A stretch of DNA of 64,000 nt from Gammaproteobacteria bacterium. Its GTDB lineage: Bacteria; Pseudomonadota; Gammaproteobacteria; DAOVJZ01. Under the pieces are notes generated by a model. It was given only the letters and a program-made list of their open reading frames with translations, made no database searches and was not told the DNA's origin. A program made the translations under genes and the position numbers. The DNA is taken from positions 11,668-75,667 of the forward strand of contig JAOUJV010000001.1 in the NCBI GenBank assembly GCA_029882995.1. The letters are read 5' to 3'. This document shows positions 1 through 64,000 of this stretch, in pieces; positions within the stretch are counted from its first letter, which is position 1, and every line of letters begins with the position of its first letter.

Positions 1-162
1 AATCAGTCTTATCCCCCGTTCGTCCTGAGTTTTATCGAAGGACGGACGGGTATCTCATCCAGTTAACACTTGTCAGGAAATAAATACCCGTCATTCCGGC
101 TTATGAACCGGAATCTCGCACAGATTTCTTTGTTGTGCCAATTAAAAACAGGAATCTTATAA

Positions 163-217
163 CTTAAAATCCCTCGGTGGCAACACCGTGCCGGTTCAAA
201 TCCGGCTCTAGGCACCA
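163..217 (+). tRNA. tRNA-Leu(UAA)-like 3' portion (anticodon loop cttaaaa, long variable arm, T-arm, acceptor 3' strand, CCA); the matching 5' half is not in the window
   Basis: Sequence cttaaaatccctcggtggcaacaccgtgccggttcaaatccggctctaggcacca has a TAA anticodon loop, a class II variable stem-loop, a GGTTCAAATCC T-arm and CCA. The 5' acceptor strand (gcctaga) is not found in nt 1-162. Upstream nt 1-160 contain stable hairpins. Confidence 0.5.
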
Positions 218-423
218 TTTAAAACCAATGAGTTACGATTGGTTTTTCAATTCTAAATATCCCCTAATAAGCACTAAAAATTTCTATGTAGGCCTATAGT
301 AGTCAGGTAGAATAAAAAATATCTTGCTTTGTCATATTCTCTATATACACCCTTTATTTATGGTAATCTCAATTAGAATTTAATAAACCACACTCATTCT
401 GTTTTTAAAGCAAGATTTTATAT

Positions 424-3309
424 ATGAACAATAAGCACTTAAATAGAATCACTATTTCCCTAGTGAAATCCAAAAAAGCAAGAAATTTACTCAGAGGGAT
501 GATAGGCGAAACTGAACATTACAAAGTAAAAAATACGCTTAGAAAAATAAAAAATAATTGTTCATCTATCGAATATAAGAAGTCAATAGAGGTCATTAGG
601 GCGGCGGAATTATTTGAACACAACTCTGTTTCCAGAGATTTTAATAAAGTATGCCCAAATACCTTGCCTGATTTAATGAGATTTACTGAAAATGAAATCA
701 TAGACAAAATCAACTCCCAAGAGGATCGAATAAACAAATTGCTTCACTTATATCGAGACTTGTTAGTTTCGATACAGGAAATGAAGATTCGCGATTCATT
801 AAAATTATGCCGATCAATTATTGAGCATAAAGGTGTTTCATGCTGCTTAATTAGAATTCTGTTTTATATTAAAAATCACGCGGACGATTATGATGATTAC
901 GATGATGCGCAAGAAGGTGTGGAAGATATTTTTCGCAAAATAGAGATGAGTAACATTGGTTATTTAGATAACGCAATAAAGGAGTTAAGTAATTCAAGGA
1001 CGGATTATTTTAACATATGTAAAAAAATAAATGGAGATCAAAACAAAACCCCTTTGAATCTTATTGCAAGAGATTTTATTTCTCACGTCACAAGCGATGA
1101 GATCGTTTTCTTGAACACATTAAACGCATACTATACGTTTTCATTGCTAGACTCTTTTCTTTATATTTCTAGTGTAAATAGATTAAAGTTACCCTTAACA
1201 AAGGGTGTGAAAAACATCAAATCAAGCTTGATGGATTCGTTTTATTCGCTAAGCAATATTAAAGTTAATACTAAATTGTATTTGAATGAATATTATGATG
1301 ATTTGGATATCAATTTATTCAGAGAAAGTTTCTTATTGATAGAGCTTGACGAGCTATTTAAATATAAAACCATTCACGGAGCCCTTTATAACACTAGTGA
1401 AAAAAAGGAAGATGTAAGATTACCCGTTGAAAAGCGATTATTGAGTGATTATTTTGAGAGTATTAAGTCGCTATCTGACCTGCGCAATCATGAAAACGGG
1501 GGTAACGGAATCAGCATGGATAAATACGATTCGGAAAAGTGTAGTCACTTCGAAAACTCGAGCGCTTTATTGTACTACATAGAAAAAAATGACGCTAATA
1601 TTTCTGGTGAGGAGAAAATATTTATAGAGTTAATGTCATACACTAGAGATATCGGATATACCTGCCCAAGCCATTACATTAAGAAAATTCAACACAATGC
1701 AGATAGTGATGAGCTTAGGTTAGTTCTGGCGTGTTTGATATCTATAAAAGACAAAAGCCAGATCGCCGATCATGAATTAAGAAGGGTAATGCAAAAATTA
1801 GCCACATCAAAGTTCGATTCAAAGATTAAATATCTTGTTAGGTATCTTTATGATATCTCCCCCTCCGTAACTCACCACTTGATGCAAGTGTGTGATGAAA
1901 CATTTCTGAGTAAGCTTTTTCATTTAACAGAAAAGCCAAACAAGGCAATTGAAGACAGGGCCGACATGCTAGAATGGTATGGGGAACAAATCAAAGATCT
2001 CTCCTACATTGAGAGAGCCAAAAACCTAAGAATTGATGTTCAAATAAATAAAGAAAAAGGAATGATTGACGACTCAAGGATTTATGTTGACCCCCTTAAG
2101 TTTACTCAGTGGATTAATGATAACATCCTCAATGATATTACTCTTCTTCTGGAGGCAAAAGAAAATAAAAACGAATTCACTGCGCAACCTCTTGACTGGA
2201 GAAAAGTACAAAACGGAATATCGAACGATGAGCAAATAGCCTCATTATTATTAAAGTGCTATTCGGAATTTTGTAACAACAAACTTTTTGGAATAGCTTC
2301 ATATCTTGGTCGGCGCATACGCCATGGTACATTTAAAGGGACAGCATTAAAGGAAGTAAAGGACTTTTCTTCAAACAAAAAATATGAGGATATTTTCAAT
2401 GACCGTGATCTTTCGGATTGTTATAATGACTGGTTAAAATGTTACGAGAACATGTTGGAGGAATTAAAGAAATCTTATTTGCATATAAAAAGCAAAAAAA
2501 AGCCACTAGGCCTGATTCATTCCAATATAGGCACCACCTCAAAAAATATAATTGCAAATCATATGCTTCATGATATTTTGAAATCATATAATAAAAACGG
2601 AACCTCCTTGGAGGTGCCGTACCTTGTAACAGAATATTGCTGGAGATTTATTGAGGAAGATTTAGCGAATATCAGAAAGCGTCTTATGGAGTATAAGTCA
2701 AAACATGCTGTGTTTGGATTCAGACTTAATTATTCAAGACTGCTAAAAAGAAAGCATATTAACGAATTCTGCCAAGAATTGAATTCTGTAACAGCTGAAA
2801 AATTTAGAACAATATCTTCTTGGTTTAATAAGCCCTCTATTGCATCACCTTCAGCCAATCTCACCTTATTATTTAAGGCAGTAATATCTGAGATAAAAGG
2901 ATTTTTTACACTATTTGAGCCTACAATCATACACAAGGAAAGTGATTTTAATATTAGTGGCGGCCTTTATTTTGTTATATATGATGCTTTATATATATTG
3001 ATTTATAATGCCGCAAAATATGGCAAAGAGAATAGTGAGCTTGAATTCAAGGTTATACCCCATAGTGAACACCAAGTGATTAATATTTCAATAACGTCTG
3101 AAGCAAAAAATAGTAAAAGTTTAGCTGAATCTAAGCGTTTGATAAATGCGGCCTTAAACGCTGATTTTGAAAACGCCCACATAGAAGAGGGTAAAAGCGG
3201 AATAAAGAAATTAAGAAGAATGGCGAATGATCAATATATTAGCAATGTGAGATATACTTTCCCTTCTAACAAAATAACTGCCTCATTTGACTTTAGCGTG
3301 GAATTTTAG
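424..3309 (+). CDS. Large cytoplasmic sensor protein with C-terminal histidine-kinase-like ATPase domain (N-box-like IYNAAKYG); Detocs DtcA-like
   Basis: 961 aa ORF with no TM segments and AT-rich codon usage. The C-terminus has HATPase_c-like motifs. Its stop lies 2 nt before a receiver-only gene. Confidence 0.6.
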   Translation: MNNKHLNRITISLVKSKKARNLLRGMIGETEHYKVKNTLRKIKNNCSSIEYKKSIEVIRAAELFEHNSVSRDFNKVCPNTLPDLMRFTENEIIDKINSQEDRINKLLHLYRDLLVSIQEMKIRDSLKLCRSIIEHKGVSCCLIRILFYIKNHADDYDDYDDAQEGVEDIFRKIEMSNIGYLDNAIKELSNSRTDYFNICKKINGDQNKTPLNLIARDFISHVTSDEIVFLNTLNAYYTFSLLDSFLYISSVNRLKLPLTKGVKNIKSSLMDSFYSLSNIKVNTKLYLNEYYDDLDINLFRESFLLIELDELFKYKTIHGALYNTSEKKEDVRLPVEKRLLSDYFESIKSLSDLRNHENGGNGISMDKYDSEKCSHFENSSALLYYIEKNDANISGEEKIFIELMSYTRDIGYTCPSHYIKKIQHNADSDELRLVLACLISIKDKSQIADHELRRVMQKLATSKFDSKIKYLVRYLYDISPSVTHHLMQVCDETFLSKLFHLTEKPNKAIEDRADMLEWYGEQIKDLSYIERAKNLRIDVQINKEKGMIDDSRIYVDPLKFTQWINDNILNDITLLLEAKENKNEFTAQPLDWRKVQNGISNDEQIASLLLKCYSEFCNNKLFGIASYLGRRIRHGTFKGTALKEVKDFSSNKKYEDIFNDRDLSDCYNDWLKCYENMLEELKKSYLHIKSKKKPLGLIHSNIGTTSKNIIANHMLHDILKSYNKNGTSLEVPYLVTEYCWRFIEEDLANIRKRLMEYKSKHAVFGFRLNYSRLLKRKHINEFCQELNSVTAEKFRTISSWFNKPSIASPSANLTLLFKAVISEIKGFFTLFEPTIIHKESDFNISGGLYFVIYDALYILIYNAAKYGKENSELEFKVIPHSEHQVINISITSEAKNSKSLAESKRLINAALNADFENAHIEEGKSGIKKLRRMANDQYISNVRYTFPSNKITASFDFSVEF

Positions 3310-3311
3310 AT

Positions 3312-3758
3312 ATGAATATACTTGTTGTTGAAGATGATTCGTTTAAATTTTCAAAAATAGAGACTCTTATTGAAAACACTTTGGGTAAAGTGAAAATAAC
3401 AAGGTTCGATAATATTCATGACACTGTTATTTATTTCGAGTCCAACATCCCGGACAAAATAATTTTGGATATGTCACTACCTAGTCATGCAGCCAAAGTG
3501 GGCGAGGGAAGCCCCTTGTCAATGCCTGCTGGAGGGATTGAAATTATACTTGAGTTAAAAAGTCTAAACATGATAGATATACCGATTCTAATACTAACCC
3601 AATACCCTGAAATTGAAATTGAAAATGAATACTATTCTATAGACGAGTCTGGGATTGAAATTAAAAATATTTACGGCATAAATAATCTGGCCGTTGTTCT
3701 TTATGAGAATGATTCATCTGACTGGAAGGATGAAGCTGTTGATTTTTTGAGGTTATAA
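3312..3758 (+). CDS. Stand-alone receiver (REC) domain protein; Detocs DtcB-like buffer
   Basis: 148 aa. N-terminus ILVVEDD and phospho-acceptor context ILDMSLP are typical of CheY-like receivers. There is no output domain. Confidence 0.6.
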   Translation: MNILVVEDDSFKFSKIETLIENTLGKVKITRFDNIHDTVIYFESNIPDKIILDMSLPSHAAKVGEGSPLSMPAGGIEIILELKSLNMIDIPILILTQYPEIEIENEYYSIDESGIEIKNIYGINNLAVVLYENDSSDWKDEAVDFLRL

Positions 3759-4928
3759 ATGAATATTTTATTAATTGAAGATCAAGAAAATAAAATCACT
3801 CTGGTTGAAGAGTTGATACGTGACAATGTTGAAGGCGATCAGTGTGTAATAATAAAAGCGAAATGTTTGGAGCAAGCGAGAAGAGAGATAATAGGAAAAT
3901 CCTTTGATCTTATTATTTTTGATATCTACCTCCCTTTGACGCCCGAGACTAACTCTGAAGTTGTTGATATATCGTTAGACATTATTAACGAATTTTCACA
4001 GAGCGCCAATAACTACCAAGCTGAAACTATAGCAATAACACAATACGATATTGAAGATATCGACAATATGGCCCTTTTTAATCAAGCAGGAGTTCCTGTT
4101 GTCCATTTTTCAGAGGAAGATGAAAAATGGAAAGACCCCCTTAGATTAAAGATAAAAAAAATCACTGATAGAGTGAAGTATGATTTTTTAATTTTTTGCG
4201 CTTTAAGCAAAGAGCGTTTAGCATTTTCAAATACAAATGCAGAAATGGGAGTGTTGAGAACAATGTATGGCCTTAACTGCCAAGATATAAAAATTGGAGG
4301 CTGCAATGGATTATGTATCACTCCGAACAATATGGGTCTCATTAATATGGCTATTTCAGCCTCAAAAGCAATAGAACACTTTCAACCAAAGATCGTTTCC
4401 ATGAGCGGAATTTGTGCCGGAGTTGAAGGAGAGGCAAATTTATTGGACGTAATCATTGGTGATCTTTGCTGGGAATATCAGACAGGAAAATTCAAAGATA
4501 ATGAATTTAAGCAAGAACCATATCAATCACCGATTGACGGCCGTATTAAAGTAGAGCTTGAGCAACTATGTGAGTCTGCTGAGATGCTGAACAATATTAA
4601 GAGAGGACTTTTTGAAACGGAGTTAAAAGACTCCAAGGTGTTTCTAGGTCCAATATCATCTGGTTCCGCCGTAATAGCCGATGCGAAAAAGATGGCAGAA
4701 ATAGGATTGCAACATCGAAAAATGGCCGGCCTTGAAATGGAAATGTATTCTTTATATGAGGCAGCAAGACAATCATTGTGTAGGCCTTTGTATTTTGGTG
4801 CTAAGACTGTTGTCGATTTAGGTAATACTATAAAAGGGGACACCCTTCATTCTACAGGTTCAACCCTTTCTGCAAGGCTAGTAACACATTATTTAGAATC
4901 TAAGTTGCCTGTTTTAAATATGGATTAA
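3759..4928 (+). CDS. Receiver domain fused to PNP_UDP_1 (purine nucleoside phosphorylase / MTA-nucleosidase-like) domain; Detocs DtcC-like effector
   Basis: 389 aa. N-terminus has ILLIEDQ ... DLIIFDIYLP (REC). The C-terminal half has GICAGVEGEANLLDVIIGD and AGLEMEMYSLYEAA, resembling the Pfs/PNP catalytic (v)EME motif. The start codon abuts the previous stop (taa-atg). Confidence 0.6.
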   Translation: MNILLIEDQENKITLVEELIRDNVEGDQCVIIKAKCLEQARREIIGKSFDLIIFDIYLPLTPETNSEVVDISLDIINEFSQSANNYQAETIAITQYDIEDIDNMALFNQAGVPVVHFSEEDEKWKDPLRLKIKKITDRVKYDFLIFCALSKERLAFSNTNAEMGVLRTMYGLNCQDIKIGGCNGLCITPNNMGLINMAISASKAIEHFQPKIVSMSGICAGVEGEANLLDVIIGDLCWEYQTGKFKDNEFKQEPYQSPIDGRIKVELEQLCESAEMLNNIKRGLFETELKDSKVFLGPISSGSAVIADAKKMAEIGLQHRKMAGLEMEMYSLYEAARQSLCRPLYFGAKTVVDLGNTIKGDTLHSTGSTLSARLVTHYLESKLPVLNMD

Positions 4929-4973
4929 CGAATATTTGAGCCCAGAGTAAACCTCGAATTTCATTAACCAAAC

Positions 4974-5432
4974 TCAACCAAACTTCTTATCCGCACTCAA
5001 TCCTGCCAGTCTTGTATGCAGTTCTTCATACATTGCCATTAACTGTTGTCCTATTTCCTGTTCGGACGTGCCAAGCAGTTTGTTCATTTCATAAAATTCA
5101 ACGGTGTCTTTGCGAAAGGATTTCATGAGCGGTGAGTCCCTGTTTTCGTGGTATAGCTTCATGCGTTCACGCACTTCTTCAAACGGCATCTCTGGTGGGC
5201 CAATATAGATCAATTCGCCGTAGGCCATTGCACGACTGCCGTTGCCTTCGACATTTGGCCCAATACGCTTGCCTTCGGCTCCGGGCATGAATTTTGACTG
5301 ACTGCTGATGGTGATTGTGTCCGTGTGCGGCAATTTCTCACCGCTGGTGTGGTGTGATTTGTCCGGCGGTGTTTGCGGATTGGTGACCGGATCGTAGGCG
5401 GCAGGTGGTTTTATGGCATTTATGCTCATCAA
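4974..5432 (-). CDS. hypothetical protein
   Basis: 152 aa ORF with normal GC content and no recognizable motif. Confidence 0.4.
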   Translation of the reverse strand: MMSINAIKPPAAYDPVTNPQTPPDKSHHTSGEKLPHTDTITISSQSKFMPGAEGKRIGPNVEGNGSRAMAYGELIYIGPPEMPFEEVRERMKLYHENRDSPLMKSFRKDTVEFYEMNKLLGTSEQEIGQQLMAMYEELHTRLAGLSADKKFG

Positions 5433-5487
5433 ATATCCCTCTGTGGCGGGTTATTTGTATTAAGCATTATTTATGCTAATAAGACTA

Positions 5488-5531
5488 AAAGACCTCAGAG
5501 CAATCGTTTTTAATCACTCTGAGGTCTTTGG
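5488..5531 (-). terminator. Rho-independent terminator hairpin (aaagacctcagag ... ctctgaggtcttt)
   Basis: Perfect 13 bp inverted repeat immediately downstream of the minus-strand ORF 5540-5749. Confidence 0.5.
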
Positions 5532-5539
5532 TATGGCGG

Positions 5540-5749
5540 TTAGTTCATGCGGTGCAAGCCCGGCAAACGGATGAGGTAGGTTGTCCAGTAGGGAATGCTT
5601 GCATTGCCGTCCACCGAACGCAGCATCAGACCTTCGCGTTCTCCATGGACTTCCCAAACATTCTCGTTTTCGTCGATCCAGTGTTCATGTATATTCGCTT
5701 CGCCATTGGTAAGTACTTCAGCAATACTGCCTTTAATAGAATGTGACAT
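5540..5749 (-). CDS. small hypothetical protein
   Basis: 69 aa ORF followed by the terminator hairpin. Confidence 0.35.
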   Translation of the reverse strand: MSHSIKGSIAEVLTNGEANIHEHWIDENENVWEVHGEREGLMLRSVDGNASIPYWTTYLIRLPGLHRMN

Positions 5750-6003
5750 GTCGTTTACCTCCCACAGTAAATTTCAATAGCATTCTGATTTGTTCCCACT
5801 CTTCCAGTATAGATCACATCATTTGTCATTCGTGAGCTATGTTGTGCTAATAACGGCGTATTTTATGAGGTTATATTGCCGGAAAAGAAGGCGGGGTTAT
5901 GTTCGGGCTTTCCGGGTTTTTATCTGGGCATTCTGTGTTTCAGGTGCGTATTTTGTCTGTAAAGTGAGCTATAAACCCTGCTTGAAAAGGGTATACTAGC
6001 CAG

Positions 6004-6633
6004 ATGAAAAATACATTCTTATTCAAGCTGTTTCTCGTGTTTGTTTCGTATGCCCTGGTGTTTTCTGCCCATGGAAATTCCGATATCGGGCGGTTGAATC
6101 AGTTGTTGTCCGGCATTACCACGCTGGAATCGACTTTCAAGCAGCTTTTGCTGGATGAGAAAGGGGAAACCATTCAGGAATCGTCCGGCATATTTCAGTT
6201 ACAGCGCCCGGGCAAGTTTCGCTGGGATTACACCAAGCCTTATGAACAGCTCATTATCGCTGATGGCCGCAAGCTGTGGGTTTATGACGCCGATCTGGAA
6301 CAGGTGACAGTCAAGAAACAGGAAACCGCATTGGGCAATACACCGGCGCTGTTGTTAACGAGCAGTCGTGATGTGGAAAAGGATTTTAATGTGCAAGGCA
6401 AGGGCATACAGGAAGGGCTGGAGTGGTTTGAACTAAAACCCAAAGACAAGGAAAGCAGTTTTATTAAAATCAATCTTGCCTTTGGTCAAAACAAGCTCAA
6501 GCAAATGGAGCTGATAGACGGCTTTGGGCAAACCACCCGATTAACGTTTGATGGGATTGTGGTTAATAAAAGTATCGCTTCCGGCCAGTTTGTTTTTAAT
6601 CCACCACGCGGTGTTGACGTTATTAAAGACTAA
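6004..6633 (+). CDS. lolA: Outer-membrane lipoprotein carrier protein LolA
   Basis: 209 aa with a signal peptide and LolA-like sequence. It lies in the conserved lolA-rarA-serS order. Confidence 0.8.
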   Translation: MKNTFLFKLFLVFVSYALVFSAHGNSDIGRLNQLLSGITTLESTFKQLLLDEKGETIQESSGIFQLQRPGKFRWDYTKPYEQLIIADGRKLWVYDADLEQVTVKKQETALGNTPALLLTSSRDVEKDFNVQGKGIQEGLEWFELKPKDKESSFIKINLAFGQNKLKQMELIDGFGQTTRLTFDGIVVNKSIASGQFVFNPPRGVDVIKD

Positions 6634-6638
6634 TCATC

Positions 6639-7967
6639 ATGACAACACAGGCTGATATTTTTGAATCAGAAGTGGTCGCCGAACGACCATTGGCCGATCG
6701 GATGCGTCCGCAAACCGTAGACGAGGTTTTTGGTCAGCAACATTTACTGGCGCAAGACAAACCACTGCGCAAGGCGATTGAGTCCGGTCATTTGCATTCC
6801 ATGATCTTCTGGGGCCCGCCGGGCACCGGCAAGACCACGATGGCGCGTTTGATCGCCCACTCTTCAGATGCTCAGTTCTTAAGTTTGTCTGCTGTTTTTT
6901 CCGGTGTGAAGGATATTCGTGAGGCGATCAGTACCGCCAAAAGTACGCGTGCCGAGTTTGGTAAGGACACGGTGCTGTTTGTCGATGAGGTGCATCGTTT
7001 TAACAAATCACAGCAAGACGGGTTTTTGCCCTACATAGAAGACGGCACCATTATTTTTATTGGTGCGACCACCGAGAACCCGTCGTTTGAATTAAATAAT
7101 GCCTTGTTATCCCGTGCGCGGGTTTATGTCTTGCGCAGTCTCAGTGACGAGGATATGCAGCACGTCATTAAAACGGCATTGGTTTCAGAAAAAGGGTTAG
7201 CAGAACGCGGCCTGATGATTGAAGAGGCGGCTTGTACATTATTGGCGCAGGCGGCGGATGGCGATGCGAGACGGGCGTTAAACCTGCTCGAAATCGCGGC
7301 GGATTTATCTGAACAAAGCCAGATCACCGAATCGGCGATTAAGGAAGTGGTGGCCGGTGGTGTCTTGCGCCGTTTCGATAAAGGCGGCGAGGCCTTTTAT
7401 GATCAGATATCGGCATTGCATAAATCGGTACGTGGCTCGGATCCGGATGCGGCGTTGTATTGGTTATGCCGGATGATCGATGGCGGGTGTGACCCCTTGT
7501 ATATTGCCCGACGGGTAGTACGCATGGCTTCAGAGGATATTGGTAATGCCGACCCGCGCGGCCTGCAACTCGCGCTTGATGCATGGGAAGTACAGGAACG
7601 GCTCGGCAGTCCGGAAGGGGAGCTGGCGATTGCACAGGCGGTGGTTTATCTGGCCAGTGCACCCAAGAGTAATGCGGTATACAAGGCCTTTAATCAGGCC
7701 ATGGCGGCAGCAAAGTCATCCGGCTCGCTGGAAGTGCCTCTGCATCTTCGCAATGCCCCGACCCGGCTCATGAAAGAGCTCGATTATGGCAAGGAATACC
7801 GTTATGCCCATGATGAACCCGAGGGATATGCCGCCGGTGAAAATTATTTTCCAGAAGAGATGAAACAGCCGCATAATTACTATCAGCCTGTTGATAGAGG
7901 GCTGGAGCAAAGGATCGCAGCCCGACTTCAATATCTGCGTGAGCTGGACAAAAAACAGGGTCGCTGA
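6639..7967 (+). CDS. rarA: Replication-associated recombination protein A (AAA+ ATPase RarA/MgsA)
   Basis: Walker A FWGPPGTGKTT and Walker B VLFVDEVHRFNK. 442 aa. Confidence 0.9.
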   Translation: MTTQADIFESEVVAERPLADRMRPQTVDEVFGQQHLLAQDKPLRKAIESGHLHSMIFWGPPGTGKTTMARLIAHSSDAQFLSLSAVFSGVKDIREAISTAKSTRAEFGKDTVLFVDEVHRFNKSQQDGFLPYIEDGTIIFIGATTENPSFELNNALLSRARVYVLRSLSDEDMQHVIKTALVSEKGLAERGLMIEEAACTLLAQAADGDARRALNLLEIAADLSEQSQITESAIKEVVAGGVLRRFDKGGEAFYDQISALHKSVRGSDPDAALYWLCRMIDGGCDPLYIARRVVRMASEDIGNADPRGLQLALDAWEVQERLGSPEGELAIAQAVVYLASAPKSNAVYKAFNQAMAAAKSSGSLEVPLHLRNAPTRLMKELDYGKEYRYAHDEPEGYAAGENYFPEEMKQPHNYYQPVDRGLEQRIAARLQYLRELDKKQGR

Positions 7968-8002
7968 TAAAATTTAACCCATTGTATTTTAAGGTAAAAT
8001 AA

Positions 8003-8377
8003 TTGAATCAAATTTTGGTAATTGCAGCGGGTGGGGCACTGGGTGCCCTGTTTCGTTTCTGGGTATCGGGAATGACCTACGCTGCATTTGGTCGTGATTT
8101 TCCTTATGGTACTTTGATGGTGAATGTCACCGGCAGTCTTTTGATTGGTTTGTTTTATGTGTTGTTGATTGAAAAACTGCCGGACACACATCTGTTGAGA
8201 ATGTTTGTTTTGATTGGCGTACTGGGTGCATTTACCACCTTCTCAACATTTACAATGGAAACATTTACCTTGTTTGAACAAGGCGCCTATATAAAGGTGG
8301 TTGCAAATATTTTTGCCAGCGTCAGTCTTTGTTTGATTGCCACCTGGTTTGGTGTTGTCGTGGGGAGACAGTTATGA
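8003..8377 (+). CDS. crcB: Fluoride ion channel CrcB/FluC
   Basis: 124 aa, four TM helices, N-terminus MNQILVIAAGGALGALFRFWVSG typical of CrcB. Confidence 0.8.
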   Translation: MNQILVIAAGGALGALFRFWVSGMTYAAFGRDFPYGTLMVNVTGSLLIGLFYVLLIEKLPDTHLLRMFVLIGVLGAFTTFSTFTMETFTLFEQGAYIKVVANIFASVSLCLIATWFGVVVGRQL

Positions 8378-8679
8378 ATAAAGCCGAAGTCACCATGGTC
8401 AGGGTTTACCTGACTGAAGCTGAAGCCCATCTTGAAACGCTGATGAAACGATTGCATGACTGGGAAAAAGTACAGGGTGTGACTGTGTTTCGTGGCATCA
8501 GCGGTTTTGGAAAGTCGGGCGATATTCATTCGGCAGCCTTGCTTGATTTGGCCTTTGATTTACCCGTTGTTGTTGAGTTTTTTGATGAACCGGAAAAAGT
8601 GGAAAAAATTCTGGAACATTTAAGCAAGGAAATAGAGCCCGGCCATATTGTGAGCTGGAATGCACAAGTCAATATTTAA
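8374..8679 (+). CDS. DUF190-family protein (commonly co-encoded with crcB)
   Basis: ATG at 8374 overlaps the crcB stop (ATGA). The ~100 aa product starts MNKAEVTMVRVYLTEAEA. The longer 8329 ORF is an out-of-context upstream extension. Confidence 0.5.
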   Translation: MNKAEVTMVRVYLTEAEAHLETLMKRLHDWEKVQGVTVFRGISGFGKSGDIHSAALLDLAFDLPVVVEFFDEPEKVEKILEHLSKEIEPGHIVSWNAQVNI

Positions 8680-8693
8680 TAAAAGTGATTTAA

Positions 8694-9974
<1,281 letters not shown>

Positions 9975-9983
9975 GAGTTTCCT

Positions 9984-11363
9984 ATGGATTATTTTCCGCT
10001 TTTTTATCAAATCAAAAATCGACCCTGTCTGGTTGTTGGTGGCGGTGAAGTGGCGTCACGCAAAGTGGCTTTATTACTTAAGGCCAATGCTGATGTGACT
10101 GTGGTATCTCCCGAGCTGGGCGCAACACTGGAACAATGGAAATCAGAAGGCACGATAAAACATATTGCCGGGAAATTCTCACCTGAACAGATCGAAGGAC
10201 AGGTATTGATTATTGCCTGCACAGACGATGAAGCCACCAACAAGCTGGTGCATGAAACGGCAGTAAAAAATAATATTCCGGTCAATGTTGTTGATAACCC
10301 GAAGTTGTGTACCTTTATCGTCCCTTCAATCCTCGATCGTTCGCCCTTGGTGGCGGCTATTTCAACCGGTGGCGCGTCACCGGTACTGGCAAGGTTGTTA
10401 CGGGCACGACTCGAGACTGTAATACCGGCAGGCTATGGCAAACTGGCGGCATTGGCAGGTTCTTTCCGTGACAAGGTAAAACAAAGATTTAGCAACCCGG
10501 CAGATCGCCGTATTTTCTGGGAAAACATGTTGCAGAGTCCGATTGCCGAAATGGTGTTCAGTGGCAAGGACAAAGAGGCAAAAGAAGCGATTGAAAAGGC
10601 ACTGGTCGACGCAGACGAGGTGACCACCGGTGAAGTGTATCTGGTTGGCGCAGGGCCGGGTGATCCTGATTTACTTACATTCCGTGCATTACGTTTAATG
10701 CAGCAGGCCGACGTGATTGTTAATGATCGTCTGGTTTCGAAAGAAATTATGGAGCTATGCCGTCGTGACGCAGAAATAATCTATGTCGGTAAGGAAAGGG
10801 ATAAACATGCTGTTCCGCAGGAAGACATTAACCAGATTCTGGTCAGACTGGCGAAAGAGGGCAAGCGTGTTTGTCGTTTAAAGGGTGGTGATCCTTTTAT
10901 CTTTGGTCGTGGCGGTGAAGAAATCGAAACATTGGCTGCTGAGCAAGTGCCGTTTCAGGTGGTGCCCGCTATTACAGCCGCCTCCGGTGCGGCTTCTTAT
11001 GCCGGTATTCCACTGACACACCGTGATTACTCACAGTCAGTAACCTTCGTGACCGGTAATCGTAAGGATGGTACGGTTGATCTGAACTGGAAGGCACTAG
11101 CACATAAAAACCAGACTATTGTATTTTACATGGGGCTGATGGGAATCGAGATTATCTGCAAGCAAATGATCGCTCACGGTTTACCTGAAACAACACCGGT
11201 TGCACTCGTTCAAAAGGCAACCACACCGGAACAAAAAGTCTTTATTGCCGATCTCGCATCAATGCCTGATCTGGTTAAGTCCTCTGATATTCAACCACCA
11301 ACACTGATTATTGTTGGCGAGGTTGTTAACCTTCACAAGAAACTCTCCTGGTTTCATTCATAA
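9984..11363 (+). CDS. cysG: Siroheme synthase (precorrin-2 dehydrogenase/sirohydrochlorin ferrochelatase + uroporphyrinogen-III C-methyltransferase)
   Basis: 459 aa. N-terminal NAD-binding VVGGGEVASRKV, C-terminal methyltransferase GAGPGDPDLLT. Confidence 0.9.
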   Translation: MDYFPLFYQIKNRPCLVVGGGEVASRKVALLLKANADVTVVSPELGATLEQWKSEGTIKHIAGKFSPEQIEGQVLIIACTDDEATNKLVHETAVKNNIPVNVVDNPKLCTFIVPSILDRSPLVAAISTGGASPVLARLLRARLETVIPAGYGKLAALAGSFRDKVKQRFSNPADRRIFWENMLQSPIAEMVFSGKDKEAKEAIEKALVDADEVTTGEVYLVGAGPGDPDLLTFRALRLMQQADVIVNDRLVSKEIMELCRRDAEIIYVGKERDKHAVPQEDINQILVRLAKEGKRVCRLKGGDPFIFGRGGEEIETLAAEQVPFQVVPAITAASGAASYAGIPLTHRDYSQSVTFVTGNRKDGTVDLNWKALAHKNQTIVFYMGLMGIEIICKQMIAHGLPETTPVALVQKATTPEQKVFIADLASMPDLVKSSDIQPPTLIIVGEVVNLHKKLSWFHS

Positions 11364-11409
11364 CCTTTTATTTCGACATATAAGTCTTTACTTAATAAGA
11401 TTTTGCTAA

Positions 11410-11423
11410 TTGATATTAGTCAA
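11410..11423 (+). promoter_or_regulatory. FNR/Dnr-type box TTGATattaGTCAA upstream of the molybdoenzyme operon
   Basis: Exact TTGAT-N4-GTCAA palindrome in the AT-rich intergenic region ~200 nt upstream of the 11621 start. A further TTGAC lies at ~11445. Confidence 0.35.
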
Positions 11424-11620
11424 CAGATCAGCAAATGATCGATGTTGACTTCTATAAAGGCGTTTATACTCCATCAGCTGTTAATTAAAGAGTTATTAAC
11501 TAATGTCGTTTGGTATGTAATCTGTTGTATTAGTGCAGCATAAATGGCTTGTAGATTAATTTATGGGTTCTGTCAGCAGGTTGTTGTATTGGATTAGTTC
11601 TATAGAAATTATTTTATTAC

Positions 11621-12523
11621 ATGGCTTCAGACAATAATAAGAAATCATCTTCAGAGAACGGCAAAACCGAGACTAAAAATCATCGCCGTACTTACGGTAT
11701 TCAGACTCCCGGGACCAAAGGTATTGCAGGAACAAAGCGTTATGCAATGGTTGTTGATCTCCGGAAATGCATTGGATGTATGTCTTGCGTAGTAGCATGC
11801 AAATCCGAGTTCGGTGTTCCTTTAGGTGTTTGGCGAACCTGGGTTAAGGTTTCAGATAAAGGAACATATCCAAATACAAAGCGGATGTTCATGCCGCGTC
11901 TTTGTAATCACTGTGACTATCCGGTTTGTGTACGTAACTGTCCAACTCAGGCCACCTTCAAGCATAAGGATGGTTTTGTGTTACAGCGATACAATCGTTG
12001 TATAGGTTGTCGCACCTGTATTGTTGCCTGTCCTTATAATGCACGCCATATTTTGCCTGCAAAGCGCAGTGACAAGAATCTTCCCTATGAAGTTGTAGAT
12101 AAATGCACTTTTTGTTTTCACAGAGTGAAAAAAGGACTGGTTCCTGCATGTGTTCAGGCCTGTGTTGGTGGTGCACGAATTTTTGGTGATTTGAATGATC
12201 CTAAAAGCGAAATAGCCAGAATTGTAGCAGGAGAGACAGTAACTGTCTTGAAGCCGGAGCTCGGTACACAGCCATCTGTTTTTTATATTGGTGCAGATTG
12301 GGAAATGATGGATGAGACGCACAGTTACAATAATCGAACAGTTCAGCTTAAGCAGGAGTTTAATGACTTCAAGAGAAACCATGTCGTGGATGGATATGGT
12401 GATATTGTTGAAGGTGAATCGACTATGCGTCAGGTTGGAAAGAATATGGGTGATTTCCTGAATTCAATACCACATAAGGCTTCTGAGGTTGTCAAGGCCT
12501 TTAAGAAACTCCTTTTTGAATAG
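11621..12523 (+). CDS. 4Fe-4S ferredoxin-type electron-transfer subunit of a CISM molybdoenzyme (TtrB/PsrB-like)
   Basis: 300 aa with four Cys clusters (CIGCMSCVVAC, CNHCDYPVCVRNCP, CIGCRTCIVACP, CTFC...C). Confidence 0.75.
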   Translation: MASDNNKKSSSENGKTETKNHRRTYGIQTPGTKGIAGTKRYAMVVDLRKCIGCMSCVVACKSEFGVPLGVWRTWVKVSDKGTYPNTKRMFMPRLCNHCDYPVCVRNCPTQATFKHKDGFVLQRYNRCIGCRTCIVACPYNARHILPAKRSDKNLPYEVVDKCTFCFHRVKKGLVPACVQACVGGARIFGDLNDPKSEIARIVAGETVTVLKPELGTQPSVFYIGADWEMMDETHSYNNRTVQLKQEFNDFKRNHVVDGYGDIVEGESTMRQVGKNMGDFLNSIPHKASEVVKAFKKLLFE

Positions 12524-12532
12524 GAATTATTA

Positions 12533-13465
12533 ATGGGGTATGCGTTAACAACAATGGCAGAAAGTAGCGTAGTTATTGCGAATGCGTTTCATCATGTCGC
12601 ATGGGGAACGCCTATTTCTGTTTATTTCTGGCTTGTTGGTGCAAGCGCAGGCTCATTTGTGATTTCAAGTTTTGGCTGGGTATTTGGTATTAAGCGATAC
12701 AAGCCTCTGGCTATGACAGCATCATTGCAGGCGATTGTTCTTTTATTGATTGTGCCAATTTTATTAATCTGGGATCTGGGGAAACCGGTTCGGTTTATTT
12801 ACCTGATGTTACCGGGTTACTGGCATAGCACTGGCCCCATGGCATGGGGTTCTCTGTTGATTTTTTCTTATCCTATTTCCATGATCGTGTATGTCTGGTT
12901 TGTAATGAAGAATGATCTGTTCTGGGCCAAAACAACGGGTATTATTGCGATTGTATTGGCTATATCTACTCACTGGTATACAGGTGTGGTAATGGAACTT
13001 AATCCAGGACGATTCATTAACCATACTGCACTGGCTCCGTTACTTTTCCTTACCGGTGCATTTATATCTGGCATCGGATTGTTGATCCTGATCCTCTGGG
13101 TTCAAAATATGATCGTTGCAGTTAAAAAGCGGATCGACTGGTCACTGATGGAGGAGATGGCTCAATACATGATGTATGGCATTGTGTTTGACTGTTTTCT
13201 GCTTTTCCTTGAATTTATGCAGACATTTTATGGTAACCAGCATGAGCTTGAAGGTCATGAAACGGTGCTTATGGGTATATTCAGATTCCCTTACCTTTGG
13301 TTAGAACTGGTAATAGGTTTGATTATTCCTTTTTTCATTCTTGTTTCACCACTCAAAAGAAATAAATACGGGATCATACTCGCATCTTTCCTCGTCGCCA
13401 TAGGTGTTTATGGCATGAGGGTCTGGTGGGTAATGGGTGGCCAATATATGCAAACATTCTTTTAA
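12533..13465 (+). CDS. NrfD/PsrC-type integral membrane quinol-interacting anchor subunit (TtrC-like)
   Basis: 310 aa polytopic membrane protein located between the FeS and catalytic subunits. Confidence 0.65.
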   Translation: MGYALTTMAESSVVIANAFHHVAWGTPISVYFWLVGASAGSFVISSFGWVFGIKRYKPLAMTASLQAIVLLLIVPILLIWDLGKPVRFIYLMLPGYWHSTGPMAWGSLLIFSYPISMIVYVWFVMKNDLFWAKTTGIIAIVLAISTHWYTGVVMELNPGRFINHTALAPLLFLTGAFISGIGLLILILWVQNMIVAVKKRIDWSLMEEMAQYMMYGIVFDCFLLFLEFMQTFYGNQHELEGHETVLMGIFRFPYLWLELVIGLIIPFFILVSPLKRNKYGIILASFLVAIGVYGMRVWWVMGGQYMQTFF

Positions 13466-13476
13466 GGGAAAAGTCA

Positions 13477-15837
13477 GTGCCAAAGATTAATAGACGTGAT
13501 TTTCTGAAAGCAGGTACAGCAATTACAACTGCTGTTGCCTGTCCCGGTATTGTCACTTCAATGGAGCTCGAACTTGGTGGTTCAGACTTTCATCAGATCA
13601 GAACATTCCATCCCCGTGAACGTAATCCCTATCTGTGTACCATGTGTCCGTATTTTGATGGTGGCTTCACTTATGGTGAGGCTGGCAGGATTATGAAGGT
13701 TGAAGGAAACCCTGATCATATTGCATCACGAGGGAAATTTTGTTCAAAAGGTCTTGCATCGTTCTTTAGTGCTGTCGATCCTGACAGGATTCTTGCTCCA
13801 TTAAAGCGAGTAGGTGCGCGTGGAGAAGGTAAATGGGAAGAAATCAGCTGGGAGCAGGCAATCAAGGAAGTATCCGAGAAAGTAGAACAGGCCATGAAGG
13901 TGGGCGCTGATACGGTCTGTCTCAACGAAGGGGCGTTCAAGGAAACTGGTACGATCCGTTTTATGGATACTATCGGTTCACGGTCAGTAGTTCGCAGTCG
14001 GTTTCCATCAGTGAGTAGTACAACAAAACAAATGGTGCTTAAAAAGGCACTTGGAGTTGATTTTGTTTTACCCGATCTTGAGCATACAAAATATGTATTG
14101 AGCTTTGGTGGAAATATTCTTGAAACGGCATTTCCGCTCGCACAGCGATTGACAGATGGAATTGTAAATAATCGATTGAAGCTGGTGACATTTGATGTGC
14201 GACTTTCAAATACGGCCGGCAAGAGTAATGAGTGGATTCCTGTTTTTCCCGGTAGCGATGGTATCGTTGCAATGACAATGGCCAATGTCATTATGCAGGA
14301 AGGATTGGCTGATACCGGATTTATTGACAGGTGGACCAATCTTTCAAGTAAAGCATTGGCGAAAGGATTGGCAAAATATACACCGGCTATAGCAGAGCAA
14401 GCCAGCGGTGTTCCTGCAGAAAGTATCAGACGTATTGCGATTGAGTTTGCAAGTGAGAAATCAGGAGCAATTTTTACTCAAAATGGTATCAGTTATCATC
14501 AGAATTCTGTTGATAATGAAATGGCTTGTTTTCTGCTGTCTGTTATTACAGGCAATATTGATAATAAAGGTGGCAACTGTCTTCCAAGACAATTTGATAT
14601 TGCTTCATTCAAACCGGTACCTGCCAAAAAGGGAAGTGTGGTAAGAAAACTAAATCATAGTTTCCCATTTGAAGTGAAAGAAGGGTCACGCAAGGTTCAG
14701 GTGTTGTTTAATCATATGAGTAATCCTGTTTATTCATCGCCTGCTTCAAGTGTATGGCGTGAAGTATTGAAGGATGAATCACAAATCCCGTTCATCGTTG
14801 ACTTTAGTCCTTTCATGAGTGAAACATCAGAGCTCGCAGATATTATTTTGCCGGACGTTGTTGCTACAGAACGTGATGATGTGGCGAGTAGTCCGACAGC
14901 ACTTTTGCCATGGGCAAGCATGACCATTCCTGGAGTAAAGCCACAAGGAAAGGTGCAGGATGTCAGGATAACACTCAAGAAAATTATTGAGGCACTTGAC
15001 CCGGACGGTACACGAGGAATGAAAAAATACTGGGATTTTGCCAACACAAGAGAATGGGTGAAAAAAGAGGTAGAAGCAACCAGGGGTCTTGAGGATGGAT
15101 ATAAAAAGTTAAAGTCATCAGGGGTTTGGCCAGATTATGGAAAAATTGATCTGACAACAAGACAAATCATGAATAAGGGGCAGCCGATTACGGGTGAATA
15201 CAATACGTATACTAAAAGCGGGTTTAAAACTGCTTCCGGAAAAATTGAAATTAAAATACCTGTATGGACGCCAAATCCACGCCATGCACAAATGCAGCCA
15301 AACGAGTTTGTACTGAGCACATTCAAGGTTGCTTATCATACTAATTCAATGACATCGAATCTCAAATATCTCTCGGAAATATGGCATTCCAATCCGCTCT
15401 GGATTAATAAACAAACCGCAGCAAAACTCGGAATTGGTGATGGTGGATTGGTAAGAGTCACAAGCGATGCAGGATACATGGTGACAAAAGCATGGTTGAC
15501 ACAGGGTATTCATCCACAGGTGGTTGGTATGTCTACTTCAGTTGGACGCTCAGCATATGGGCGTGTTGCTCAGGCTGATCCTGATGCCGAACTTGCATTT
15601 CCGGGATCAGGACAACAAAACGATCCGGATATTGATGAAAATATATGGTGGCGTGATACTGGAATCAATCCGAACGACATTATTCCAATTTCACTTGATC
15701 CGGAAACTGGTGTTCAGACGTGGAACGATACAGTTGTTACGGTTACCCCTGCTGAAGCAGGAGATCAATATGGTGATATTAAGGCAGATAACGACCGTCA
15801 TTTTGCTATTTACAAAAAAATGCTTGGGAAGGTCTGA
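13477..15837 (+). CDS. Molybdopterin oxidoreductase catalytic subunit with Tat signal (TtrA/PsrA-family)
   Basis: Probable GTG start at 13477 with an RBS. Twin-arginine motif NRRDFLKAG. N-terminal Cys motif CTMCPYF...C of Mo-bisPGD enzymes. ~786 aa. Confidence 0.75.
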   Translation: MPKINRRDFLKAGTAITTAVACPGIVTSMELELGGSDFHQIRTFHPRERNPYLCTMCPYFDGGFTYGEAGRIMKVEGNPDHIASRGKFCSKGLASFFSAVDPDRILAPLKRVGARGEGKWEEISWEQAIKEVSEKVEQAMKVGADTVCLNEGAFKETGTIRFMDTIGSRSVVRSRFPSVSSTTKQMVLKKALGVDFVLPDLEHTKYVLSFGGNILETAFPLAQRLTDGIVNNRLKLVTFDVRLSNTAGKSNEWIPVFPGSDGIVAMTMANVIMQEGLADTGFIDRWTNLSSKALAKGLAKYTPAIAEQASGVPAESIRRIAIEFASEKSGAIFTQNGISYHQNSVDNEMACFLLSVITGNIDNKGGNCLPRQFDIASFKPVPAKKGSVVRKLNHSFPFEVKEGSRKVQVLFNHMSNPVYSSPASSVWREVLKDESQIPFIVDFSPFMSETSELADIILPDVVATERDDVASSPTALLPWASMTIPGVKPQGKVQDVRITLKKIIEALDPDGTRGMKKYWDFANTREWVKKEVEATRGLEDGYKKLKSSGVWPDYGKIDLTTRQIMNKGQPITGEYNTYTKSGFKTASGKIEIKIPVWTPNPRHAQMQPNEFVLSTFKVAYHTNSMTSNLKYLSEIWHSNPLWINKQTAAKLGIGDGGLVRVTSDAGYMVTKAWLTQGIHPQVVGMSTSVGRSAYGRVAQADPDAELAFPGSGQQNDPDIDENIWWRDTGINPNDIIPISLDPETGVQTWNDTVVTVTPAEAGDQYGDIKADNDRHFAIYKKMLGKV

Positions 15838-15872
15838 ATGTGTGATGTAAATAATAAAAGAGGCTTTCTATT

Positions 15873-16541
15873 GTGAAACTTCCTGCCACCAGGAACGGGA
15901 TTATTGTACTTGCGGTTGCAGGTATTATTCTCTTGTTTATCATTCTTGTCCTTTCCTGGAGTAGTACACGTTTTACCAGAATCAGTGTTTGCGAAACCTG
16001 TCATGAAATATTTGTTGATTATAATGAATATAAGCCAATAGGCGAGGTGAGCAAGTCAGTAGAAGATTACAATCCATCTAAAGAATATGACCCCGGCTTA
16101 TTTAATGTAACAGTAGGTTGCGCTGAATGTCATGCTTATCCATATAATGAATACAAAGAGTCACCTCATTACGATAATGAGAAGAATGTGCGCCCAGGTT
16201 GTGTAGGGTGTCATGAGCCACATAGTGTACGTGAAATTCTTAGCTGGAAGTTTTTCTATATAAACTCAGGCAGTTTGGGAGAAAGCCCGTTTCATGCCAT
16301 TTCAAATAGTTTGAGAGATGTTGGCGAATGGGAAGACTTGCGCATTAAACTGGCGAAACGAGTACGCGAAAAAATGGTTTCTGATAAAAGTGTCAAATGT
16401 CAAGCGTGCCACAAAACCGAAAGTGAATGGTTTAATAATATAGCGCGTCATAAAACGATGAAAGAAAGTGGCAAAACCTGTATTAATTGTCATTACAACC
16501 TTGTTCATGACGATGTGGAATGGCACGATAAAGATGAATAA
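15873..16541 (+). CDS. NapC/NirT/TorC-family membrane-anchored multiheme cytochrome c (five CxxCH motifs)
   Basis: N-terminal TM helix and motifs CETCH, CAECH, CVGCH, CQACH, CINCH. GTG start with an AAAAGAGG RBS. Confidence 0.75.
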   Translation: MKLPATRNGIIVLAVAGIILLFIILVLSWSSTRFTRISVCETCHEIFVDYNEYKPIGEVSKSVEDYNPSKEYDPGLFNVTVGCAECHAYPYNEYKESPHYDNEKNVRPGCVGCHEPHSVREILSWKFFYINSGSLGESPFHAISNSLRDVGEWEDLRIKLAKRVREKMVSDKSVKCQACHKTESEWFNNIARHKTMKESGKTCINCHYNLVHDDVEWHDKDE

Positions 16542-16941
16542 CAGTTTGCAAATGCTGGTATCGTCTGTTGCTGCCGAGACTAAGGGATATGCTGTTATTA
16601 ACAAGATAGAGGCCCGGTTTTATCAAAAGCTGATGCGATTATCCAGAAATCAACTTGCCGCGATCAAAAAGAGGCTGGCAGGTGATGCAGGCAAGTGGGA
16701 TACCTTTGTGTTTTTGATTAGAAATAGAAGTATAAAAAAAATCATTCTAAAAATTATTAATATAAAAGAGGCAAGAATTGGTGAACAAGCACTCCCTGAG
16801 ATGATGGATGATTATCGAAATATTGAAGCAGACAAAAAAAACTGGAAGGGAGTGAGTAAAGAAGAACTCGATTATATTCGTGCCATGGTCCACGGCTTAA
16901 GAGATGTAACTGAGGGCGATGTAAATCAGCCTCCAGAATAG
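16534..16941 (+). CDS. hypothetical protein
   Basis: ATG overlaps the upstream stop (ATGAATAA). 135 aa, no recognizable motif. Confidence 0.35.
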   Translation: MNNSLQMLVSSVAAETKGYAVINKIEARFYQKLMRLSRNQLAAIKKRLAGDAGKWDTFVFLIRNRSIKKIILKIINIKEARIGEQALPEMMDDYRNIEADKKNWKGVSKEELDYIRAMVHGLRDVTEGDVNQPPE

Positions 16942-17076
16942 CAGTTTTAGGGGGATTGTATTTTGTTATAAAACAGTGCCTTTTCCAGTGTCACAGGACT
17001 TTGGTGAGGCACATACCATTGAAATAGAATCGTTGAAACGGTCAAAATGGTATTAACCATCATGAGGAAATGGAAA

Positions 17077-18660
17077 ATGAAAAAACTATTAACTGGGATA
17101 TCAACGATTATTACGACAAGCGTTTTAATCACAGGGGTGGCAACTGCTGCAAAATTACAGCCGGTACCAACGCTATCTAAGGCGGAAATGGAAAAATCAT
17201 CGGCAATCTATTTTGATCGCTGTTCTGGTTGTCATGGTGTATTAAGAGGTGGTGCAACAGGCCCTGATATCACACCAGAAAAAACTCGCAAGAAAAAGCT
17301 GAAATCGCTGGAAAGAATTCTGTATGAAGGTACTGATGGTGGTATGCCGGGTTGGGGTAAAGATGGCTATATAACTAAAGCCGAAACCAAAATGTTAGCA
17401 AAATATTTGCAGATTAAACCACCCATTCCACCCGAATGGGATATGAAAAAAACCATGGCTTCCTGGAAAGTCCATGTTCCAGTCAGTAAACGCCCTACCA
17501 AAGCACCTAATACAAACTGGCAGAATTATTTTGGTGTGGTTCAGCGTGATGCCGGATTAGTCACTATTGTTGATGGCGATACCAAGGAAAAAATCGTTAC
17601 CTTAAAATCAGGCTTTGCTACTCATATTTTGAGGTCATCTTCAACAGGTCGTTATATGTATGCAATTGGCCGTGATGGTAAAGCCAGCATGATGGATATG
17701 TGGGCAACCCCTCCTAATCTTGTTGCTGAAGTTAGAACTGGTATTGATGCGCGTTCTATTGACACAAGTAAATATAAAGGCTTCGAGGACAAGTATGTAA
17801 TTGTAGGTAACTACTGGCCTTCTCATTATATGATCCTGAAAGGTGACACACTGGAACCTATCAAGATTGTGGGCACTTCCGGTTATACACATGACACAAA
17901 TGAGTACCGTTTAGAATCACGTGTTGCTGCTATCGTAGCTTCACATCATGCACCTGAGTGGCTTCTTAACCTGAAAGAACTGGGTATAGTGATGCTGGTC
18001 GATTACAGTAAGGTTGACCATGGCACTGTGACTGAAACCATGATTGATGCTGAGCGTGCCTTGCATGATGGTGGTTGGGATTCAACCAAGCGTTATTTTC
18101 TGGCAGCTGCGAACATGCGTGATACTATTTCAGTTATTGATACTGTAGAACGCAAGCTGGTTAAAAATATCAAGGTAGGCACCAAGCCACATCCTGGTCG
18201 TGGTGCAAACTGGATTGACCCTGAATTTGGCCGTGTTTGGGCAACCGTTCATCTTGGTGAAGGACTGGTTTCTATTATAAGCACCGACCCTTCAAAGAAA
18301 TATGCCTGGACGGTAGTAAGAGAGTGGGAACTGGATGGGAACTCACTATTTATTAAAACCCACGATAACAGTGAGTGGGTATATTGTGATAATACTATTA
18401 ACAAGGAAAAGAGTAAGACGCTGACCATCTTCAATAAGAACAATCCAGATGCCAAGCCAAAAGAAATCACCTTTGAGAAAAATGTTGTGCATATGGAATA
18501 TAACAAGGCAGGTGATGAAGTATGGGTTTCTCTTTGGGACGCAGAGGGTGAAGTTGTTGTGATTGATGATAAAACTCTTAATATCAAAAAGAGAATTAAA
18601 GGGCTTGATTCACCAACTGGTAAATTCAATGTCTATAATACAACGCATGATATTTACTAG
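17077..18660 (+). CDS. nirS: Cytochrome cd1 nitrite reductase family protein (NirS/NirN-like: c-heme domain + d1 beta-propeller)
   Basis: Signal peptide MKKLLTGIST..., heme-c site CSGCHGVLRGGATGPD, ~527 aa. GAGGA RBS before the 17077 ATG. Confidence 0.7.
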   Translation: MKKLLTGISTIITTSVLITGVATAAKLQPVPTLSKAEMEKSSAIYFDRCSGCHGVLRGGATGPDITPEKTRKKKLKSLERILYEGTDGGMPGWGKDGYITKAETKMLAKYLQIKPPIPPEWDMKKTMASWKVHVPVSKRPTKAPNTNWQNYFGVVQRDAGLVTIVDGDTKEKIVTLKSGFATHILRSSSTGRYMYAIGRDGKASMMDMWATPPNLVAEVRTGIDARSIDTSKYKGFEDKYVIVGNYWPSHYMILKGDTLEPIKIVGTSGYTHDTNEYRLESRVAAIVASHHAPEWLLNLKELGIVMLVDYSKVDHGTVTETMIDAERALHDGGWDSTKRYFLAAANMRDTISVIDTVERKLVKNIKVGTKPHPGRGANWIDPEFGRVWATVHLGEGLVSIISTDPSKKYAWTVVREWELDGNSLFIKTHDNSEWVYCDNTINKEKSKTLTIFNKNNPDAKPKEITFEKNVVHMEYNKAGDEVWVSLWDAEGEVVVIDDKTLNIKKRIKGLDSPTGKFNVYNTTHDIY

Positions 18661-18688
18661 ATAACTGTAAAGATGCTATAAGCAACAA

Positions 18689-18718
18689 GGGCTAAGGCTG
18701 TCGCCTTAGCCCATTTTT
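18689..18718 (+). terminator. Rho-independent terminator (gggctaaggc tgtc gccttagccc + T-run)
   Basis: 10 bp perfect stem followed by ttttt immediately after the nirS-like stop. Confidence 0.55.
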
Positions 18719-18733
18719 AGAGAGGTGTGAAAT

Positions 18734-19171
18734 ATGAAAATTAAAAACCTAATTTATTATTCTGTTGGGATAACACTGGTGGCAGCAAGCATGGTGACTC
18801 ATGCGGCAGATCGAAAAATAGAAACGGCCCCACCTGAGTTTCTTAAAATGAGTAATCCAAATGATGTGGATGATGTTGATAAGAAAATCATGAAAAATGC
18901 CAAGAAGCTGTATAAAATGAAATGTAAAAAATGCCATGGTTCAGATGGAGATGGAAAAGGCTCAGCTGCGGATGATATGGAAGTCAAGCCTACAGCATTT
19001 AACAAACCGGGTTACCTTAAAACAAGAAAAGACGGGCAACTATTCTGGATATTGAAAAAGGGAAGTAAAGGTAGTGAAATGGAGGGATTCGGCCCAGGTA
19101 CAGATGCTAATTTGTCTGATGAAGAAATGTGGGGAATAATTACTTATATGCGCTCTGAATTTACTAAATAA
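18734..19171 (+). CDS. Class I c-type monoheme cytochrome (c55x-like, probable electron donor to cd1 nitrite reductase)
   Basis: 145 aa with a signal peptide and a single CKKCHG motif. Confidence 0.7.
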   Translation: MKIKNLIYYSVGITLVAASMVTHAADRKIETAPPEFLKMSNPNDVDDVDKKIMKNAKKLYKMKCKKCHGSDGDGKGSAADDMEVKPTAFNKPGYLKTRKDGQLFWILKKGSKGSEMEGFGPGTDANLSDEEMWGIITYMRSEFTK

Positions 19172-19194
19172 CGTTTAATCTGCTGTACAAATCA

Positions 19195-19231
19195 CCTGTC
19201 CTGATTATTTGTCAGGACAGGTTTTATTTTT
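19195..19231. terminator. Bidirectional terminator hairpin between convergent genes
   Basis: cctgtcctgattatttgtcaggacagg flanked by T-runs on both strands. Confidence 0.55.
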
Positions 19232-19871
19232 GAATCAACCCCTGTTCCACAGCAAAGACTGCCGCTTCAACACGCGAATGCATATTCAGTTTTCTTAAAA
19301 TGGCCTTAACATGAAGTTTAACTGTGCCATCCGAAATACCGAGGTTGCGTGCAATAATCTTGTTGCTGTGACCTTCAGCCAGCTGCCCAAGAATTTCTGT
19401 TTCACGTGGCGTTAAGTCAGAAAGGGGAGAATCAATAACCGGTTCTGATTCAGGCGAGGGGCCTCTGATGACTTTCGCCATTATGCTGGCCAACTCTGGC
19501 GCGACCACCATTCCTCCCTGTTCAATCTCACGCAGTGCCTTGACCAGATCGTCTGGTTCCATATCTTTTAGCAGATAACCTTGTGCACCGCTTTTCAGGC
19601 AGTTGATTAAATCCTGTTCCTCTATGCTGGTGGTGAGCATGGCAATAGGCATGGTTAATCCGTTTTCACGTAAGGTTTTCAGTGCAGATAAACCATCCAT
19701 GTCTGGCATACGTAAATCCAGCAGGATGATTTCCGGCCCAAGTTCTTTGGCCAAATCAATTCCTTCGCTAGCGCGGCTGACCGAGGCAACAACCGTGATC
19801 CCACGTCTTTCCAGCAATGTTTCCAGTCCGGCGCGGAAAAGGGCGTGATCATCAACAAGTAAAATACGCAT
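19224..19871 (-). CDS. narL: NarL/FixJ-family response regulator (REC + LuxR HTH)
   Basis: MRILLVDDHALFRAGL receiver; C-terminal LTPRETEILGQLAEGHSNKIIARNLGISDGTVKLHV. Confidence 0.8.
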   Translation of the reverse strand: MRILLVDDHALFRAGLETLLERRGITVVASVSRASEGIDLAKELGPEIILLDLRMPDMDGLSALKTLRENGLTMPIAMLTTSIEEQDLINCLKSGAQGYLLKDMEPDDLVKALREIEQGGMVVAPELASIMAKVIRGPSPESEPVIDSPLSDLTPRETEILGQLAEGHSNKIIARNLGISDGTVKLHVKAILRKLNMHSRVEAAVFAVEQGLIQK

Positions 19872-19894
19872 TAATACAAATTTCCTTTCTTCTG

Positions 19895-21502
19895 TTATTC
19901 CGGATAATTAAATGACAATATGACCTGCGTGCCTTCACCGGGCTCGCTTTCAATAGTCAATGTTGCCTTGATACGTTGTGCGCGTTCCTGCATCACAGAT
20001 TGACCAATATGATGACCTCCAGATGAAAGTGATGTTTCTTCCTCTACAACGCCGACACCATCATCTTCAATCAAAATACGATACTGACCTTTGCCATTAC
20101 AGTGAAGCATAATGCGGGCAGTGTGAGCCTGACTGTGTTTTTTAATATTGGCCAATGATTCCTGAATAATACGTAATATCTGCACTTCATAATCAGGTGG
20201 TAAATCTATATCACGACAATCTTTATGCAAGAACACCTTTATGTCTGTTTGTTTTTCAAACTGACTGACAATTTCCTCAAGTGCCGGCACAAGACCGCGC
20301 TCATCCATTCGAATACGGAAGTGGGACATGAGTTCACGCAATTCTTTGTTGGCATGCTCAAGTCCATTTTCGATTTTTTCAATTTCTTCAAGTGCCATTT
20401 TATTATCTACTTGCTGGAGTGTCATATCGAGCATGCGCACCTGAAAGCGTAAGCTGGCAAAGGTTTGCGCCAGTGAATCATGTAGTTCGTTTGCCAGCAT
20501 GGCGCGTTCCTGCATGATTGAAAGACGCTGTGTTTCATGGTCAAGTCGTGATTTTTCGATTGCCAGCCCCAGATGTCGACCCAGACCGGTTAAGAGTTCC
20601 TGAATATCTTTATCGTTGGCGCTGGAATCTGACTCAACAAATAATTTACAAATGCCGACGTTTTTGTCGTGATGCTGAAGTGGTACTGCAATCATGCGCA
20701 GTAACTTTCCTTTATGCAGGGGTTGCGCAATATTGACGGGATAATTTTTCAGTTTTGTATGGCTGAGGATTTCACCTTCTGAAATCTGGTTACCTATCAT
20801 ACAGGCTTCGGAACTGATTAACTGGAATTTTTCGACAATGTCCTTTTCCAGCCCCTTGCTGGCGAGCAGTTTCAGTTTTCCTTCCGGTGTCAGTAATCGA
20901 ATACTGCCAGCGCGCGCAGACACAATATCCATTAACGTATCAAGCGTTCTTTCAAGCAGGTCATTCAGATCTCGGGATACATTTAATCTGGCTGCGACAT
21001 CATATAACACTTCCAGCGATCGTGTTTTTTGTGCCAGATTGCTGGTTTGCATGGCAACCATTTCATCTACATTATAAACAAGTGCGCTGTATTCCTTGCC
21101 GAAACGATTGAGTTCATCAATCAGATCCCACAGATGGCCTTTCTCATCCTGATCAATTTGTGCAAAGAACTCACCACCATGCATGCTGTGCGCCCATCTT
21201 TGAATGTCACGCAACGGGTGCAATAGATATTTGTATATACGATAGATAATAAGTGCGGTGATACCGAGCAAGCCTATGGTTGCTGTCATTAACAGCGGTA
21301 TGAATATCTCTGTACTGTTATTGTAAAAAACCTGCAGTGAGGCAATGGTGATTACCAGTAACAATAGTGAGAATACGATTAACGGTTGTGCCAGACGTGA
21401 TTTGACTATCCAGTCGTGAATAATATTTCTGGCATCACTGTTTTTTTGCCAGGCATTGACCTGAATTTCAGAATTTACTGGCTTTCCATCGACTGAGGGC
21501 AT
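19895..21502 (-). CDS. narX: NarX/NarQ-like nitrate/nitrite sensor histidine kinase (HisKA_3 + HATPase)
   Basis: Two N-terminal TM helices and H-box ANELHDSLAQTFASLRF. The ATPase domain carries GxGxG boxes. Adjacent to narL. Confidence 0.75.
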   Translation of the reverse strand: MPSVDGKPVNSEIQVNAWQKNSDARNIIHDWIVKSRLAQPLIVFSLLLLVITIASLQVFYNNSTEIFIPLLMTATIGLLGITALIIYRIYKYLLHPLRDIQRWAHSMHGGEFFAQIDQDEKGHLWDLIDELNRFGKEYSALVYNVDEMVAMQTSNLAQKTRSLEVLYDVAARLNVSRDLNDLLERTLDTLMDIVSARAGSIRLLTPEGKLKLLASKGLEKDIVEKFQLISSEACMIGNQISEGEILSHTKLKNYPVNIAQPLHKGKLLRMIAVPLQHHDKNVGICKLFVESDSSANDKDIQELLTGLGRHLGLAIEKSRLDHETQRLSIMQERAMLANELHDSLAQTFASLRFQVRMLDMTLQQVDNKMALEEIEKIENGLEHANKELRELMSHFRIRMDERGLVPALEEIVSQFEKQTDIKVFLHKDCRDIDLPPDYEVQILRIIQESLANIKKHSQAHTARIMLHCNGKGQYRILIEDDGVGVVEEETSLSSGGHHIGQSVMQERAQRIKATLTIESEPGEGTQVILSFNYPE

Positions 21503-21630
21503 AGTGCTACGCTAACTCGTTGTATCAGAAAAGGAATTTTAGCAGATTATGAGGTTTGCGGCTTCAGCCTGTATGTTGCTGTTTTTGTTACCAGAACTGG
21601 CCAAAAATAACTCAGATTCAGAGAGTTACC

Positions 21631-21957
21631 TTAGGTTGAGGTGTTTTCTTCTGATACGGTTTGTTGGGCAGGGTCATTAGGGTTGATAAAAATGAACTGG
21701 AACTCGCCCGGCGTTAACTCAACAAAATCCAGGGTTGTACCACGCAGGAGTGGAACATGTTCGTCATAGATAATCACTTCGATTTCTTCTGAAACCACTT
21801 CCATATCGCTCGGGCCTTTGTCATCAAAACCCATTCCATACTCAATCGCACCTTCCTGATTCTTTTTCGCGGCCAGTCGCAGGGACATTTTTTCCATATT
21901 GCCTTCTTTCGCAGCGGTGCGAATCTGGGCAGCAGCTTGAGGTGTAATCGTAATCAT
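21631..21957 (-). CDS. dsrR: DsrR (IscA/HesB-like A-type carrier homolog lacking the conserved cysteines)
   Basis: Starts MITITPQAAAQIRTAA with an IscA-like fold signature but no Cys. Last gene of the dsr operon, directly after dsrN. Confidence 0.7.
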   Translation of the reverse strand: MITITPQAAAQIRTAAKEGNMEKMSLRLAAKKNQEGAIEYGMGFDDKGPSDMEVVSEEIEVIIYDEHVPLLRGTTLDFVELTPGEFQFIFINPNDPAQQTVSEENTST

Positions 21958-21961
21958 GTGT

Positions 21962-23344
21962 CTATTGTAACCTTTCCTGTTTAATTTTTCGCGCAAAGTT
22001 GATAAATCGTTCAGCCCAATGATTGCTTTCAACATCTCGCAGATGCAAATAGCAGGCTGTCATATTCTTGTGTACGATACCGTCATTTCTGCCATTAACG
22101 CCATATCCACGCAGGATCTTGTAGCTATATCGGGTGTTAATAGGCAGTTTTTCCAGACCTGAGTAATGAAACTCATGCGCTGAATACTCTTTTGATTCCG
22201 ATTCTGAATCCCACAAACCCTTACCGGTTTCGCGTATTCGCACATAACCACGTCCTTGTGGTTTTTCATGCATTACAGTATCGGCCGGTATAACACCGAC
22301 CATGTCGGCGGTCTTGCCGTTCCAGCTTATGGAGCGGGACAGGTACATTAAACCACCACATTCTGCATAAGTCGGTAACCCGGCCTCAATTTTATCGTAA
22401 ATTTCCTTTTTGAGCGATGTGTTGGCTGCCAGAGAGTCCATGTGAGTTTCAGGGAATCCTCCGCCAATAAAGAGGGCATCAATATCAGGGAGGTGAGTAT
22501 CTTTTAAGGTATTGAACGGAACAAATTCAGCGCCGGCATTTTTGAGTGCTTCCAGATCACCGTCATAGTAAAAACCGAATGATTCATCCATGGCAATACC
22601 GAGCTTGATATCGGGGGCATGCGTCTGCACAGACTGTGCTGTGACTGAACTGATATCGGGTGAGGTTTTCTGCGCAATGGCATCGAGGCTATCCAGATCA
22701 ACCTGTTGCTCAATCAGATGACAAATTTCATTAATGCGTTGATCCGATGTTTGTTCCTCGTTACTCGGAATAAGCCCCAGATGACGTTCAACGATATTGA
22801 GTTTTTTATCGTAATGCACAGCACCTAATACTGGCACATCAGTGTAGTGTTCAATGACAGCCCTAAGCTTGGATTCATGCCGTGAACCGCCGAGATTGTT
22901 AAGGATCACACCATTTATATTAATGTCCTTGTCGAAATCCTGATAACCACGAATAAGTGGTGCAACACCACGCGTCATACCACGTGCATCTATCACCAGA
23001 ATAACCGGTGCCTTTAGAAGATGGGCAAGGGCGGCATTACTATTACTGCCGTCCAGATCGAGACCGTCATAGAGTCCTTTGTTGCCTTCGATAATACTGA
23101 TATCAGACTGGGTGTCGAAGCGATTAAACGTAGCGAGAATTTCTTCATTCGACATGAGGTAAAAATCGAGATTATGACAAGGGCGATTTGCCGCCTTTTT
23201 CAGCCACATGGGATCAATATAATCCGGGCCTTTTTTAAAGGGCTGAACAATTTTTCCACGTCGGGTAAAAGCAGCACACAGGCCAAGCGACACGGTAGTT
23301 TTACCGGATGATTTATGTGCGGCTGAAATGAGCAGTCGGGACAT
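21962..23344 (-). CDS. dsrN: DsrN, cobyrinic acid a,c-diamide synthase (CbiA/CobB) homolog (siroheme amidase)
   Basis: 460 aa with a P-loop SSGKTTVSLGL and a C-terminal glutamine amidotransferase domain. Position in the dsr operon. Confidence 0.85.
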   Translation of the reverse strand: MSRLLISAAHKSSGKTTVSLGLCAAFTRRGKIVQPFKKGPDYIDPMWLKKAANRPCHNLDFYLMSNEEILATFNRFDTQSDISIIEGNKGLYDGLDLDGSNSNAALAHLLKAPVILVIDARGMTRGVAPLIRGYQDFDKDININGVILNNLGGSRHESKLRAVIEHYTDVPVLGAVHYDKKLNIVERHLGLIPSNEEQTSDQRINEICHLIEQQVDLDSLDAIAQKTSPDISSVTAQSVQTHAPDIKLGIAMDESFGFYYDGDLEALKNAGAEFVPFNTLKDTHLPDIDALFIGGGFPETHMDSLAANTSLKKEIYDKIEAGLPTYAECGGLMYLSRSISWNGKTADMVGVIPADTVMHEKPQGRGYVRIRETGKGLWDSESESKEYSAHEFHYSGLEKLPINTRYSYKILRGYGVNGRNDGIVHKNMTACYLHLRDVESNHWAERFINFARKIKQERLQ

Positions 23345-23443
23345 GGTGTCTTGTTTCCTGTTATAAGTTATTTACAGCCTTTCGATAGCTGCGGGTCTCA
23401 GACAAAAGACCGTATTAACAGGAACTAAGTATAGTACGTATGA

Positions 23444-24652
23444 TTACGCTGTTTTATGGTGAGGGTCTACGTCTGAATCAGCCAAAGAAGCAGGCAGGAA
23501 TGGCATTATTTTGATAGCGAATGTCACTGCTGCCAATGCCAGTGCAATACCACCAATACCAAGTCCGATTTCATAAATGCTTGGTGTGTAGCTGTTGATG
23601 ACACCATCATAAAATGAGCTGGTTATTTCCTTGCCTGGGAACAGTATCAATGGATAGGCTTGTCCACCAATGATAATGGTATACATAAGTGCAAGACCAC
23701 CAAGAACAACCAGTATCGCGCCTAATGCAACCAGTGTGCGATTCTTACCCATTGGGCTATAAAAAATGGCAAGCGGAATGAGACCACCGATGACAACAGC
23801 ACCCAACCAGAATATCTGTGTATAAATTCCGCCATTCATCAGAATAAAGGCTTCAACACCATGGTGTTCAGTGGCATATAGATTAGTCAGATGATAGGCC
23901 AGCAGGAAGTAGAGCACAGCGGCCACAAACACGCCCAGCAGGTTCTTCAGTCGATGGAAGACAGCATCGCCCAGTTGACGACCTGTCCAGCCATAGGCGG
24001 CCATAAGAACCAGCATAAAGATAGCCAGACCATATGAGAATGACATGATAATAAACATCGGGGCCATAATGGCAGCATCATAACCCTGACGAGCAACAAG
24101 GAAGCCAAAGATAGAACCAGTACCTGTTGTCAGGATAAGACGCCAGATAAAGGCGCTGACACCGGCTTTATGTGAATGTTTGTTCATGCGGCGTTCCATC
24201 ATGGTCCAGAGATAAATGGCCACAATTACGAAAAAGCCGTTATACAGAATAATGTTCCAGGCAAAAATAGATTTGAAATTATAATTGGTCATCGCAACGA
24301 TCAGGCGATCAGGGCGACCTAAATCAAGCACCAGTACCGCCAGCCCGCCTGCCAGCAATGTAAGGGCAAGTAATGCAGACAGTCTGCTCAAAGGTTTATA
24401 CATTGGTTTACCAAACACAGACGCAATGGATGCAACATTAAGTGCACCGGATGCAGCGACAATCAGGAACACAGCAAAAACGTGAGGAGTGCCCCAGACG
24501 ATCTGGTTATTCATGCCAGAGATATAGTGACCATGGTGCTCCATCATATAGAAGGCAATGCCGGCCAGACCCATAATGGCACCAAAGATGGCTAACAAGG
24601 CCCAGTAACCTAAACTGTCGCCTTCAATGGAGGTATAAGTAACATGTTTCAT
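23444..24652 (-). CDS. dsrP: DsrP, NrfD-type integral membrane protein of the DsrMKJOP complex
   Basis: 402 aa polytopic membrane protein following dsrO. Confidence 0.85.
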   Translation of the reverse strand: MKHVTYTSIEGDSLGYWALLAIFGAIMGLAGIAFYMMEHHGHYISGMNNQIVWGTPHVFAVFLIVAASGALNVASIASVFGKPMYKPLSRLSALLALTLLAGGLAVLVLDLGRPDRLIVAMTNYNFKSIFAWNIILYNGFFVIVAIYLWTMMERRMNKHSHKAGVSAFIWRLILTTGTGSIFGFLVARQGYDAAIMAPMFIIMSFSYGLAIFMLVLMAAYGWTGRQLGDAVFHRLKNLLGVFVAAVLYFLLAYHLTNLYATEHHGVEAFILMNGGIYTQIFWLGAVVIGGLIPLAIFYSPMGKNRTLVALGAILVVLGGLALMYTIIIGGQAYPLILFPGKEITSSFYDGVINSYTPSIYEIGLGIGGIALALAAVTFAIKIMPFLPASLADSDVDPHHKTA

Positions 24653-24676
24653 AAATATCTCCGGAATCCCTGTTTA

Positions 24677-25444
24677 TTATATGCCGCGGTAACGAACACC
24701 AGTGTTCAAACCAAGGTCGGCGCGAATCTGAGCACTGTTGTACTCGCGCAGTTGTTTTGATATTTCGCTGTTAGGGTCATTCAAGTTACCAAACACAATC
24801 GCGTTATGACCGGCTTTTGAACAGGCTTCCGCACAGGCTGTAGTACGACCGGCATCGACACGGTGGACACACATAGTGCAGGATTCAACAGTTCCCTTGC
24901 CACGTGGTGCATGTTCTTTTTGATCAGTAATAGTCTCGTGTATGAATGAACGTGCTTTATACGGGCAGGCCATCATGCAATATCGACAGCCGATACAGAT
25001 ATGCTTGTCTACAAGCACGATACCATCCGCACGTTTCATTGAAGCGCCAGTTGGGCAAACATCGACACAAGGTGGTGTTTCGCAATGCTGACACATCACA
25101 GGCAAGCTGGTTGTTTTGCCGGTTTGATTGTCTTTTAAATCAACTTTTCGAATCCATTGTGGATCTGTAAGAGGGCGATCATTTGTGCCAACACCGTTTT
25201 CGGTATGGCATGCAGTGACACAGTCATTACAGTCAGAAGCACATTTATTGGCATCAATCAGCATTCCCCAACGGTTTTCACTTGATGCACCTTTACCGTC
25301 AATTTTGACTGACTCACCAACATGCGCATGAGCTACAGAGTAGAGCATGACGCCGGGTGCGATAGCTACAGTTGCAGCTGCACCGGTTGCTTTACCTAAA
25401 AATTCACGTCTGTTCGGGTCGTGTTTTTTTACGTTGCTACTCAT
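24677..25444 (-). CDS. dsrO: DsrO, periplasmic ferredoxin-like FeS protein with Tat signal
   Basis: RREFLGKATGAAA twin-arginine motif and multiple CxxCxxCxxxCP clusters. Confidence 0.85.
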   Translation of the reverse strand: MSSNVKKHDPNRREFLGKATGAAATVAIAPGVMLYSVAHAHVGESVKIDGKGASSENRWGMLIDANKCASDCNDCVTACHTENGVGTNDRPLTDPQWIRKVDLKDNQTGKTTSLPVMCQHCETPPCVDVCPTGASMKRADGIVLVDKHICIGCRYCMMACPYKARSFIHETITDQKEHAPRGKGTVESCTMCVHRVDAGRTTACAEACSKAGHNAIVFGNLNDPNSEISKQLREYNSAQIRADLGLNTGVRYRGI

Positions 25445-25447
25445 ATA

Positions 25448-25909
25448 TTAATTATCCGTTGTGTTCTGGTTCTGGACCAGTTTATTTAACAGAACCGAGT
25501 CATTGTCGTTATGAGAATGACTCATATCATGCGAGCCTTGTTGAGGCTTTGTTGCATGACACTCGAAACAGTCAAGTTTGACGCTGGCATAACTGTGACA
25601 GCTTTGACAGAACTGACCTTCATCTGTAATCGAAACAAATTGTCCTGCATCGTCTTTCTTGGCATGGCAGGCAATACATTCTTTAAGGCTGAATTCCTTT
25701 GTGCGTACACCTTCGCGCAATGTCTTGTCACGCTTGTGCGACAGATAATGCATGTGGTTTTTACGCATATCATCAGCAGGTCTAACGCATTGCTCACCTT
25801 TGCCCTTGGTGATTTCAGGCATTGGAACACGACTGTTCTCGGCAACTGCTGGCAGACTGGCAAAAACCAGTCCGAGCAGCGCGATAAAAAATAGTCGTAT
25901 ATTTTTCAT
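25448..25909 (-). CDS. dsrJ: DsrJ, triheme periplasmic cytochrome c
   Basis: Start MKNIRLFFIALLG (signal peptide) chosen because the longer ORF would overlap dsrL. Three heme sites CIACH, CQSCH, CFECH. Confidence 0.8.
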   Translation of the reverse strand: MKNIRLFFIALLGLVFASLPAVAENSRVPMPEITKGKGEQCVRPADDMRKNHMHYLSHKRDKTLREGVRTKEFSLKECIACHAKKDDAGQFVSITDEGQFCQSCHSYASVKLDCFECHATKPQQGSHDMSHSHNDNDSVLLNKLVQNQNTTDN

Positions 25910-25910
25910 T

Positions 25911-27908
25911 TTATTCACCAAGACCCATCTGGATATAGCCAGTCGGGCAGACTTCAGCACAGATGTGACAACCGATACAGCGGTTGTAGTCAGTGTAAAC
26001 ATAACGACCCATTGTTGATTCGTTCTTCGGTGTTTTGTGAACGGCATCTTGTGGGCAGTAGATGACACAGTTGTCACACTCAAAACACATACCACAGCTC
26101 ATACAACGACCAGCTTCGGCTTGTGCCTGTTCTTCTGTCAGACCTTCTACACGTTCTTCAAAGTGACCAAGGACTTCTTCTGAAGATGGAACATTCTCTA
26201 CACGCTTGTTGCGTTCTTCAAATGAGAAGTGACCAAGGAAAAGATCCTTCGCCTTGATGATTTGACTGCCTGAACGGTCATCATAGTTATGTACCGCGTA
26301 ACCACCAACAGCCTTACCTTCTTCTGAAGTACCGCGACGACCACGATCAATGGCGCGTACACTTGGATCACCTTCGGGATCAAACTGAGCTGGCTCATGA
26401 CCGGTTTCACGTAGTTTGTCGAGTAGATTGAAGTGGTGCACATCTACTTTTGGACGTTTGCCAGTTGCTTCATTCTTGAAGTAATGATCAATGCTGTCTG
26501 CAGCAACCGATGCCTGACCAATCACAGTAGTGAGCAGGTGAGGGCGTACAATATCACCACATACAAAATAACCTGGCTTGTTAGGAACCTGGAAGTGGCT
26601 ATCAGCGTCAATCAGACCGCGATCATTACCAAAGCTTTCAAATCCTTCAAGATTACCGGACTGACCAATAGCAGAAACAATCAGTTCAGCAGGGATATCA
26701 AATTCTGAACCTTCAATAACTTCACCCTTGCCATTGGAGTAATCCATCTTGGCAACACGCAGGGCAGTCGCGCGACCGTCTGCACCCATGATAACTTCAA
26801 CCGGGTTCAGCGAGCCCTGAATTTCAACACCTTCACGCAGTGCATCATCAATTTCATGTTGTGCAGCGTTCATTTTTTCAATTGGCTGACGTGAAATCAG
26901 CATTACTTCGGCACCGGATTTCTTCGCAACAGTAGCTGCATCATGTGCAGTCTGTCCAAGAATAATATGCTCGGCACGTTCATTTTCATTTTTAGCTGTG
27001 ATGTTACCGATACGACGGGCAACAGAGGCAACGTCGATAGATGTATCACCACCACCGACAACAACTACCTTGCCGGAAACAGCTTGCAGACGGCCTTCGT
27101 TAAATGCAGCCAGGAAAGAGACGCCGCTAATACAGTTAACAGCATCAGCGCCTGGAATTGGCAGACCACGACCAGCTTGTGCGCCAATAGCAAACAGAAC
27201 CGCATCAAATTCTTTTTCGATATCTTCAAGTTTGACGTCTGTACCAACACGAGTGTTCATGCGTGTTTCAACACCCATATCGATAATACGGTTCATTTCA
27301 CCATGAAGAACATCACGTGGAGTACGGTAACCAGGAATTCCGTACATCATCATTCCGCCGAGTTCCTTGTGATCGTCAAAAATAGTGGCGCCATGACCCA
27401 TGCGACGTAATTGATAGGCCGCGGCCAGACCAGCAGGACCACCACCTATAATGGCTACTTTTTTACCTGTGTCTTTTCCAGCAGTGAACTTCAGCTTGTT
27501 TTCTAGCGCTGAGTCACCAATAAACTGTTCGATAGAGTTGATTCCAACAAAATCTTCAACTTCATTACGATTACAACCATCCTGACATGGTGCCGGACAA
27601 ACACGACCCATAACAGACGGGAACGGGTTGGCATTGGTTGAACGACGGAATGCATATTCCTGCCAGCTCATGTCACCTGTTGGTTTTTCTATACCACGAA
27701 CAATATTCAACCAGCCGCGAATATCTTCACCTGAAGGACAACTGCCCTGACAAGGTGGTGTCTGGTGAATATAGGTCGGGCATTTGTGAGAAGTATCTGC
27801 GACAAAAATCTTGTCATGCATTGATCCCCACTGATGATCGCCATCCTCATATTTACGAAATGTAAATCCTTCGAGGTTCTTTTCCATATCTTTCTTTGAA
27901 GTTGCCAT
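25911..27908 (-). CDS. dsrL: DsrL, NAD(P)H:acceptor oxidoreductase (GltD-like flavoprotein with FeS and ferredoxin domains)
   Basis: 665 aa with GGGPAGLAAA dinucleotide motifs and C-terminal CIGCHICAEVCP. Confidence 0.85.
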   Translation of the reverse strand: MATSKKDMEKNLEGFTFRKYEDGDHQWGSMHDKIFVADTSHKCPTYIHQTPPCQGSCPSGEDIRGWLNIVRGIEKPTGDMSWQEYAFRRSTNANPFPSVMGRVCPAPCQDGCNRNEVEDFVGINSIEQFIGDSALENKLKFTAGKDTGKKVAIIGGGPAGLAAAYQLRRMGHGATIFDDHKELGGMMMYGIPGYRTPRDVLHGEMNRIIDMGVETRMNTRVGTDVKLEDIEKEFDAVLFAIGAQAGRGLPIPGADAVNCISGVSFLAAFNEGRLQAVSGKVVVVGGGDTSIDVASVARRIGNITAKNENERAEHIILGQTAHDAATVAKKSGAEVMLISRQPIEKMNAAQHEIDDALREGVEIQGSLNPVEVIMGADGRATALRVAKMDYSNGKGEVIEGSEFDIPAELIVSAIGQSGNLEGFESFGNDRGLIDADSHFQVPNKPGYFVCGDIVRPHLLTTVIGQASVAADSIDHYFKNEATGKRPKVDVHHFNLLDKLRETGHEPAQFDPEGDPSVRAIDRGRRGTSEEGKAVGGYAVHNYDDRSGSQIIKAKDLFLGHFSFEERNKRVENVPSSEEVLGHFEERVEGLTEEQAQAEAGRCMSCGMCFECDNCVIYCPQDAVHKTPKNESTMGRYVYTDYNRCIGCHICAEVCPTGYIQMGLGE

Positions 27909-27941
27909 GTTTTCTTCTCCTACTATCAGGAAAACTATAAG

Positions 27942-29441
27942 TTATTCTTTGGTTCCCAGCTGAATAGCATTGCTAACCAGCGCATGCAAACTGCCAATCA
28001 TGTGCATAGGGAAATTGTAATAGGGTAATGTTTTGCTGAACTGACTCTTGCAAATCGCGCAAATTGCGACGAGATGATTGACGTCATGATCATCAACAAC
28101 CTGTTTTAGTGCCTGCATACGTGGCATTGCACCTTTCACACGTAATTCCATAAGGTCATCAGTCAACAGACCGCCGCCACCGCCACAACAGAAGGTGCTT
28201 TCGTGAATTGTTTCAGGAGCCATATCAAAGAAATTATTGGCCACTGCTTTAATTACTTCACGCGGAAGTTTGAATTGACCGCCTGGCATATTACCCATGC
28301 GTGAGGCACGTGCAACATTACAGGAGTCATGGAAAGTGATTCTGAGATGATCGTTGGCTGATTTATCAAAATTAAGAGCGCCACGCTGGATCAAATCATG
28401 TGTTACCTCAACAATGTGTTGGGGAACCGGATATTTGGGGTCAAGAAAATCAAACGGACCTGCCAGTGTATTCAGGAAGCTGTATGCAACACGCCATGCG
28501 TGACCACATTCACCAATAACGATACGTTTAACTTTTAGTTCAATTGCCGCCTCACGAATACGCATGGCAACCTTGCGCATGTTGTCATAACTGCCGATAA
28601 ACATACCAAAGTTTGCTGCTTCAGAAGCATGAGAACTGACAGTCCAGCTGATACCCGCCTGATGGAAGACCTTGCCATAACCAATCAATCCGTCAACATG
28701 TGGTTCTGCAAAGAAGTCAGCAGAAGGGGTGACCAGTAATACATCAGCACCTACGACATCAACAGGATACTTAACATCTATTCCAGTGTCGTCCTTAACT
28801 TCTTCTTCCAGGCCTTCCATTGTATCTATGAGAGCAGGACCCGGCAGACCAAGGTTGTTACCAATCTTGTATACCTTGCCAATAATTTCATTACAGTATT
28901 TTTGACCCATGCCAATGCTATCAAGAATTTCACGTGCTGCCATTGATACTTCGGCAGTATCAATACCGTAAGGACAGAAGACAGAACAACGACGGCATTG
29001 TGAGCATTGATGGAAATAACTGTACCAGTCATCAAGCACTTCTTTGGTTAAGTCGACCGCACCAACCAGTTTTGGAAAATACTTGCCGGCAAAGGTGAAA
29101 TAACGACGATAAACAGCACGCAACAGGTCCTGACGTGCTACAGGCATGTTTTTCGGATCACCAGTACCGAGGAAGTAGTGACACTTGTCAGTACAGGCAC
29201 CACACTTTACGCAACTATCCAGGTATACCTGCAGACTGCGATATTTCTTTAAAAGCTCGCCCATCTTGGCGATAACTTTGTCTTTCCAGTCATCAGGTAG
29301 CTCGCCGGGAAAGCCGAGATCTTCCTGAAACTCTGCCTTGGCAATAAACGGTTTGCTGTGCGCCATTGAACCGACCTGTATTGCCGGTATCTCAGGGAAT
29401 TCCTTCAGTTCTGGAGTTTCAAATTCAGCCTTCGCCACCAT
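27942..29441 (-). CDS. dsrK: DsrK, HdrD-like catalytic FeS subunit (CCG domains)
   Basis: 499 aa with Cys-rich CCG motifs (CxxCxxC..., FCCGGGGG). Confidence 0.88.
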   Translation of the reverse strand: MVAKAEFETPELKEFPEIPAIQVGSMAHSKPFIAKAEFQEDLGFPGELPDDWKDKVIAKMGELLKKYRSLQVYLDSCVKCGACTDKCHYFLGTGDPKNMPVARQDLLRAVYRRYFTFAGKYFPKLVGAVDLTKEVLDDWYSYFHQCSQCRRCSVFCPYGIDTAEVSMAAREILDSIGMGQKYCNEIIGKVYKIGNNLGLPGPALIDTMEGLEEEVKDDTGIDVKYPVDVVGADVLLVTPSADFFAEPHVDGLIGYGKVFHQAGISWTVSSHASEAANFGMFIGSYDNMRKVAMRIREAAIELKVKRIVIGECGHAWRVAYSFLNTLAGPFDFLDPKYPVPQHIVEVTHDLIQRGALNFDKSANDHLRITFHDSCNVARASRMGNMPGGQFKLPREVIKAVANNFFDMAPETIHESTFCCGGGGGLLTDDLMELRVKGAMPRMQALKQVVDDHDVNHLVAICAICKSQFSKTLPYYNFPMHMIGSLHALVSNAIQLGTKE

Positions 29442-29448
29442 GAGCTCC

Positions 29449-30183
29449 TTAGTTCTTTGATTCCAGTTGTGCTGCCCAGGGAGATAAATGGCGCTGTTCG
29501 CGTGGGTTATCTACCTGATTACGTGTTGGACTAAAGAAAACGCCCGGTGCGTGAAGCAACTTACTGATAGGGAAAATAATCATGAGTAATGCAACTGACG
29601 CCAGATGAACCATAAGAATTGGATCTTCAGGCATTGGTTGAATATCAAAATAAACAAGACCCAGTGTATAGGCCTTAACAGCAACAATGTCAGTGTGCTC
29701 AACAAACTTCATCAGCAACCCGGTTACAGCGATACCAATAATAAGGAGCAGCATAAGATAATCAGACGGGGCTGAAATGTAGCGAATACGCTCTACAAAA
29801 ATACGGCGGCCAAACAGACCGATAAGGCCAATCAACATGCCAAACCCGGCGTAAATACCGATTGGCTGTATCAATGTAATCAGGCCTGCAACTGGCTCCA
29901 TGAAATAACGTAAGTGACGAGCAAGTACCGCCCACATTGCCATGTGGAAAGTCCATCCGAAAAGCCATATCCATTTATTGGACTTAAACAGGCTCTCAAA
30001 CAGAATAACTTCTCGCAACAATCTGTAAACAACACCTGATCTTGTCGTTGGAGCAGGGGTTGTAGGAATCTTTAAAGGCGCCGGGGCCGAAGCAAATATA
30101 TATATTTTACGAGCAACACCCACAATAAGGATTGCTGTCGCAAAATAAAATAAAACTGTATATATAGTCGTTATCAATGACAT
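29449..30183 (-). CDS. dsrM: DsrM, membrane di-heme cytochrome b (NarI/HdrE-like)
   Basis: ATG at 30183 (MSLITTIYT) preceded by a GGAG RBS. The longer ORF extension is implausible. ~244 aa, five TM helices. Confidence 0.8.
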   Translation of the reverse strand: MSLITTIYTVLFYFATAILIVGVARKIYIFASAPAPLKIPTTPAPTTRSGVVYRLLREVILFESLFKSNKWIWLFGWTFHMAMWAVLARHLRYFMEPVAGLITLIQPIGIYAGFGMLIGLIGLFGRRIFVERIRYISAPSDYLMLLLIIGIAVTGLLMKFVEHTDIVAVKAYTLGLVYFDIQPMPEDPILMVHLASVALLMIIFPISKLLHAPGVFFSPTRNQVDNPREQRHLSPWAAQLESKN

Positions 30184-30253
30184 CTGGTCATGATCTCCGC
30201 GCAAAATTAGAAGCGGGGGCAGTGTTTTTGCCCCCGATATCAATAGGCTGTGA

Positions 30254-30589
30254 TTATACGCAACCTGTTGGCTTTGGAAGGCCAGCGTACTTACATGCTT
30301 GCTTCGCAGGGCCGTATGGGAACAGTTCGTACAGGTACTTGCTGTTACCTTTATCTGGACCCAGTTTCTTGCCAATTGCCTTGGTCAGAACGCGAACCGC
30401 AGGAGCAATTTGATATTCTTCATAATATTCACGCAGGAAATTAATAACTTCCATATGGTTATCGGTCAGCTCACAGTCATCCAGCTTGGCCATTGCTTCA
30501 CCAATTTCCATAGTCCAATCAGCACGGTTTTCCAGATAACCTTCTTCATCTACTGCAATACTTTTACCGCCAACTTCAATAGTAGCCAT
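30254..30589 (-). CDS. dsrC: DsrC, sulfur-carrier substrate of DsrAB/DsrK
   Basis: 111 aa ending [13 protein letters not shown] with both conserved C-terminal cysteines. Confidence 0.92.
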   Translation of the reverse strand: MATIEVGGKSIAVDEEGYLENRADWTMEIGEAMAKLDDCELTDNHMEVINFLREYYEEYQIAPAVRVLTKAIGKKLGPDKGNSKYLYELFPYGPAKQACKYAGLPKPTGCV

Positions 30590-30625
30590 GTTTAAATCTC
30601 CTCATCAACAAAACAAATTATTCAA

Positions 30626-30931
30626 TTAAAGCCAGGACTGCACTTTGTCATATTCAACAGTCAAATCGACAAAGCCGTTATAGTCAACTAACTGTATACC
30701 ATCTATTACTCGACCCTTGATGCCACGTGAGTCAAGGTCAGCTTCAAGCGCATAGATTTTTACATCTTTCATTGCGCCTTTTACCTTGTCTTCAATGACA
30801 GAGCCCTTGATTCCGCCATAAACGCCATCTTCAATAAGCAGAATAGCGCTGCCTTTATCACATGTACGCATGCAACGCTCGAGAGAGTTGCGATCAAATG
30901 GTGATTTATTCACTGTATGTAACATATTCAA
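30626..30931 (-). CDS. dsrH: DsrH
   Basis: 101 aa in the conserved dsrEFH position; DsrH/TusB-like. Confidence 0.8.
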   Translation of the reverse strand: MNMLHTVNKSPFDRNSLERCMRTCDKGSAILLIEDGVYGGIKGSVIEDKVKGAMKDVKIYALEADLDSRGIKGRVIDGIQLVDYNGFVDLTVEYDKVQSWL

Positions 30932-30937
30932 TATCCC

Positions 30938-31312
30938 CTAGAAATTAAGAAGCACATCCATTTCAGTCATCATTTTGGTGACTTCTTCATTACTCTTGAC
31001 TTCAACAGGGATGATTAAGTCATCTGCTGTGAGCCCACGTACTTCCATGGATTCCTTTTCAACATAGATTTTTTCAACATCGTACATTTCAAGGGCACGG
31101 TAAGTAGGAGAAAAATTCTTTACTCCAAGTGCTTTTGTGTCCTGTTCTTTCTTTAACTGGAACACACCATCATCCAGAAACATCATGTAAACATCTTGCT
31201 CGAATGCCGCACCGATGAGTACAACTTCAAGTGCTTCAAGTGCGTATATAGTACCGTAAGGTGCTTTACGGTTTACATACATAATCTTTTTAGTCTCGCC
31301 AGCTTCTTCCAT
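30938..31312 (-). CDS. dsrF: DsrF
   Basis: 124 aa DsrF/TusC-like protein in the dsrEFH position. Confidence 0.8.
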   Translation of the reverse strand: MEEAGETKKIMYVNRKAPYGTIYALEALEVVLIGAAFEQDVYMMFLDDGVFQLKKEQDTKALGVKNFSPTYRALEMYDVEKIYVEKESMEVRGLTADDLIIPVEVKSNEEVTKMMTEMDVLLNF

Positions 31313-31332
31313 TAGTATGTCTCCCGTATCAA

Positions 31333-31725
31333 TTAATCACCAAACACAACCATGCGATCTGCCTGAATACTTGCTTCAAGCAATTGCCCCAGTCCCGAAA
31401 TGCGAAACCCTGGTGCAATATTATCTGCATCTTTACCATTACGTTTGGATTCATCTGCATCAGCAATGCCACGACGTTGCGCGGCGGCAACACAAATTAC
31501 AAGATCGATTTCGTGCTTTTCAGCCAACGCACTCCAGCGATTGACAATATTTCGATCGTCCTGCGGTGGTGTTGTCAGGCGAGTGCCATTATTAACACCA
31601 TCATGATAGAAAAAGATGCGATAGATCTCGTGGCCCTTTTCCAGAGCTGCCGCAACAAAGTTGTATGCTGAGTCCGACGCCTGATGCGTGTACGGACCTT
31701 CATTAACCATAATGCCGAACTTCAT
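31333..31725 (-). CDS. dsrE: DsrE, sulfurtransferase subunit with active-site Cys
   Basis: 130 aa starting MKFGIMVNEGPY with the ICVAAA active-site Cys motif; DsrE/TusD family. Confidence 0.85.
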   Translation of the reverse strand: MKFGIMVNEGPYTHQASDSAYNFVAAALEKGHEIYRIFFYHDGVNNGTRLTTPPQDDRNIVNRWSALAEKHEIDLVICVAAAQRRGIADADESKRNGKDADNIAPGFRISGLGQLLEASIQADRMVVFGD

Positions 31726-31774
31726 ATACTATCCCCTAGTACGTTTAGTTTAAGAGCTGAATGCTGCACAAATC

Positions 31775-32848
31775 CTAGAAACGGATATGTGCAGATGCAT
31801 TCAGACTGTTACGAGCGCCACGCCAGTTATCGATGTGGAACTTCGTAAACGGCAGTTCAGTTAGTTCAAAGAAGCGTGGCCAGCCAATACGTTCAACCCA
31901 GTCACCGATACGCTCCCAATCCTGAGCATCCTTTTTATAGACGGCAAGGATGTTCTTGACGATTTCAGCAACCTCAGGCCAGCGAGGTGCATTGTTAGGA
32001 ATGCCTGCTGCCACAAGTTTATGGAACATTGGTTTGCTACGCGCATTTGAATGTTTACCACCAATCCAGATAGCCAGCTTGGTGAATTCAGAATCATTAA
32101 TCTGCATAGGAGGGCATGGAGGGAAACATGCACCGCAACAGATACATTTCTTCTCATCAACTTCAAGTGAAGGCTTGCCGTTAACCATGGCAGGACGAAT
32201 CGCAGCTACCGGGCAACGTGCAACAACTGATGGACGTTCACATGCATTAGCTACCAGATCATGATTAATCTTTGGTGGCTTTGTGTGTTGAACGTTAATC
32301 GCGATATCACCCTGACCACCACAGTTAATCTGGCAGCAGGAAGTAGTGATATGAACGCGGTTAGGCATTGTTTCATTAGTATATTCTTCATACAGCTCAT
32401 CCATCAGTGCCTTAACAACACCAGATGCGTCTGTACCAGGAATGTCACAGTGCAACCAGCCCTGTGTGTGAGAGATCATTGTCACTGAAGGACCAGTACC
32501 ACCAACAGGGTAACCGGCATCTTCGATGGCCTTAATCAAAGGTTCAACCTTTGCTTCATCAGTTACCATGATTTCCATGTTACTGCGGATTGTAAAGTGA
32601 ACATAACCTTCACCGAATTCATCAGCGATATCACACAGAAGGTTGATTTCGTATGGACCTAATTGACGCTGGGTACCGAAACGAACTGTCCATACCTTGT
32701 CGCCGCTTTTCGCAACGTGCATAAGTACACCAGGACGTAAACGCTCATGATATGACCATGCGCCATAGTTATTAAGGAACACCGGGTGCATGTATTGAAA
32801 TGCATCTGGTACACCACTTTCGATTGGATGACGAGGAGTTTCTGCCAT
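31775..32848 (-). CDS. dsrB: Dissimilatory sulfite reductase beta subunit (reverse, oxidative type)
   Basis: Start MAETPRHP with a GGAGG RBS. Siroheme/FeS Cys motifs and a ferredoxin insert CPVAAIRP...CICCGACF. ~357 aa. Confidence 0.92.
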   Translation of the reverse strand: MAETPRHPIESGVPDAFQYMHPVFLNNYGAWSYHERLRPGVLMHVAKSGDKVWTVRFGTQRQLGPYEINLLCDIADEFGEGYVHFTIRSNMEIMVTDEAKVEPLIKAIEDAGYPVGGTGPSVTMISHTQGWLHCDIPGTDASGVVKALMDELYEEYTNETMPNRVHITTSCCQINCGGQGDIAINVQHTKPPKINHDLVANACERPSVVARCPVAAIRPAMVNGKPSLEVDEKKCICCGACFPPCPPMQINDSEFTKLAIWIGGKHSNARSKPMFHKLVAAGIPNNAPRWPEVAEIVKNILAVYKKDAQDWERIGDWVERIGWPRFFELTELPFTKFHIDNWRGARNSLNASAHIRF

Positions 32849-32928
32849 TATTGCCTCCCAAATTATACGTTTGTAATCTTTGTTTAATGGCCTGCAGACA
32901 AGCAGGCCATTCACTCATTAGTAATTAA

Positions 32929-34245
32929 TTAGCCAGCCTTGCGAGCTTTCCACTTTTCAGCTTCAGCATCCCAATCGTCCATACGGACATAAGAACTCTG
33001 ACGTGCACTGCTAATCATGTTTGGATCCGGCTCAATACCGATACCTTCCAGGAAGTTAACCAGACCAATACGCTCAATTGTTTCACCAGTACGTTCGTGC
33101 TCAAGCGCATTTTCCGCCCAGAAATCAATGATTGTTTCAGCTAGTTCTTTCAGTGCTTCATAATCATCATCAGATTCCAGCTTCATGAATGGAACAAGAA
33201 CTGTACCCATAGTGTCACCAATCTTCAGGGTACGCTTACCACCCAGCAGAATTGTTACACCCTTGTCATCACCCGGGCTCAGTGCCTTGGTCATAACGTT
33301 GATACAATGCATGCAACGTACACAGTTACGGTTATCAACAGCCAGTGTGTCGTCATCATTCAATGACAATGCTTTAGTCGGGCAACGACTTACAACGTTA
33401 TCAACAATGTATTTACGACCCTTGTCAGCAACGTACTTCTTGACTTCTGCCTGATCAACTTTCATATCATCACGCCATGTACCAATTACAGCGAAGTCAG
33501 AACGCTGAATTGAGTTCATGCAGTCATTCGGGCAACCGGATACCTTGAACTTGAATTTGTATGGAAGAGCAGGGCGATGCATGTCATCCATAAAGTTATT
33601 AACAAGCAGACGGTGAATTTTTTGTTCGTCACAATTTGATTGTTCACAACGTGCTGCACCGATACAGGACATACCAGTACGTACGCATGGGCCGGCACCA
33701 CCAAGGTCCCAACCGTATTCGTTGATTTCATCAAAGAATGTTTGCACGTTCTGAGTAGTTGTACCGATAAACATAATGTTGCCTGTCTGTCCGTGGAATG
33801 CAATCAGACCAGAACCATGCTTATCCCATGAATCGGAAAGCTGGCGTAACATTTTTGTAGAGTAGTGATTACCAGCAGGTGGTTGCACACGAATAGTGTG
33901 GAACTCTTTAGATTCTGGGAACATAGGTTTGCCATCTGTACCCATCAATTCTGTAAAGCGAGGAATAATACCGCCGCCGTAACCAAAGACAGAAACCGTA
34001 CCACCTTTCCAGTAACCAAGACGTGTCTTGTAGGAATGCTCCAGCTGTCCAAGAAGGTCAACCATCATATTGCCAAACTTGTCTTGCATTGCCAGGCGCT
34101 TAAGACCTGTTACAAAGCTTGGCCAAGGACCTTTTTCCAGCTCATCCAGATTAGGAGTATTGTGGAATGGCTTGGATGATTTCTTCTCTGAAGGAAGATA
34201 AGTACAGTGCTTCTCAGGATTCTTTGGTTTGTCTGTTGCACTCAT
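32929..34245 (-). CDS. dsrA: Dissimilatory sulfite reductase alpha subunit (reverse, oxidative type)
   Basis: ATG at 34245 with an AGGAGG RBS. ~438 aa with siroheme-FeS binding Cys motifs. First gene of the operon. Confidence 0.92.
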   Translation of the reverse strand: MSATDKPKNPEKHCTYLPSEKKSSKPFHNTPNLDELEKGPWPSFVTGLKRLAMQDKFGNMMVDLLGQLEHSYKTRLGYWKGGTVSVFGYGGGIIPRFTELMGTDGKPMFPESKEFHTIRVQPPAGNHYSTKMLRQLSDSWDKHGSGLIAFHGQTGNIMFIGTTTQNVQTFFDEINEYGWDLGGAGPCVRTGMSCIGAARCEQSNCDEQKIHRLLVNNFMDDMHRPALPYKFKFKVSGCPNDCMNSIQRSDFAVIGTWRDDMKVDQAEVKKYVADKGRKYIVDNVVSRCPTKALSLNDDDTLAVDNRNCVRCMHCINVMTKALSPGDDKGVTILLGGKRTLKIGDTMGTVLVPFMKLESDDDYEALKELAETIIDFWAENALEHERTGETIERIGLVNFLEGIGIEPDPNMISSARQSSYVRMDDWDAEAEKWKARKAG

Positions 34246-34655
34246 TAGCAACTACCTCCTGTTTCAATTCGTTATTAACGTTATATAAACGGCGCGTACA
34301 GCACCCCATAAAAAAGCTGGGCGAATTGTAGTAAGTGTGTATGCCGCTTAGGAATTCATCTTTAGGGGTGTTTTACCTACCCCCTACCTATCCCAAACGG
34401 GATATAAGCAACCGATGTTTTGGAGTAATTGATTGATTTCAATAGTAATTACAGCAAAGCATCTTGAAGGCGCAGAATTATAGGTAAATCTTAAGGTTAT
34501 TGCACGCATTATTTCACTGGGTATTATGAGGGGGATTATATTGAGCAGGCAGTAATAATAGACGTCGTTCCAATTCCTGAGTAAAATGTTAGGGTATATT
34601 AGTTGTCATATATTTTAAGTGAGCTATATATGCCATTGTTAATAAAGAAGATATT

Positions 34656-35576
34656 ATGTCGCCAGTAGTCCAGATAAAGGTAGCGCCACCCCAAATTGAC
34701 AGCCCGTTTCATCTTGATAATGAAAAGGGGTATCAACTTTGGCGCGAGCAAAAACGGGATAACTACCCGTCAAAACCGGAAGAGTTGTTGGTTTCTGTCT
34801 CTGATCCCTTCCATATCACTGTCGACGAGCGAGGGCAGATTTTGTCGCTGTGCAGTAAGACAAATATCTCTATATATAGAACCTCACTTGAAGGAGTAGC
34901 TGATAAGGAGATCCCCAGAGCTATTGGCCATGCCTTTGGCCTGAATCGACTTGACCCGAATATGTTGGCAGATGATGATGGCATTACTTCATTGCAGGTT
35001 GTGGCCGGCAAGTCTGTGCGTGGCTACATACCGTATTCAAATAAACGGCTACTGTGGCATACCGATGGCTACTACAATACGACTGAACAGCAGATACGCT
35101 CTATTATTCTGCATTGTGTCACTCCGGCATCTGGTGATGGGGGCGAAAACGGGTTATTGGATCATGAAATGGCCTATATCCTGCTTCGAGACAGAAACCC
35201 CGACTTTATTCAGGCATTGATGGCACCGGATGCAATGACAATTCCGGCAAATGAGGAAGCGGCTGAACAGGACAGAAAATCAGTTACAGGCCCGGTGTTT
35301 TCGGTTGATTCTTCCGATGGCAGTCTCCATATGAGATATACAGCCCGTACCCGCAGTATCATATGGAAAGATAATGAAGTCACCCGTAAGGCAGTTGCGT
35401 TTTTAGGCGACTTACTCGAAAACGGCAATGACTATATATTCAATTACAAGTTGCGCGCAGGAGAAGGACTGATTTGTAACAATGTCCTGCACAAAAGAAC
35501 TGCATTTGAAAATACAGAAGGTGCAGATCGTTTGTTATATCGTGCGCGTTATTATGACCGTATCAAGCATACATAA
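34656..35576 (+). CDS. TauD/TfdA-family Fe(II)/2-oxoglutarate-dependent dioxygenase
   Basis: 306 aa with LLWHTDGYYN (HxD iron ligands) and a distal His. Divergent from dsrA. Confidence 0.6.
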   Translation: MSPVVQIKVAPPQIDSPFHLDNEKGYQLWREQKRDNYPSKPEELLVSVSDPFHITVDERGQILSLCSKTNISIYRTSLEGVADKEIPRAIGHAFGLNRLDPNMLADDDGITSLQVVAGKSVRGYIPYSNKRLLWHTDGYYNTTEQQIRSIILHCVTPASGDGGENGLLDHEMAYILLRDRNPDFIQALMAPDAMTIPANEEAAEQDRKSVTGPVFSVDSSDGSLHMRYTARTRSIIWKDNEVTRKAVAFLGDLLENGNDYIFNYKLRAGEGLICNNVLHKRTAFENTEGADRLLYRARYYDRIKHT

Positions 35577-35606
35577 TTTGATGTACAACAAATTGGACAA
35601 AAGAAC

Positions 35607-35810
35607 ATGTTATACCTGAGCGAAATATTAATGCAGCACCATGAAATAAACACTTTTGAAGAATTGCTTAAGATCATTCCTGTGGTTGCAAAAGAAAAAG
35701 GCGAAATATTTATGCATATTGATGTTAAACCACAATATGCTGATGTGCCTGCAAACTGGGAAGATAAATTAGAGGGCGCGTTTGCTGGTGTTCACTCAGT
35801 TACAAATTAA
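35607..35810 (+). CDS. small hypothetical protein
   Basis: 67 aa ORF in the same orientation between the dioxygenase and downstream genes. Confidence 0.3.
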   Translation: MLYLSEILMQHHEINTFEELLKIIPVVAKEKGEIFMHIDVKPQYADVPANWEDKLEGAFAGVHSVTN

Positions 35811-35835
35811 AAAAATTTTAAAACAGGATTTGCAA

Positions 35836-36543
35836 ATGAAATATTTAAACAGAGATCAGTCAATCATCGATGCCGATGATGCCAGTGATGCCGAGGTGCC
35901 GACTGCACAATTTGAGGCAAAAGTGCAGGCATTACAAGAACAGATGCTTTCATTACCCCCGGGACATCATCCTATGGAGAAGGCAAGGTTACAACTTGAT
36001 ATTGGTCCTTTGCTGTTAGGTCTTGAAAAAAATGAAGACGCATGGGATATCGCAAGAGATGCATTTGATGTTTATGTTGAAAATGAATCATGGGAAGGTG
36101 CTGTTATTGCCTGTGAAATTATGTTTAATGCAGATCAGACAGATTCGCTCGCAGCGTTGGGGCAAGGGGTCTGGCTGGGAGTCACTTTCCCGGATGTTGA
36201 TCCTGAACTAACTGTTGTCATGCTTGATCACATTATTGATGAAACACCGGAAGATTCAGATGGGGCGGCACTGGCCGCTGCAACAGCGAGTTATATTGTC
36301 GATTTTCGTACAGAAGGGAAGAAGCATGAAGATCTGCAGTTTTTTACAAGCCAAAGACTGGCAGAAGTTGCTCGCCGTCACAGTAATGTGGAGACGCAGG
36401 AGTCTTTTGATAAATGGGTTGAAAAGCTCGAACTAAATGACCCTGAAAAATTTCTTGTGCGTTTAAGAAATGTAGTTGATGTATTGGTGCAGGAAAGCTG
36501 GTGGATTGATCGTGAAGCTATCTGGGCAAAGCTGCCGCACTAA
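35836..36543 (+). CDS. hypothetical acidic protein
   Basis: ATG at 35836 with an AGGA RBS (MKYLNRDQSIID). ~235 aa, no recognizable motif. Confidence 0.4.
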   Translation: MKYLNRDQSIIDADDASDAEVPTAQFEAKVQALQEQMLSLPPGHHPMEKARLQLDIGPLLLGLEKNEDAWDIARDAFDVYVENESWEGAVIACEIMFNADQTDSLAALGQGVWLGVTFPDVDPELTVVMLDHIIDETPEDSDGAALAAATASYIVDFRTEGKKHEDLQFFTSQRLAEVARRHSNVETQESFDKWVEKLELNDPEKFLVRLRNVVDVLVQESWWIDREAIWAKLPH

Positions 36544-36549
36544 CTGATT

Positions 36550-37242
36550 ATGTTTTGGCAAGAAGACGATGATAAGCCCGCAGTTGCGATAACAGATGAT
36601 ATCGTTGAACTGATTTTTAAAATCAAGTGTCAGGCGATACCGGTTGATCATGCATATGCATTATCCCAATCTGTGTTAAAGGTGCTGCCGTGGCTTGAAG
36701 AAGATGGCGCCGGCTTGCATACCATTCATGTTGTCACATCCGGTAACGGCTGGATGCGCCCTGAAAACCCTGATGAGTTGCTTTATCCGTCAAAACGTAC
36801 CCGGTTTTCCTTGCGTGTCCCCAAAGAAAGAATTTCAGATGCAGAAAAACTGGATGGTGTAGAGCTTGGTATTGCCGGCAACTCACTCATTGTCAGTGAA
36901 ATGAAAATCAAGCAAATTGAACCGCATGAAACCCTTTTTTCCCGCTATCTGATAACAGATGAAATTGAAGACGAAGAAAAATTTCTGGAAGGCATTTTTG
37001 AGCAGCTGAAGTCAATGGATATACATGTCCGTAAAATGATGTGTGGCAAGGAAAATAGAATCAAAACAAATGACGGAACAATCAAAACGCGCAGCATGAT
37101 GCTGGCAGATCTGGATGATGAGGCCTCCTTAAAGCTTCAGAAAACAGGTTTAGGTTCACTCCAACACATGGGTTGTGGCCTCTTTATCCCGCATAGAGGC
37201 ATCAAGGCGGTATCCTCAATACCTTCAAGTAGCGAAAAATAG
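36550..37242 (+). CDS. Hypothetical protein with Cas6-type glycine-rich loop (GLGSLQHMGCGLFIP) near C-terminus; possible orphan Cas6f/Csy4-like RNA endonuclease
   Basis: 230 aa. The C-terminal GhGxxxxxGhG followed by hydrophobic-Pro matches the Cas6 G-rich loop signature. The N-terminal beta-alpha region (IVELIFKIKCQ ... ALSQSVLKVL) resembles the Csy4 ferredoxin fold. No CRISPR array or other cas genes in the window. Confidence 0.35.
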   Translation: MFWQEDDDKPAVAITDDIVELIFKIKCQAIPVDHAYALSQSVLKVLPWLEEDGAGLHTIHVVTSGNGWMRPENPDELLYPSKRTRFSLRVPKERISDAEKLDGVELGIAGNSLIVSEMKIKQIEPHETLFSRYLITDEIEDEEKFLEGIFEQLKSMDIHVRKMMCGKENRIKTNDGTIKTRSMMLADLDDEASLKLQKTGLGSLQHMGCGLFIPHRGIKAVSSIPSSSEK

Positions 37243-37354
37243 AGGATTTTTTCTATAGGGTTGGGATAGAGACAAAAATTGGATTAGAATATGCGCCTGT
37301 TAAATCACTGGCAGTATTTGGAATTTGTAATCTGGAGTAACAAGAGAGGAAACA

Positions 37355-37693
37355 ATGGCTTACGAAATTGATGGTAAAACTATTGAAACAGACAAGAATG
37401 GCTATCTGGTTGAAATAACCGACTGGACTGAAAATGTTGCACAAGCAATTGCCAAGGAAGAAGGTATTGAGCTAACAGATAAACATTGGGATCTGATTAA
37501 TTTCTTACGTGATGAGTACATTAACAATGGCGGCAATCAGCCCAACACACGCAAGATTGTAAAAGCGATGTCTGATAAATGGGGAGAAAACCTGGCGCAG
37601 AAAGATATCTATGCACTTTTCCCTAAAGACCCGTCCAAGCAAGGTGGTCGTATCGGTGGCTTACCTGAAAGCCGCAGAAAGGGTGGTTACTAA
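37355..37693 (+). CDS. DsrC/TusE-family protein lacking both C-terminal cysteines
   Basis: 112 aa aligning to DsrC (…WDLINFLRDEY…) but ending GGLPESRRKGGY instead of PKPTGCV. Confidence 0.65.
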   Translation: MAYEIDGKTIETDKNGYLVEITDWTENVAQAIAKEEGIELTDKHWDLINFLRDEYINNGGNQPNTRKIVKAMSDKWGENLAQKDIYALFPKDPSKQGGRIGGLPESRRKGGY

Positions 37694-37705
37694 TCACTTT
37701 ATATA

Positions 37706-37735
37706 AAAGGGCTACATTAGTAGCCCTTTGTTTTT
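37706..37735 (+). terminator. Rho-independent terminator (aagggctac atta gtagccctt + T-run)
   Basis: Perfect hairpin plus tgtttttt after the stop at 37693. Confidence 0.5.
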
Positions 37736-37750
37736 TGGAATTTCCTAAGA

Positions 37751-38605
37751 ATGTCATATACATCACTTGTTAGCACCGATGTGCTGGCGGATCATCTTTC
37801 TGATCCTGACTGGATCGTTTTTGATTGTCGATTTACCCTGACCGCACCTGATTCCGGATATGAACAATATCTGCAAGAACATATTGATGGTGCACGCTAT
37901 GCACATCTGGATAATGATCTTTCATCACCCATTGCAGAATTAACGGGTCGCCATCCATTGCCGGACAAGAATAAATTCGTGCAATGGTTAAGAAATAACG
38001 GTGTAAACAATAACTCACAAGTTGTGGTCTATGATGAAAGTTTTGGTGCTGTGGCTGGTCGTTTATGGTGGTTATTAAAATGGGCAGGACATGATGCGGT
38101 TGCACTACTGGATGGCAGTTATCCCAAATGGCGTCGTGAAGGGCACAAGACAAGTCATGATCTCCCTGTGATTACTGAATCTGATTTTAAAGCTGATTTC
38201 AAAGATGAAATGATTGCAAGTTCTGACGAGGTCCATGAGTTTGTAAAAGGTAATAAACAAGCTGTCCTTATTGATGCGCGTGCAGAAGAACGTTTTAGTG
38301 GTGAAATCGAACTGCTGGACAAGGTGGCCGGGCATATCCCTGGGGCTATCAACTTTATGTATGAAGATAATCTCGATATGGGAGGGAATCTTCTTCCTGC
38401 CGATGAATTAAAAGAACAGTTTGAAGGTTTAATGAGCGGTGTTAAACCTGAACAAGTTATCCATATGTGTGGTTCCGGAGTGACAGCTTGTCATAATATG
38501 ATCGCAATGGAAGCTGCCGGCTTATATGGCAGTAAACTTTATATCGGATCATGGAGTGAATGGATAACTGCTCCTGATCGCCCTGTTGCTACGGGTGATG
38601 AATAG
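37751..38605 (+). CDS. sseA: Tandem-rhodanese thiosulfate/3-mercaptopyruvate sulfurtransferase (SseA-like)
   Basis: 284 aa with two rhodanese domains and the active-site loop CGSGVTA. Confidence 0.8.
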   Translation: MSYTSLVSTDVLADHLSDPDWIVFDCRFTLTAPDSGYEQYLQEHIDGARYAHLDNDLSSPIAELTGRHPLPDKNKFVQWLRNNGVNNNSQVVVYDESFGAVAGRLWWLLKWAGHDAVALLDGSYPKWRREGHKTSHDLPVITESDFKADFKDEMIASSDEVHEFVKGNKQAVLIDARAEERFSGEIELLDKVAGHIPGAINFMYEDNLDMGGNLLPADELKEQFEGLMSGVKPEQVIHMCGSGVTACHNMIAMEAAGLYGSKLYIGSWSEWITAPDRPVATGDE

Positions 38606-38836
38606 ACTGCACCAATAATGCTCCTCCTGTTTGCCGAAAAATCCCCTTCTCACTACTAATTTAATACATACAGTATTTACTCAATAAAAACAGCAGGTTA
38701 TAAAATACTTAGAGCTGTTCAAAATCTTATTTCCTGTTTTTCCCGCACATTTTCTAATAGTTGTCTATAAAATTCCGATAGAAATACGTGGGTATATAAA
38801 AATGATCATTATTTGTGTGGAGAAGGACATCACTGC

Positions 38837-41800
38837 ATGGTTTCAGGCTTGCTCAATTTTGTAAAAAGGCGTGATATTAGCAAATATCATGTTGTCATCA
38901 TGGTGACAACAGTTTTGCTTGTGAGTCTTTACTGGAAGTACAACCACAACATAGAGGTCCTAAAAGAAAAATTCATTGCGCTAAGCACCAGCGAAAATCA
39001 TCAGACTGTTGATTCTATACGACATCAGTTTCGTGTGATTGAGCAGGGGCTCAGAACTATTTCACGTCTCCCTGAAATAAAAAGGATTTCACATCATAAC
39101 CCTCATCTAAGCAAAGAAACAACAATCACAGTTAATGAAATATACAGCTCGTTAACTGAGAATGTTGCAGTTTCAGAAATATACATAACTCTTGTAAATA
39201 ATAAACTCAAAAAGGGTGAATTAGAAAGACCCATTCTTGAATTCGACAATAATATTCTTGAAAATGAACATAATAATGATAACGAAGATGAAGAATACAA
39301 AGTTATAAATAGCCATATATTAACCATAAAATCCAGATTCAGTAGTTATGATATGTATGAGATACCGGATCAGGTATTGTTAATAAGCGAGGAAGTTGAA
39401 GTATGCGATGTTTCCGAAAAAGGAGTGGCAATCGATGACGAGAAAAAAAAGGGCATAGTATTGTCAAAACCTGTTTTTAATGAACAAGGCAATGTAATAG
39501 GGGTTATCTCGGGAGTGTTACGTACTGATGTAATCAGGGGAATGTTATCAGACACAGATAGCTATATAACAAACGAAAAAAACGACTTTATTATTTCTCG
39601 ATCATCGAAGATAAACGAGGAAATAAAAAATAAATCAACCGACGTTCTTTCTGGTAATAAAAATACAGTTTACTACGAGAAAATAAAAATCCCGGTAAAC
39701 TCGCTTGGTTCAGACTGGTATTTTATATCAAGCCACCCTGATAATTATTTCTGGGATCAGATATACGTAAAGCATGAGAATTTATTTTTTGCTTATTCAT
39801 CATTTGTAATAATTCTGTTAAGTGGTTTTGCCATGATTTACTTACACAGAAGAGAAACAATAAGAAGGGCGGAAGAGGAAACGCTTCGTCAAGCATCACA
39901 CTTAAGCGCAGTATTCAATACGGTTCTTGAATCAATAATAACAATTGATGAAAAGGGTACAATTATAGATTGCAATCCTGCGATTGAGTTTTTATCAGGC
40001 TATATGGTTGAGGAGCTAAAAGGGTGTAATGTAAACATGCTGATGCCTCAATCAATTGCCAAACATCATGACTTATATCTTAAGAATTATATAAAGACTG
40101 GCGTTCCTGGAATAATTGGTGTTGGAAGAGAAGTTGAACTACGTCATAAAGATGGTCACCTTGTCCCCGTCGACCTTTCAGTGACCGAGTTTAAAAAAGG
40201 TGATACTAATTATTTTGTCGGCACCCTCAAAGACATATCCGTACAAAAAGAAATGATCGGCATCGTAGAAAAAGCCCGTGATACTGCGCTCGAATCTTCC
40301 AGAATTAAATCTGAATTCTTGTCCAACATGAGCCATGAATTACGCACACCGATGAATGGCATCATTGGCTTTATACAGCTTCTGGAAGATACAAAGCTCG
40401 ATGATGAGCAGAAGGCCTATCTGGATACAATTCTGGATTCAGCAAATGGCCTGATGACAATCATTAATGATGTACTGGATTTTACTCGCCTAGGTGCCGG
40501 GAAGATACGTATAGAAAACACTGATTTTAATTTAAGAATGACCGTCGACAGCCTTGTAGACTTTTTTAAATATCAGACTGAGTGCAGCAGAATAAAACTA
40601 CAGGGACAAATATCATCAAGAGTGCCCATGCAGCTTGTTGGTCCGCCGGGAAGATTGCGACAGATACTGGTGAATTTCATCAGTAACGCATTTAAATACA
40701 CTGAGCAGGGAGAGATAAATATCAGAGTAAATATGCTGGAAGAGCATGATGATTATGTTTTATTAATCACTGAAGTCGAGGATACAGGCGTTGGTATTAC
40801 AGAAGAAAATCAGAAGCTCATTTTTGATTCATTCAGGCAGGTTGACAGCTCTATAACCAGGCAACATCAGGGGCTTGGGCTTGGGTTGGCAATTACAAAA
40901 TCACTGGTTGAAATGATGGGGGGGGAAATCGGGGTTAAAAGCGAACCGGGAAAAGGAAGTACATTTTGGTTTACTATGCAACTAGGGAAGGCAGATCTGC
41001 CTTCATATAACAATGAATCCATATCATTGCTAAATGGTAAGTCGATTCTTGTTATTGACGATGATGCTGAATCGGCAGAATCATTACAATACAAACTTGG
41101 TACCTGTCATGCAATCACAGAAACAGTTTTTTCTCCTCTAGATGCCATTCAATTACTACGCGACAAATCCATTACCGAACACCCGTTTGACATGATTATT
41201 ATTGACGTTAAATCAGGATTGATAGATTGGCGCGATATTGTAACTACGATTAATAAAGATGAACTAATCAAGCCTGTTCGAAAGGTAGTGCTGACCTCTT
41301 CCGGGCAAAGAGGTTTTGGTGATCTTGCAAAACAAATTGGTGTTATGGCTTATATTACAAAACCGGTCGATGATAATGGCTTATTGACTGCCTTGAGTAT
41401 GGTGCTTAACAAGGAGCCGGATGACACGAGTTCGCTGATAACTAAATACACGATAAGTGAATATTGTGCGAAGCAATCTGGCCGCATACTGGTTGTTGAT
41501 GACAATATCACCTCGCAGAAAGAGGTGACACATGTGCTTTTAACAGATGGATTACGTTCAGATGTTGCTTGTTCAGATGCGGATGCGCTATTGTCACTTG
41601 ATCATATTGAATACAGCATGATAATCATTAATTCCGCATCGGGACAGGTCAATATTGAGGAATTTGTTTCTAATGTTCGAATTCACGACAAAGTCAGTAA
41701 CATTTCACACCCCATTATTGCACTGGTCGATAAAAATGACAGCATTATGACAGAACGGTGTATGAAGGCCGGGGTGGATGATGTCCTGATGTACCCCTTT

Positions 41801-41854
41801 AATGCAGAGCAGTTCAATGCAAAAATGCTAAATTTAATGAGCAAGGCAAGCTGA
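38837..41854 (+). CDS. Hybrid sensor histidine kinase (periplasmic/TM sensor, PAS, HisKA, HATPase, two receiver domains)
   Basis: H-box [20 protein letters not shown] boxes, PAS ([16 protein letters not shown]), and two C-terminal REC-like domains. AT-rich. The 38837 ATG has a GGAGAAGG RBS; 38813 is an alternative start. Confidence 0.75.
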
Positions 41855-41920
41855 TTTACTATTCAATAGCCCTCTGTTTTCGTATATTATCTTTTTTCAA
41901 TAGCAAAAACCGGTCTGATT

Positions 41921-42592
41921 ATGCTCGTTAAAATTCCATCCGTTTTGAACGAATCACAACTTTCAAGAATTCAGGGCATATTATCCAATGCCAGTTTTGT
42001 CGATGGTAAATTGTCTGCCGGAATGGCGGCACAACGTGTTAAAAACAATGAAGAGATTGATGTGCGATCTCGTGAAGTCGAAATGTTAAATGAGATTGTC
42101 ATGAATAGCCTTGTTTCACATCCTTTGTATAAAGCAGCTGCCATGCCACTCAGGGTGGCTGCGCCATATTACGCGCGCTATCAACATGGAAAATACTATG
42201 GTGATCATATTGATGATCCGATCATGTTTGCCGGTTCTCCTTATCGCTCTGATGTATCAACAACTGTATTTTTGACTGACCCTGCTGATTATGAAGGAGG
42301 GGAGCTTGTTGTTAGAACCACATTCGGCGATACCGAAGTAAAATTACCTGCAGGTCATGCCGTTGTTTATCCTTCAGCCAGTATTCATCATGTTAATGAA
42401 GTGACAAAAGGTGAGCGCATTGTTGCCGTCACCTGGGCGCAAAGCATGGTCAGAGATCCGGCAAAGCGGGAAATACTGTTTGATCTTTATCATGCGCGTG
42501 AAAAGATGCTTGTTGAAATGGCAGGAAAGGAAGAGACCGATCAGATTGACCGGTCGTATGTTAATCTGGTCAGAATGTGGTCGGAGTTATGA
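41921..42592 (+). CDS. PKHD-type Fe(II)/2-oxoglutarate hydroxylase (PiuC/YbiX family)
   Basis: 223 aa with HIDD...HHV iron ligands and a double-stranded beta-helix fold signature. Confidence 0.65.
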   Translation: MLVKIPSVLNESQLSRIQGILSNASFVDGKLSAGMAAQRVKNNEEIDVRSREVEMLNEIVMNSLVSHPLYKAAAMPLRVAAPYYARYQHGKYYGDHIDDPIMFAGSPYRSDVSTTVFLTDPADYEGGELVVRTTFGDTEVKLPAGHAVVYPSASIHHVNEVTKGERIVAVTWAQSMVRDPAKREILFDLYHAREKMLVEMAGKEETDQIDRSYVNLVRMWSEL

Positions 42593-43024
42593 CATAGCGT
42601 CTGCTTTTTTGTACCACTCCTGTGCCTTTTCTGCACTTTGTTCAACTCCCTGACCTTGTTCATACATCATACCCAATGTCATGGCAGAACCGGCCAGACC
42701 TTGTTCAGCCGCCTTTTCAAACCATTCAGCTGCTTTTGATTCATCTTTTGCAATACATTCACCATGAAGGTACATGAAACCAAGCCCATGCTGGGCAAGT
42801 GCATGACCGGCTCCGGCGGCCTTTTGCATATACTCAAGTGCACGTGTTTCGTCTTTTACTAATCCAAGTCCATTTTGAAACATAATGGCCATTCGATGCA
42901 TGGCATCGGGGTGTCCATCCTGTGCATATGGGGAAAGCAGTTGTTTGGCACGTGAAAATTCCTTGGCTTCAAATGCGGCCATCCCGCTTGCAAGATCCAT
43001 ATCCAGTCCTGACATATCACGCAT
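42587..43024 (-). CDS. Sel1-repeat (TPR-like) protein
   Basis: 145 aa with several Sel1 repeats (A.G...A...LG.MY..G.GV..D...A..W..KAA). Confidence 0.7.
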   Translation of the reverse strand: MRDMSGLDMDLASGMAAFEAKEFSRAKQLLSPYAQDGHPDAMHRMAIMFQNGLGLVKDETRALEYMQKAAGAGHALAQHGLGFMYLHGECIAKDESKAAEWFEKAAEQGLAGSAMTLGMMYEQGQGVEQSAEKAQEWYKKADAMS

Positions 43025-43174
43025 CGTTATTCTCCTGTGGAATAAATTCAGGCTATTTTACCTGTTTCTATTGTTGATAGAATCAAAAATAGCCATAAAT
43101 CTTCTACCAATTTTAGAAAATTAGCATTTGTGTTGTATATACTAGACCCCGGAACACATTGAATGAGGTAGCAA

Positions 43175-43741
43175 ATGAAACTGGAAGTAATTATTGAAGG
43201 CAACCGATATCATCTGAATATCCCACAGGATATGCTGGATGAGGGGCATTCTTTCTTCGATAAAATGGATGCGGATATGGATAAGGGCTGGCAAGTAGGG
43301 CGTGTGTTTATAGAAAATCCGGACATAAATGTACGATGCCGTATTGTGGCTGATCGTATTTTAACCGCGATGGAGAATGAAGATAAAACCATGGCATTAT
43401 TAATGTCTGCTTACATCGTAACGCGCATGCCGGAAGTCTCTGCGCTGGATATAGACGTATCTGGTGAAATGGACACCCGAATTATTCGACAGCAGGATGA
43501 TAAGCCTGAATTAACGAGTTTATCGCCAAAGGAAGCAATGGCTCAAACAGAAAAAGATGTGGCACGTGTTTACAAGGTAGGGAAGGTATACCGTTTTGCT
43601 ACATTCAACCACATCAAAAAAGAATGGATTGAATCGCCGCCATTTGAAACTGAAGAAGAAGCAAAGGATGCACGTTTGCAGGCCATGAATGTCCGTTATG
43701 AAGAATTAACGGGGGCTCAGGATAAACCCAAACTACATTAA
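43175..43741 (+). CDS. hypothetical protein
   Basis: 188 aa, no recognizable motif. Confidence 0.4.
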   Translation: MKLEVIIEGNRYHLNIPQDMLDEGHSFFDKMDADMDKGWQVGRVFIENPDINVRCRIVADRILTAMENEDKTMALLMSAYIVTRMPEVSALDIDVSGEMDTRIIRQQDDKPELTSLSPKEAMAQTEKDVARVYKVGKVYRFATFNHIKKEWIESPPFETEEEAKDARLQAMNVRYEELTGAQDKPKLH

Positions 43742-43749
43742 GCTAATGG

Positions 43750-44793
43750 CTACAGATATATCTTTGCAATATATTCCTCAATAGGTTCCACAGCGTTAGT
43801 ATTATGCTGTTTAAATAGCGCAAGCATATTGTTTGCTACCTGATACCAGTGTTCTTCTCCTGTTTTGCAAACAGTTTCCAGTGTGGCCAGTTTTCCACTC
43901 GATAGCCACTCCTGATAGCCCTTGATGAGTTGTGGAAACAGCAGCTTTCTCAGCCCGGTCATGTTGGAAAAATAAAAATGTAATGATGCCTGATTTTGAG
44001 TTTCGATCAGCTCAGGTAGTGTGGAAATACAATCTGCCAGATGATCACGCACAGCACGCGCCTTGAATTCAGCTTTTGTACACGAAAGAGTGGCCAGCAT
44101 TTGCTCCCATTCGTCTCCCAGTAATTTACCTGCACGCGCTTCACCAATTTCATGCAAGATGGTGTTTTCCGTCTCATTATCAACAAATGCGTTTAAGAGT
44201 GCCTCCATATCACCATGATGCGGATAACATTCAATGACCTGCGCCATTGGCACATCTGTACGTTTATTCCATTTCCATTCTTCTATCTTTTCCCATAAGA
44301 ACCGCTTTAACGATTCGCGGCTAATGAAAATAGTCTGGTTCAAAAATGTCGCTGGCGGCGCAACCAGATCACGTGCATATTCGAATTGCGAGATCAAAAT
44401 AGAAATATTTTCCCGCACCTCATGTTTGAGAAGTTTACCCAGAGAAAAATGCGGTTTTGAAAAGATACCACGTCCACTGTTGTAGATATAACCATGTGGT
44501 AGCAGTTTTTCATTTATCCCTTGTGTATCAAACGGGTCAAATGATTCATTGTCAATCACAAGCTGGCTATAGGCTTCATTTTCAAGTGGTTCCCATGATT
44601 GTTCACGATGCACCATCCATGAGCCAACATCATCACGCGGGATTTTTCCGGAAAGAGGGATTTTTTGTTCCCAGCGATAATATTCGCGCATTTTGAGTAA
44701 AAAAGTACACATGGAATAATTGCCCGCATATTGTGCATCTGAAATAGCACAATTATGCTGAACTGTTTTGACCAACTCTTGCAGATACTGCAT
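43750..44793 (-). CDS. hypothetical protein
   Basis: 347 aa, no recognizable motif. Confidence 0.4.
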   Translation of the reverse strand: MQYLQELVKTVQHNCAISDAQYAGNYSMCTFLLKMREYYRWEQKIPLSGKIPRDDVGSWMVHREQSWEPLENEAYSQLVIDNESFDPFDTQGINEKLLPHGYIYNSGRGIFSKPHFSLGKLLKHEVRENISILISQFEYARDLVAPPATFLNQTIFISRESLKRFLWEKIEEWKWNKRTDVPMAQVIECYPHHGDMEALLNAFVDNETENTILHEIGEARAGKLLGDEWEQMLATLSCTKAEFKARAVRDHLADCISTLPELIETQNQASLHFYFSNMTGLRKLLFPQLIKGYQEWLSSGKLATLETVCKTGEEHWYQVANNMLALFKQHNTNAVEPIEEYIAKIYL

Positions 44794-44932
44794 GACTGTC
44801 TCCCGGCATTACAAAACAATTACTTTCAGTCTAGCATTACCATTCAAAAACGGGCTATTTCTGTATAAATTGACGGGGTATCGGAATGACCAGAAAAGAA
44901 GCTATACCCCCGAATATTATATATAATGAGCA

Positions 44933-45553
44933 TTGCATGATTATATCGAGTATAGAATGGCTCTCAGAATAAAGACAAAGTGGCACCGTTCCAATCGCAG
45001 TGAACGTAACAAGGCTGGCTCCAGCAAACAAAAAACCATCGAAGATCTGGCAGGTGTTATCGCCTTCAATATCTGGAAAGTTTCACAGGAAACCTACAAG
45101 CGCATGGAGAAAGAGGGGTTCCATTTCAGGGAAGACAAGCAGGTTTCGGATATTATCACTGAAGTAATTGCCTTTCTTGTTCAGGTTGCTGACCGTATGG
45201 TGTATGGCAAAATTGATGAGGAAGAGCGCACTCGTTTTGTAACCGCTCTGGCACAGGAACTGGGCAAGACACTGGACAGTAATTTACGGGATCTGTTTGG
45301 TAAGGGTGATTATATCCAGCCGTTCTTCAATACATTGAATGAACGCTTTGCCGATTATGCCGAATTTCCGTTTGAAGACAATCAGCCCAGCTATGGAGCA
45401 AAACGCTATCTGGGCGACAAGATTGCCGAACACATGAAAGCAACGGATAACAAGTGGGTGCTGGAACAGGTTATTGATATCGAAGTACCGGAAGCACTCA
45501 AGATTGTGCAGAGAATGGTGATTGATGTAATGGGACTGCGCGAAAGAAGCTAG
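44933..45553 (+). CDS. hypothetical protein
   Basis: 206 aa (alternative start 44957), no recognizable motif. Confidence 0.4.
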   Translation: MHDYIEYRMALRIKTKWHRSNRSERNKAGSSKQKTIEDLAGVIAFNIWKVSQETYKRMEKEGFHFREDKQVSDIITEVIAFLVQVADRMVYGKIDEEERTRFVTALAQELGKTLDSNLRDLFGKGDYIQPFFNTLNERFADYAEFPFEDNQPSYGAKRYLGDKIAEHMKATDNKWVLEQVIDIEVPEALKIVQRMVIDVMGLRERS

Positions 45554-45732
45554 ACCAGTTTTATCAATAGCATTACAAATAGCACAACTGCAATAATCGG
45601 GATCAAGACCCCCATCCATTCATTACCGCTGACTTTGGGGCTTTCTTTCAGCATCTGTTTGGCGCGCGGAAAAATAAACATAATCATCATGCCAAGCAAA
45701 AGTGCGTAACCGATTTTCATCCACATTTCCAT
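45550..45732 (-). CDS. small two-TM membrane protein
   Basis: 60 aa hydrophobic ORF followed by a terminator hairpin on the lower-coordinate side of the upstream gene. Confidence 0.3.
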   Translation of the reverse strand: MEMWMKIGYALLLGMMIMFIFPRAKQMLKESPKVSGNEWMGVLIPIIAVVLFVMLLIKLV

Positions 45733-45801
45733 CAGGTATCCTCACCACAAAAAACAAACCCCGAACAAGTCGGGGTTTGTAATTATAACTAAATAAATGT
45801 T

Positions 45802-46473
45802 TTAATCCCTGCCGCTGAAAGCACTCAACAGGTGCAACAGGTGAACAAAAATATTGTAAATACTCAGGTAAAGACCAACTGTCGCCATGACATAATTGGT
45901 TTCACCGCCATTCACGATACGGCTGGTATCATACAGAATAAAGCCGCTCATAATCAGGATGACAATAGAAGATATCGCCAGTGACAGAGCAGGAATTTCC
46001 ATAAAGATATTAGCCAGTGCTGCAACCAGTACCATCAACATACCGACAAACAGCATGCCACCGAGGAAGCTGAAGTTTTTACGGGTAACCAGCGCATAAC
46101 CTGACAGACCCAGAAAAATAGTAGCGGTACCACCAAAGGCAACCATAATGATCTGGGAACCATTTTGCAGGGCCAGATAGCTATTCAGCATCGGGCCAAG
46201 ACCAAAACCCAACAGACCGGTTATTGCGAAAACCACACCAATACCGGCAGCAGAATTCGCTGTGCGTGGCAATACAAGCCAGATCAAGGCAAATGCGCCG
46301 ATTAGTGTAAATAATGAAACCCCGTGTGAAACCTGCATGGTCATGGAAAGCCCAGCCATGAGCGCACTGAATAGCAGTGTTATTGATAACAGGGTATAGG
46401 TATTACGAATTAATTTGGTTGTCGCTAATGACGAAACTGCACCTTGTGTTAAAACACTCGGATTTGTATTCAT
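45802..46473 (-). CDS. yccA: Bax inhibitor-1/YccA family membrane protein (FtsH modulator)
   Basis: 223 aa with seven TM helices and BI-1 family sequence features. A terminator hairpin (aaaccccgaac aagt cggggttt) lies at ~45751-45775. Confidence 0.7.
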   Translation of the reverse strand: MNTNPSVLTQGAVSSLATTKLIRNTYTLLSITLLFSALMAGLSMTMQVSHGVSLFTLIGAFALIWLVLPRTANSAAGIGVVFAITGLLGFGLGPMLNSYLALQNGSQIIMVAFGGTATIFLGLSGYALVTRKNFSFLGGMLFVGMLMVLVAALANIFMEIPALSLAISSIVILIMSGFILYDTSRIVNGGETNYVMATVGLYLSIYNIFVHLLHLLSAFSGRD

Positions 46474-46651
46474 GTGAGAAATTCTCCCATTGGTTGAAAT
46501 TACTGACAGTATAGACGTAAAAGTCTGTATTTAGTTCAAAATCATACGGATCTGGGTAAAAATATCAACTGGTACAAGCTACTGTTTTTATATATAATTC
46601 GCGCCTCAAAACTCGGGGAAACCACAATCTTTGCCCTGATATATGAATTCT

Positions 46652-46739
46652 GGAGAGCTGGCTGAGTGGTCGAAAGCGGCGGTCTTGAAAACCGTTGAGG
46701 GGTAACCCTCCGGGGGTTCGAATCCCTCGCTCTCCGCCA
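46652..46739 (+). tRNA. tRNA-Ser(UGA)
   Basis: Class II tRNA with acceptor ggagagc/gctctcc, anticodon loop cttgaaa, long variable arm, T-loop GGTTCGAATCC and CCA. Confidence 0.85.
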
Positions 46740-46743
46740 AAAA

Positions 46744-46775
46744 TAAAAAAGGGTCCTATTGGACCCTTTTTTGTT
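46744..46775 (+). terminator. Rho-independent terminator (aaagggtcc tatt ggacccttt + T-run)
   Basis: Perfect 9 bp stem followed by tttttgttttt directly after tRNA-Ser. Confidence 0.6.
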
Positions 46776-47101
46776 TTTGTGAAGGTGACCGAGGTCTTGG
46801 TTCGACCCCCCAGGTTCGACAAATTTGTCGGGAACAAATTTGAACACCACGAAGTGGTGGCCCGTAAGGGCGGCGCACAGGGAAGTGCACCGTAATCCCG
46901 AGCTCTAACTCCCCTTGGGGTTTTACGCGAGATACTAGTACAGATAAAACCATGCCTAAAACTGTCAGCATTTTTTACAATTTCTTGTATTTAATCTCGG
47001 ACTAATAAACAAACACTATATGAATCAATGGATTAAATTTTGGGTACAAATTTTGCATGACTGCTTCTAATCATTGATTTCAATTATGGAGCAGGCAGGA
47101 C

Positions 47102-47899
47102 ATGAAGGTTTTAAGGAGTGTTTCACTAGCAGTATTTGCGATTGTATTGAGCAATTCGTTCATCTCACAAGCATCAGCAACACCGATCACAACCAGTTTC
47201 GAAACCACAGTTCAATCTACTTCGGGTATTCCGGGAGTTAATGTGGGGGACAATTTTTCTGCTTCTTTTACCTTTGATAACGATGAAACTGCAGCCAGCT
47301 CTGTTTTATCACCTATATGTGGTTTCGGTGGATGTTTTAAAACATATCGTTTTACAGATCCCGTTTATACAGGCAATGTATCTACACCAAGTTTAAATTA
47401 CAGCTCAGATGGTGGCATAGCAGTAGGTGTTTTTAACGACTTCACAATGCCATCAGGTCTTTTTGGTTCTAGCTATGAACTTGGCATTTTGGGCAATCCA
47501 GACATCTATGACTTCATCATGATTGGTGGCGGATGGGGAAGTATTGGGGAAAATATAGATTTATCAGGTAACACAACTAATATCTCTGAAATTGGATTTA
47601 GCTTATTATTTATTGGTAATTCAAATCTAATTTCTGATACTTCGTTGCCATTATCAATTGACGAATTATTATCTGATCCAGATTTTATTGGTTCTGCGCT
47701 TTTATTATCACTATATGAACTACAACAAGCTTCTTCTTTCTGCTCAGGTACTAATTCTTGTTTAGGTGGTGGAGGGGTTCCTGTTGAAATAGCCCATATA
47801 TACGGCGAAGAAGTCAGTGCAATACCCACACCCGCAACCCTGTTATTGATTGCGCCCGGTCTTCTGGCTCTGGTAAAATTGTCCAAGAGAAATAACTAA
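47102..47899 (+). CDS. PEP-CTERM sorting-domain secreted protein (exosortase substrate)
   Basis: Signal peptide and C-terminal IPTPATLLLIAPGLLALVKLSKRNN (P-[TE]-P motif, TM helix, basic tail). Ser/Gly/Thr-rich. AT-rich. Confidence 0.65.
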   Translation: MKVLRSVSLAVFAIVLSNSFISQASATPITTSFETTVQSTSGIPGVNVGDNFSASFTFDNDETAASSVLSPICGFGGCFKTYRFTDPVYTGNVSTPSLNYSSDGGIAVGVFNDFTMPSGLFGSSYELGILGNPDIYDFIMIGGGWGSIGENIDLSGNTTNISEIGFSLLFIGNSNLISDTSLPLSIDELLSDPDFIGSALLLSLYELQQASSFCSGTNSCLGGGGVPVEIAHIYGEEVSAIPTPATLLLIAPGLLALVKLSKRNN

Positions 47900-47912
47900 A
47901 GCAGGACTCAAG

Positions 47913-48188
47913 ATGTTTAAATGCCCTCATTGTGAAAAACCCGAAATAAAACCATTACGCAAAGCCATTCTTAGCCCAGGGTTGCTGGCTAAATGCGGCA
48001 TATGTTCTGGTGAATCAACGATTACTTACAAGGCATGGCTGACAGCCATGATACCAGGGTCAATTTTAATGTTGGCAACACTGGTGATGGATACCGGCGA
48101 GTGGGAAACAACACTGAATGTGGTTGGTTTTGCCTTAATGGTATTGCTCCCATTCCTGTTCGCACCATTAATAAAATTCAAAGACTGA
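47913..48188 (+). CDS. small zinc-ribbon/TM protein
   Basis: 91 aa with CPHCEK...CGIC and two TM helices. Followed by a terminator hairpin at ~48212-48241. Confidence 0.4.
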   Translation: MFKCPHCEKPEIKPLRKAILSPGLLAKCGICSGESTITYKAWLTAMIPGSILMLATLVMDTGEWETTLNVVGFALMVLLPFLFAPLIKFKD

Positions 48189-49661
48189 TTATTTCTGTGG
48201 TTCTATAAAAGCCCACCCCAGTTTCACGGGTGGGTTTTTTTCATTAAAGCGTCGCCATTTAAAGGTAACTGGCGTTTGTATTTCAATATTCGGGTATCGA
48301 TTAAGCCAGTCTACAGGTAGACTTTCGCCATCAATAGATACATCCCAAACCAGTACAGCGCCTTTGGTGAGAAAATCCTGTTTATCTATCCAGCCACTGC
48401 GTTTGTCTTCCATCTGAACATAAACAGAAGGTCGATCTTTCGAGTAAAAGGCAACATTACCACCAAGTGATAAACGTGCAACGACATATTCTAATGGTGC
48501 ATTAAATCGTTTATGCCATTCATTGGTAAAGAAAGTGCCGATTTCATTACCCGGGAAATGAGCGCGCTCGCGCAATTTAATAGTAAGTTGCGTAATGTAG
48601 GCGCTAACAATAAAGGCAGAAACAATCAGTAGGGTAATCAGAAAACGTTTAAAGTTTTTAATTCCAATATCCGGCCTGAAATAGATCATCAACAGTACGC
48701 CTGCAAGAAACCATGCCGGAGTGCCCCACATGGATTTCAGCCGCATTCCAAAAATAGCAGAAAGCAAAAGCATAATAACAAACGGTCCCAGGCCAATTAT
48801 CCATGGAAAAGGATCAGATTTTCCGGCACGTGGAAACGCAGGCTGTCCTGCTTTAAGGGCAATAAAGGCAATCAGGCAGAATAAAACAGCCAGTAATTGC
48901 GAGCCGGCGAACTTAATAGGGTAATACAGGTTGGCAAAGTCCGCTTTTTCTGCAGTTGATCGATCCAGTCCATAGGTAATGGTAGTGAAATCATTTTGCG
49001 TTACCCAGTAAAGGTGAGGGCTGATAATGAATATGCCTAATACGATGGCCAGATACAAACCAGGTTGTCTGAATGTTTTACGATAGGCGTGTGTGCTTAA
49101 TAAGACTGCAAACATGGAAAGAAACAAAAATGCAGTGTGGTATTTTGCCAGCACTGAAAGCCCTGCAAACAAACCACAAGCCAGCCAGTATTTTATATCA
49201 CCTCTTACCAGTGAATAACGAAATACCAGAACTGTCAGTGGCCATAATCCAAGCAATAATACATTGGGATTAAATTCAGGTGAGGTGAAGTTGTAATAAT
49301 AAACGCCTTCAAGCAATACCACGGCGATCAGTGAACGTGCCTCATTCAACCATTCATGTGCGAGCTTCCAGACCGCCCAGAAACCTGCCACGATACAAAG
49401 CTGACTTAACAGAAAATAGGACCAGAGCTGATTGCCGGATAATGTAACCGCTATTTCAGCCAGCCATGCAGAAAGTGGCGGGTGGCGTTCATAGCCAAGC
49501 TGCCATTCATGTCCCCATGTGATGGTTTCTGATGCATCAATGGGCATGTTGGGATGAAACAGAACTGGCAGCAAGGTCCAGACAATCAAATGCAGAATAA
49601 TAAAACGCCAGAATAGTTTTTGTGGATCACTATTAAGCGTTTGACAAAGCGCGTTAAACAT
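48189..49661 (-). CDS. GT-C family membrane glycosyltransferase (ArnT/PMT-like, GT39/GT83; candidate polyprenyl-phospho-arabinose-dependent arabinosyltransferase)
   Basis: 490 aa with ~11 TM helices. The N-terminal loop has the DxE-type motif region typical of ArnT/PMT enzymes. Located in a DPA-like pathway operon. Confidence 0.65.
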   Translation of the reverse strand: MFNALCQTLNSDPQKLFWRFIILHLIVWTLLPVLFHPNMPIDASETITWGHEWQLGYERHPPLSAWLAEIAVTLSGNQLWSYFLLSQLCIVAGFWAVWKLAHEWLNEARSLIAVVLLEGVYYYNFTSPEFNPNVLLLGLWPLTVLVFRYSLVRGDIKYWLACGLFAGLSVLAKYHTAFLFLSMFAVLLSTHAYRKTFRQPGLYLAIVLGIFIISPHLYWVTQNDFTTITYGLDRSTAEKADFANLYYPIKFAGSQLLAVLFCLIAFIALKAGQPAFPRAGKSDPFPWIIGLGPFVIMLLLSAIFGMRLKSMWGTPAWFLAGVLLMIYFRPDIGIKNFKRFLITLLIVSAFIVSAYITQLTIKLRERAHFPGNEIGTFFTNEWHKRFNAPLEYVVARLSLGGNVAFYSKDRPSVYVQMEDKRSGWIDKQDFLTKGAVLVWDVSIDGESLPVDWLNRYPNIEIQTPVTFKWRRFNEKNPPVKLGWAFIEPQK

Positions 49662-49666
49662 TTACT

Positions 49667-50404
49667 TTAGAGCTTCAGTTTCTTAAAGATGAATTCAGGG
49701 ATGTGCATAATAACTAACATAATAAAACGCCAGAACCACGGCAGGTAAACAACCTCTTTTTTCTTTTTAATAGCTCGGATGATGCCTTGGGCAATAGTTT
49801 CCGGTTTTGCCCATAATGGCCCTTTAGGAAATTCTTTTGTCATCGGTGTGTCAACAAATCCCGGCTTGATGGTTAAAACCTGTACATTACTGTCATGCAA
49901 ACGATTGCGTAATCCCTGCATAAAGATGGAAACAGCCCCCTTGGCAGTTCCGTAGATATAATTGCTCTGACGACCACGATCTCCGGCCACCGATGAGATA
50001 ACCGCAATCGTGCCGTTACGTTCATGTTCAAAATAATTGGCGCAGGATGTGAGCAATGAAAGAATGCTCAGACAGTTGGTATCCAGTTCCTTGTAGGTTT
50101 TATCCCATGATTGTTGGCAATCCGATTGATCGGGCAGGGTACCGTGTGCAACTAACACAATATCAAGGCCTGTCATGGCATCGACACATTCCTTAATTAA
50201 ATCCTCATGCTGTTCGCTGTCTGTCATATCCAGTACTTTTGTATGGACAGAAGCAGCACCGCGGGTCTTGAGATCAGTTGAAATGATGTCCAGTTTTTCA
50301 CTGTTGCGTGCAACCAGATATAAATCATTACCTTCAGAGGCAAATAATCGGGCTGTTGCGATAGCAATGGTGGAAGTAGCACCAATAATTAATATTTTAC
50401 TCAT
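49667..50404 (-). CDS. Short-chain dehydrogenase/reductase (DprE2-like decaprenylphospho-2-keto-ribose reductase candidate)
   Basis: 245 aa with Rossmann motif IIGATSTIAIATA and the catalytic YxxxK region. Immediately downstream of the DprE1-like gene. Confidence 0.65.
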   Translation of the reverse strand: MSKILIIGATSTIAIATARLFASEGNDLYLVARNSEKLDIISTDLKTRGAASVHTKVLDMTDSEQHEDLIKECVDAMTGLDIVLVAHGTLPDQSDCQQSWDKTYKELDTNCLSILSLLTSCANYFEHERNGTIAVISSVAGDRGRQSNYIYGTAKGAVSIFMQGLRNRLHDSNVQVLTIKPGFVDTPMTKEFPKGPLWAKPETIAQGIIRAIKKKKEVVYLPWFWRFIMLVIMHIPEFIFKKLKL

Positions 50405-51715
50405 CTATACAGTTACTCTACGCCAGAAGCTGGAAGAAAAATGGGGATCAATATATTGACTGAATTTTTCCCAGTTCGGATAAAAATGTTTGAAATTGTC
50501 GGCTGACATGCGTGCATCCTTGGCGGGGTATAGGCGTCCTCCCGCATTTTTTAAAAGTATATCGAGATTATCCAGCAGTTCGAATGTTTTTTTATACCGG
50601 TTAGGAAAGTCCAGTGCCAGTGTAATGCCGGGTTCCGGAAAGGACAGCATACCGGGCGAGCTAATATCACCAAACACTTTTAATACACTCAAAAAGGAGC
50701 CGGAACGGGCGCGACTGATCTCATTCAGGATATTACGTACAGCTTCCTTTCCATGTTCATGCGGAATAACACATTGGTACTGGAGAAATCCTGCCTTACC
50801 ATACATTCGATTCCAGTGATTGATGCCATCAAGCGGGTAAAAAAACGGTTCGTAATGCTGTGTGCCTTGCCAACGCCGCAGAAACTGTTTGTTGTAATAA
50901 AGCAGATTAAACGCCTTGAGTGTGTAGCTGTTTAATAATGAAAAAGGCAACTCAACAGGAAAACCCGGTTTTCTTCCCGGTGAACGTGGTGGATCAGAAC
51001 TCAGTTCAGTTGCATGATTGGCGCGTATGAAAAACCCGCGCCCCAATGCGTCACCTTTTGCCAGACAATCAATCCATGCCACGGTATATTCAAATAGATC
51101 ATTGGATTCTTCAGAGAGTTCAAAAAATTCGTCAAGGTTGGAAAAACGGATAGATTCCACGTTCATGTGAGGAGTATGTATTTTTTGTAACCGGAGCTCT
51201 GCCCAAAGGATAACGCCGGTTAAACCTAGCCCGCCAATTGTGGCTTCATACATCTCCTGGTTCTCGGGTGGAGAACATACCAGTCGTGTTCCATCTGAAC
51301 GCTGTAATTCAAATTGATTAACAAATCTTCCAAAAGTACCGTTGCGATGATGATTTTTGCCATGCACATCGTTGGCAATCGCGCCACCTACAGTGATAAA
51401 TCGGGTTCCGGGAGTAACAGGTAAAAACCATCCCTTGGGAACAATCAGCTCCAGAATCTCTGAAAGTAAAACACCTGCTTCACACCGTAATATGCCTGAT
51501 TCTGTATCAAAATGAATAAAGTGATCCAGTCCGCGTGCATCAAGCAGAATACCGTCATTATTTAAACATGAGTCACCATAACTGCGCCCATTACCAAATG
51601 GCAAAAGTGGTTTGTTTAAATAATTCGGCCAACTGTCTGTGAGCCAGTGCAGTTTATGTATTTCATGCTCTGCTCTGGGATAACCGCCCCATGATCGATA
51701 ACGCGAATCACTCAT
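50405..51715 (-). CDS. FAD-linked oxidase, DprE1/GlcD-like (decaprenylphosphoryl-beta-D-ribose 2'-oxidase candidate)
   Basis: Start MSDSRYRSWGGYP overlaps the UbiA stop (ATGA). Motif GNGRSYGDSCL with FAD_binding_4 and a C-terminal ALO-like domain. Confidence 0.65.
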   Translation of the reverse strand: MSDSRYRSWGGYPRAEHEIHKLHWLTDSWPNYLNKPLLPFGNGRSYGDSCLNNDGILLDARGLDHFIHFDTESGILRCEAGVLLSEILELIVPKGWFLPVTPGTRFITVGGAIANDVHGKNHHRNGTFGRFVNQFELQRSDGTRLVCSPPENQEMYEATIGGLGLTGVILWAELRLQKIHTPHMNVESIRFSNLDEFFELSEESNDLFEYTVAWIDCLAKGDALGRGFFIRANHATELSSDPPRSPGRKPGFPVELPFSLLNSYTLKAFNLLYYNKQFLRRWQGTQHYEPFFYPLDGINHWNRMYGKAGFLQYQCVIPHEHGKEAVRNILNEISRARSGSFLSVLKVFGDISSPGMLSFPEPGITLALDFPNRYKKTFELLDNLDILLKNAGGRLYPAKDARMSADNFKHFYPNWEKFSQYIDPHFSSSFWRRVTV

Positions 51716-52578
51716 GATGCCAACCAGAAAATAACAGCACCTATACAAGCTATCAAGATACTTGCGTAATCACGTAATGCAAACACCACCGGATCATCAT
51801 GCATTTCACCGCGATGTGTTTTGAGCCAGATTCGGCTTATCCAGTATAGAAAGAGAGGGCAAAGTAGCCAGACATACTCAGGATGTGTGTAGAGTATCTT
51901 GATATTGGGGCTGTCGATATAAAGCGCCAGGATCAGGACAGAAATAAATCCACTTCCAATACCCATTGTACGTAATAAGGATAGATCACCGGATTGATAT
52001 CCCCGACCGGCTAATTGACTCTTGTCAATGGACTGCATTAATAACAGTTCTGAGTAACGCTTGACCAACGCAAGACTAAAGAAAATAAAAATGGAAAAAT
52101 TCAGCAGCCAGAATGATAGCTCTATATTCACCACATAGGCACCGGCGATTATGCGTAGGGTGTATAAGCCTGCCAACAATAAAACATCAATTAATGCGAT
52201 AGATTTGAGTTTCAGTGAATAGCCCAATGTAACCGCAAAATAGAGACCAAGAACCATAAAAAACTGGATAGACAGTTGCATGGCAATAACGGTGCTTGCC
52301 AGCAACAATAAGGCCGCTATTATGATCCCGTGAATGACAGGAACACTGTTGGAAGCAAAGGGACGGTGACGTTTGGTAGGATGCTGTCTGTCCGCTTCCA
52401 GATCGGCCAGGTCATTAATCATATAAACTGCCGAGGCACAGAGTGAGAAAGAGAAAAAGGCCTCAATAAGTAAAATAACAGATTCTGTGTCAGCCAGCTT
52501 ATGTGCGGTGATCAAGGGCACAAACAATAAAAGATTCTTTACCCACTGATGAAAACGAAAAAGTTTTAAATAAGCCAT
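51712..52578 (-). CDS. UbiA-family prenyltransferase (decaprenyl-phosphate 5-phosphoribosyltransferase Rv3806c-like)
   Basis: 288 aa with eight TM helices and the UbiA motif NDLADLEADRQHPTKRHRPFAS. Confidence 0.65.
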   Translation of the reverse strand: MAYLKLFRFHQWVKNLLLFVPLITAHKLADTESVILLIEAFFSFSLCASAVYMINDLADLEADRQHPTKRHRPFASNSVPVIHGIIIAALLLLASTVIAMQLSIQFFMVLGLYFAVTLGYSLKLKSIALIDVLLLAGLYTLRIIAGAYVVNIELSFWLLNFSIFIFFSLALVKRYSELLLMQSIDKSQLAGRGYQSGDLSLLRTMGIGSGFISVLILALYIDSPNIKILYTHPEYVWLLCPLFLYWISRIWLKTHRGEMHDDPVVFALRDYASILIACIGAVIFWLAS

Positions 52579-52603
52579 AGAATGAATTATATGTTAGTTC
52601 CGT

Positions 52604-53542
52604 TTATTGTCCCGTTCTTCTTTCCAGTAGCAACATGAAAACTATACCGATAACAACAGCAAACCATAATGTGGCTATACGACATACCAGCGTTGCTGTA
52701 ATTGCGACAGGTATTGATACACCGGCAAGGATCAATAATCCTCCCATTGCCGCTTCGGCACTACCCAACCCACCGGGGATAAAGGAAATGGCGCCGGCAA
52801 TCATGCTGGCGCCATAAATACCGATGGCGACGGGTAAACTGATTTCAGCGCCCAAAAACTCAAGAATATAATAAAAGGCGACACCTTCGGCTCCCCACGC
52901 AATAATACCTGTCAATAATGAGCCAAGCAAAATCCGGCGTTTCATTAAATCCAGAGAATGCTGAGCCATGCCGAGTAAATTTCCTACCAGTGATTTTTCA
53001 GATAATCGCAAATGACGTGACAACCAAAACCTGACTTTATCCATGACAGGATCTGTTGCGAGAATAATCAGTAGGGCAAAGACAAGAAAGGCGAACAGGT
53101 AGAAGCCCCAGTTGAAATCTTCAACCCAGTAAATCAGCAGTGCCGCCAGAATGAGCACGGCAAACACATCCAGAATACGTTCGGTAATCAAGGCGGCCAG
53201 ACTTTGTTTATAACCGACGCCATATTGGTGTAAATACACGGAGCGAATTGCTTCACCTGCCTTCCCGGGTGTTGTTGTAAAAGCAAATCCCGCCAGATAA
53301 CACATCAAGTTTCTGGAAACGGGGATGTGATAACCAAGAGCACCAAGGTATATATGCCAGCGAAAAAAACGCAGTGCATAGTTAAAAATTGATAATCCAA
53401 AAACAAGGATCAACTGCAGGAATGTGAATGAATTCAGTTTTTCGGTGATTTGCTGGTGATCAGAAAGTGCTATGGATGCGGCATACATGGCCATAGCTAT
53501 AAGTGATGAAAAAATGAGCAACTGCCGCTTTTTCGTTTGCAC
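52604..53542 (-). CDS. UPF0104 / lysylphosphatidylglycerol-synthase-TM-like flippase-family membrane protein
   Basis: 312 aa polytopic membrane protein of the TIGR00374 type, commonly co-encoded with glycosyltransferases. Confidence 0.5.
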   Translation of the reverse strand: MQTKKRQLLIFSSLIAMAMYAASIALSDHQQITEKLNSFTFLQLILVFGLSIFNYALRFFRWHIYLGALGYHIPVSRNLMCYLAGFAFTTTPGKAGEAIRSVYLHQYGVGYKQSLAALITERILDVFAVLILAALLIYWVEDFNWGFYLFAFLVFALLIILATDPVMDKVRFWLSRHLRLSEKSLVGNLLGMAQHSLDLMKRRILLGSLLTGIIAWGAEGVAFYYILEFLGAEISLPVAIGIYGASMIAGAISFIPGGLGSAEAAMGGLLILAGVSIPVAITATLVCRIATLWFAVVIGIVFMLLLERRTGQ

Positions 53543-53676
53543 GCTAAAATCCGCTTAATTAATGGTTGTTATTATTTATATATATCAGCAAGTTACAATC
53601 GCTAGTTAAAGTGGTTCTGCCCTCAATAATTCATCATTCTAACCGATAACATACATATTAATACGATAAATCATGT

Positions 53677-54432
53677 GTGAACCTAAATACAGTAATGGTA
53701 CTCATAAGACTCATGACATTGAACGTCATTTATATACTGCGTTCTATTTACAGAAAGGCTCAACTCAAACCGTTGGGCCTGTTCTTTATTCTATGCGCCA
53801 GTTCTGTGTTTGCTGATGTCTATGGCATCAGTGAAAGTCTGCTCGATTACATAAACAGAAATTACGGCGATCAGGCTAAAACCAGACTGGTTGACTGGCG
53901 TGATATTATTCAGAAACAAAAATACAAAAGCCTGTCTGAGCAGGAAAAACTAAGTCTGGTGAATGACTTTTTTAATCAGGTCAGATTTGTAGATGATATT
54001 GATCACTGGAATAAAGAAGATTACTGGGCTACACCGATAGAAATGTTGTCAACCAATGGCGGCGATTGTGAGGACTTCTCAATTGCCAAATATTTTACGT
54101 TAAAGGCCTTGAACGTACCGGTTGACCGTATGCGTCTGACTTATGTTAAATCAATTGTGTTAAAACAGGCTCATATGGTGCTTGCCTATTACCCGACTCC
54201 TGATGCCGAACCCTTGATTCTGGATAACTTAATGGATGAAATTCGTCCTGCATCGAACAGAAAAGATCTGGTACCTGTTTACAGCTTTAATGGTGATGGC
54301 TTATGGTTGTCCAGAGAACGAGGAGAAGGTAAACGGGTCGGTGAGTCAAGTCGTCTGGGTTTATGGAATGAACTTGCAAAAAGGATGAAAAAAGAACAGG
54401 ATTCCAAACGTTTACCAGAGGGGAAAAAATGA
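53677..54432 (+). CDS. lapG: Bacterial transglutaminase-like cysteine proteinase (LapG-like periplasmic protease)
   Basis: Signal peptide with Cys NGGDCEDFSIAKY, His AHMVLAYY and an Asp triad. Overlaps the downstream lapD-like gene start. Confidence 0.7.
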   Translation: MNLNTVMVLIRLMTLNVIYILRSIYRKAQLKPLGLFFILCASSVFADVYGISESLLDYINRNYGDQAKTRLVDWRDIIQKQKYKSLSEQEKLSLVNDFFNQVRFVDDIDHWNKEDYWATPIEMLSTNGGDCEDFSIAKYFTLKALNVPVDRMRLTYVKSIVLKQAHMVLAYYPTPDAEPLILDNLMDEIRPASNRKDLVPVYSFNGDGLWLSRERGEGKRVGESSRLGLWNELAKRMKKEQDSKRLPEGKK

Positions 54433-56390
54433 GTTTGTTCAAAAAATTGGGGATTGTTATCTCACTGCTCTTCCTGATGGTGTTCACGGGTACCATGTTT
54501 ATCGGTGTTAATGCGACACGGATCTATATGCAGGAACAACTGACTTCCCATGCACAGGATGCCGCCACTTCTCTGGGCTTATCCATTACCCATGCTGTCA
54601 AAAGCAATGACAAGGCAACCATGGATACCATGGTGAATGCCATTTTTGACAGTGGCTATTATCGTGACCTGACGATCAAATCCATGAAAGACGAAGTGCT
54701 AATCAAAAAGGAATCGCCTGTCAGAATAGAAAATGTCCCGACCTGGTTCGTTAATGCGGTACCATTGGAGTCACCTCTCGGAACTTCCATAGTCATGGAT
54801 CAATGGTCACAGATAGCACAAATCGAAATTCACAGTCATCCTGGTTATGCCTACATCAGATTATGGAACACTGCGCTTGAAACACTGACATGGTTCGGGA
54901 TTGGGTGGTTAACAGCCATGCTTCTGGTAATGCTGGTGCTGAAAATCACGTTATTACCTCTGCGGCGCATGGAAGAACAGGCCATTTCAATCAGTAACCG
55001 TGATTTTGTTACAGTTGAAAAAATACCCGGCACAAGAGAATTCCGCCGTGTTGTAATGGCGATGAACAAGATGTCCGATTCCATCAAGACTATTGTTGAA
55101 CAGCAAATCAAGCTGAGTGAAAGAATGCGTCAGGAGGCCAATCAGGACTCTCTGACCATGCTGGCGAATCGGCGCAGTTTTAATGCCAGAATGAAACAGC
55201 TTCTGGATTCGCCAGATCAGTTTGTTTTCGGCGCATTGTTATTACTGCAATTACCAAAGTTCAAAAAGTTCAATGAGCAAAAAGGGCATGAAAGCGGTGA
55301 TGAATTACTGCGCAATATAGCCAAACAGTTAACTATTAATACTAAATTTCTCAGCAATCCTGTTATCGCAAGACTGGATGGCGCCAGTTTTGCAATTCTT
55401 GCCAGCGATTTAACACCACAGGAATCAGAGCAACTGGCTGAACAAATCAGGCAGGATTTAATTCGCATTCATAATATCAATGGTGAGTACGCAGCAAGCA
55501 ATATCGGTGTTGTTTATTATGATCGCCGTAAAGGTGATAAACACACAGTAAGTGAATTGTTGTCAGAAGCAGATATGGCAATGCGAGCAGCACAAAAGCG
55601 GGGGGCCGACTGCTGGCACATGTATGCCAGAGAAAATCTTGGACGGGATGAAATCTTTACGGCACGCAAATGGAAAGAGATACTGGAAAAAACCATTCAT
55701 TCACACGGGTTTACATTGCATGGGCAGCCGGTTGTTTCTGCCAAAACAGGTATTGCTCAACAGCGTGAGATATTTGCGCGTATTTCAGATGGCGATTCCC
55801 ATTTTGTTCCTGCCAATGTCTTCATGCCTATGGTGGAACGTTGGGATCTTTCTGTTGATCTCGATATGTCTATTATCGAATCTGTTATCAAGCACATGAA
55901 AAACAGACCAACGGAAAGCATCTGTTATTCAATTAATATTTCACCTTCGTCAATACGCAGTCGTCGTTTTGCAGACTGGCTGGCAAAAATTATTATTGAG
56001 TCCGGTATTGCACCTGACCGGCTGCATTTTGAATCATCAGAAAATGGTGCCATCATCGATCTTGAGGCCTTGCATGCCTTTGCAGGCAAGATTCGTGCGA
56101 CAGGTGTTGCATTTTCGCTTGATCACTTCGGTACCGGTTTCCGTTCATTTGGTTATTTGCGGGATCTCAAACTCTACTCAATCAAGATCGACGGCAGTTA
56201 TATTCATGATATTGACAAAAACAAGGATAACCAGTTCTTTGTGCAATCACTGGTAGAAATTGCGCATGGGCTTGGTATTAAGGTTATGGCTGAATCAGTG
56301 GAAACACCGAATGAATGGGAAGAGTTAAAACGCATTGGTGTCGATAATATTCAGGGCTATATTAACGGCAAACCGGAGCCGCTAAAATAA
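54429..56390 (+). CDS. lapD: LapD-like inner-membrane c-di-GMP receptor (TM-periplasmic domain-TM-HAMP-degenerate GGDEF-EAL)
   Basis: 653 aa with two TM helices flanking a periplasmic domain. GGDEF signature degenerated to RLDGASF. The EAL domain has DHFGTGFRSF and KIDGSYI. Confidence 0.7.
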   Translation: MSLFKKLGIVISLLFLMVFTGTMFIGVNATRIYMQEQLTSHAQDAATSLGLSITHAVKSNDKATMDTMVNAIFDSGYYRDLTIKSMKDEVLIKKESPVRIENVPTWFVNAVPLESPLGTSIVMDQWSQIAQIEIHSHPGYAYIRLWNTALETLTWFGIGWLTAMLLVMLVLKITLLPLRRMEEQAISISNRDFVTVEKIPGTREFRRVVMAMNKMSDSIKTIVEQQIKLSERMRQEANQDSLTMLANRRSFNARMKQLLDSPDQFVFGALLLLQLPKFKKFNEQKGHESGDELLRNIAKQLTINTKFLSNPVIARLDGASFAILASDLTPQESEQLAEQIRQDLIRIHNINGEYAASNIGVVYYDRRKGDKHTVSELLSEADMAMRAAQKRGADCWHMYARENLGRDEIFTARKWKEILEKTIHSHGFTLHGQPVVSAKTGIAQQREIFARISDGDSHFVPANVFMPMVERWDLSVDLDMSIIESVIKHMKNRPTESICYSINISPSSIRSRRFADWLAKIIIESGIAPDRLHFESSENGAIIDLEALHAFAGKIRATGVAFSLDHFGTGFRSFGYLRDLKLYSIKIDGSYIHDIDKNKDNQFFVQSLVEIAHGLGIKVMAESVETPNEWEELKRIGVDNIQGYINGKPEPLK

Positions 56391-56407
56391 AGTCCTTTTC
56401 AGTAGTC

Positions 56408-58102
56408 TTACTTAATCACTGAAGCACTTCCTTCGCCACGCGGGTCACTCGCTGCATAAACCTTATTCTCTTTTTTATCCCACATGATTGCCTGCATGTT
56501 GCCGTAACGCGCCTGATTATCACCATATGGAGATTGCAGTTTTTTTAACTCATGCCCCATTGCACCAAGTGTTTTGGCTTCATCCTCTGATATTGCATCA
56601 GGTTCATAAAAAATTATGTCTGGCAGGTATTGATGATGGTATCTTGACAAACTCACCCAGGAATCAGGTTTATTACCAGCCTTGAAATCGAGTGCGGCGA
56701 GTAAAACCATGGTTATGATGCGACTGCCGCCGGGAGTGCCAAGGATAGCCACACGATCATCCGTTTCCAGAAAGGTTGGAGTCATGCTTGAAAGAGGGCG
56801 TTTGTTTGCCGCAATTGCATTGGCTTCTGCGCCAATCAACCCATAGGCATTTGGTTCGCCGGGCTTGGCAGAGAAATCATCCATCTCATCGTTGAGCAAT
56901 ACACCACTGTCTCCGGCAACCAGGCCAGAGCCGAACGGATAATTAATTGTTAATGTGGCGGCAACACGGTTGCCTGATTTATCCAGAATTGAAAAATGGG
57001 TTGTGTGATGAGACGAATCCTTTGTTTTAATGCCCGGCAATGTATTGCTGGGCGTTGCTATGGTTGATTCAATACTCGAACGTAACCGGTCGGTGTATTC
57101 CTTGCTGAGTAATCGTGATGTCGGGATTTGTACAAAATCCGGGTCGCCCATATAAATCGCCCTGTCACGGTAAGCGCGGCGCATTGCTTCAACAACAAGG
57201 TGTTTTTTTTGTGCTGGTTCAGTTTTATCCAGATCATAACCGGAAAGTATATTAAGCATGCTCATGAGTACAATGCCGCCGGAAGAGGGCGGGGCTGCAG
57301 TGGTTACTTTTATTCCGTTGTAATTTCCTGTTACTGGTTCGCGTACCTTTAGCTGGTAGTTTTTTAAATCTGATAACTGCCAGATGCCGCCTGCATCACG
57401 AACGGCATCAACCATTTGTTTTGCCGTATCACCTTGATAAAAACTATGACCTTCGGTTTTGGCTATTTTTTCCAGTGTGCGTGCCAATTGATGTTGTTTA
57501 ATCACCCACCCAACCGGTGGCACCTGATTTTGATGCAAGAAGATCTGCGCTGTTGAAGGATAACGCTGAAGAAGCTTTAGTCGAAATTGCGCCCAACGGC
57601 GATAACGCTCTGTTACCTCAAAACCATCTTGTGCATATTTTATAGAAGGGGCTAAAGTAACTGAGAGAGGAAGGCGGCCAAAATGTTTTGCCATATAAAC
57701 AAGGGCGGCTGGCAATCCCGGTATACCCGCAGACAGCGGTCCTTCCATTGAAAGTGATGTGTTTACTTTACCTTCTTTATCGAGATACATATCACGACTG
57801 GACTTGGCAGGTGCGGTTTCGCGTGCATCAAGCATAACATTGTCGCCATCCTTATTTTGTAACAGGAAAAACCCACCTCCACCCAGGCCGGATGAATAAG
57901 GCTCCACAACTGCCAAAGCAGAGGAAATCGCGATAGCGGCATCAAACGCATTACCACCGGCACCAAGGATTTGCTCACCCACCTTTGTGGCCAATGGGTG
58001 GGCTGTTGCGATGGCGGCTGAAGGAGGGGACTGAGAATGACCGGAAACAGGTGTCAGTATCAGGAAAAATGCGTAAGATAATGTCAGTAATTTCTGGTGC
58101 AT
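56408..58102 (-). CDS. ggt: Gamma-glutamyltranspeptidase
   Basis: 564 aa with a signal peptide and the autoprocessing Thr region TTHFSILDKSGN. Confidence 0.88.
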   Translation of the reverse strand: MHQKLLTLSYAFFLILTPVSGHSQSPPSAAIATAHPLATKVGEQILGAGGNAFDAAIAISSALAVVEPYSSGLGGGGFFLLQNKDGDNVMLDARETAPAKSSRDMYLDKEGKVNTSLSMEGPLSAGIPGLPAALVYMAKHFGRLPLSVTLAPSIKYAQDGFEVTERYRRWAQFRLKLLQRYPSTAQIFLHQNQVPPVGWVIKQHQLARTLEKIAKTEGHSFYQGDTAKQMVDAVRDAGGIWQLSDLKNYQLKVREPVTGNYNGIKVTTAAPPSSGGIVLMSMLNILSGYDLDKTEPAQKKHLVVEAMRRAYRDRAIYMGDPDFVQIPTSRLLSKEYTDRLRSSIESTIATPSNTLPGIKTKDSSHHTTHFSILDKSGNRVAATLTINYPFGSGLVAGDSGVLLNDEMDDFSAKPGEPNAYGLIGAEANAIAANKRPLSSMTPTFLETDDRVAILGTPGGSRIITMVLLAALDFKAGNKPDSWVSLSRYHHQYLPDIIFYEPDAISEDEAKTLGAMGHELKKLQSPYGDNQARYGNMQAIMWDKKENKVYAASDPRGEGSASVIK

Positions 58103-58304
58103 ATCGGGGATTCTCGACTCATTATAAGCTCATAGTTGATGACATTAACCATAACATCCTGTTGTTGCAAGATAACTTACAATCTACAAATAACAGGCCT
58201 ATAATGGTTAAGGTTGTCAGGGAAATGATGGTTGCCAACATAATAACAAGCAAAACGGGCGGCAAGAAGGGACATAACCAGGGCAGTAATGAAGGTGGAG
58301 AAAC

Positions 58305-58979
58305 ATGATAAAAGTATTATTGGTTGATGATCATCATCTGGTTCGTACAGGGATTGTATATTTACTCAATGATGTGCCGGGGATGCAAGTAGTAGGTGAA
58401 GCTGATTCTGGCGAAGAAGCCATTGAAATTGTCAAAGATATTAAGCCGGATGTTATTTTGATGGATCTTAATATGCCCGGCATGGGGGGGCTTGAAGCAA
58501 CTCGCAAGCTACTTCATACCAATCCTGAACTTAAAATTATTATTGTTACCGTTTATGGCGAAGACCCGTTTCCTGCGCAACTCCTGAAAGCTGGGGCACA
58601 TGGTTATGTAACCAAGGATTGTGATGCAGGCGAACTGGTTAAAGCCATACGTCGTGTGAATGACGGACAACGCTATATCAGTTTTGAAGTCGCACAAAAA
58701 CTGGCACTAACCTATATCCCGGGACAGGAAAACACATCACCTGTTGAATTACTGACTCATCGTGAGCTTCAGGTCATGATGATGCTGGCAAAAGGACAAA
58801 AAACACAGGATATTTCCGATCAGCTTTGCATTAGTCCAAAAACAGTCAGCACCTACCGTTATCGTTTGTACGAAAAGCTGGGGGTTGAAACTGATGTCGA
58901 GCTTGCGCATCTGGCACTAAGACACGGCATTCTGGATAGCAACCCTGAAAAACCGGCAATAGAAGGTAATCGGTATTAA
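58305..58979 (+). CDS. uvrY: GacA/UvrY-type response regulator (NarL family)
   Basis: MIKVLLVDDHHLVRTGI with a LuxR-type HTH. Conserved position upstream of uvrC. Confidence 0.85.
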   Translation: MIKVLLVDDHHLVRTGIVYLLNDVPGMQVVGEADSGEEAIEIVKDIKPDVILMDLNMPGMGGLEATRKLLHTNPELKIIIVTVYGEDPFPAQLLKAGAHGYVTKDCDAGELVKAIRRVNDGQRYISFEVAQKLALTYIPGQENTSPVELLTHRELQVMMMLAKGQKTQDISDQLCISPKTVSTYRYRLYEKLGVETDVELAHLALRHGILDSNPEKPAIEGNRY

Positions 58980-59015
58980 AAATTTTCTCCCTGTTAAGGC
59001 ACAGGGTAATAAAAC

Positions 59016-59654
59016 ATGACTATCACTACCGGTTTTGATCAGAACTGCAAACGTTGTAAGCGACTGGCCGATTTTCTTCGCGACAGTAAAAACAAGTTTC
59101 CGGATTATCATTGTGCGCCTGTTGCTCCTTTTGGTCCCAAAAACATCAAATTACTTATCGTAGGTCTTGCGCCGGGCTTGCACGGAGCCAATGCAACAGG
59201 ACGTCCATTTACCGGAGACTTTGCCGGAATTCTGTTATATGAAACATTGCATAAGTTTGGTTATGGCAACAAGACTGTATCCGAGTCATTGAATGACGGT
59301 CTTAAGCTAAAAGACTGTCGTATTACCAATGCCGTTAAATGTGTGCCTCCTCAAAACAAACCCACAGGAGAGGAGATCAAGATTTGTAATGAATTCCTGC
59401 ACAATGAATTGGCCGAATTAAAACCGGGAACAGTCATTCTGGCACTGGGTGGTATCGCGCATGCTTCGGTATTGCGTGCGGCAGGCTTGAAACCTAAAGA
59501 CGGTAAATTTGGTCATGGCAATATCCATCATCTTCCTAATGAATTGATATTAATCGATTCATATCACTGTAGCCGCTACAATACCCAGACACGTCGTTTA
59601 ACTGAAAAAATGTTTCATGCCGTATTTGAAAAAATAGAATCACTTAAATCCTGA
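59016..59654 (+). CDS. Uracil-DNA glycosylase superfamily protein, family 4-like
   Basis: 212 aa with GLAPGLHGANATGRPFTGD and an N-terminal CxxC (4Fe-4S type UDG). Confidence 0.7.
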   Translation: MTITTGFDQNCKRCKRLADFLRDSKNKFPDYHCAPVAPFGPKNIKLLIVGLAPGLHGANATGRPFTGDFAGILLYETLHKFGYGNKTVSESLNDGLKLKDCRITNAVKCVPPQNKPTGEEIKICNEFLHNELAELKPGTVILALGGIAHASVLRAAGLKPKDGKFGHGNIHHLPNELILIDSYHCSRYNTQTRRLTEKMFHAVFEKIESLKS

Positions 59655-59655
59655 T

Positions 59656-61467
59656 ATGACCGACTGCAAGTTTGACGCCAAGGCTTTTGTCAAAACATTG
59701 CCGGGCAAGCCCGGTGTATATCGCATGCTTGATGAAAACGGAGGAGTGATATACATCGGTAAGGCACGTGATCTGAAAAAACGGGTATCCAGTTATTTTA
59801 CACGCGGTTCGCAAGGCGCAAAGACAAAGGCCATGGTGCGGCAAATATGCAATATCAACATCACGATCACCCATACTGAAAACGAAGCACTCATCCTTGA
59901 AAACAACCTCATCAAGGAGTCGCGACCCAAATACAATATCCTGCTACGTGATGATAAAAGCTATCCATTTATTTATCTTTCCGGCCATGATTTTCCACGA
60001 CTTGGTTTGCATCGAGGTACAAGAAAGGCAAAAGGGCGTTATTTTGGGCCATATCCAAGTGCCGGTGCGGTAAGAGAAAGCCTAAACCTGTTGCAGAAAC
60101 TGTTTCCAGTGCGTCAATGCGAAGACAGCTATTATAAAAATCGTACGCGGCCTTGTTTGCAATACCAAATCAAGCGATGCACGGCCCCTTGTGTTGGTCT
60201 GGTAGATAAATCCGGCTATGCCGATGATGTACGTCATGCCGTCATGTTTCTGGAAGGGAAAAGTCATGCGGTGATAGATGAGTTGGTCATGAAAATGGAG
60301 CGCGCATCTGATTCGCAGGATTATGAAGCGGCTGCCTGCTATCGTGATCAGATAGCATCGCTTAAACGAGTGCAGGAAAAACAATATGTCAGCGGTGATG
60401 ATGGTGATTTTGATGTTGTTACCTGTTATGTAAAAAACGGTATCGCCTGTGTGCAGGTCGTCTTTATTCGTGGTGGCCGTCATCTGGGTGATAAAACCTT
60501 TTTCCCTAAACTGACGCTGGAATCCACTGTGCAAAATGTGCTTGGGGTCTTTCTGGCGCAATATTATCTGGATAAAAACAAACCTCCCGTCATTTTGGTG
60601 AATGAGCCACCGGAAAATCAGACTATGCTGGAGCAAGTGCTCAGTGAACAGGAAAACAGGTCTGTCATCATCAAAGATAAATCACGTGGCGATCAGGCGC
60701 GCTGGGTCAAAATGGCGCTCACCAATACCGAACACGCCTTATTAAGATATCTGGCAAACAAAACTAATATTCTGCAACGTTTTGAGCATTTACAGGATGC
60801 ACTTAAACTGGCTAATCAGCCACAACGACTGGAATGTTTTGATATCAGTCATACCATGGGAGAAGCCACGGTTGCTTCCTGTGTTGTGTTTGATATTAAC
60901 GGGCCGGTCAAAGATGATTATCGTCGATTTAATATTGAAGACATTACACCGGGAGATGATTATGCCGCCATGCGGCAGGCCTTATCGCGTCGCTATAAAC
61001 GATTGAAAAATGGTGAAGGCAAATTGCCTGATATGCTTGTTATTGATGGTGGCAAGGGGCAGATTAGTCAGGCGCATTCGGTGCTGGAAGAATTACAAAT
61101 TAATGATGTATTGATTCTGGGTGTTGCAAAAGGGCCTGGCAGAAAGCCGGGGCTTGAGACGCTGTACTTGTCCGGTTCTGGCAAGCCAATTATACTGCCA
61201 GCCGATTCGCCGGCCCTGCATCTGATTCAGCAAATCAGGGATGAGGCACATCGATTTGCAATCACTGGGCATCGTCAAAAACGTTCACGTAGTCGCAAGA
61301 CTTCATCACTGGAAAGTATTCCGGGATTGGGACCAAAACGCAGACAACAGCTGCTAAACCAATTTGGCGGCTTGCAGGAAGTGGCACGAGCCGGGGTGGA
61401 AGATCTGGCAAATGTGAAAGGGATCAGTAAACAGTTGGCACAAAAGATCTATGATGTATTTCATTGA
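59656..61467 (+). CDS. uvrC: Excinuclease ABC subunit C
   Basis: 603 aa with GIY-YIG (GVYRMLDENGGVIYIGKA), a UvrBC-interacting region and C-terminal RNaseH-like/HhH domains. Confidence 0.93.
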   Translation: MTDCKFDAKAFVKTLPGKPGVYRMLDENGGVIYIGKARDLKKRVSSYFTRGSQGAKTKAMVRQICNINITITHTENEALILENNLIKESRPKYNILLRDDKSYPFIYLSGHDFPRLGLHRGTRKAKGRYFGPYPSAGAVRESLNLLQKLFPVRQCEDSYYKNRTRPCLQYQIKRCTAPCVGLVDKSGYADDVRHAVMFLEGKSHAVIDELVMKMERASDSQDYEAAACYRDQIASLKRVQEKQYVSGDDGDFDVVTCYVKNGIACVQVVFIRGGRHLGDKTFFPKLTLESTVQNVLGVFLAQYYLDKNKPPVILVNEPPENQTMLEQVLSEQENRSVIIKDKSRGDQARWVKMALTNTEHALLRYLANKTNILQRFEHLQDALKLANQPQRLECFDISHTMGEATVASCVVFDINGPVKDDYRRFNIEDITPGDDYAAMRQALSRRYKRLKNGEGKLPDMLVIDGGKGQISQAHSVLEELQINDVLILGVAKGPGRKPGLETLYLSGSGKPIILPADSPALHLIQQIRDEAHRFAITGHRQKRSRSRKTSSLESIPGLGPKRRQQLLNQFGGLQEVARAGVEDLANVKGISKQLAQKIYDVFH

Positions 61468-62051
61468 GACAAGGGCACTATACTACTGTGATGAATTTAC
61501 CCAATAGCCTGACATTATTCCGAATCGCACTGATTCCGGTATTTGTCGTGGTTTTCTACCTGCCATTTAACTGGTCCTACGTAGCCACGGCCTTTATTTT
61601 TGCGCTTGCCGCCTCAACAGACTGGCTTGATGGTTATTTGGCCAGAAGCATGAATCAGACCTCGGCCTTTGGTGCTTTTCTCGACCCGGTTGCCGATAAA
61701 CTCATGGTGGCCACTGCACTGGTTTTGCTTGTCCAGCAGGAATCCACTGCCTGGCTAACTATTCCGGCACTCATCATTATTGGTCGGGAAATTGCGATTT
61801 CCGCTCTCAGGGAGTGGATGTCGACACTGGGGGAGAGCGCCAGTGTGGCGGTTTCCTATATCGGCAAAATCAAGACATTCGCTCAAATGTTGGCCATTTT
61901 CCTGCTTTTACTCCATAACCCGGTAGCTGATTTTCCTGTTCGGGAAGTGGGCTATGTACTGATCTATGCCGCCGCGGCGCTGACACTCTGGTCAATGGTC
62001 ATTTATTTACGGGCGGCATGGCCAAAACTACTTGGAAATTCGGATAATTAG
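61464..62051 (+). CDS. pgsA: CDP-diacylglycerol--glycerol-3-phosphate 3-phosphatidyltransferase
   Basis: 195 aa with the CDP-alcohol phosphatidyltransferase motif D..DG..AR...........G..LD...D. Start overlaps the uvrC stop. Confidence 0.9.
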   Translation: MRQGHYTTVMNLPNSLTLFRIALIPVFVVVFYLPFNWSYVATAFIFALAASTDWLDGYLARSMNQTSAFGAFLDPVADKLMVATALVLLVQQESTAWLTIPALIIIGREIAISALREWMSTLGESASVAVSYIGKIKTFAQMLAIFLLLLHNPVADFPVREVGYVLIYAAAALTLWSMVIYLRAAWPKLLGNSDN

Positions 62052-62138
62052 TTCATTTTTGGTTATTTTTTTAAGTTTCAGTCTTGCCTGAACCCTGCTA
62101 TATCCGTAGAATGGCGCCTCCAATATTTTGGATGATTT

Positions 62139-62214
62139 GCGGGAATAGCTCAGCTGGTAGAGCACAACCTTGCCAAGGTTGGGGTCGCGAGTTCGAATCT
62201 CGTTTCCCGCTCCA
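62139..62214 (+). tRNA. glyW: tRNA-Gly(GCC)
   Basis: gcgggaatagctcagctggtagagcacaaccttgccaaggttggggtcgcgagttcgaatctcgtttcccgctcca. Near-identical to E. coli tRNA-Gly with anticodon GCC. Confidence 0.95.
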
Positions 62215-62256
62215 GATTTAAGTGGGGACAGATATTTCTGTCCCCATTCTGTTTAT

Positions 62257-62330
62257 GGCTGAGTGGCAGAATGGCTATGCAGCGGATTGCAAATCCGTGG
62301 ACCTCGGTTCGACTCCGGGCTCAGCCTCCA
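62257..62330 (+). tRNA. cysT: tRNA-Cys(GCA)
   Basis: Anticodon loop ggattgcaaatcc, T-loop GGTTCGACTCC, CCA end. 74 nt. Confidence 0.9.
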
Positions 62331-62549
62331 CTTTTGCCCTGACTCATCGGAGATGAGTAGGGTTGCCTTGACCCGGAAGGGTAAGGTACTCATAACGAAC
62401 CTCGAAGAGGTTCTATGAGCTGTCGCTCAATTACTCCCCCATACCAACCCTTCCAGCAAACATTGTCTACTGCATTCAATCAAATGTTAATGTAAACTAC
62501 GCCCGTCATCTGCAGCCCGGGTGGCGAAATTGGTAGACGCAAGGGACTT

Positions 62550-63242
62550 AAACATTTTGAGCACCCGTTTCGGAAACGATCGGTGTGAATGGAGTCAAAT
62601 TCGGGGAAACCTCAGCATTTATGATAGTGGCAATCCCGAGCTAAGTTCTGGATTTATTTTTACCCCTGTAAGTAGGGGTGAGGGCGTGGCAATTAGGACA
62701 TAGAAGACGAAGATTTTTTAAATCGTTATCTTTATTGTTGCCATTGATGTGGTCAAGCTCAAGCGGAATTGGCTTATTAAGCCATGAAGTACCATAACAA
62801 CATGCACATTTATGCTTAAATATCCCTTCTTTCAAGAGACGGTTCTTAAGCTTGAATGATTGAATGGCTAGTTCGTTATTAAGGTATTTTTCCAAAGGAA
62901 CTTTGGCAGGGAGATTCTTGCCTTTATTCCATGCTTGCCCCCTGAAATGGGATATATCTAATTCAAAGTGATTTATCGCTTTTTTGAGGATACTGTAATT
63001 GCCTCCGTAAGGAGATACATTGAGCTTTAATAATACTTGCCTAAGGGATGTTGAATTTTGTACAGCATTCTGAAGGGCTGTTTCAGTATATTTATAAAGC
63101 TTCATATGGATACTCCTTTATCCAGAAAAAGTGTAGAGACTTGACGGCTCCTGCCTAAGTTATGTGATATAGCATAATACGGTAAAGAGAAAGTCCAGAC
63201 CACAAACGTAGGAATACGGCAGTGAAAACTGTAGCGGGTAAG
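62550..63242 (+). mobile_element. Putative group I intron in tRNA-Leu(UAA) carrying an antisense HNH endonuclease ORF
   Basis: Insertion after U34 as in cyanobacterial/plastid trnL and Azoarcus tRNA introns. Candidate internal guide GAGTC (62592-62596) pairs with the 5' exon end GACUU with a terminal U-G wobble. The intron ends in G (63242). The structured GC-rich ends flank an AT-rich ORF. Confidence 0.5.
62641..63105 (-). CDS. HNH homing-endonuclease-like protein
   Basis: 154 aa with ELDHINGNNKDNDLKNLRLLCPNCH (HNH motif with a Cys zinc knuckle). Located inside the tRNA-Leu intervening sequence, antisense to the tRNA. Confidence 0.7.
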   Translation of the reverse strand: MKLYKYTETALQNAVQNSTSLRQVLLKLNVSPYGGNYSILKKAINHFELDISHFRGQAWNKGKNLPAKVPLEKYLNNELAIQSFKLKNRLLKEGIFKHKCACCYGTSWLNKPIPLELDHINGNNKDNDLKNLRLLCPNCHALTPTYRGKNKSRT

Positions 63243-63544
63243 AAAATCCCTCGGATGAATAATCCGTGCCGGTTCGACTCCGGCCCCGGGCACCATCTCT
63301 TCTTAAAACTCCACGATTAAGCCATTCCTGCTACAGTATTTTTTCGAATGGTAATTTGGCTTAAAACGTGTGAAACATGCAAATTTAGGCTTGGTCATGG
63401 CCATGTTATAACTACCACACAAAATACCATGCAATATAACGGGTTTACCCAACCAAAATAGTAGGTTATTATATACCCATATATTATTGCTGACAGTGGG
63501 TCAGCATATGATTTTGGTATATGAGATAACAAGGGGACAAGATT

Positions 63545-63835
63545 ATGGAATTACAAGTTGATGGTGAAGGTTTTTTGGTTAACCGTGATGACTGGAGCGA
63601 AGAAGTAGCACGTGAAATGGCTGCGCGTGATGGTATTGAAGCGACAGATGAAATCATGAATTACATTATTGAAGCCAGAAAGATGTTTGAAGAAAATGGT
63701 GTGGTACCGCCAATCCGTAAATTCTCAAAGGCGATGAATACTGACAGCAAGCACCTTTATGAGGTTTTTCAAAAAGGTCCTATGAAGCTAATCTGTAAAT
63801 GGGGTGCCTTGCCCAAGCCAACCGGTTGCGTCTAG
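63545..63835 (+). CDS. DsrC/TusE-family protein with both conserved C-terminal cysteines (second dsrC-like copy)
   Basis: 96 aa ending [14 protein letters not shown]. Compare operon Dsr[14 protein letters not shown]. Confidence 0.75.
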
Positions 63836-63859
63836 TTTAGGCTTAATTCTTCTGATGAA

Positions 63860-63892
63860 ACCTCGCACCATTCACCGGGTGCGAGGTTTTTT
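63860..63892 (+). terminator. Rho-independent terminator (cctcgcacc ... ggtgcgagg + T-run)
   Basis: 9 bp stem and tttttt following the stop at 63835. Confidence 0.55.
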
Positions 63893-64000
63893 ATTGTCAG
63901 GTTGCCGATTGAATACCTGATCAATCTCAGAGTAGGGTGACCAATAGCCGCCGTCATGCGTCTAACCTGACGATTTTTTCCTTCACGTATTGATAATTCG

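Follow-up and report, generated by a model that had tools for sequence, protein, structure and literature searches.

The closest described relatives of the protein studied here are the Cmx6 proteins of type I-MYXAN (I-B-like) CRISPR systems, for example chain B of 8FCJ and 8FCU and the proteins of Synechocystis PCC 6714 pSYLB and of the Gloeothece PCC 7424 plasmids. Family (TIGR02807, PF09559) and double ferredoxin-like fold are the same. True Cmx6 genes head cas6-cas3-cas8-cas7-cas5-cas4/1-cas2 operons, and arrays adjoin both systems that were checked. The repeats beside these two systems have the hairpin GAUGCC-G[UA]AA-GGCGUU. In Cas6 proteins, RNA binding and catalysis fall to the G-rich loop and the D-H motif. 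Cas components in non-defence roles are known from CRISPR-associated transposons, type IV systems and the Cas proteins of the Myxococcus dev operon. As far as we know, crRNA, an effector complex or further cas genes persist in these cases. The locus described here differs from them by a lone Cas6 with non-Cas partners in an energy-metabolism locus. A literature search found no paper discussing a Cas6 gene beside dsr. For the dsr operon, which sulfide, thiosulfate or sulfur can induce, we know of no identified regulator.

The window analysed is a stretch of 64,000 nucleotides from a gammaproteobacterial contig (JAOUJV010000001.1). DsrA, DsrB, DsrM, DsrK and DsrL are encoded divergently, upstream of the Cas6 cluster (Table 1). 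The three co-oriented reading frames of the first-pass annotation were recovered as described. The middle frame reaches from a TTG over 35782-36543 (253 aa). Its homologs have 234–236 aa, so that the ATG at 35836 is most likely the start.

Table 1. Features of the dsr-linked Cas6 locus, in positions of the window.
Feature	Position	Strand	Description and basis
dsrB	31775-32914		dsr operon, beyond dsrA; dsrM, dsrK, dsrL further on
dsrA	32929..34251	-	First gene of divergent oxidative-type dsr operon; Pfam NIR_SIR, NIR_SIR_ferr
-10-like hexamer TACAAT (dsrA strand)	34325..34330	-	Putative dsrA promoter; TAnAnT box at fixed offset
Conserved non-coding element	34350..34410	.	dsrA/TauD divergent intergenic region; nhmmer, ~50/65 loci
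TauD/TfdA-family Fe(II)/2-oxoglutarate dioxygenase gene	34656..35576	+	306 aa; PF02668 E=3e-19, synteny
67-aa protein gene	35607..35810	+	tblastn synteny, consensus of 74 copies
Acidic TPR-like protein gene	35836..36543	+	235 aa, all-helical, no Pfam family
Cas6-like gene	36550..37242	+	230 aa; Pfam, NCBIfam, AF2 model, Foldseek, residue conservation
Cys-less DsrC/TusE paralog gene (RspA-type)	37355..37693	+	112 aa; PF04358 119 bits, TIGR03342
Intrinsic-terminator-like hairpin	37706..37739	+	10-bp stem AAAGGGCTAC/GTAGCCCTTT, then T-run; consensus scan only
Two-domain rhodanese gene, 3-mercaptopyruvate-sulfurtransferase-like	37751..38605	+	284 aa; PF00581; NF008557 below cutoff

By its sequence and predicted structure, the 230-aa protein is a genuine, full-length Cas6 and falls into the Cmx6 family (type I-MYXAN/I-B). 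Residues 19–216 align with the entire PF09559 'Cas6' profile (E=7.2e-60, 202.7 bits, cutoff 26.7), and 130.1 bits on TIGR02807 cas6_cmx6 exceed the cutoff of 98.85. A profile search of the PDB returned type I-B CAST Cas6 (8fcj_B/8fcu_B) as the sole sequence match, with E=1e-21 for 8fcj_B. The AF2 model (pLDDT 83, pTM 0.80) and Foldseek revealed two tandem ferredoxin-like (RRM-like) domains. The top Foldseek match was again 8fcj_B (E=1.7e-16, TM 0.73/0.77), with a TM range of 0.73–0.81 for the I-B CAST Cas6. All 47 matches with E<=0.001 were labelled Cas6, Cas6e/Cse3 or Cascade. The structure and profile searches, proposed as a check of the original Cas6 call, gave neither a non-RRM fold nor an unrelated family. 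Residues 200–215 read GLGSLQHMGCGLFIPH; within them, the G-rich loop GLGSLQHMGCG (200–210) fits GhGxxxxxGhG, and among 270 homologs G200, G202, G208 and G210 hardly vary. The perfect loop from which the call started belongs to a family match far beyond chance. The suggested resemblance to Csy4/Cas6f was not borne out: best matches were type I-B CAST Cas6, then Pyrococcus Cas6 and Cas6e. Cas6 of P. furiosus and Cas6e/Cse3 are alike in RAMP/RRM-type fold and G-rich loop, but their Foldseek E-values of 1e-8 to 1e-4 are much weaker than those of I-B Cas6. Cas6f/Csy4 has this type of fold and a glycine-rich loop as well, but no structure so described was among the 47 significant Foldseek matches, and Pfam and PADLOC gave no Csy4/Cas6f match to the protein.

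Tandem Repeats Finder, a direct-repeat search and Rfam found no CRISPR array in the window. A PADLOC scan of 48 ORFs of >=150 aa detected no other Cas family, the Cas6 being the sole Cas match. Type I-MYXAN Cas3, Cas8, Cas7, Cas5, Cas4/1 and Cas2 had no tblastn match in the window or in 84 related loci with flanks of up to 10 kb on each side, where no array was found either. These searches agree with the earlier statement that the window holds neither CRISPR repeats nor other cas genes. The combination that marks a type I-MYXAN/I-B system, a cas6 with a cas operon and an array, does not occur in the window. Nothing similar to the hairpin of the true Cmx6 repeats was found at the dsr-linked locus. 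Matches to 'CARF' in the window were discarded, as they comprised only ~50–80 C-terminal residues of two ~220-aa ORFs distant from the locus.

The Cas6-like protein is a member of an old, distinct subclade outside any CRISPR-Cas system. Identity of dsr-linked members to CRISPR-linked Cmx6 is only 24–28%, and TIGR02807 scores are 98–131 bits compared to 160–255 bits for CRISPR-linked members. For this reason, the 'equivalog' label of TIGR02807, which implies the same function, is unjustified for the Cas6-like protein. Unlike CRISPR-linked Cmx6, the clade has neither cas operon nor array and is acidic, not basic (median pI 5.8 vs 9.2–9.6). The basic cluster GGKR[RK] of the G-rich loop is gone; nearly all members have 0–2 basic residues there (mode 1), the window protein none, and positive charge is reduced in the beta-hairpin region as well. 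Further differences from CRISPR-linked Cmx6 are an N-terminal extension, a 9-residue SGNGWxRP insertion and a deletion of ~11 residues before the beta-hairpin. Signatures of the subclade are an N-terminal M-[FY]-W-x-[ED], SGNGWxRP (64–71), KMxCG (162–166), TRSxMLA (180–186) and PH[KR] (214–216). The clade also has its own partners, the 67-aa and the TPR protein, and is fixed beside dsr.

Common to both groups are the G-rich loop GxGxxxxxGCGxF.P, the D-H at the start of helix 1 (D33-H34 in the alignment), R89 and R132. D33, H34, R89, R132 and the four loop glycines are near-invariant in the subclade, which speaks for purifying selection at the ancestral site of RNA binding and catalysis and suggests that a nucleic-acid site is retained. 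H34 corresponds in the alignment to the conserved D-H histidine of CRISPR-linked Cmx6 and occurs in 135 of 149 representatives; Tyr, Asn or Ala replaces it in the other 14. We assume it to be the putative catalytic His. The clade-specific cysteines C27 (88/149) and C165 (103/149) are not universal, and a cysteine relay via these residues was rejected for this.

Relatives of the Cas6-like protein turned up in the genome scan in no fewer than 567 matching stretches; grouped at 50% identity, 158 clusters scored below 1e-30. Gene order was compared by tblastn in 83 related loci, with denominators that differ per gene. The best 80 loci come almost all from sulfur-oxidising Gammaproteobacteria; all named organisms among them are sulfur oxidisers, and the same dsr-linked order occurs in three MAGs that carry other taxon labels. 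The conserved order, divergent from dsrAB, is (TauD-like)–67-aa–(235-aa TPR)–Cas6-like–Cys-less DsrC paralog–(rhodanese). It is kept beside dsr in most of 83 loci compared, and a divergent dsrA is present in 48 of 57. The linkage to dsr persists at 44–52% identity between Cas6-like proteins of several gammaproteobacterial lineages. In sulfur-oxidising Gammaproteobacteria, the module is fixed beside the oxidative dsr operon; the check for conservation of the trio, recommended with the annotation, thus came out positive across dozens of genomes. The trio of Allochromatium vinosum, Alvin_1250-1248, adjoins dsrA. In the Beggiatoaceae (L051, L059, L075), the 67-aa and Cas6-like pair is present without adjoining dsr, and in Thiosymbion (L070) the Cas6-like gene stands on its own.

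The 67-aa gene accompanies the Cas6-like gene in 75 of 81 loci. Its product has 65–75 aa across loci, a conserved core DvKPpYpDTPxNWEDrLEgAF in the consensus of 74 copies and no match in Pfam, NCBIfam or PADLOC; the window copy is free of cysteine. Some NCBI records name it a DsrC fragment, which was rejected by an hhalign probability of 0.1% against DsrC. Fusions of the 67-aa with the Cas6-like protein were considered as interaction evidence and dismissed, as the N-termini of the longer homologs are unrelated. The TPR gene immediately precedes the Cas6-like one in 56 of 79 related loci. Its product has a pI of ~4.3 (median of 120 homologs) and near-invariant C93, H132 and H182 on alternate helices.

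The cluster is opened by the TauD-like gene in 57 of 74 loci; Chromatiaceae such as Allochromatium have none. In 67 of 76 loci, the gene that comes after the Cas6-like one is DsrC-like. It has the DsrC/TusE/RspA family's fold, but its tail is LPESRRKGGY, not PKPTGCV. The tail in the window is GGLPESRRKGGY, the conserved C-terminus of the paralogs is ...GLPESRRKGGY, and the last 15 residues are free of Cys in 65 of 70 copies, while 47 of 47 true DsrC end with ...PKPTGC[VI]. The two cysteines of the C-terminal arm (…C…PKPTGCV) that define DsrC are missing in the 112-aa neighbour, and it therefore cannot serve as a DsrC trisulfide or persulfide carrier. The annotated position of the cluster, between the dsr side and a cysteine-less DsrC-like gene, is correct. 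A regulatory role has been proposed for Cys-less DsrC/RspA proteins. The hairpin right after the DsrC-like gene is a probable end of the transcription unit. A rhodanese gene follows downstream in 25 of 68 loci.

A true Cas6 without CRISPR, in a cluster kept beside dsr in many sulfur oxidisers, probably does a sulfur-linked job. Tentatively, and with somewhat less than even confidence, we propose that the trio may be a CRISPR-independent control module of the Dsr pathway, with the Cas6-like subunit as its output, most likely on RNA. The Cas6-like, 67-aa and TPR proteins would form one complex, for which synteny is the evidence. The sensing or adaptor part could be the TPR protein, which has an invariant Cys-His-His, and the nucleic-acid-binding output the Cas6-like subunit. 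The latter would most likely act on RNA by binding and perhaps by H34-dependent cleavage, using the G-rich loop, D-H, R89 and R132 that it has kept, at a target that may sit outside the locus. Divergent placement beside a promoter region is typical of regulators and counts in favour of a control module. So do the kept Cas6 core, the near-invariant Cys and His residues of the TPR protein and the A. vinosum expression ratios given below, in which the trio moves together and opposite to dsrA. The acidic clade, the lost basic loop residues, the less positive beta-hairpin region, the variable H34 (14/149) and the failure to find a conserved hairpin count against it. The fuller scenario is unlikely as a whole: a Cas6 captured early from a type I-B-like CRISPR system would now, with the small protein and a Cys/His TPR sensor, be an RNA-binding or -cleaving regulator that couples sulfur status to Dsr expression.

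The main rival, somewhat unlikely in our view, is an accessory factor that works through protein alone. In it, the Cas6 fold would be a structural or adaptor subunit that has lost RNA binding and, with the 67-aa and TPR proteins, would help to assemble, mature or feed sulfur to rDsr (DsrAB, DsrC, DsrEFH) alongside the DsrC paralog and the rhodanese. The acidic pI and the loss of basic residues from the G-rich loop and the beta-hairpin region agree with it, as do a TPR partner typical of protein–protein scaffolds, sulfur-relay-type neighbours and the lack of an RNA target in our searches. Against it, the G-rich loop and the D-H are the very residues kept in common with CRISPR-linked Cmx6. A persulfide relay by the Cas6-like and 67-aa proteins is unsupported because C27 and C165 are not universal and the 67-aa protein of the window is Cys-free. 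Published A. vinosum expression data also speak against it, as the Alvin trio is not co-regulated with dsr there. In the elemental-sulfur column, the direction of the ratio being ambiguous, Alvin_1248, 1249 and 1250 changed 12.5-, 6.3- and 17.7-fold and dsrA 0.24 (Table S2, PMC11267869). On elemental sulfur the three genes thus shift together and opposite to dsrA. On pyrite, with the same ambiguity of direction, Alvin_1248-1250 were at ~1 and dsrA at 0.04 (Table S2, PMC11267869).

The conserved element between dsrA and the TauD-like gene spans 60–90 nt across loci and includes the palindrome TATCCC-N4-GGGATA (34389-34404). A TAnAnT box sat at a constant offset in 53 of 54 loci, whereas a control window had one in just 8 of 54, and the spacing from the element to this -10-like box was 71–74 nt in 49 of 54. 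One palindrome half-site is invariant; the other is two-state (ATA or GGG) with an A.G mismatch. Folding energies of the two strands (-14.8 vs -15.9 kcal/mol) gave no significant bias (Wilcoxon p=0.06). Based on the fixed spacing, the lack of strand bias and the mismatched half-site, the element reads as DNA belonging to the putative dsrA promoter, either promoter-upstream sequence or an operator. As a transcribed Cas6 hairpin substrate it was rejected for the missing strand bias, the A.G mismatch and the fixed promoter spacing. Its geometry is like that of the true Cmx6 repeats (6-bp stem, 4-nt loop), but the sequence is dissimilar and the stem unconserved, so that a kinship was dismissed as well. 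On the dsrA strand, a few G.U-compatible palindrome cases had at first hinted at an RNA hairpin. The spacer between the Cas6 and DsrC-like genes had no conserved hairpin, just ribosome-binding-site-like words and one subclade-specific word. Predicted dsrA leaders had no universal motif and were conserved within clades only. A locus-wide search for shared perfect hairpins yielded just coding-constrained palindromes and the TATCCC element.

The element invites a reading at the DNA level, in which the module or the Cys-less DsrC paralog would bind the TATCCC/GGGATA sites and activate or repress dsr on sulfur compounds. The conserved distance to the -10-like box and the position common to both divergent units are in its favour. 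So are the proposed regulatory function of Cys-less DsrC/RspA and the work of Grimm et al. in 2010, in which A. vinosum DsrC reportedly bound DNA upstream of dsrA. We nevertheless regard it as improbable: Pfam recognised no DNA-binding domain in any cluster protein, and A. palmeri (L082) has the element, but downstream of its Cas6-like gene a tblastn screen detected nothing DsrC-like. To our knowledge, Cas6 proteins are not sequence-specific binders of double-stranded DNA.

Very improbable is an enzyme of general RNA processing that acts on a housekeeping RNA or some other RNA of the cell, its place beside dsr being a historical linkage. The Beggiatoaceae pair away from dsr and the lone Thiosymbion gene would fit, but the linkage survives the divergence between lineages to 44–52% identity, and the best 80 loci include only sulfur oxidisers among named organisms, the three other-labelled MAGs being dsr-linked too. 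An ordinary crRNA-processing Cas6 acting in trans on an array elsewhere in the genome is hardly credible: the TIGR02807 cutoff is passed and three CRISPR repeat regions are reported elsewhere in the A. vinosum genome, but the low identity and bit scores relative to CRISPR-linked Cmx6, the order kept beside a metabolic operon, the always non-cas partners and the 84 cas-free loci oppose it.

For CRISPR evolution, the clade would mark a widespread and probably vertically inherited case in which a lone Cas6 is reused outside CRISPR-Cas. For sulfur microbiology, the locus offers a conserved gene set and a promoter-upstream element directly across the dsrA promoter. If the reading as an RNA regulator is true, post-transcriptional regulators derived from Cas proteins would form a new class, and dsr would have its missing regulator. 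The question of function is directly testable, as A. vinosum with the orthologs Alvin_1248-1250 is a genetically tractable model. The novelty claimed initially stands for the linkage to dsr, on which no paper was found, and not for the family, as databases already use Cas6 and Cmx6 names. Genome annotation calls the dsr-linked genes 'type I-MYXAN CRISPR-associated' because the TIGR02807 cutoff just admits the clade, and Alvin_1248 is already annotated as 'Cas6-related protein'.

The 230-aa protein belongs, by sequence and modelled fold, to the homologous family Cas6/Cmx6. The Pfam profile PF09559 'Cas6' matched residues 19-216 over its entire length (E=7.2e-60, 202.7 bits), and NCBIfam TIGR02807 'type I-MYXAN Cas6/Cmx6' scored 130.1 bits at a cutoff of 98.85. 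The motif GLGSLQHMGCGLFIPH, on which the first-pass annotation had based a Cas6 likeness, is the glycine-rich loop of the family (residues 200-215). An AlphaFold2 model from 16 homologs (pLDDT 83, pTM 0.80) has the expected strand/helix pattern. In Foldseek, the Cas6 subunit of the type I-B CAST Cascade ranks first (8fcj_B, E=1.7e-16, TM 0.73/0.77; 8fcu_B, TM 0.75/0.81), ahead of Pyrococcus Cas6 and Cas6e. A profile search of PDB sequences gave 8fcj_B as the sole match (E=1e-21). No entry described as Csy4 or Cas6f was among the significant Foldseek matches, so the comparison with Csy4/Cas6f made earlier fails. All three co-oriented ORFs were found where the first-pass annotation had placed them. 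Homologs of the middle protein have 234-236 aa; hence the ATG at 35836 is its probable true start.

Features of the window and frequency of the genes in related loci with sufficient flanking DNA
Feature	Position	Detail	Loci
Conserved element	~34350-34410	palindrome TATCCC-AAAC-GGGATA at 34389-34404
dsrA		divergent	48/57
TauD-like gene	34656-35576		57/74
67-aa ORF	35607-35810	upstream of Cas6-like gene	75/81
Middle ORF	35782-36543	253 aa when read from TTG; upstream of Cas6-like gene	56/79
Cas6-like ORF	36550-37242	230 aa
Sigma-70-like promoter match	37261-37290	in Cas6 to DsrC-like spacer
DsrC-like gene	37355-37693	112 aa; downstream of Cas6-like gene	67/76
Terminator-like hairpin	37706-37739	strong; directly after DsrC-like gene
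Rhodanese gene	37751-38605	downstream of Cas6-like gene	25/68
PF13640 2OG-Fe(II) oxygenase gene	41921-42592	downstream of cluster	31/52
DUF6866 gene	43750-44793	checked in window, L001 and L018	3/3

This genuine Cmx6-family Cas6 lacks a CRISPR-Cas context, in agreement with the initial reading of the window. Tandem Repeats Finder (TRF), a direct-repeat finder and Rfam detected no CRISPR array in the 64 kb, and PADLOC found Cas6 as the sole Cas family among the 48 ORFs of at least 150 aa. Two weak 'CARF' matches were dismissed; each is confined to a short C-terminal part of an ORF far from the locus. With the proteins of two real type I-MYXAN systems as queries, tblastn detected homologs of Cas3, Cas8, Cas7, Cas5, Cas4/1 or Cas2 neither in the window nor in any of 84 related loci, and TRF revealed no CRISPR-like array in these loci. 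In contrast, CRISPR-linked Cmx6 of cyanobacterial plasmids are encoded by the first gene of full cas6-cas3-cas8-cas7-cas5-cas4/1-cas2 operons, adjoining arrays with a GAUGCC-G[UA]AA-GGCGUU hairpin in the repeats. The 230-aa protein is not part of any type I-MYXAN system. Automatic annotation gives it the name of an 'equivalog', which is unwarranted. CRISPR-linked proteins reach 160-255 bits with TIGR02807, dsr-linked ones 98-131 bits. The cutoff barely admits the latter, which explains why genome annotation calls these genes 'type I-MYXAN CRISPR-associated'. A 263-aa Cmx6-family protein of the Gloeobacter morelensis plasmid pGMOR1 (L090, 1474-2265) is surrounded by hypothetical proteins and a PAPS-reductase-family gene. 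No cas genes were present within the 3.6 kb examined, and this may be another non-CRISPR setting of the family.

The dsr-linked proteins form a distinct subclade with conserved partners of its own. They share 24-28% identity with five CRISPR-linked Cmx6 and the plasmid Cmx6 of L090. The two groups have in common D33-H34, with which helix 1 starts, R89, R132, Q197 and the loop GxGxxxxxGCGxF.P; H34 is present in 135 of 149 representatives and replaced by Tyr in 11. Only the dsr-linked clade has an N-terminal M-[FY]-W-x-[ED] extension, a 9-residue insertion SGNGWxRP (G67 and W68 in 147/149), the motifs KMxCG, TRSxMLA and PH[KR], and a deletion of ~11 residues ahead of the beta-hairpin. The clade is acidic to neutral, with a median pI of 5.8 for the 120 closest homologs versus 9.2-9.6 for CRISPR-linked proteins. 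The additional negative charge is located in the N-terminal extension and near the insertion, and the beta-hairpin region is less positive than in CRISPR-linked Cmx6. The basic cluster GGKR[RK], seen in the G-rich loop of four out of five CRISPR-linked proteins, has shrunk to 0-2 basic residues in nearly all dsr-linked members; the window protein retains none. The clade-specific cysteines C27 (88/149) and C165 (103/149) are not universal, which argues against a cysteine-based sulfur relay by the Cas6-like protein, and this function was discarded.

The linkage of the subclade to the oxidative dsr operon is tight and widespread. A word-indexed protein search yielded 1190 homologs; an exhaustive search of cluster representatives gave 891 clusters at E<=1e-3 and 158 at E<=1e-30. 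Scanning a single genome per species confirmed relatives in at least 567 matching stretches. The best 80 of these loci belong nearly all to sulfur-oxidising Gammaproteobacteria, among others Acidiferrobacterales, Sulfuricaulis, Chromatiales, Thiohalocapsa, Allochromatium palmeri, Beggiatoaceae, Thiotrichaceae, Arenicellales and Candidatus Thiosymbion. Three of the 80 are MAGs labelled Bacteroidota, Nitrospiraceae and Methylomirabilis, yet with an unchanged gene order. This order, leftward dsrB-dsrA and rightward (TauD-like) - 67-aa - (235-aa) - Cas6-like - DsrC-like - (rhodanese), emerged both from gene calls for three long contigs and from 83 non-redundant loci surveyed by tblastn. The position beside dsr, first noticed in the window, recurs in dozens of genomes. 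In nine loci dsrA was not within reach; L018, the one of them that was annotated, still adjoins dsrC, dsrK and dsrL without dsrAB. Candidatus Marithrix (L075) has the 67-aa/Cas6-like pair in an unrelated neighbourhood, tblastn found no further cluster genes in the Beggiatoaceae loci L051 and L059, and the Cas6-like gene of Thiosymbion L070 has no cluster partners. With the recurring PF13640 protein, the neighbourhood has two different 2-oxoglutarate oxygenases, the other being TauD-like.

A conserved core, DvKPpYpDTPxNWEDrLEgAF, characterises the 67-aa protein, which matched no known family in Pfam, NCBIfam or PADLOC. Some NCBI records (P0391, P0399) name it 'sulfur relay protein DsrC', likely a mis-annotation, since no relationship to DsrC was detectable (hhalign probability 0.1%). 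The TPR-like 235-aa protein has Cys93, His132 and His182 on alternate helices in 119-120 of 121 homologs, a pattern that suggests a metal- or sulfur-sensing site and not a plain scaffold. The 112-aa neighbour is indeed a DsrC/TusE-family member without C-terminal cysteines and with a conserved tail of its own, LPESRRKGGY. In the same loci, every true DsrC terminates in ...PKPTGC[VI]. Cysteine-less members (RspA) were reportedly put forward as regulatory by Venceslau et al. in 2014. DsrC/TusE/RspA is the name given to the family in PMC8477390. Judged from the promoter match and the terminator-like hairpin, this paralog may have a transcript of its own in addition, with separate transcription of the rhodanese gene.

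In the model species Allochromatium vinosum, the trio corresponds to Alvin_1250, Alvin_1249 and Alvin_1248 and adjoins Alvin_1251 (dsrA). The elemental-sulfur column of Table S2 in PMC11267869, compiled from data of Weissgerber et al. 2013 and, to judge from the authors' text, apparently a ratio of sulfur to sulfide, lists 12.5-fold for Alvin_1248, 6.3-fold for Alvin_1249 and 17.7-fold for Alvin_1250, with dsrA at 0.24 and the listed downstream dsr genes likewise below 1. For pyrite, the table gives about 1 for the trio and 0.04 for dsrA. On these values, the trio behaves as one unit and is not simply co-expressed with dsr.

The dsrA/TauD intergenic region spans about 330-780 bp in most loci and contains the conserved element in ~50/65 loci (nhmmer). 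The TATCCC half on the dsrA strand is invariant and often part of a TATCCC-N4-GGGATA palindrome; the opposite half alternates between ATA and GGG, with a central A.G mismatch. A second conserved block, CCCC-AAnG-nnGGAT-TTT, follows ~36-55 nt beyond the palindrome. A -10-like hexamer on the dsrA strand (TAGACT, TAAACT, TACAAT and similar; TAnAnT) was present in 53/54 loci versus 8/54 in a control window, 71-74 nt downstream of the palindrome start in 49/54. Mean folding energies of the two strands, -14.8 and -15.9 kcal/mol, did not differ significantly (Wilcoxon p=0.06). A transcribed Cas6 RNA substrate was rejected because of the missing strand bias, the A.G mismatch and the fixed -10-like spacing; the most plausible reading of the element is promoter-upstream or operator DNA belonging to the dsrA promoter. 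This promoter architecture, seen at 34325-34410 and upstream of dsrA in ~50 related loci, marks a candidate binding region for a dsr regulator. Neither the spacers between the Cas6-like and DsrC-like genes nor the predicted leaders of dsrA yielded a universal candidate, and a locus-wide search for shared perfect hairpins gave none. In Acidiferrobacterales/Sulfuricaulis-type loci (e.g. L002, L013, L016), the predicted dsrA leader has a conserved, clade-specific 3' end, ...TCCTTCCTACGTGCAGGAG, absent from the window. Its TCCT could pair with the AGGAG ribosome-binding site in a possible translational control hairpin.

A regulatory, RNA-level role of the Cas6-like protein in the Dsr pathway is our tentative reading. 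The three core proteins would act together, the retained site of G-rich loop, D-H, R89 and R132 would still bind nucleic acid, most likely RNA, and the module would control the pathway. A protein-only accessory role is the main rival and only somewhat less likely; the acidic shift of the clade, the loss of basic residues from the G-rich loop and the lack of an RNA candidate in the searches of the locus speak for it. DNA-level control through the sites upstream of dsrA is improbable. Even less probable is an unrelated RNA-processing role, which would reduce the widespread dsr linkage to a historical one. Processing of crRNA in trans is very unlikely.

We rate the protein as a domesticated Cas6 with non-Cas partners inside an energy-metabolism locus, open to direct testing in A. 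vinosum. The novelty claimed at first holds in part: the literature search found no paper discussing a Cas6 gene beside dsr, but the A. vinosum gene is already annotated as 'Cas6-related'.

Elsewhere in the window, two ~50-nt stretches (170-218 and 63244-63296) have a common 33-nt core, 85% identical, that resembles a tRNA 3' end (AAAATCCCTCGG...CCGTGCCGGTTCaAaTCCGGC...GGCACCA). ARAGORN and Rfam called no tRNA in either, and they may be att-site or tRNA-fragment remnants. The first adjoins a stretch (~219-5000) with a GC content of 33-34% versus ~43% elsewhere, which looks like an integrated island. Its ORF 424-3309 is a hit to PDC-M60A, a candidate defence family of PADLOC, and other window ORFs match PDC-M60B and PDC-M60C.

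Follow-up and report, generated by a model that had tools for sequence, protein, structure and literature searches.

Introduction

Oxidative-type DsrC, exemplified by the Allochromatium vinosum protein (PDB 1YX3), carries two redox-active cysteines by which a functional DsrC is recognized, the penultimate CysA and a CysB positioned 10 residues upstream of CysA; DiSCo uses the C-terminal motif AGLPKPTG(x)CA/V, in short AGLPKPTGxC. The flexible arm of DsrC docks into DsrAB (PDB 2v4j), and DsrC has reportedly been found to bind to the dsr promoter in A. vinosum. TusE, which belongs to the same superfamily, needs the penultimate cysteine. A cysteine-lacking DsrC-like group has been named RspA, for 'regulatory sulfur-related protein' (Venceslau et al. 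2014), and a putative regulatory role has been proposed for it. Sulfate reducers possess DsrD, a small protein long suspected to be a DNA-binding regulator, which experiments showed to be an allosteric activator of DsrAB, that is, to play a non-redox accessory role. Outside Allochromatium, the control of reverse-Dsr sulfur oxidation is little understood. Here, we describe a cysteine-free DsrC paralog, termed DsrCL, and the operon that encodes it, and we weigh what its role may be.

Results

A cysteine-free DsrC paralog

Positions 37355..37693 of the window (the whole 64-kb stretch of DNA that was analyzed) hold, on the forward strand, an open reading frame that begins with ATG and encodes the 112 aa DsrCL, the C-terminal end of which reads QGGRIGGLPESRRKGGY. 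A Shine-Dalgarno-like GAGAGG, read from the sequence, lies 5 nt 5' of the ATG (37344..37349, forward strand); homologous loci possess purine-rich GGAG or GGGG boxes at the equivalent position. DsrCL scores above threshold against the Pfam DsrC family (PF04358; E=1.5e-34, 119 bits, cut-off 24.9) and TIGR03342 (102 bits, cut-off 53.5), whereas its 98 bits against the TusE equivalog NF008562 fall below the cut-off of 191; likewise, the DsrCL profile matches DsrC structures at 1e-26 and a TusE-type structure at 4e-9. The AF2 model (pLDDT 87.5; strands at residues 2-5 and 8-12, five helices) fits the DsrC fold, in which a beta-hairpin at the N-terminus is followed by a helical core that includes an HTH-like motif and then by a flexible arm, and its top 8 Foldseek matches in the PDB are all DsrC-family structures (TM 0.72-0.85). 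Model confidence is low for the C-terminal tail, where pLDDT declines from 74 to 44, and a flexible arm like that of DsrC is predicted. Judged by sequence and predicted fold, DsrCL is a member of the DsrC/TusE/DsvC superfamily, and the DsrC/TusE assignment made in the first-pass annotation narrows to the DsrC family.

The window also encodes a canonical DsrC with both cysteines (30254..30589, reverse strand), which is the probable parent of DsrCL. The two proteins align at 41% identity, with CysB replaced by G98 and CysA by G111 in DsrCL; the DsrCL arm is longer by two residues (RR), which alters the CysB-X10-CysA spacing, and the tail GGLPESRRKGGY keeps just GLP of the DiSCo motif. The entire protein, which is acidic (pI 5.2), contains no cysteine. 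The loss of both catalytic cysteines recognized in the first-pass annotation is thus borne out, together with its conclusion that the protein is no cysteine sulfur carrier: because both cysteines are missing there is no cysteine-based sulfur relay, and by its residue content DsrCL cannot join in the persulfide/trisulfide chemistry that DsrC and TusE perform with their cysteines.

An invariant tail under purifying selection

Relatives of DsrCL are present in 403 species genomes. Among the 120 best homologs, every one of which is 112 aa long, 119 end in GLPESRRKGGY followed by the stop codon, and the tail is also near-invariant across about 80 genomic loci regardless of the accessory genes present there. 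All synonymous codons for the tail are in use among the homologs, and the median dN/dS is about 0.14 with dS saturated; DsrCL is under strong purifying selection. With the tail invariant while its codons are scrambled, a sequencing artefact is excluded; the loss of a cysteine-bearing extension through sequencing error, which the first-pass annotation had raised as a possible refutation, is excluded as well, since the stop is shared by the homologs and read-through past the DsrCL TAA yields SLYIKGLH* and no cysteine. A phage collection searched for DsrCL relatives contained TusE-like ones only, none with the RKGGY tail.

Twenty-four columns are invariant in DsrC and DsrCL alike, including the entire hinge LFP..P.KQ....GLP. 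The polar residues N61, Q62, N64 and T65, invariant and specific to DsrCL, stand where DsrC has the hydrophobic IAPAV, at the point where the second helix of the HTH-like part begins. Identity is 71% for DsrCL, against about 80% for DsrA/B/C and 45-57% for the operon partners; by this measure DsrCL evolves nearly as slowly as DsrAB, and its operon partners change much faster. In other DsrC-like clades that lack cysteines the tail is quite different (GLPMPTGGP, GLPRPHGTP and GLMRTRGEH, for example), and a divergent tail variant, QSTRKGGY, occurs in the same TauD-small-Cas6-DsrCL gene arrangement.

A conserved operon divergent from dsrA

DsrCL is the terminal gene of an operon of conserved order, in which it is preceded by a TauD/DsrQ-like gene, a small acidic protein, a TPR-like protein and a solo Cas6-like protein. 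Neighbors were counted over 73, 70 or 61 loci depending on the gene, and cas genes and arrays were sought over 84 loci. The operon diverges from dsrA in 55/61 loci, an arrangement found in several hundred sulfur-oxidizing species, mostly Gammaproteobacteria; the lineages include Acidiferrobacterales, Thiohalomonadaceae, Ectothiorhodospiraceae and Granulosicoccaceae. In the window, dsrA (32929..34245, reverse strand; TIGR02064, 600 bits; ATG at 34245 with GGAGG 9 nt upstream) heads an oxidative-type dsrABEFHCMKLJOPN(R) operon, and its start lies about 3.1 kb from DsrCL on the opposite strand, in agreement with the proximity to the dsr promoter region pointed out in the first-pass annotation.

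The first operon gene encodes a TauD-family Fe(II)/2-oxoglutarate oxygenase (34656..35576, forward strand; PF02668, E=3e-19), which is present in 45/61 loci with a conserved HxD...H triad region and found no match in a sequence search of the PDB. The gene is called 'TauD/DsrQ' in Methylovirgula HY1, and DsrQ has been speculated to release sulfite from sulfonates (PMC9371685). It is followed by the gene for the small acidic protein (35607..35810, forward strand), 67 aa of an uncharacterized family with a conserved alignment, present in 64/70 loci as a core partner; its consensus is MLYLSE...IDVKPxYPDTPxNWEDRLEGAF, and the protein had no match in Pfam, NCBIfam or the PDB. The third gene (35836..36543, forward strand) encodes an acidic TPR-like helical-repeat protein of 235 aa, counted from M19 of the listed open reading frame, which is present in 49/61 loci and has 2725 homologs, every one labelled 'hypothetical'. 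Its AF2 model is all-helical (pLDDT 90.6) and gave weak generic TPR matches in Foldseek, to KLC-TPR and Rap proteins (E>=5e-3); Pfam yielded no match and a profile search of the PDB nothing significant. That the TPR-like or the TauD-like protein is a necessary receptor or modifier of the DsrCL tail is weakened as a proposal by the invariance of the tail in loci that lack them.

Directly 3' of DsrCL lies an intrinsic terminator-like hairpin followed by a T-run (37706..37737, forward strand; 10-bp stem with 5 G-C pairs). With this strong terminator, the transcription unit ends after DsrCL, and the downstream gene, an SseA/3-MST-type tandem rhodanese (37751..38605, forward strand; E. coli SseA 1urh, E=1.9e-35; active-site motif CGSGVTA), belongs to a separate one. 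The rhodanese is a variable neighbor, found directly 3' of DsrCL in 29/73 loci; it also lies 3' of a divergent RKGGY-tail member. We rejected it as an obligate partner on the grounds of this frequency, the intervening terminator, and a tail that is unchanged where the rhodanese is absent. The adjacency of the SseA-like gene, mentioned in the first-pass annotation, is real but gives a partial context that can mislead; the constant partners in the operon, a solo Cas6-like protein and the small acidic one, had been missed.

A solo Cas6-like protein

The Cas6/Cmx6-like protein of 230 aa, which we term Cas6L (36550..37242, forward strand), is encoded directly 5' of DsrCL in 69/73 loci; in a few loci no Cas6L adjoins DsrCL. 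It lies above the cut-offs of the curated Cas6/Cmx6 models (PF09559, E=7e-60; TIGR02807, 130 bits, cut-off 98.85) and matches a type I-B Cas6 over its full length (PDB 8fcj_B, E=5e-10). With CRISPR-linked Cmx6 it has only 25-27% identity; in common are the PxDH motif, R83/R89/R132 and a G-rich loop, and these shared motifs point to nucleic-acid binding that may have been retained. Cas6L is acidic, with a median pI of 6.0.

No other cas gene (cas1, cas2, cas4, cas4-1, cas5, cas7, cas8 or cas3) and no CRISPR array was detected in the 64-kb window or the 84 loci. A reading of the operon as a CRISPR or defence island was rejected on the absence of arrays and further cas genes, PADLOC matching Cas6 alone. 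A conserved hairpin was sought in the Cas6L-DsrCL spacer, which measures 31 to 280 nt across loci, and none was found.

A conserved motif in the shared spacer

The intergenic region that separates dsrA from the DsrCL operon contains the conserved motif TATCCCAAACGGGATA (34389..34404), of the general form CCY-N4-GGGATAT, located 144 nt 5' of the dsrA ATG, with a G-run about 30 nt upstream. It has a single match in the whole window and 38 matches in 1.17 Mb, where 4.2 are expected; 36/38 occupy the orthologous spacer position in one orientation. In its strict form the motif is present in only about half of the loci, and part of it is palindromic. Read as RNA, it gives a consensus stem of 3 bp without covariation, and has only a short-stem, tetraloop style in common with the type I-MYXAN repeat GTGATCAACGCCTTTCGGCATCAAAGGTTAAAGTAG of a real Cmx6 locus. 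An Rfam scan of the window returned tRNAs only. A gene for a NarL-type response regulator is located at 19224-19871, between dsrR and nirS; this protein is a candidate binder of the motif.

Discussion

A possible regulator or adaptor

Taken together, we tentatively put forward, as a possibility that falls short of probable, that DsrCL, without catalytic activity, serves as a regulator or adaptor, binding nucleic acid and working together with the Cas6-like protein in the control of dsr. This proposal builds on a clear DsrC fold and family membership combined with the loss of both cysteines and the insertion of RR; on a tail that is invariant while its codons vary freely, in a conserved operon with Cas6L, the small protein and a divergent dsrA; and on the QSTRKGGY variant keeping the same operon arrangement. 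It draws further on the Cmx6 motifs kept by Cas6L, the position and orientation specificity of the spacer motif, the DsrCL-specific polar residues at the second HTH-like helix, the published RspA proposal for cysteine-less DsrC-like proteins, and the reported binding of DsrC to the A. vinosum dsr promoter. Mechanistically, the HTH-like face with N61, Q62, N64 and T65 would contact DNA or RNA, and the former sulfur arm would have become a basic Arg/Lys-Gly-Gly-Tyr contact arm, for which the AT-rich half of the motif (ATATA) would be a suitable target. DsrCL and Cas6L would then act on the shared dsrA/operon control region around CCY-N4-GGGATAT, or on transcripts from there, and dsr expression would be tuned as a result, which would make the RspA idea clade-specific.

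The data fit this regulatory idea, which the first-pass annotation had also voiced and which agrees with the RspA proposal, without proving regulation, and several observations count against it. The pI of DsrCL and the median pI of Cas6L are unusual for nucleic-acid binders, and the slow evolution of DsrCL is atypical for a transcription factor; a simple transcription factor would not usually show acidity, slow evolution and extreme selection on a flexible tail. The strict motif is missing from about half of the loci, Cas6L is not adjacent to DsrCL in a few, and neither covariation nor a stable conserved hairpin marks a Cas6-type RNA target. We know of no DsrC-fold protein that forms dimers, yet the motif is partly palindromic. 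The DsrD precedent, moreover, warns against inferring regulation from the HTH of a small Dsr protein.

Alternative readings

That precedent leads to the main rival, which we hold to be doubtful: DsrCL may act as a modulator at the protein level, docking on DsrAB, DsrK or DsrEFH with an inert arm, either as a DsrD-like allosteric effector or as a competitive DsrC mimic that would gate sulfur oxidation. Docking of this kind is suggested by the 24 columns shared with DsrC, the whole hinge among them, by the tight linkage to dsrAB, by an evolutionary rate like that of the Dsr core proteins and unlike that of the operon partners, and by the arm being predicted to be as flexible as that of DsrC, which according to the literature docks into DsrK via its arm; by analogy, DsrD was an HTH protein thought to be a regulator that proved to activate DsrAB. 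An arm that is longer by two residues and carries RRK would, however, be expected to fit poorly in pockets that accommodate the neutral tip PKPTGCV. The DsrAB sulfite channel, for its part, has a lining of basic residues. The interaction of DsrEFH with DsrC is known from the literature to depend on DsrC Cys111, and the modulator reading leaves the co-conserved Cas6-like and small proteins unexplained. The kept docking features and the dsrAB linkage would also be explained were DsrCL a maturation or cofactor factor, its body placed in the DsrAB cleft and its RRKGGY arm on siroheme(amide), where Arg/Lys would bind the carboxylates and the terminal Tyr would coordinate the iron; it would aid insertion or hold apo-DsrAB open, and the rest of the operon would supply proteins that help in assembly. 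CcmE-type haem chaperones have flexible C-terminal tyrosine ligands, and an invariant small-molecule ligand would explain why the tail is constant whatever operon proteins are present. We nevertheless consider a cofactor role improbable, as it is purely inferential, domain searches with DsrCL gave no haem/siroheme-binding family signal, dsrN and dsrR are already part of the dsr operon, and the Cas6-like protein would be without an obvious role.

Quite improbable, too, is a function as an accessory binding protein in an organosulfonate/sulfite route around the TauD/DsrQ-like oxygenase. Sulfonate breakdown has been speculated upon (PMC9371685), the rhodanese neighbor recurs, and an oxygenase with an intact metal triad heads the operon in 45/61 loci; where the TauD-like gene is missing, however, neither DsrCL nor its tail differs, so that this gene is no obligatory partner, and DsrCL offers no thiol to bind sulfite or sulfane sulfur. 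The RRKGG-Y end resembles ubiquitin-type RLRGG-X precursors, and the rhodanese, downstream in 29/73 loci and also beside the distant RKGGY member, could supply sulfur to a C-terminal glycine thiocarboxylate formed, as in ThiS, MoaD and ubiquitin-like proteins, after removal of the Tyr and activation of GG. We regard such a sulfur carrier as highly improbable: removable cap residues are variable, unlike this invariant Tyr at the end, an E1-like adenylyltransferase or JAMM peptidase was found in 0/84 loci, the fold is that of DsrC and not a beta-grasp, and most loci lack the rhodanese, which here lies beyond a terminator. Practically no chance is left to a decaying, non-functional dsrC duplicate or an assembly or sequencing artefact, for which only the loss of the catalytic residues could be cited; relatives in hundreds of genomes, the fixed length and near-invariant tail, the low dN/dS with scrambled codons and the conserved operon refute it.

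Returning to the regulator/adaptor reading, an extended and unlikely form of it would unite DsrCL, solo Cas6L and the small acidic protein in an undescribed dsr-linked module, in which a Cas6 has been taken over outside CRISPR and a DsrC turned into an adaptor whose RRKGGY arm would rest on RNA/DNA or in the DsrAB siroheme pocket; the module would control dissimilatory sulfur oxidation post-transcriptionally or by acting on the enzymes, across hundreds of sulfur-oxidizing species. Environmentally important sulfur oxidizers, several hundred species at the least, carry the DsrCL operon beside dsrAB, and automatic labelling of its members as 'DsrC', 'TusE' or 'CRISPR-associated Cas6' gives metagenome surveys inflated dsrC copy counts and spurious CRISPR calls. 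A regulatory role of the module would offer a testable handle on dsr control, comprising a protein set, a cis motif and hosts that can be cultured; RNA binding by Cas6L there would clearly exemplify the recruitment of a Cas6 to core energy metabolism; and docking on DsrAB or DsrK would make DsrCL the counterpart of DsrD in the oxidative pathway.

Comparison with known systems

DsrCL resembles oxidative-type DsrC of A. vinosum in its predicted fold (TM 0.82, 42% identity to 1YX3), length, hinge and flexible arm, and both are encoded near dsrAB. In contrast to the redox-active cysteines of DsrC, DsrCL has glycines, and its arm, extended by two residues and devoid of AGLPKPTGxC, is basic and ends in Tyr; its gene, unlike that of DsrC, belongs to an operon of its own, which is divergent and encodes non-Dsr proteins. 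Many DsrCL orthologs are automatically labelled 'tRNA 2-thiouridine synthesizing protein E', but the penultimate cysteine on which TusE depends is absent from DsrCL. DsrD and DsrCL are both small, contain an HTH and are genetically tied to dsrAB, whereas DsrD, a winged-helix protein of 78 aa from reductive systems, has a fold unrelated to that of DsrCL. The beta-grasp carriers ThiS, MoaD and ubiquitin-like proteins possess a free Gly-Gly and an E1-like partner; DsrCL, by comparison, has the DsrC fold and a GGY end with an invariant Tyr, and no ThiF/MoeB-like gene is among the called neighbors of the DsrCL loci. For Cas6L, the closest known family is Cas6/Cmx6 of type I-MYXAN. Cyanobacterial Cmx6 is part of a full cas operon with an array, whereas Cas6L is solo; unlike CRISPR-linked Cmx6, it is acidic and bears a 9-residue NGWMRPxxP insert.

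The name RspA already exists for DsrC-like proteins without cysteines, and probable DsrCL orthologs in isolates were previously listed as extra dsrC copies or as RspA. Isolates with the operon are Sulfuricaulis limicola HA5 (SCL_1275-1279), Sulfurifustis variabilis skN76 (SVA_1949-1953) and Methylovirgula thiovorans HY1 (MHY1_00075-78), the probable DsrCL genes being SCL_1279, SVA_1949 and MHY1_00075. In the literature searched, we found no paper linking DsrC-like proteins with Cas6/Cmx6 and none mentioning the invariant RKGGY tail. As a DsrC-family protein without CysA and CysB, DsrCL falls within RspA as the term is used in the literature searched; with that group, which is presumed to be regulatory, it has in common DsrC family membership, absence of CysA and encoding in a dsr cluster. 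In Methylovirgula thiovorans HY1, the RspA example MHY1_00075 is found three genes past a TauD/DsrQ gene adjacent to dsrAB, the layout also seen for DsrCL. RspA is a loosely defined and uncharacterized group, whereas the DsrCL set is distinguished by its invariant RKGGY tail and its constant Cas6-like partner.

A cysteine-free paralog of DsrC

The 112 aa protein DsrCL is encoded at 37355–37693 (+) by an ORF with an ATG start codon, preceded at 5 nt by the ribosome-binding site GAGAGG, and its C-terminus reads QGGRIGGLPESRRKGGY. DsrCL scores far over the cut-offs for Pfam DsrC (PF04358, E=1.5e-34) and TIGR03342; the TusE equivalog model is not passed (98 bits vs a cut-off of 191). In the AlphaFold2 model (pLDDT 87.5), confidence is high for the globular core and low for the tail; the best eight PDB matches are all DsrC-family proteins (TM 0.72–0.85), headed by A. 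vinosum DsrC, in agreement with a sequence-profile search. The window also possesses a complete oxidative-type dsr operon on the minus strand (dsrABEFHCMKLJOPN and an IscA-like dsrR), which furnishes a canonical DsrC with both cysteines (30254–30589, −). DsrCL and this DsrC are 41% identical; in the same alignment, the redox cysteines CysB and CysA correspond to G98 and G111 of DsrCL, and the DsrCL arm bears a two-residue RR insertion. Cysteine is absent from the entire protein. The first-pass annotation of a DsrC paralog lacking either catalytic cysteine, and so unable to carry sulfur, is thus borne out: devoid of thiols, DsrCL is incapable of DsrC or TusE chemistry.

An invariant C-terminal arm

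DsrCL constitutes a distinct subfamily. With each species represented by one genome, relatives were detected in 403 genomes, most of them gammaproteobacterial sulfur oxidizers; host groups include Acidiferrobacterales, Thiohalomonadaceae, Ectothiorhodospiraceae, Granulosicoccaceae, Sulfurifustaceae, Sulfuriflexus, and Thiohalophilus. Across 68 coding sequences, the eleven residues of the tail are constant or near-constant and every synonymous family is in use in the tail codons: Gly is encoded by each of its four codons and Ser by both of its codon families, and CGN occurs alongside AGA. The median dN/dS in this set is 0.14, with saturated dS, which points to strong selection on all parts of DsrCL and most of all on the arm. 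An artefactual origin was ruled out by the 120 best database homologs (72–100% identity), 119 of which are exactly 112 aa long and all of which carry a near-identical tail (RIAGLPESRRKGGY in 92).

Among 1.8 billion cluster representatives searched, a wider clade emerged that is defined by a C-terminal RKGGY-COOH, with the tail variants ESRRKGGY, QSTRKGGY, ESMRKGGY, and KPYGKGGY. Other cysteine-less DsrC-like clades fall outside it and have unrelated tails. The terminal Tyr does not vary, which argues against its being a removable cap. The closest relatives in the representative library include proteins built of two to five DsrC-like domains in tandem (P0361, 541 aa; P0364–P0371 and P0377, 220–354 aa), the tails of which mostly retain one cysteine or none.

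The DsrCL operon

We compared loci picked by similarity to DsrCL, each spanning ~8 kb on either side. The gene directly upstream of DsrCL is Cas6/Cmx6-like (Cas6L; 36550–37242, +) in 69 of 73 loci; the same strand also carries, upstream, genes for a small acidic protein (58–67 aa; 35607–35810 here) in 64/70, a 235-aa acidic protein (35836–36543) in 49/61, and a TauD-family oxygenase (34656–35576) in 45/61. The unit is divergent from dsrA in 55 of 61 loci. The locus with a divergent tail variant preserves the order TauD-small-Cas6-DsrCL, and DsrCL stands alone in a few loci. The DsrCL tail is unchanged with or without the TauD-like, TPR-like, or rhodanese genes, so none of these three is an obligatory partner. 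The tandem-rhodanese neighbor to which the first-pass annotation drew attention is indeed of the SseA/3-MST type, but a strong intrinsic terminator lies directly 3′ of DsrCL, ahead of the rhodanese gene, and of 73 non-redundant loci only 29 have the rhodanese immediately downstream; a rhodanese again adjoins a distant RKGGY member.

The 235-aa protein, modeled as a TPR-like helical repeat (pLDDT 90.6), has generic structural neighbors only and over 2700 homologs, every one of them annotated as ‘hypothetical’; the small acidic protein represents a conserved orphan family. No Pfam or NCBIfam model was found for either.

In nine loci (L014, L025, L032, L043, L048, L063, L075, L077, and L082), several labelled Acidiferrobacterales/Acidiferrobacteraceae, a TTTGTATCATTCGCG-like box in the Cas6L–DsrCL spacer, just upstream of DsrCL, suggests an internal DsrCL promoter in that subset. 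Genes for a PKHD-type 2OG-Fe(II) oxygenase (41921–42592; near the operon in 48/84 loci), a DUF6866 protein (43750–44793), and a Sel1-repeat protein (42587–43024) recur near the operon in other lineages, which may be mere synteny or a wider oxygen-related neighborhood. Two loci, L034 and L058, labelled Bacteroidota and Candidatus Methylomirabilis, respectively, carry gammaproteobacterial-type dsrAB (DsrA/DsrB identity 81–84%) and the DsrCL operon; these contigs are probably mis-binned in their MAGs. Elsewhere in the window, positions 1–4000 have a GC content of 0.33–0.34 (~0.43 in the remainder) and contain a 961-aa ORF (424–3309) with no Pfam match, followed by two ORFs; this stretch may be foreign DNA.

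A conserved motif in the dsrA-operon spacer

Within the spacer that separates dsrA from the DsrCL operon, 144 nt before the dsrA ATG, lies TATCCCAAACGGGATA (34389–34404), a sequence matched nowhere else in the window. Its generalized form, CCY-N4-GGGATAT, has 38 matches in the 1.17 Mb of combined loci and window sequence, against 4.2 expected, with 36 of the matches at the orthologous spacer position in a single orientation. A G-run lies ~30 nt upstream (surrounding fragment, 34357–34410). RNAalifold detected no covariation in the motif and only an invariant 3-bp stem, which makes a DNA site likelier than an RNA structure; the motif looks like a candidate DNA operator, readable as 7-2-7. The sole further CCY-N4-GGGATAT copy across all sequence searched, CCCGAATGGGATAT (17431–17444, within the ORF 17047–18660), may be due to chance. 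Directly after dsrN-dsrR and adjoining cd1 nitrite reductase genes lie genes (19224–21502, −) for a histidine kinase of the GAF/HisKA_3 type and a response regulator of the NarL/LuxR type; this pair could bind the spacer motif and could link dsr to denitrification control.

Possible roles of DsrCL

Our tentative proposal is that DsrCL may be a nucleic-acid-directed regulator or adaptor which would act on its target jointly with Cas6L. This proposal is favored by the divergence of the operon from dsrA, by the conserved motif in the spacer, and by the motifs of Cas6L; it also suits the basic, glycine-rich, Tyr-ended arm and the polar residues NQPNT, which in DsrCL replace the IAPAV of DsrC where the second HTH-like helix begins. 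A regulatory role also agrees with the published RspA proposal. A. vinosum DsrC reportedly binds DNA. However, DsrCL, Cas6L, the 235-aa protein, and the small protein are all acidic, DsrCL evolves very slowly, and no RNA target was found. This slow evolution would fit a protein-level modulator or DsrC mimic, a role that we consider rather unlikely: DsrCL is 71% identical across loci, closer to DsrA/B/C (~80%) than to its operon partners (45–57%), values bounded below by the choice of loci by DsrCL similarity. DsrCL and DsrC moreover have 24 invariant columns in common, hinge included, the DsrC arm docks into DsrK, and DsrD provides a precedent; yet the DsrCL arm is longer and basic, and mimicry leaves Cas6L unexplained. 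As minor alternatives, DsrCL might assist with siroheme or with maturation, take part in sulfonate metabolism linked to TauD/DsrQ, or serve as a thiocarboxylate carrier.

Relation to known systems

Cysteine-lacking DsrC-like proteins form a named, uncharacterised group, RspA. In Methylovirgula thiovorans HY1, MHY1_00075, a DsrC-like protein without CysA labelled probable RspA, is encoded three genes past ‘TauD/DsrQ’ MHY1_00078, which abuts DsrAB (MHY1_00079-80) (PMC9371685). Sulfurifustis variabilis SVA_1949 and Sulfuricaulis limicola SCL_1279 are ‘dsrC’ copies exactly five genes from dsrA. The gene had thus been noticed earlier under the same tentative label. The literature searched yielded no description of the invariant RKGGY arm as a clade hallmark, of a solo Cas6-like protein and the small protein as obligate partners, or of the dsrA-operon spacer motif. 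The DsrCL module, of putative function, is well defined, widespread, and testable.

Cas6L scores over the curated Cas6/Cmx6 cut-offs, and its alignment with the solved type I-B Cas6 8fcj_B (E=5e-10) covers the whole of Cas6L. Neither the window nor any of the 84 loci contains other cas genes or a CRISPR array, which identifies Cas6L as a solo, non-CRISPR Cas6; false CRISPR calls would follow from the CRISPR-associated label that NCBI/JGI attach to its gene. A solo Cas6/Cmx6-like gene next to dsr genes is kept in dozens of lineages. The CRISPR-linked Cmx6 proteins compared reside in complete cas6-cas3-cas8-cas7-cas5-cas4/1-cas2 loci with arrays and are only 25–27% identical to Cas6L; the PxDH motif, three arginines, and the glycine-rich loop are common to both, and Cas6L possesses an additional 9-residue insert, NGWMRPxxP.

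Follow-up and report, generated by a model that had tools for sequence, protein, structure and literature searches.

Polyprenyl-phosphate-linked pentofuranose systems, with homologues of DprE1 and DprE2 where the sugar is arabinofuranose (Araf), are widespread in Gram-negative bacteria (Kelly et al. 2024, PNAS, PMC11127046). In Citrobacter youngae O1/O2, ORF12-15 bring together a PRPP-using UbiA-type polyprenyl-phosphate 5-phosphoribosyltransferase (PPPRS), an optional DprE1/E2 epimerase step, a flippase and a periplasmic GT-C glycosyltransferase (PMC11127046). Two older Gram-negative examples are known. In Pseudomonas aeruginosa Pa5196/PA7 (PsPA7_6245-6251 with TfpW/TfpX), homologues of PPPRS, DprE1 and DprE2 supply lipid-linked D-Araf for pilin, and the GT-C, TfpW, has been modelled on ArnT (bioRxiv 10.1101/2020.04.19.049825). 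The noeC(N)HOP operon of Azorhizobium caulinodans and Rhizobium sp. IRBG74 combines the UbiA protein NoeC, the DprE1-like NoeH, the DprE2-like NoeO and a dedicated transferase, NoeP, which acts on a lipo-chitooligosaccharide, together with a dispensable phosphatase, NoeN (PMC5080398). The mycobacterial DPA pathway comprises Rv3806c, Rv3807c, DprE1 (Rv3790), DprE2 (Rv3791) and Rv3789, with Emb/Aft GT-Cs.

Other lipid-linked sugar systems share some parts with the locus described here. In archaea, a stand-alone MprF-flippase-like UPF0104 protein (arCOG00899) is found beside a PMT/STT3-like GT-C and an adjacent lipid-sugar synthase of the GT2 family (AglD-like), and flipping of the lipid-linked sugar is its predicted role (Makarova et al. 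2015, PMC5898192). A GT2 polyprenyl-phosphate-sugar synthase and a GtrA-type flippase form the canonical layout around the GT-C of GtrA/GtrB/GtrX-type systems, while ArnT, ArnC and ArnEF modify lipid A with L-Ara4N.

Here we describe a five-gene operon found in the window, the 64-kb stretch of DNA that was analysed. Pathways of this type have been described in Gram-negatives before. A preliminary description of this DNA had spoken of co-option in a few Gram-negatives, which is out of date: more than 7000 UbiA homologues were found, the UbiA-DprE1-DprE2 triad was present on 65 plasmids and at 36/50 and 37/50 metagenome loci, and the general pathway is set out in PMC11127046. What is new is the combination of parts not previously seen together, namely a UbiA protein lacking its HAD domain, an MprF-like flippase candidate and a GT-C of the family usually partnered by GT2 and GtrA. 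From the family identities, intact motifs, operon structure and conservation of these genes we infer the enzymatic steps, the lipid, the role of the flippase, the sugar and the acceptor, and consider it likely that the operon modifies an envelope component, outside the cytoplasm, with a pentofuranose that is most probably D-arabinofuranose, as a member of the ‘three-component’ polyprenyl-phosphate-sugar class.

The locus differs from several of these systems. Unlike the C. youngae system, it lies outside an O-antigen locus, its PPPRS no longer carries the HAD phosphoribose-phosphatase domain, its flippase candidate is MprF-like (PF03706) rather than a small SMR/ArnEF-like transporter, and its GT-C belongs to PMT_2 (GT39/83-like) rather than GT136 and has no carbohydrate-binding module. 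TfpW, a protein of 646 aa, has a TPR domain at its C-terminus, and its gene adjoins pilA and lies apart from the sugar genes, whereas the GT-C here lacks a TPR domain and is encoded in one operon with the sugar genes, without a pilin nearby. The P. aeruginosa system further includes 6247, which is GtrA-like, and 6245, a phosphatase of the PAP2 type. No nod genes were found in the window, in contrast to the noe setting. Relative to GtrA/GtrB/GtrX-type systems, the donor module of GT2 and GtrA is replaced by UbiA, DprE1-like and DprE2-like proteins together with an MprF-like protein.

Organisation and conservation of the operon

Five co-directional minus-strand genes had been described between 48189 and 53542, and the five tightly packed ORFs were all found where described, with Pfam and NCBIfam searches confirming the family of each (Table 1). 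The flippase-like gene precedes UbiA by 25 nt, the UbiA stop overlaps the start of the FAD oxidase gene in an ATGA, as previously noted, the FAD oxidase and SDR genes are contiguous, and 5 nt separate the SDR gene from that of the GT-C, a spacing that amounts to translational coupling or comes close to it. In one relative (L085) the operon is retained in identical order and chromosomal position at ~75% nucleotide identity. In another (L087) the contig is short and reaches no further than the start of the ORF after UbiA; over that length, the flippase-like gene included, the arrangement is the same. The window also holds a dsrABEFHCMKLJOPN cluster (21962-34251), in keeping with the earlier label of a sulfur oxidizer.

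Table 1. Genes of the operon and the two convergent genes beside it. The length of the DprE1-like protein follows the ATG of public gene calls; in the longest ORF the start codon is a TTG at 51748.
Feature	Coordinates	Strand	Length and remarks
MprF-flippase-like (UPF0104 / PF03706, LPG_synthase_TM) membrane protein	52604-53542	-	312 aa; operon gene 1
UbiA-family PPPRS, Rv3806c-like (predicted)	51712-52578	-	288 aa; without HAD phosphatase domain
DprE1-like FAD-dependent oxidase, putative polyprenyl-P-ribose 2'-oxidase	50405-51715	-	436 aa
DprE2-like SDR, putative polyprenyl-P-2-keto-pentofuranose reductase	49667-50404	-	245 aa
ArnT-like GT-C(A) glycosyltransferase (Pfam PMT_2; NCBI name ‘GT39 family’)	48189-49661	-	490 aa; last gene of operon
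CxxC...CxxC protein, two predicted membrane helices	47913-48188	+	91 aa; abuts GT-C stop codon, convergent
Secreted Ser/Thr-enriched protein, degenerate PEP-CTERM/VPLPA-CTERM-like tail	47102-47899	+	265 aa

Predicted donor enzymes and the flippase candidate

The UbiA-family protein had been assigned as a prenyl-phosphate phosphoribosyltransferase on the strength of its NDxxDxxxD motif, and this assignment was borne out. Its only PDB sequence matches were to Mtb decaprenyl-phosphate phosphoribosyltransferase (DPPRS, Rv3806c; 8j8j/8j8k, E 6e-29, 38% identity over 181 columns), and it matched NCBIfam DPPRS models at E 1e-47 against about 1e-10 for ubiA/cyoE, grouping it away from menaquinone/ubiquinone prenyltransferases. 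The motif (NDLADLEAD) occupies residues 55-63; N55-D56-xx-D59-xxx-D63 and K173-R174-Y-x-E177 are invariant across 39 homologues, and the NDxxDxxxD and KRYxE residues are essential in C. youngae ORF15 and in Mtb DPPRS (PMC11127046). The protein falls in the HAD-fused PRK08238 subfamily, the architecture type of ORF15 (409 bits, cutoff 351), yet its alignment to the profile is confined to positions 194-480 of 482: the HAD phosphatase domain, present in 68 of its 70 closest UbiA relatives, is missing. No HAD homologue was found anywhere in the 64-kb window and no 5-phosphatase gene is encoded at the operon, and we suggest that the 5-phosphate would be removed by a phosphatase encoded elsewhere. 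Arabinosylation falls but is not abolished when the dedicated phosphatase is lost, as seen with noeN in Rhizobium (PMC5080398) and with 6245 in P. aeruginosa, and ORF15 with a dead PRP domain retains partial function (PMC11127046).

The next two proteins, previously described as a DprE1-like oxidase with a GNGRSYGDSCL motif and a DprE2-like SDR, have the mycobacterial DPA-pathway enzymes as their best PDB matches by a wide margin and do not group with unrelated sugar-alcohol oxidases. For the oxidase, the top PDB match was M. smegmatis/Mtb DprE1 (E 2e-71; 37% identity to the M. smegmatis enzyme over 392 columns), followed by xylitol oxidase at E 3e-10. The motif lies at residues 41-51 and K399 corresponds to the conserved catalytic Lys (Mtb K418), while Ala367 replaces the Cys targeted by benzothiazinones (Mtb C387). 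The SDR aligned end to end with Mtb DprE2 (21gq_C; E 2e-30, 30% identity; next match E 1e-19), matched PRK07102 at 339 (cutoff 267) and has the motifs G8ATSTI, S137 and Y151xxxK155. Scores against the NCBIfam DprE1 model (E 9e-112, 374 bits) and DprE2 model (188) lie below the equivalog cutoffs of 500 and 250, as would be expected of non-actinobacterial homologues, and do not certify orthology. By analogy with the mycobacterial conversion of PRPP to polyprenyl-P-Araf, C2' oxidation by the flavoenzyme and reduction by the SDR would yield polyprenyl-P-beta-D-arabinofuranose; the enzyme assignments favour the lipid-linked D-arabinofuranose donor proposed earlier. Since neither protein has a signal peptide, this donor would be made in the cytoplasm and would have to be flipped.

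The UPF0104 membrane protein that had been noted ahead of UbiA is a candidate for bringing polyprenyl-P-pentofuranose across to the periplasmic leaflet, judging from its family. It matched PF03706 (E 3e-47) and the NCBIfam ‘flippase-like domain’ TIGR00374 (99 bits, cutoff 43), with no sequence match in the PDB. Homologues lie directly upstream of HAD-UbiA-DprE1-DprE2 at two loci (L089, L090) and at 7/54 metagenome loci, one adjoins DprE1 on an Indioceanicola plasmid, and the Flip-UbiA-DprE1-DprE2 order recurs among other Proteobacteria. We know of no demonstrated case of an MprF-like protein flipping polyprenyl-phosphate sugars.

The GT-C glycosyltransferase

The last gene of the operon encodes an ArnT/PMT-like protein, as first proposed, with a GT-C(A) fold and a conserved acidic loop after TM1 (D42xxE45). 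This protein is presumed to be the periplasmic pentofuranosyltransferase, and would move Araf from the flipped donor onto a periplasmic acceptor. Its family is large, with neighbouring GT2 and GtrA genes at 46 of 80 homologue loci. Linkage to DPA genes was seen only in the window and in an alphaproteobacterial MAG (UBA6187, L005), where a GT-C 42% identical to that of the window lies inside a DprE1-DprE2-GT-C-UbiA operon of different gene order with overlapping genes. This operon, from an unrelated lineage, supports functional coupling of this type of GT-C with a DPA-like donor. None of the 23 cassettes carrying the closest UbiA subfamily (0/23) includes this GT-C and the family's usual partners are GT2 and GtrA, and its specificity for a pentofuranose donor is therefore read from operon context only.

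Candidate acceptors and products

A glycolipid or glycan (lipid A-core, O-antigen or exopolysaccharide) is more likely to be the acceptor than the protein encoded nearby. One possible outcome is that an O-antigen, capsule or exopolysaccharide, once polymerised, is decorated with side branches of Araf (or Ribf), as in C. youngae, Stenotrophomonas and Rathayibacter; this role is established experimentally for Gram-negative systems of PPPRS, flippase and GT-C, with DprE1/E2 where the glycan contains Araf (PMC11127046). At L090, moreover, a Flip-HAD.UbiA-DprE1-DprE2 cassette sits within a polysaccharide locus (rml genes, GT4s, Wzx, pyruvyl transferase). The operon described here, however, has lapGD, yccA, tRNA-Ser and ggt as neighbours and lies neither within nor close to a polysaccharide gene cluster. 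Its GT-C is also unlike that of a Kelly-like cassette: compared by hhalign with the DUF6044 protein at L178, it gave a probability of 0.2%.

Transfer of the pentofuranose to lipid A-core by an ArnT/RgtD-like enzyme is a comparably tentative reading. On this reading the whole family would act on lipid A-core, with donors that depend on the partner genes. ArnT was the best full-length structural match of the GT-C, but similarity to the folds of Pmt4 and ALG12 was just as high, identity to ArnT was just 15%, none of the NCBIfam models for ArnT (the equivalog included) or for other lipid A transferases was matched, and no lpx or waa genes adjoin the operon. To our knowledge, no lipid A bearing arabinofuranose has been described, which also counts against this reading.

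It is unlikely that the GT-C O-glycosylates the neighbouring 265-aa protein with D-Araf, as TfpW does pilin, although this had been suggested in the preliminary description. The description of a Ser/Thr-rich secreted protein stands: the ORF exists, its N-terminus is signal-peptide-like, and Ser and Thr make up 21.5% of residues compared with 10-17% in neighbours. The PEP-CTERM assignment holds less well. The tail (IPTPATLLLIAPGLLALVKLSKRNN), conserved across 3 variants, has PTP rather than PEP and matched eight PEP-CTERM models, all below threshold; no exosortase was found in the 64-kb window, and NCBI annotates both this protein and the 91-aa one as ‘hypothetical protein’. Distant relatives do carry VPLPA/PEP-CTERM tails, one of them (P0258) passing TIGR02595, but no GT-C or DPA genes lie near these relatives. 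Nor is the gene immediately downstream of the operon, as had been stated, since the 91-aa gene intervenes; the two genes run towards the operon, and that of the 265-aa protein is not co-transcribed with it. Convergent transcription and the lack of linkage between its relatives and GT-C/DPA genes make the 265-aa protein a weak acceptor candidate; furthermore, no homologue was found at any of the 80 GT-C loci, L005 included, and the GT-C has no added protein-binding domain (Pfam) comparable to the TPR domain of TfpW. Whether the 91-aa protein is part of the system is uncertain: it is 80% identical to a protein at the same position in L085 and weakly matches the TIGR04104 zinc-finger (E 0.01), while its gene is absent from L005.

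Very unlikely, finally, is a product other than D-Araf, whether through direct use of polyprenyl-P-ribofuranose, retention of the 5-phosphate or a fortuitously placed GT-C acting on an unrelated donor: the missing HAD/PRP domain, the sub-cutoff DprE1/E2 scores, the GT2-made donors used by GT-C relatives and the promiscuity of a GT136 enzyme towards Ribf and Xylf donors (PMC11127046) would fit it, but alignment of the DprE1- and DprE2-like proteins to their mycobacterial counterparts runs over the full length with catalytic residues kept, P. aeruginosa homologues of similar, 33% identity make D-Araf (bioRxiv 10.1101/2020.04.19.049825), and phosphatase loss has only the partial effects described above. 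Fortuitous linkage of the GT-C is itself improbable, as its gene lies just 5 nt from that of the SDR here and the independent L005 operon has an overlap of 4 nt.

Operon layout and predicted donor enzymes

All five minus-strand ORFs lie exactly where the preliminary description had placed them, and they form a tightly packed operon. The UbiA stop and the oxidase start share an ATGA, the overlap claimed beforehand and read here directly in the junction sequence, while no spacer separates the oxidase stop from the SDR start, the SDR and GT-C genes are 5 nt apart, and the flippase-like gene and UbiA 25 nt apart. The oxidase start used is the ATG of the public gene calls; a longer, TTG-initiated ORF extends to 51748. 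In a promoter and terminator scan of 46.4-54 kb, counts were at or below shuffled expectation. Proteins identical to those of the window were found on several estuarine and sediment metagenome contigs. A more distant relative (L085) keeps the five-gene order together with the flanking lapGD and yccA at ~75% nucleotide identity, and in a further one (L087, a 4.3-kb contig) only the lapD/lapG-flippase-like-UbiA part is visible.

Positions of the operon genes and other features of the window
Feature	Coordinates	Strand	Pfam
Low-GC stretch	1-4000		
961-aa ORF	424-3309		
Sirohaem synthase	9984-11363		
Psr/Phs-like molybdopterin oxidoreductase set	11621-15837		
NapC/NirT-type cytochrome	15873-16541		
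Cytochrome cd1 nitrite reductase	17047-18660		
dsrABEFHCMKLJOPN cluster	21962-34251	-	
Two ORFs of 90-102 aa	46542-46850	-	
tRNA-Ser(TGA)	46652-46739		
Hairpin and T-run	46745-46772		
265-aa protein	47102-47899		
91-aa protein	47913-48188	+	
GT-C, 490 aa	48189-49661	-	PMT_2
SDR (DprE2-like), 245 aa	49667-50404	-	adh_short
FAD oxidase (DprE1-like), 436 aa	50405-51715	-	FAD_binding_4
UbiA, 288 aa	51712-52578	-	UbiA (PF01040, E 6e-21)
UPF0104 flippase-like protein, 312 aa	52604-53542	-	LPG_synthase_TM (PF03706)
lapG-like and lapD-like genes	53677-56390	+	

The UbiA protein is predicted to be a PPPRS of the Rv3806c subfamily, nearer to Rv3806c than to the quinone, haem and chlorophyll prenyltransferases. 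Its sole PDB matches were the decaprenyl-phosphate phosphoribosyltransferase (DPPRS) of M. tuberculosis (8j8j/8j8k, E 6e-29, 38% identity), and among NCBIfam models those for DPPRS reached 1e-47, those for ubiA, cyoE and chlG no better than 1e-10. The protein falls below the DPPRS equivalog cutoffs (162 vs 207) and above that of PRK08238 (409 vs 351), of which it spans only profile positions 194-480, without the HAD domain. The catalytic NDxxDxxxD motif of loop II (N55, D56, D59 and D63, within NDLADLEAD at 55-63, as previously noted) and the R/KxxE motif of loop IV (K173, R174 and E177) are invariant across 39 homologues; the equivalent residues of ORF15, the PPPRS of Citrobacter youngae O1/O2, have been mutated (PMC11127046).

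The FAD oxidase, which carries the reported GNGRSYGDSCL at residues 41-51, matches DprE1 in the PDB at E 2e-71 over residues 38-433, essentially its whole length, with 37% identity, whereas the next PDB family, xylitol oxidase, is reached at 3e-10 through the FAD domain alone. On the NCBIfam equivalog NF053785, a model built on actinobacterial sequences, it scores 374.5 bits against a cutoff of 500. Its K399 aligns with M. smegmatis K425, the catalytic lysine (K418 in M. tuberculosis), and Ala367 stands where M. smegmatis has Cys394 (M. tuberculosis C387), the benzothiazinone-reactive cysteine. That cysteine sets drug sensitivity and is not a family-defining residue; by likeness to the natural Cys-to-Ala/Ser DprE1 variants known in mycobacteria, one would expect BTZ-type inhibitors not to act on the window enzyme. 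The SDR matches DprE2 (21gq_C, 2e-30, 30% identity; query 4-244 on chain 12-253, the C-terminal extension included) ahead of its next PDB match at 1e-19, and has the catalytic residues S137 and Y151xxxK155. It scores 187.6 bits on NCBIfam equivalog NF053786 (cutoff 250) and passes PRK07102, 'SDR family oxidoreductase' (339 vs 267).

For these three proteins the DPPRS, DprE1 and DprE2 models rank first or second in NCBIfam. The three identities are comparable with those of the P. aeruginosa homologues (DprE1 33%), whose role in D-Araf synthesis has genetic support (bioRxiv 10.1101/2020.04.19.049825). Pfam, the NCBIfam and PDB margins and the intact catalytic residues all agree with the enzyme names first proposed; with these assignments, UbiA does not group with the menaquinone/ubiquinone prenyltransferases, nor the oxidase and SDR with unrelated sugar-alcohol oxidases, the two outcomes that the preliminary description had set against its own reading.

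The GT-C transferase and the joining of two modules

Since neither the single GT-C sequence nor a 42-sequence profile gave a meaningful match in the PDB, a structure prediction was needed; in NCBIfam no family was hit at E ≤ 0.01, and PMT_2 is the only Pfam domain across the 490 residues. The AlphaFold2 model generated from the 42-sequence alignment (pLDDT 94, pTM 0.92) has a GT-C(A) fold, an acidic residue in periplasmic loop 1 and a compact, small alpha/beta C-terminal periplasmic domain, as in the ArnT fold. The model makes the protein an ArnT/PMT-like GT-C(A) enzyme and no Emb/Aft homologue, as it has neither sequence nor close fold likeness to EmbA/B/C or AftA-D. D42 and E45, invariant in the alignment and directly after the first transmembrane helix, occupy the position of the GT-C catalytic acids. 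Their D-x-x-E spacing is that of D31 and E34, both essential in the GT136 enzyme (PMC11127046), a likeness that would be one of analogy and does not imply homology.

The window GT-C lies outside the ArnT equivalog models and has no arn genes (arnBCADTEF) nearby. TfpW, the P. aeruginosa pilin D-Araf GT-C, has a C-terminal TPR and a pilA-adjacent gene, whereas the window protein lacks a TPR and its neighbours are not pilins. Plasmid searches with the GT-C and the flippase-like protein, meant to reach the rhizobial NoeP transferase, recovered no noe operon. Aligned by hhalign as a 42-sequence profile with the DUF6044 protein of a phage-like contig (L178), the GT-C gave a probability of 0.2%, which places it outside GT136 insofar as DUF6044 can be equated with that family.

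The contig in question (MT837543.1, 'Bacteriophage sp.', human faeces) carries at 1228-5749 (-) a compact cassette of the Citrobacter type. Its genes encode UbiA, a stand-alone HAD phosphatase, a small transporter like SMR/EamA, an NAD-dependent epimerase and a DUF6044 membrane protein of 565 aa; judging from this content, Pfam DUF6044 may be the GT136-type transferase. The cassette looks like the phage-borne pentofuranose (Xylf-type?) seroconversion system to which PMC11127046 refers.

The GT-C family has at least 543 relatives in species-representative genomes of Alpha-, Beta- and Gammaproteobacteria, Desulfobacterales, Planctomycetota and others. Among the best 80 of these loci, taken with flanks of up to 10 kb, a GT2 and/or GtrA-family gene adjoins the GT-C in 46, while DprE1, DprE2 and UbiA lie near it in just one, in the alphaproteobacterial MAG UBA6187 (L005; GT-C identity 42%). 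GT2 neighbours were tagged by clustering (45 loci), single-query tblastn having undercounted them (13), and the neighbour-joining tree was therefore taken for rough topology only. A relative as close as that of the alphaproteobacterial MAG (P0008, 43% identity) lies in an epimerase-GT2-GtrA-GT-C cassette, and in Rickettsiales-like MAGs the gene often stands alone amid housekeeping genes. The idea of a family of dedicated DPA-linked arabinosyltransferases was rejected on these two counts and on the P0008 cassette. In Pontibacterium spp. (L018, L026, L028 and L035) the GT-C homologue lies beside the EF-P lysylation genes efp, epmA and epmB, which is probably a lineage-specific synteny without functional meaning.

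We also surveyed 80 metagenome loci of the closest members of the UbiA subfamily, which has more than 7000 proteobacterial matches. An HAD domain is fused N-terminally to UbiA in 68 of the 70 closest homologues, and UbiA is followed by a DprE1 homologue in 36 of 50 loci and by a DprE2 homologue in 37 of 50. An MprF-like gene is present in 15 of the 80, directly upstream in 7; the order flippase-(HAD)UbiA-DprE1-DprE2 recurs on two unrelated contigs, L089 and L090, in the latter within a polysaccharide locus. Among the closest UbiA-DprE1-DprE2 cassettes with 5 kb or more of sequence to either side, 23 loci in all, none has a GT-C of the window type. In Rhizobium tumorigenes pRt1078 (L092) and Burkholderia stagnalis plas2 (L093), HAD-UbiA and DprE1- and DprE2-like genes are joined by a second SDR/epimerase, an NAD(P)/FAD-dependent oxidoreductase and GtrA. 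Between 12 and 20 of the 80 metagenome loci also have these additional genes, and such cassettes may make a non-Araf pentofuranose or a further-modified sugar.

Taken together, the two surveys show that the window operon, which sits outside any glycan locus, joins two otherwise separate modules: a donor module of a common cassette type, here minus the phosphatase domain, and an ArnT-like transferase module whose usual partner is a GT2/GtrA donor module. In the alphaproteobacterial MAG the same junction has another order, DprE1-DprE2-GT-C-UbiA; its genes overlap, its UbiA is short, mycobacterial-like and 35% identical to that of the window, and a flippase gene is absent. The different order and the overlaps suggest a functional coupling of GT-C to DPA synthesis, probably with more than one origin; in the rough tree the two GT-C lineages fall in one broad clade and are not sisters. 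On that contig (DITJ01000011.1, 7088-16100) a transposase fragment and genes for two phage-type integrases come after the operon, which suggests that the cassette lies on or beside a mobile element.

Proposed pathway and relation to known systems

By homology and context, UbiA would join PRPP to undecaprenyl phosphate, giving Und-P-ribose-5-P, from which a phosphatase unlinked to the locus would take off the 5-phosphate. The DprE1-like enzyme would then oxidise Und-P-ribose to a 2-keto intermediate and the DprE2-like reductase convert this to Und-P-beta-D-Araf, both presumably in the cytoplasm since neither has a signal peptide. Finally, the MprF-like protein would flip the lipid-linked sugar and the GT-C move Araf onto a periplasmic acceptor. 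No HAD phosphatase homologue better than E 0.5 was found across the 64-kb window. This need not be fatal to the scheme, since in Rhizobium the loss of noeN, a dedicated phosphatase, only reduces arabinosylation (PMC5080398), as does loss of 6245 in P. aeruginosa, and PRP-dead ORF15 keeps partial function (PMC11127046).

The 312-aa PF03706 protein is the sole flippase candidate, no GtrA or SMR gene being present in 46.4-54 kb; it had no match among PDB sequences. Its family includes MprF, in which a lipid-flipping domain is known. The assignment draws on this domain, on the recurrent position of such genes in cassettes and on the earlier prediction that archaeal UPF0104 proteins beside PMT/STT3-like GT-Cs are flippases (PMC5898192).

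Older cases of this pathway are the rhizobial noeCHOP operon for Nod-factor arabinosylation and the TfpW system. Systems of PPPRS, flippase and GT-C for Ribf, Xylf or Araf addition were defined by Kelly et al. 2024, according to whom such systems occur widely in both Gram-negatives and Gram-positives, and homologues of DprE1/E2 go with Araf-containing glycans (PMC11127046). The window operon unites all three components with DprE1/E2, and departs from the systems of that study in several respects. Where those have a PPPRS with an HAD domain (ORF15/PRK08238 architecture) and a small SMR/ArnEF-like ('MATE' in that paper) or GtrA-like flippase, the window has an HAD-less PPPRS, an MprF-like flippase candidate, a PMT_2/ArnT-like GT-C and a setting outside a glycan locus. 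Both the pathway logic and its Gram-negative spread are already published, and current understanding is not overturned; the module swap and the flippase type are mildly novel. If confirmed, they would represent a natural donor-module swap before a conserved ArnT-like transferase, a flippase family to add, as the third, to the GtrA/SMR-type transporters and TfpW's proposed self-flipping, and a second or third GT-C family using polyprenyl-P-pentofuranose. An uncultured sulfur oxidiser, marine or estuarine, would then also bear on its surface D-Araf, a sugar otherwise characteristic of Corynebacterineae. Such operons could help to predict glycan chemistry from genomes and, as a compact five-gene Araf-adding cassette, be of use in glycoengineering.

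Candidate acceptors and the surrounding genes

The likeness of the modelled fold cannot separate a lipid acceptor, as for ArnT, from a protein acceptor, as for Pmt4. We consider it possible, though only tentatively, that the GT-C modifies lipid A-core; that it adds side branches to a polysaccharide is a similarly tentative proposal. A fuller and rather unlikely version of the former holds that the family usually decorates a conserved glycolipid (lipid A-core) from a GT2-made polyprenyl-P-hexose, and has been rewired to mycobacterial-type polyprenyl-P-D-Araf here and, independently, in the alphaproteobacterial MAG. Were this rewiring true, a D-arabinofuranosylated lipid A or LPS core would be produced, of which we know of no earlier description, and the family of the stand-alone MprF-like protein would gain, in that protein, its first flippase for polyprenyl-P-pentofuranose.

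The glycosylation target put forward in the preliminary description, the 265-aa PEP-CTERM-like protein, is a secreted product rich in Ser/Thr (21.5%), yet proves to be weakly linked to the operon and ranks as the least likely of the three acceptor candidates. Its gene is convergent with the operon, with the 91-aa gene in between; relatives of the protein lie away from GT-C and DPA genes, one of them by a typical EPS/sigma-54 locus; a homologue is absent from the alphaproteobacterial MAG locus and from the 80 best GT-C loci; and the 64-kb window contains no exosortase.

Assignment of this protein, named hypothetical by NCBI, to the PEP-CTERM family nevertheless seems reasonable. Its tail, PTPATLLLIAPGLLALVKLSKR, has a PEP-CTERM-like architecture, with sub-threshold scores (E 0.004-0.2) on 8 PEP-CTERM family models and no PEP-CTERM match in Pfam even at E 10; the tail IPTPATLLLIAPGLLALVKLSKRNN is kept among its few known variants. 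A full HMMER profile search returned nine distant relatives, most of which end in VPVPAAVWLFGSGL...RRK, that is, in VPLPA/PEP-CTERM tails, and one of which (P0258) passes TIGR02595 (17.4 vs 16); it is these relatives that speak for the family assignment.

The 265-aa protein is hypervariable, with close homologues in only 4 clusters among 5.8 billion proteins. On contig L004 (4669-5406) its identity is 55%, whereas the adjacent 91-aa protein, GT-C, DprE2 and DprE1 are 100% identical, and in L085 (14703-15469) it is 34-66%, against ~80% for the neighbours. This difference points to a sharp boundary of recombination or diversifying selection, typical of exposed surface antigens. A zinc-ribbon-like CxxC...CxxC motif lies at the N-terminus of the 91-aa protein, which also has two hydrophobic helices; the stop of its gene abuts that of the convergent GT-C gene with zero spacing, and it is 80% conserved in L085.

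Beyond the other end of the operon, across a 134-nt intergenic region, lie divergent genes for a LapG-like periplasmic cysteine protease (237 bits vs cutoff 320) and a LapD-like c-di-GMP receptor, an arrangement that L085 and L087 share. The window encodes no LapA-type adhesin. Co-regulation of surface adhesion and glycan modification is possible.

The dsr cluster is complete and of the oxidative type, with DsrEFH and a DsrL-like protein among its products. Its genes score above the cutoffs of the models for dsrA, dsrB, dsrK and dsrEFH/C, and the cluster bears out the earlier label of sulfur oxidiser. Together with the nearby sirohaem synthase, Psr/Phs-like, NapC/NirT-type and cd1 genes, it suggests that sulfur oxidation may be coupled to denitrification.

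The two short ORFs that overlap tRNA-Ser(TGA) are almost certainly spurious, and a strong hairpin with a T-run follows the tRNA gene. At the start of the window, GC drops to 0.33-0.34, against ~0.43 elsewhere. The 961-aa ORF within this low-GC stretch has no Pfam match at E ≤ 1e-5, and the stretch may be foreign or fast-evolving DNA.
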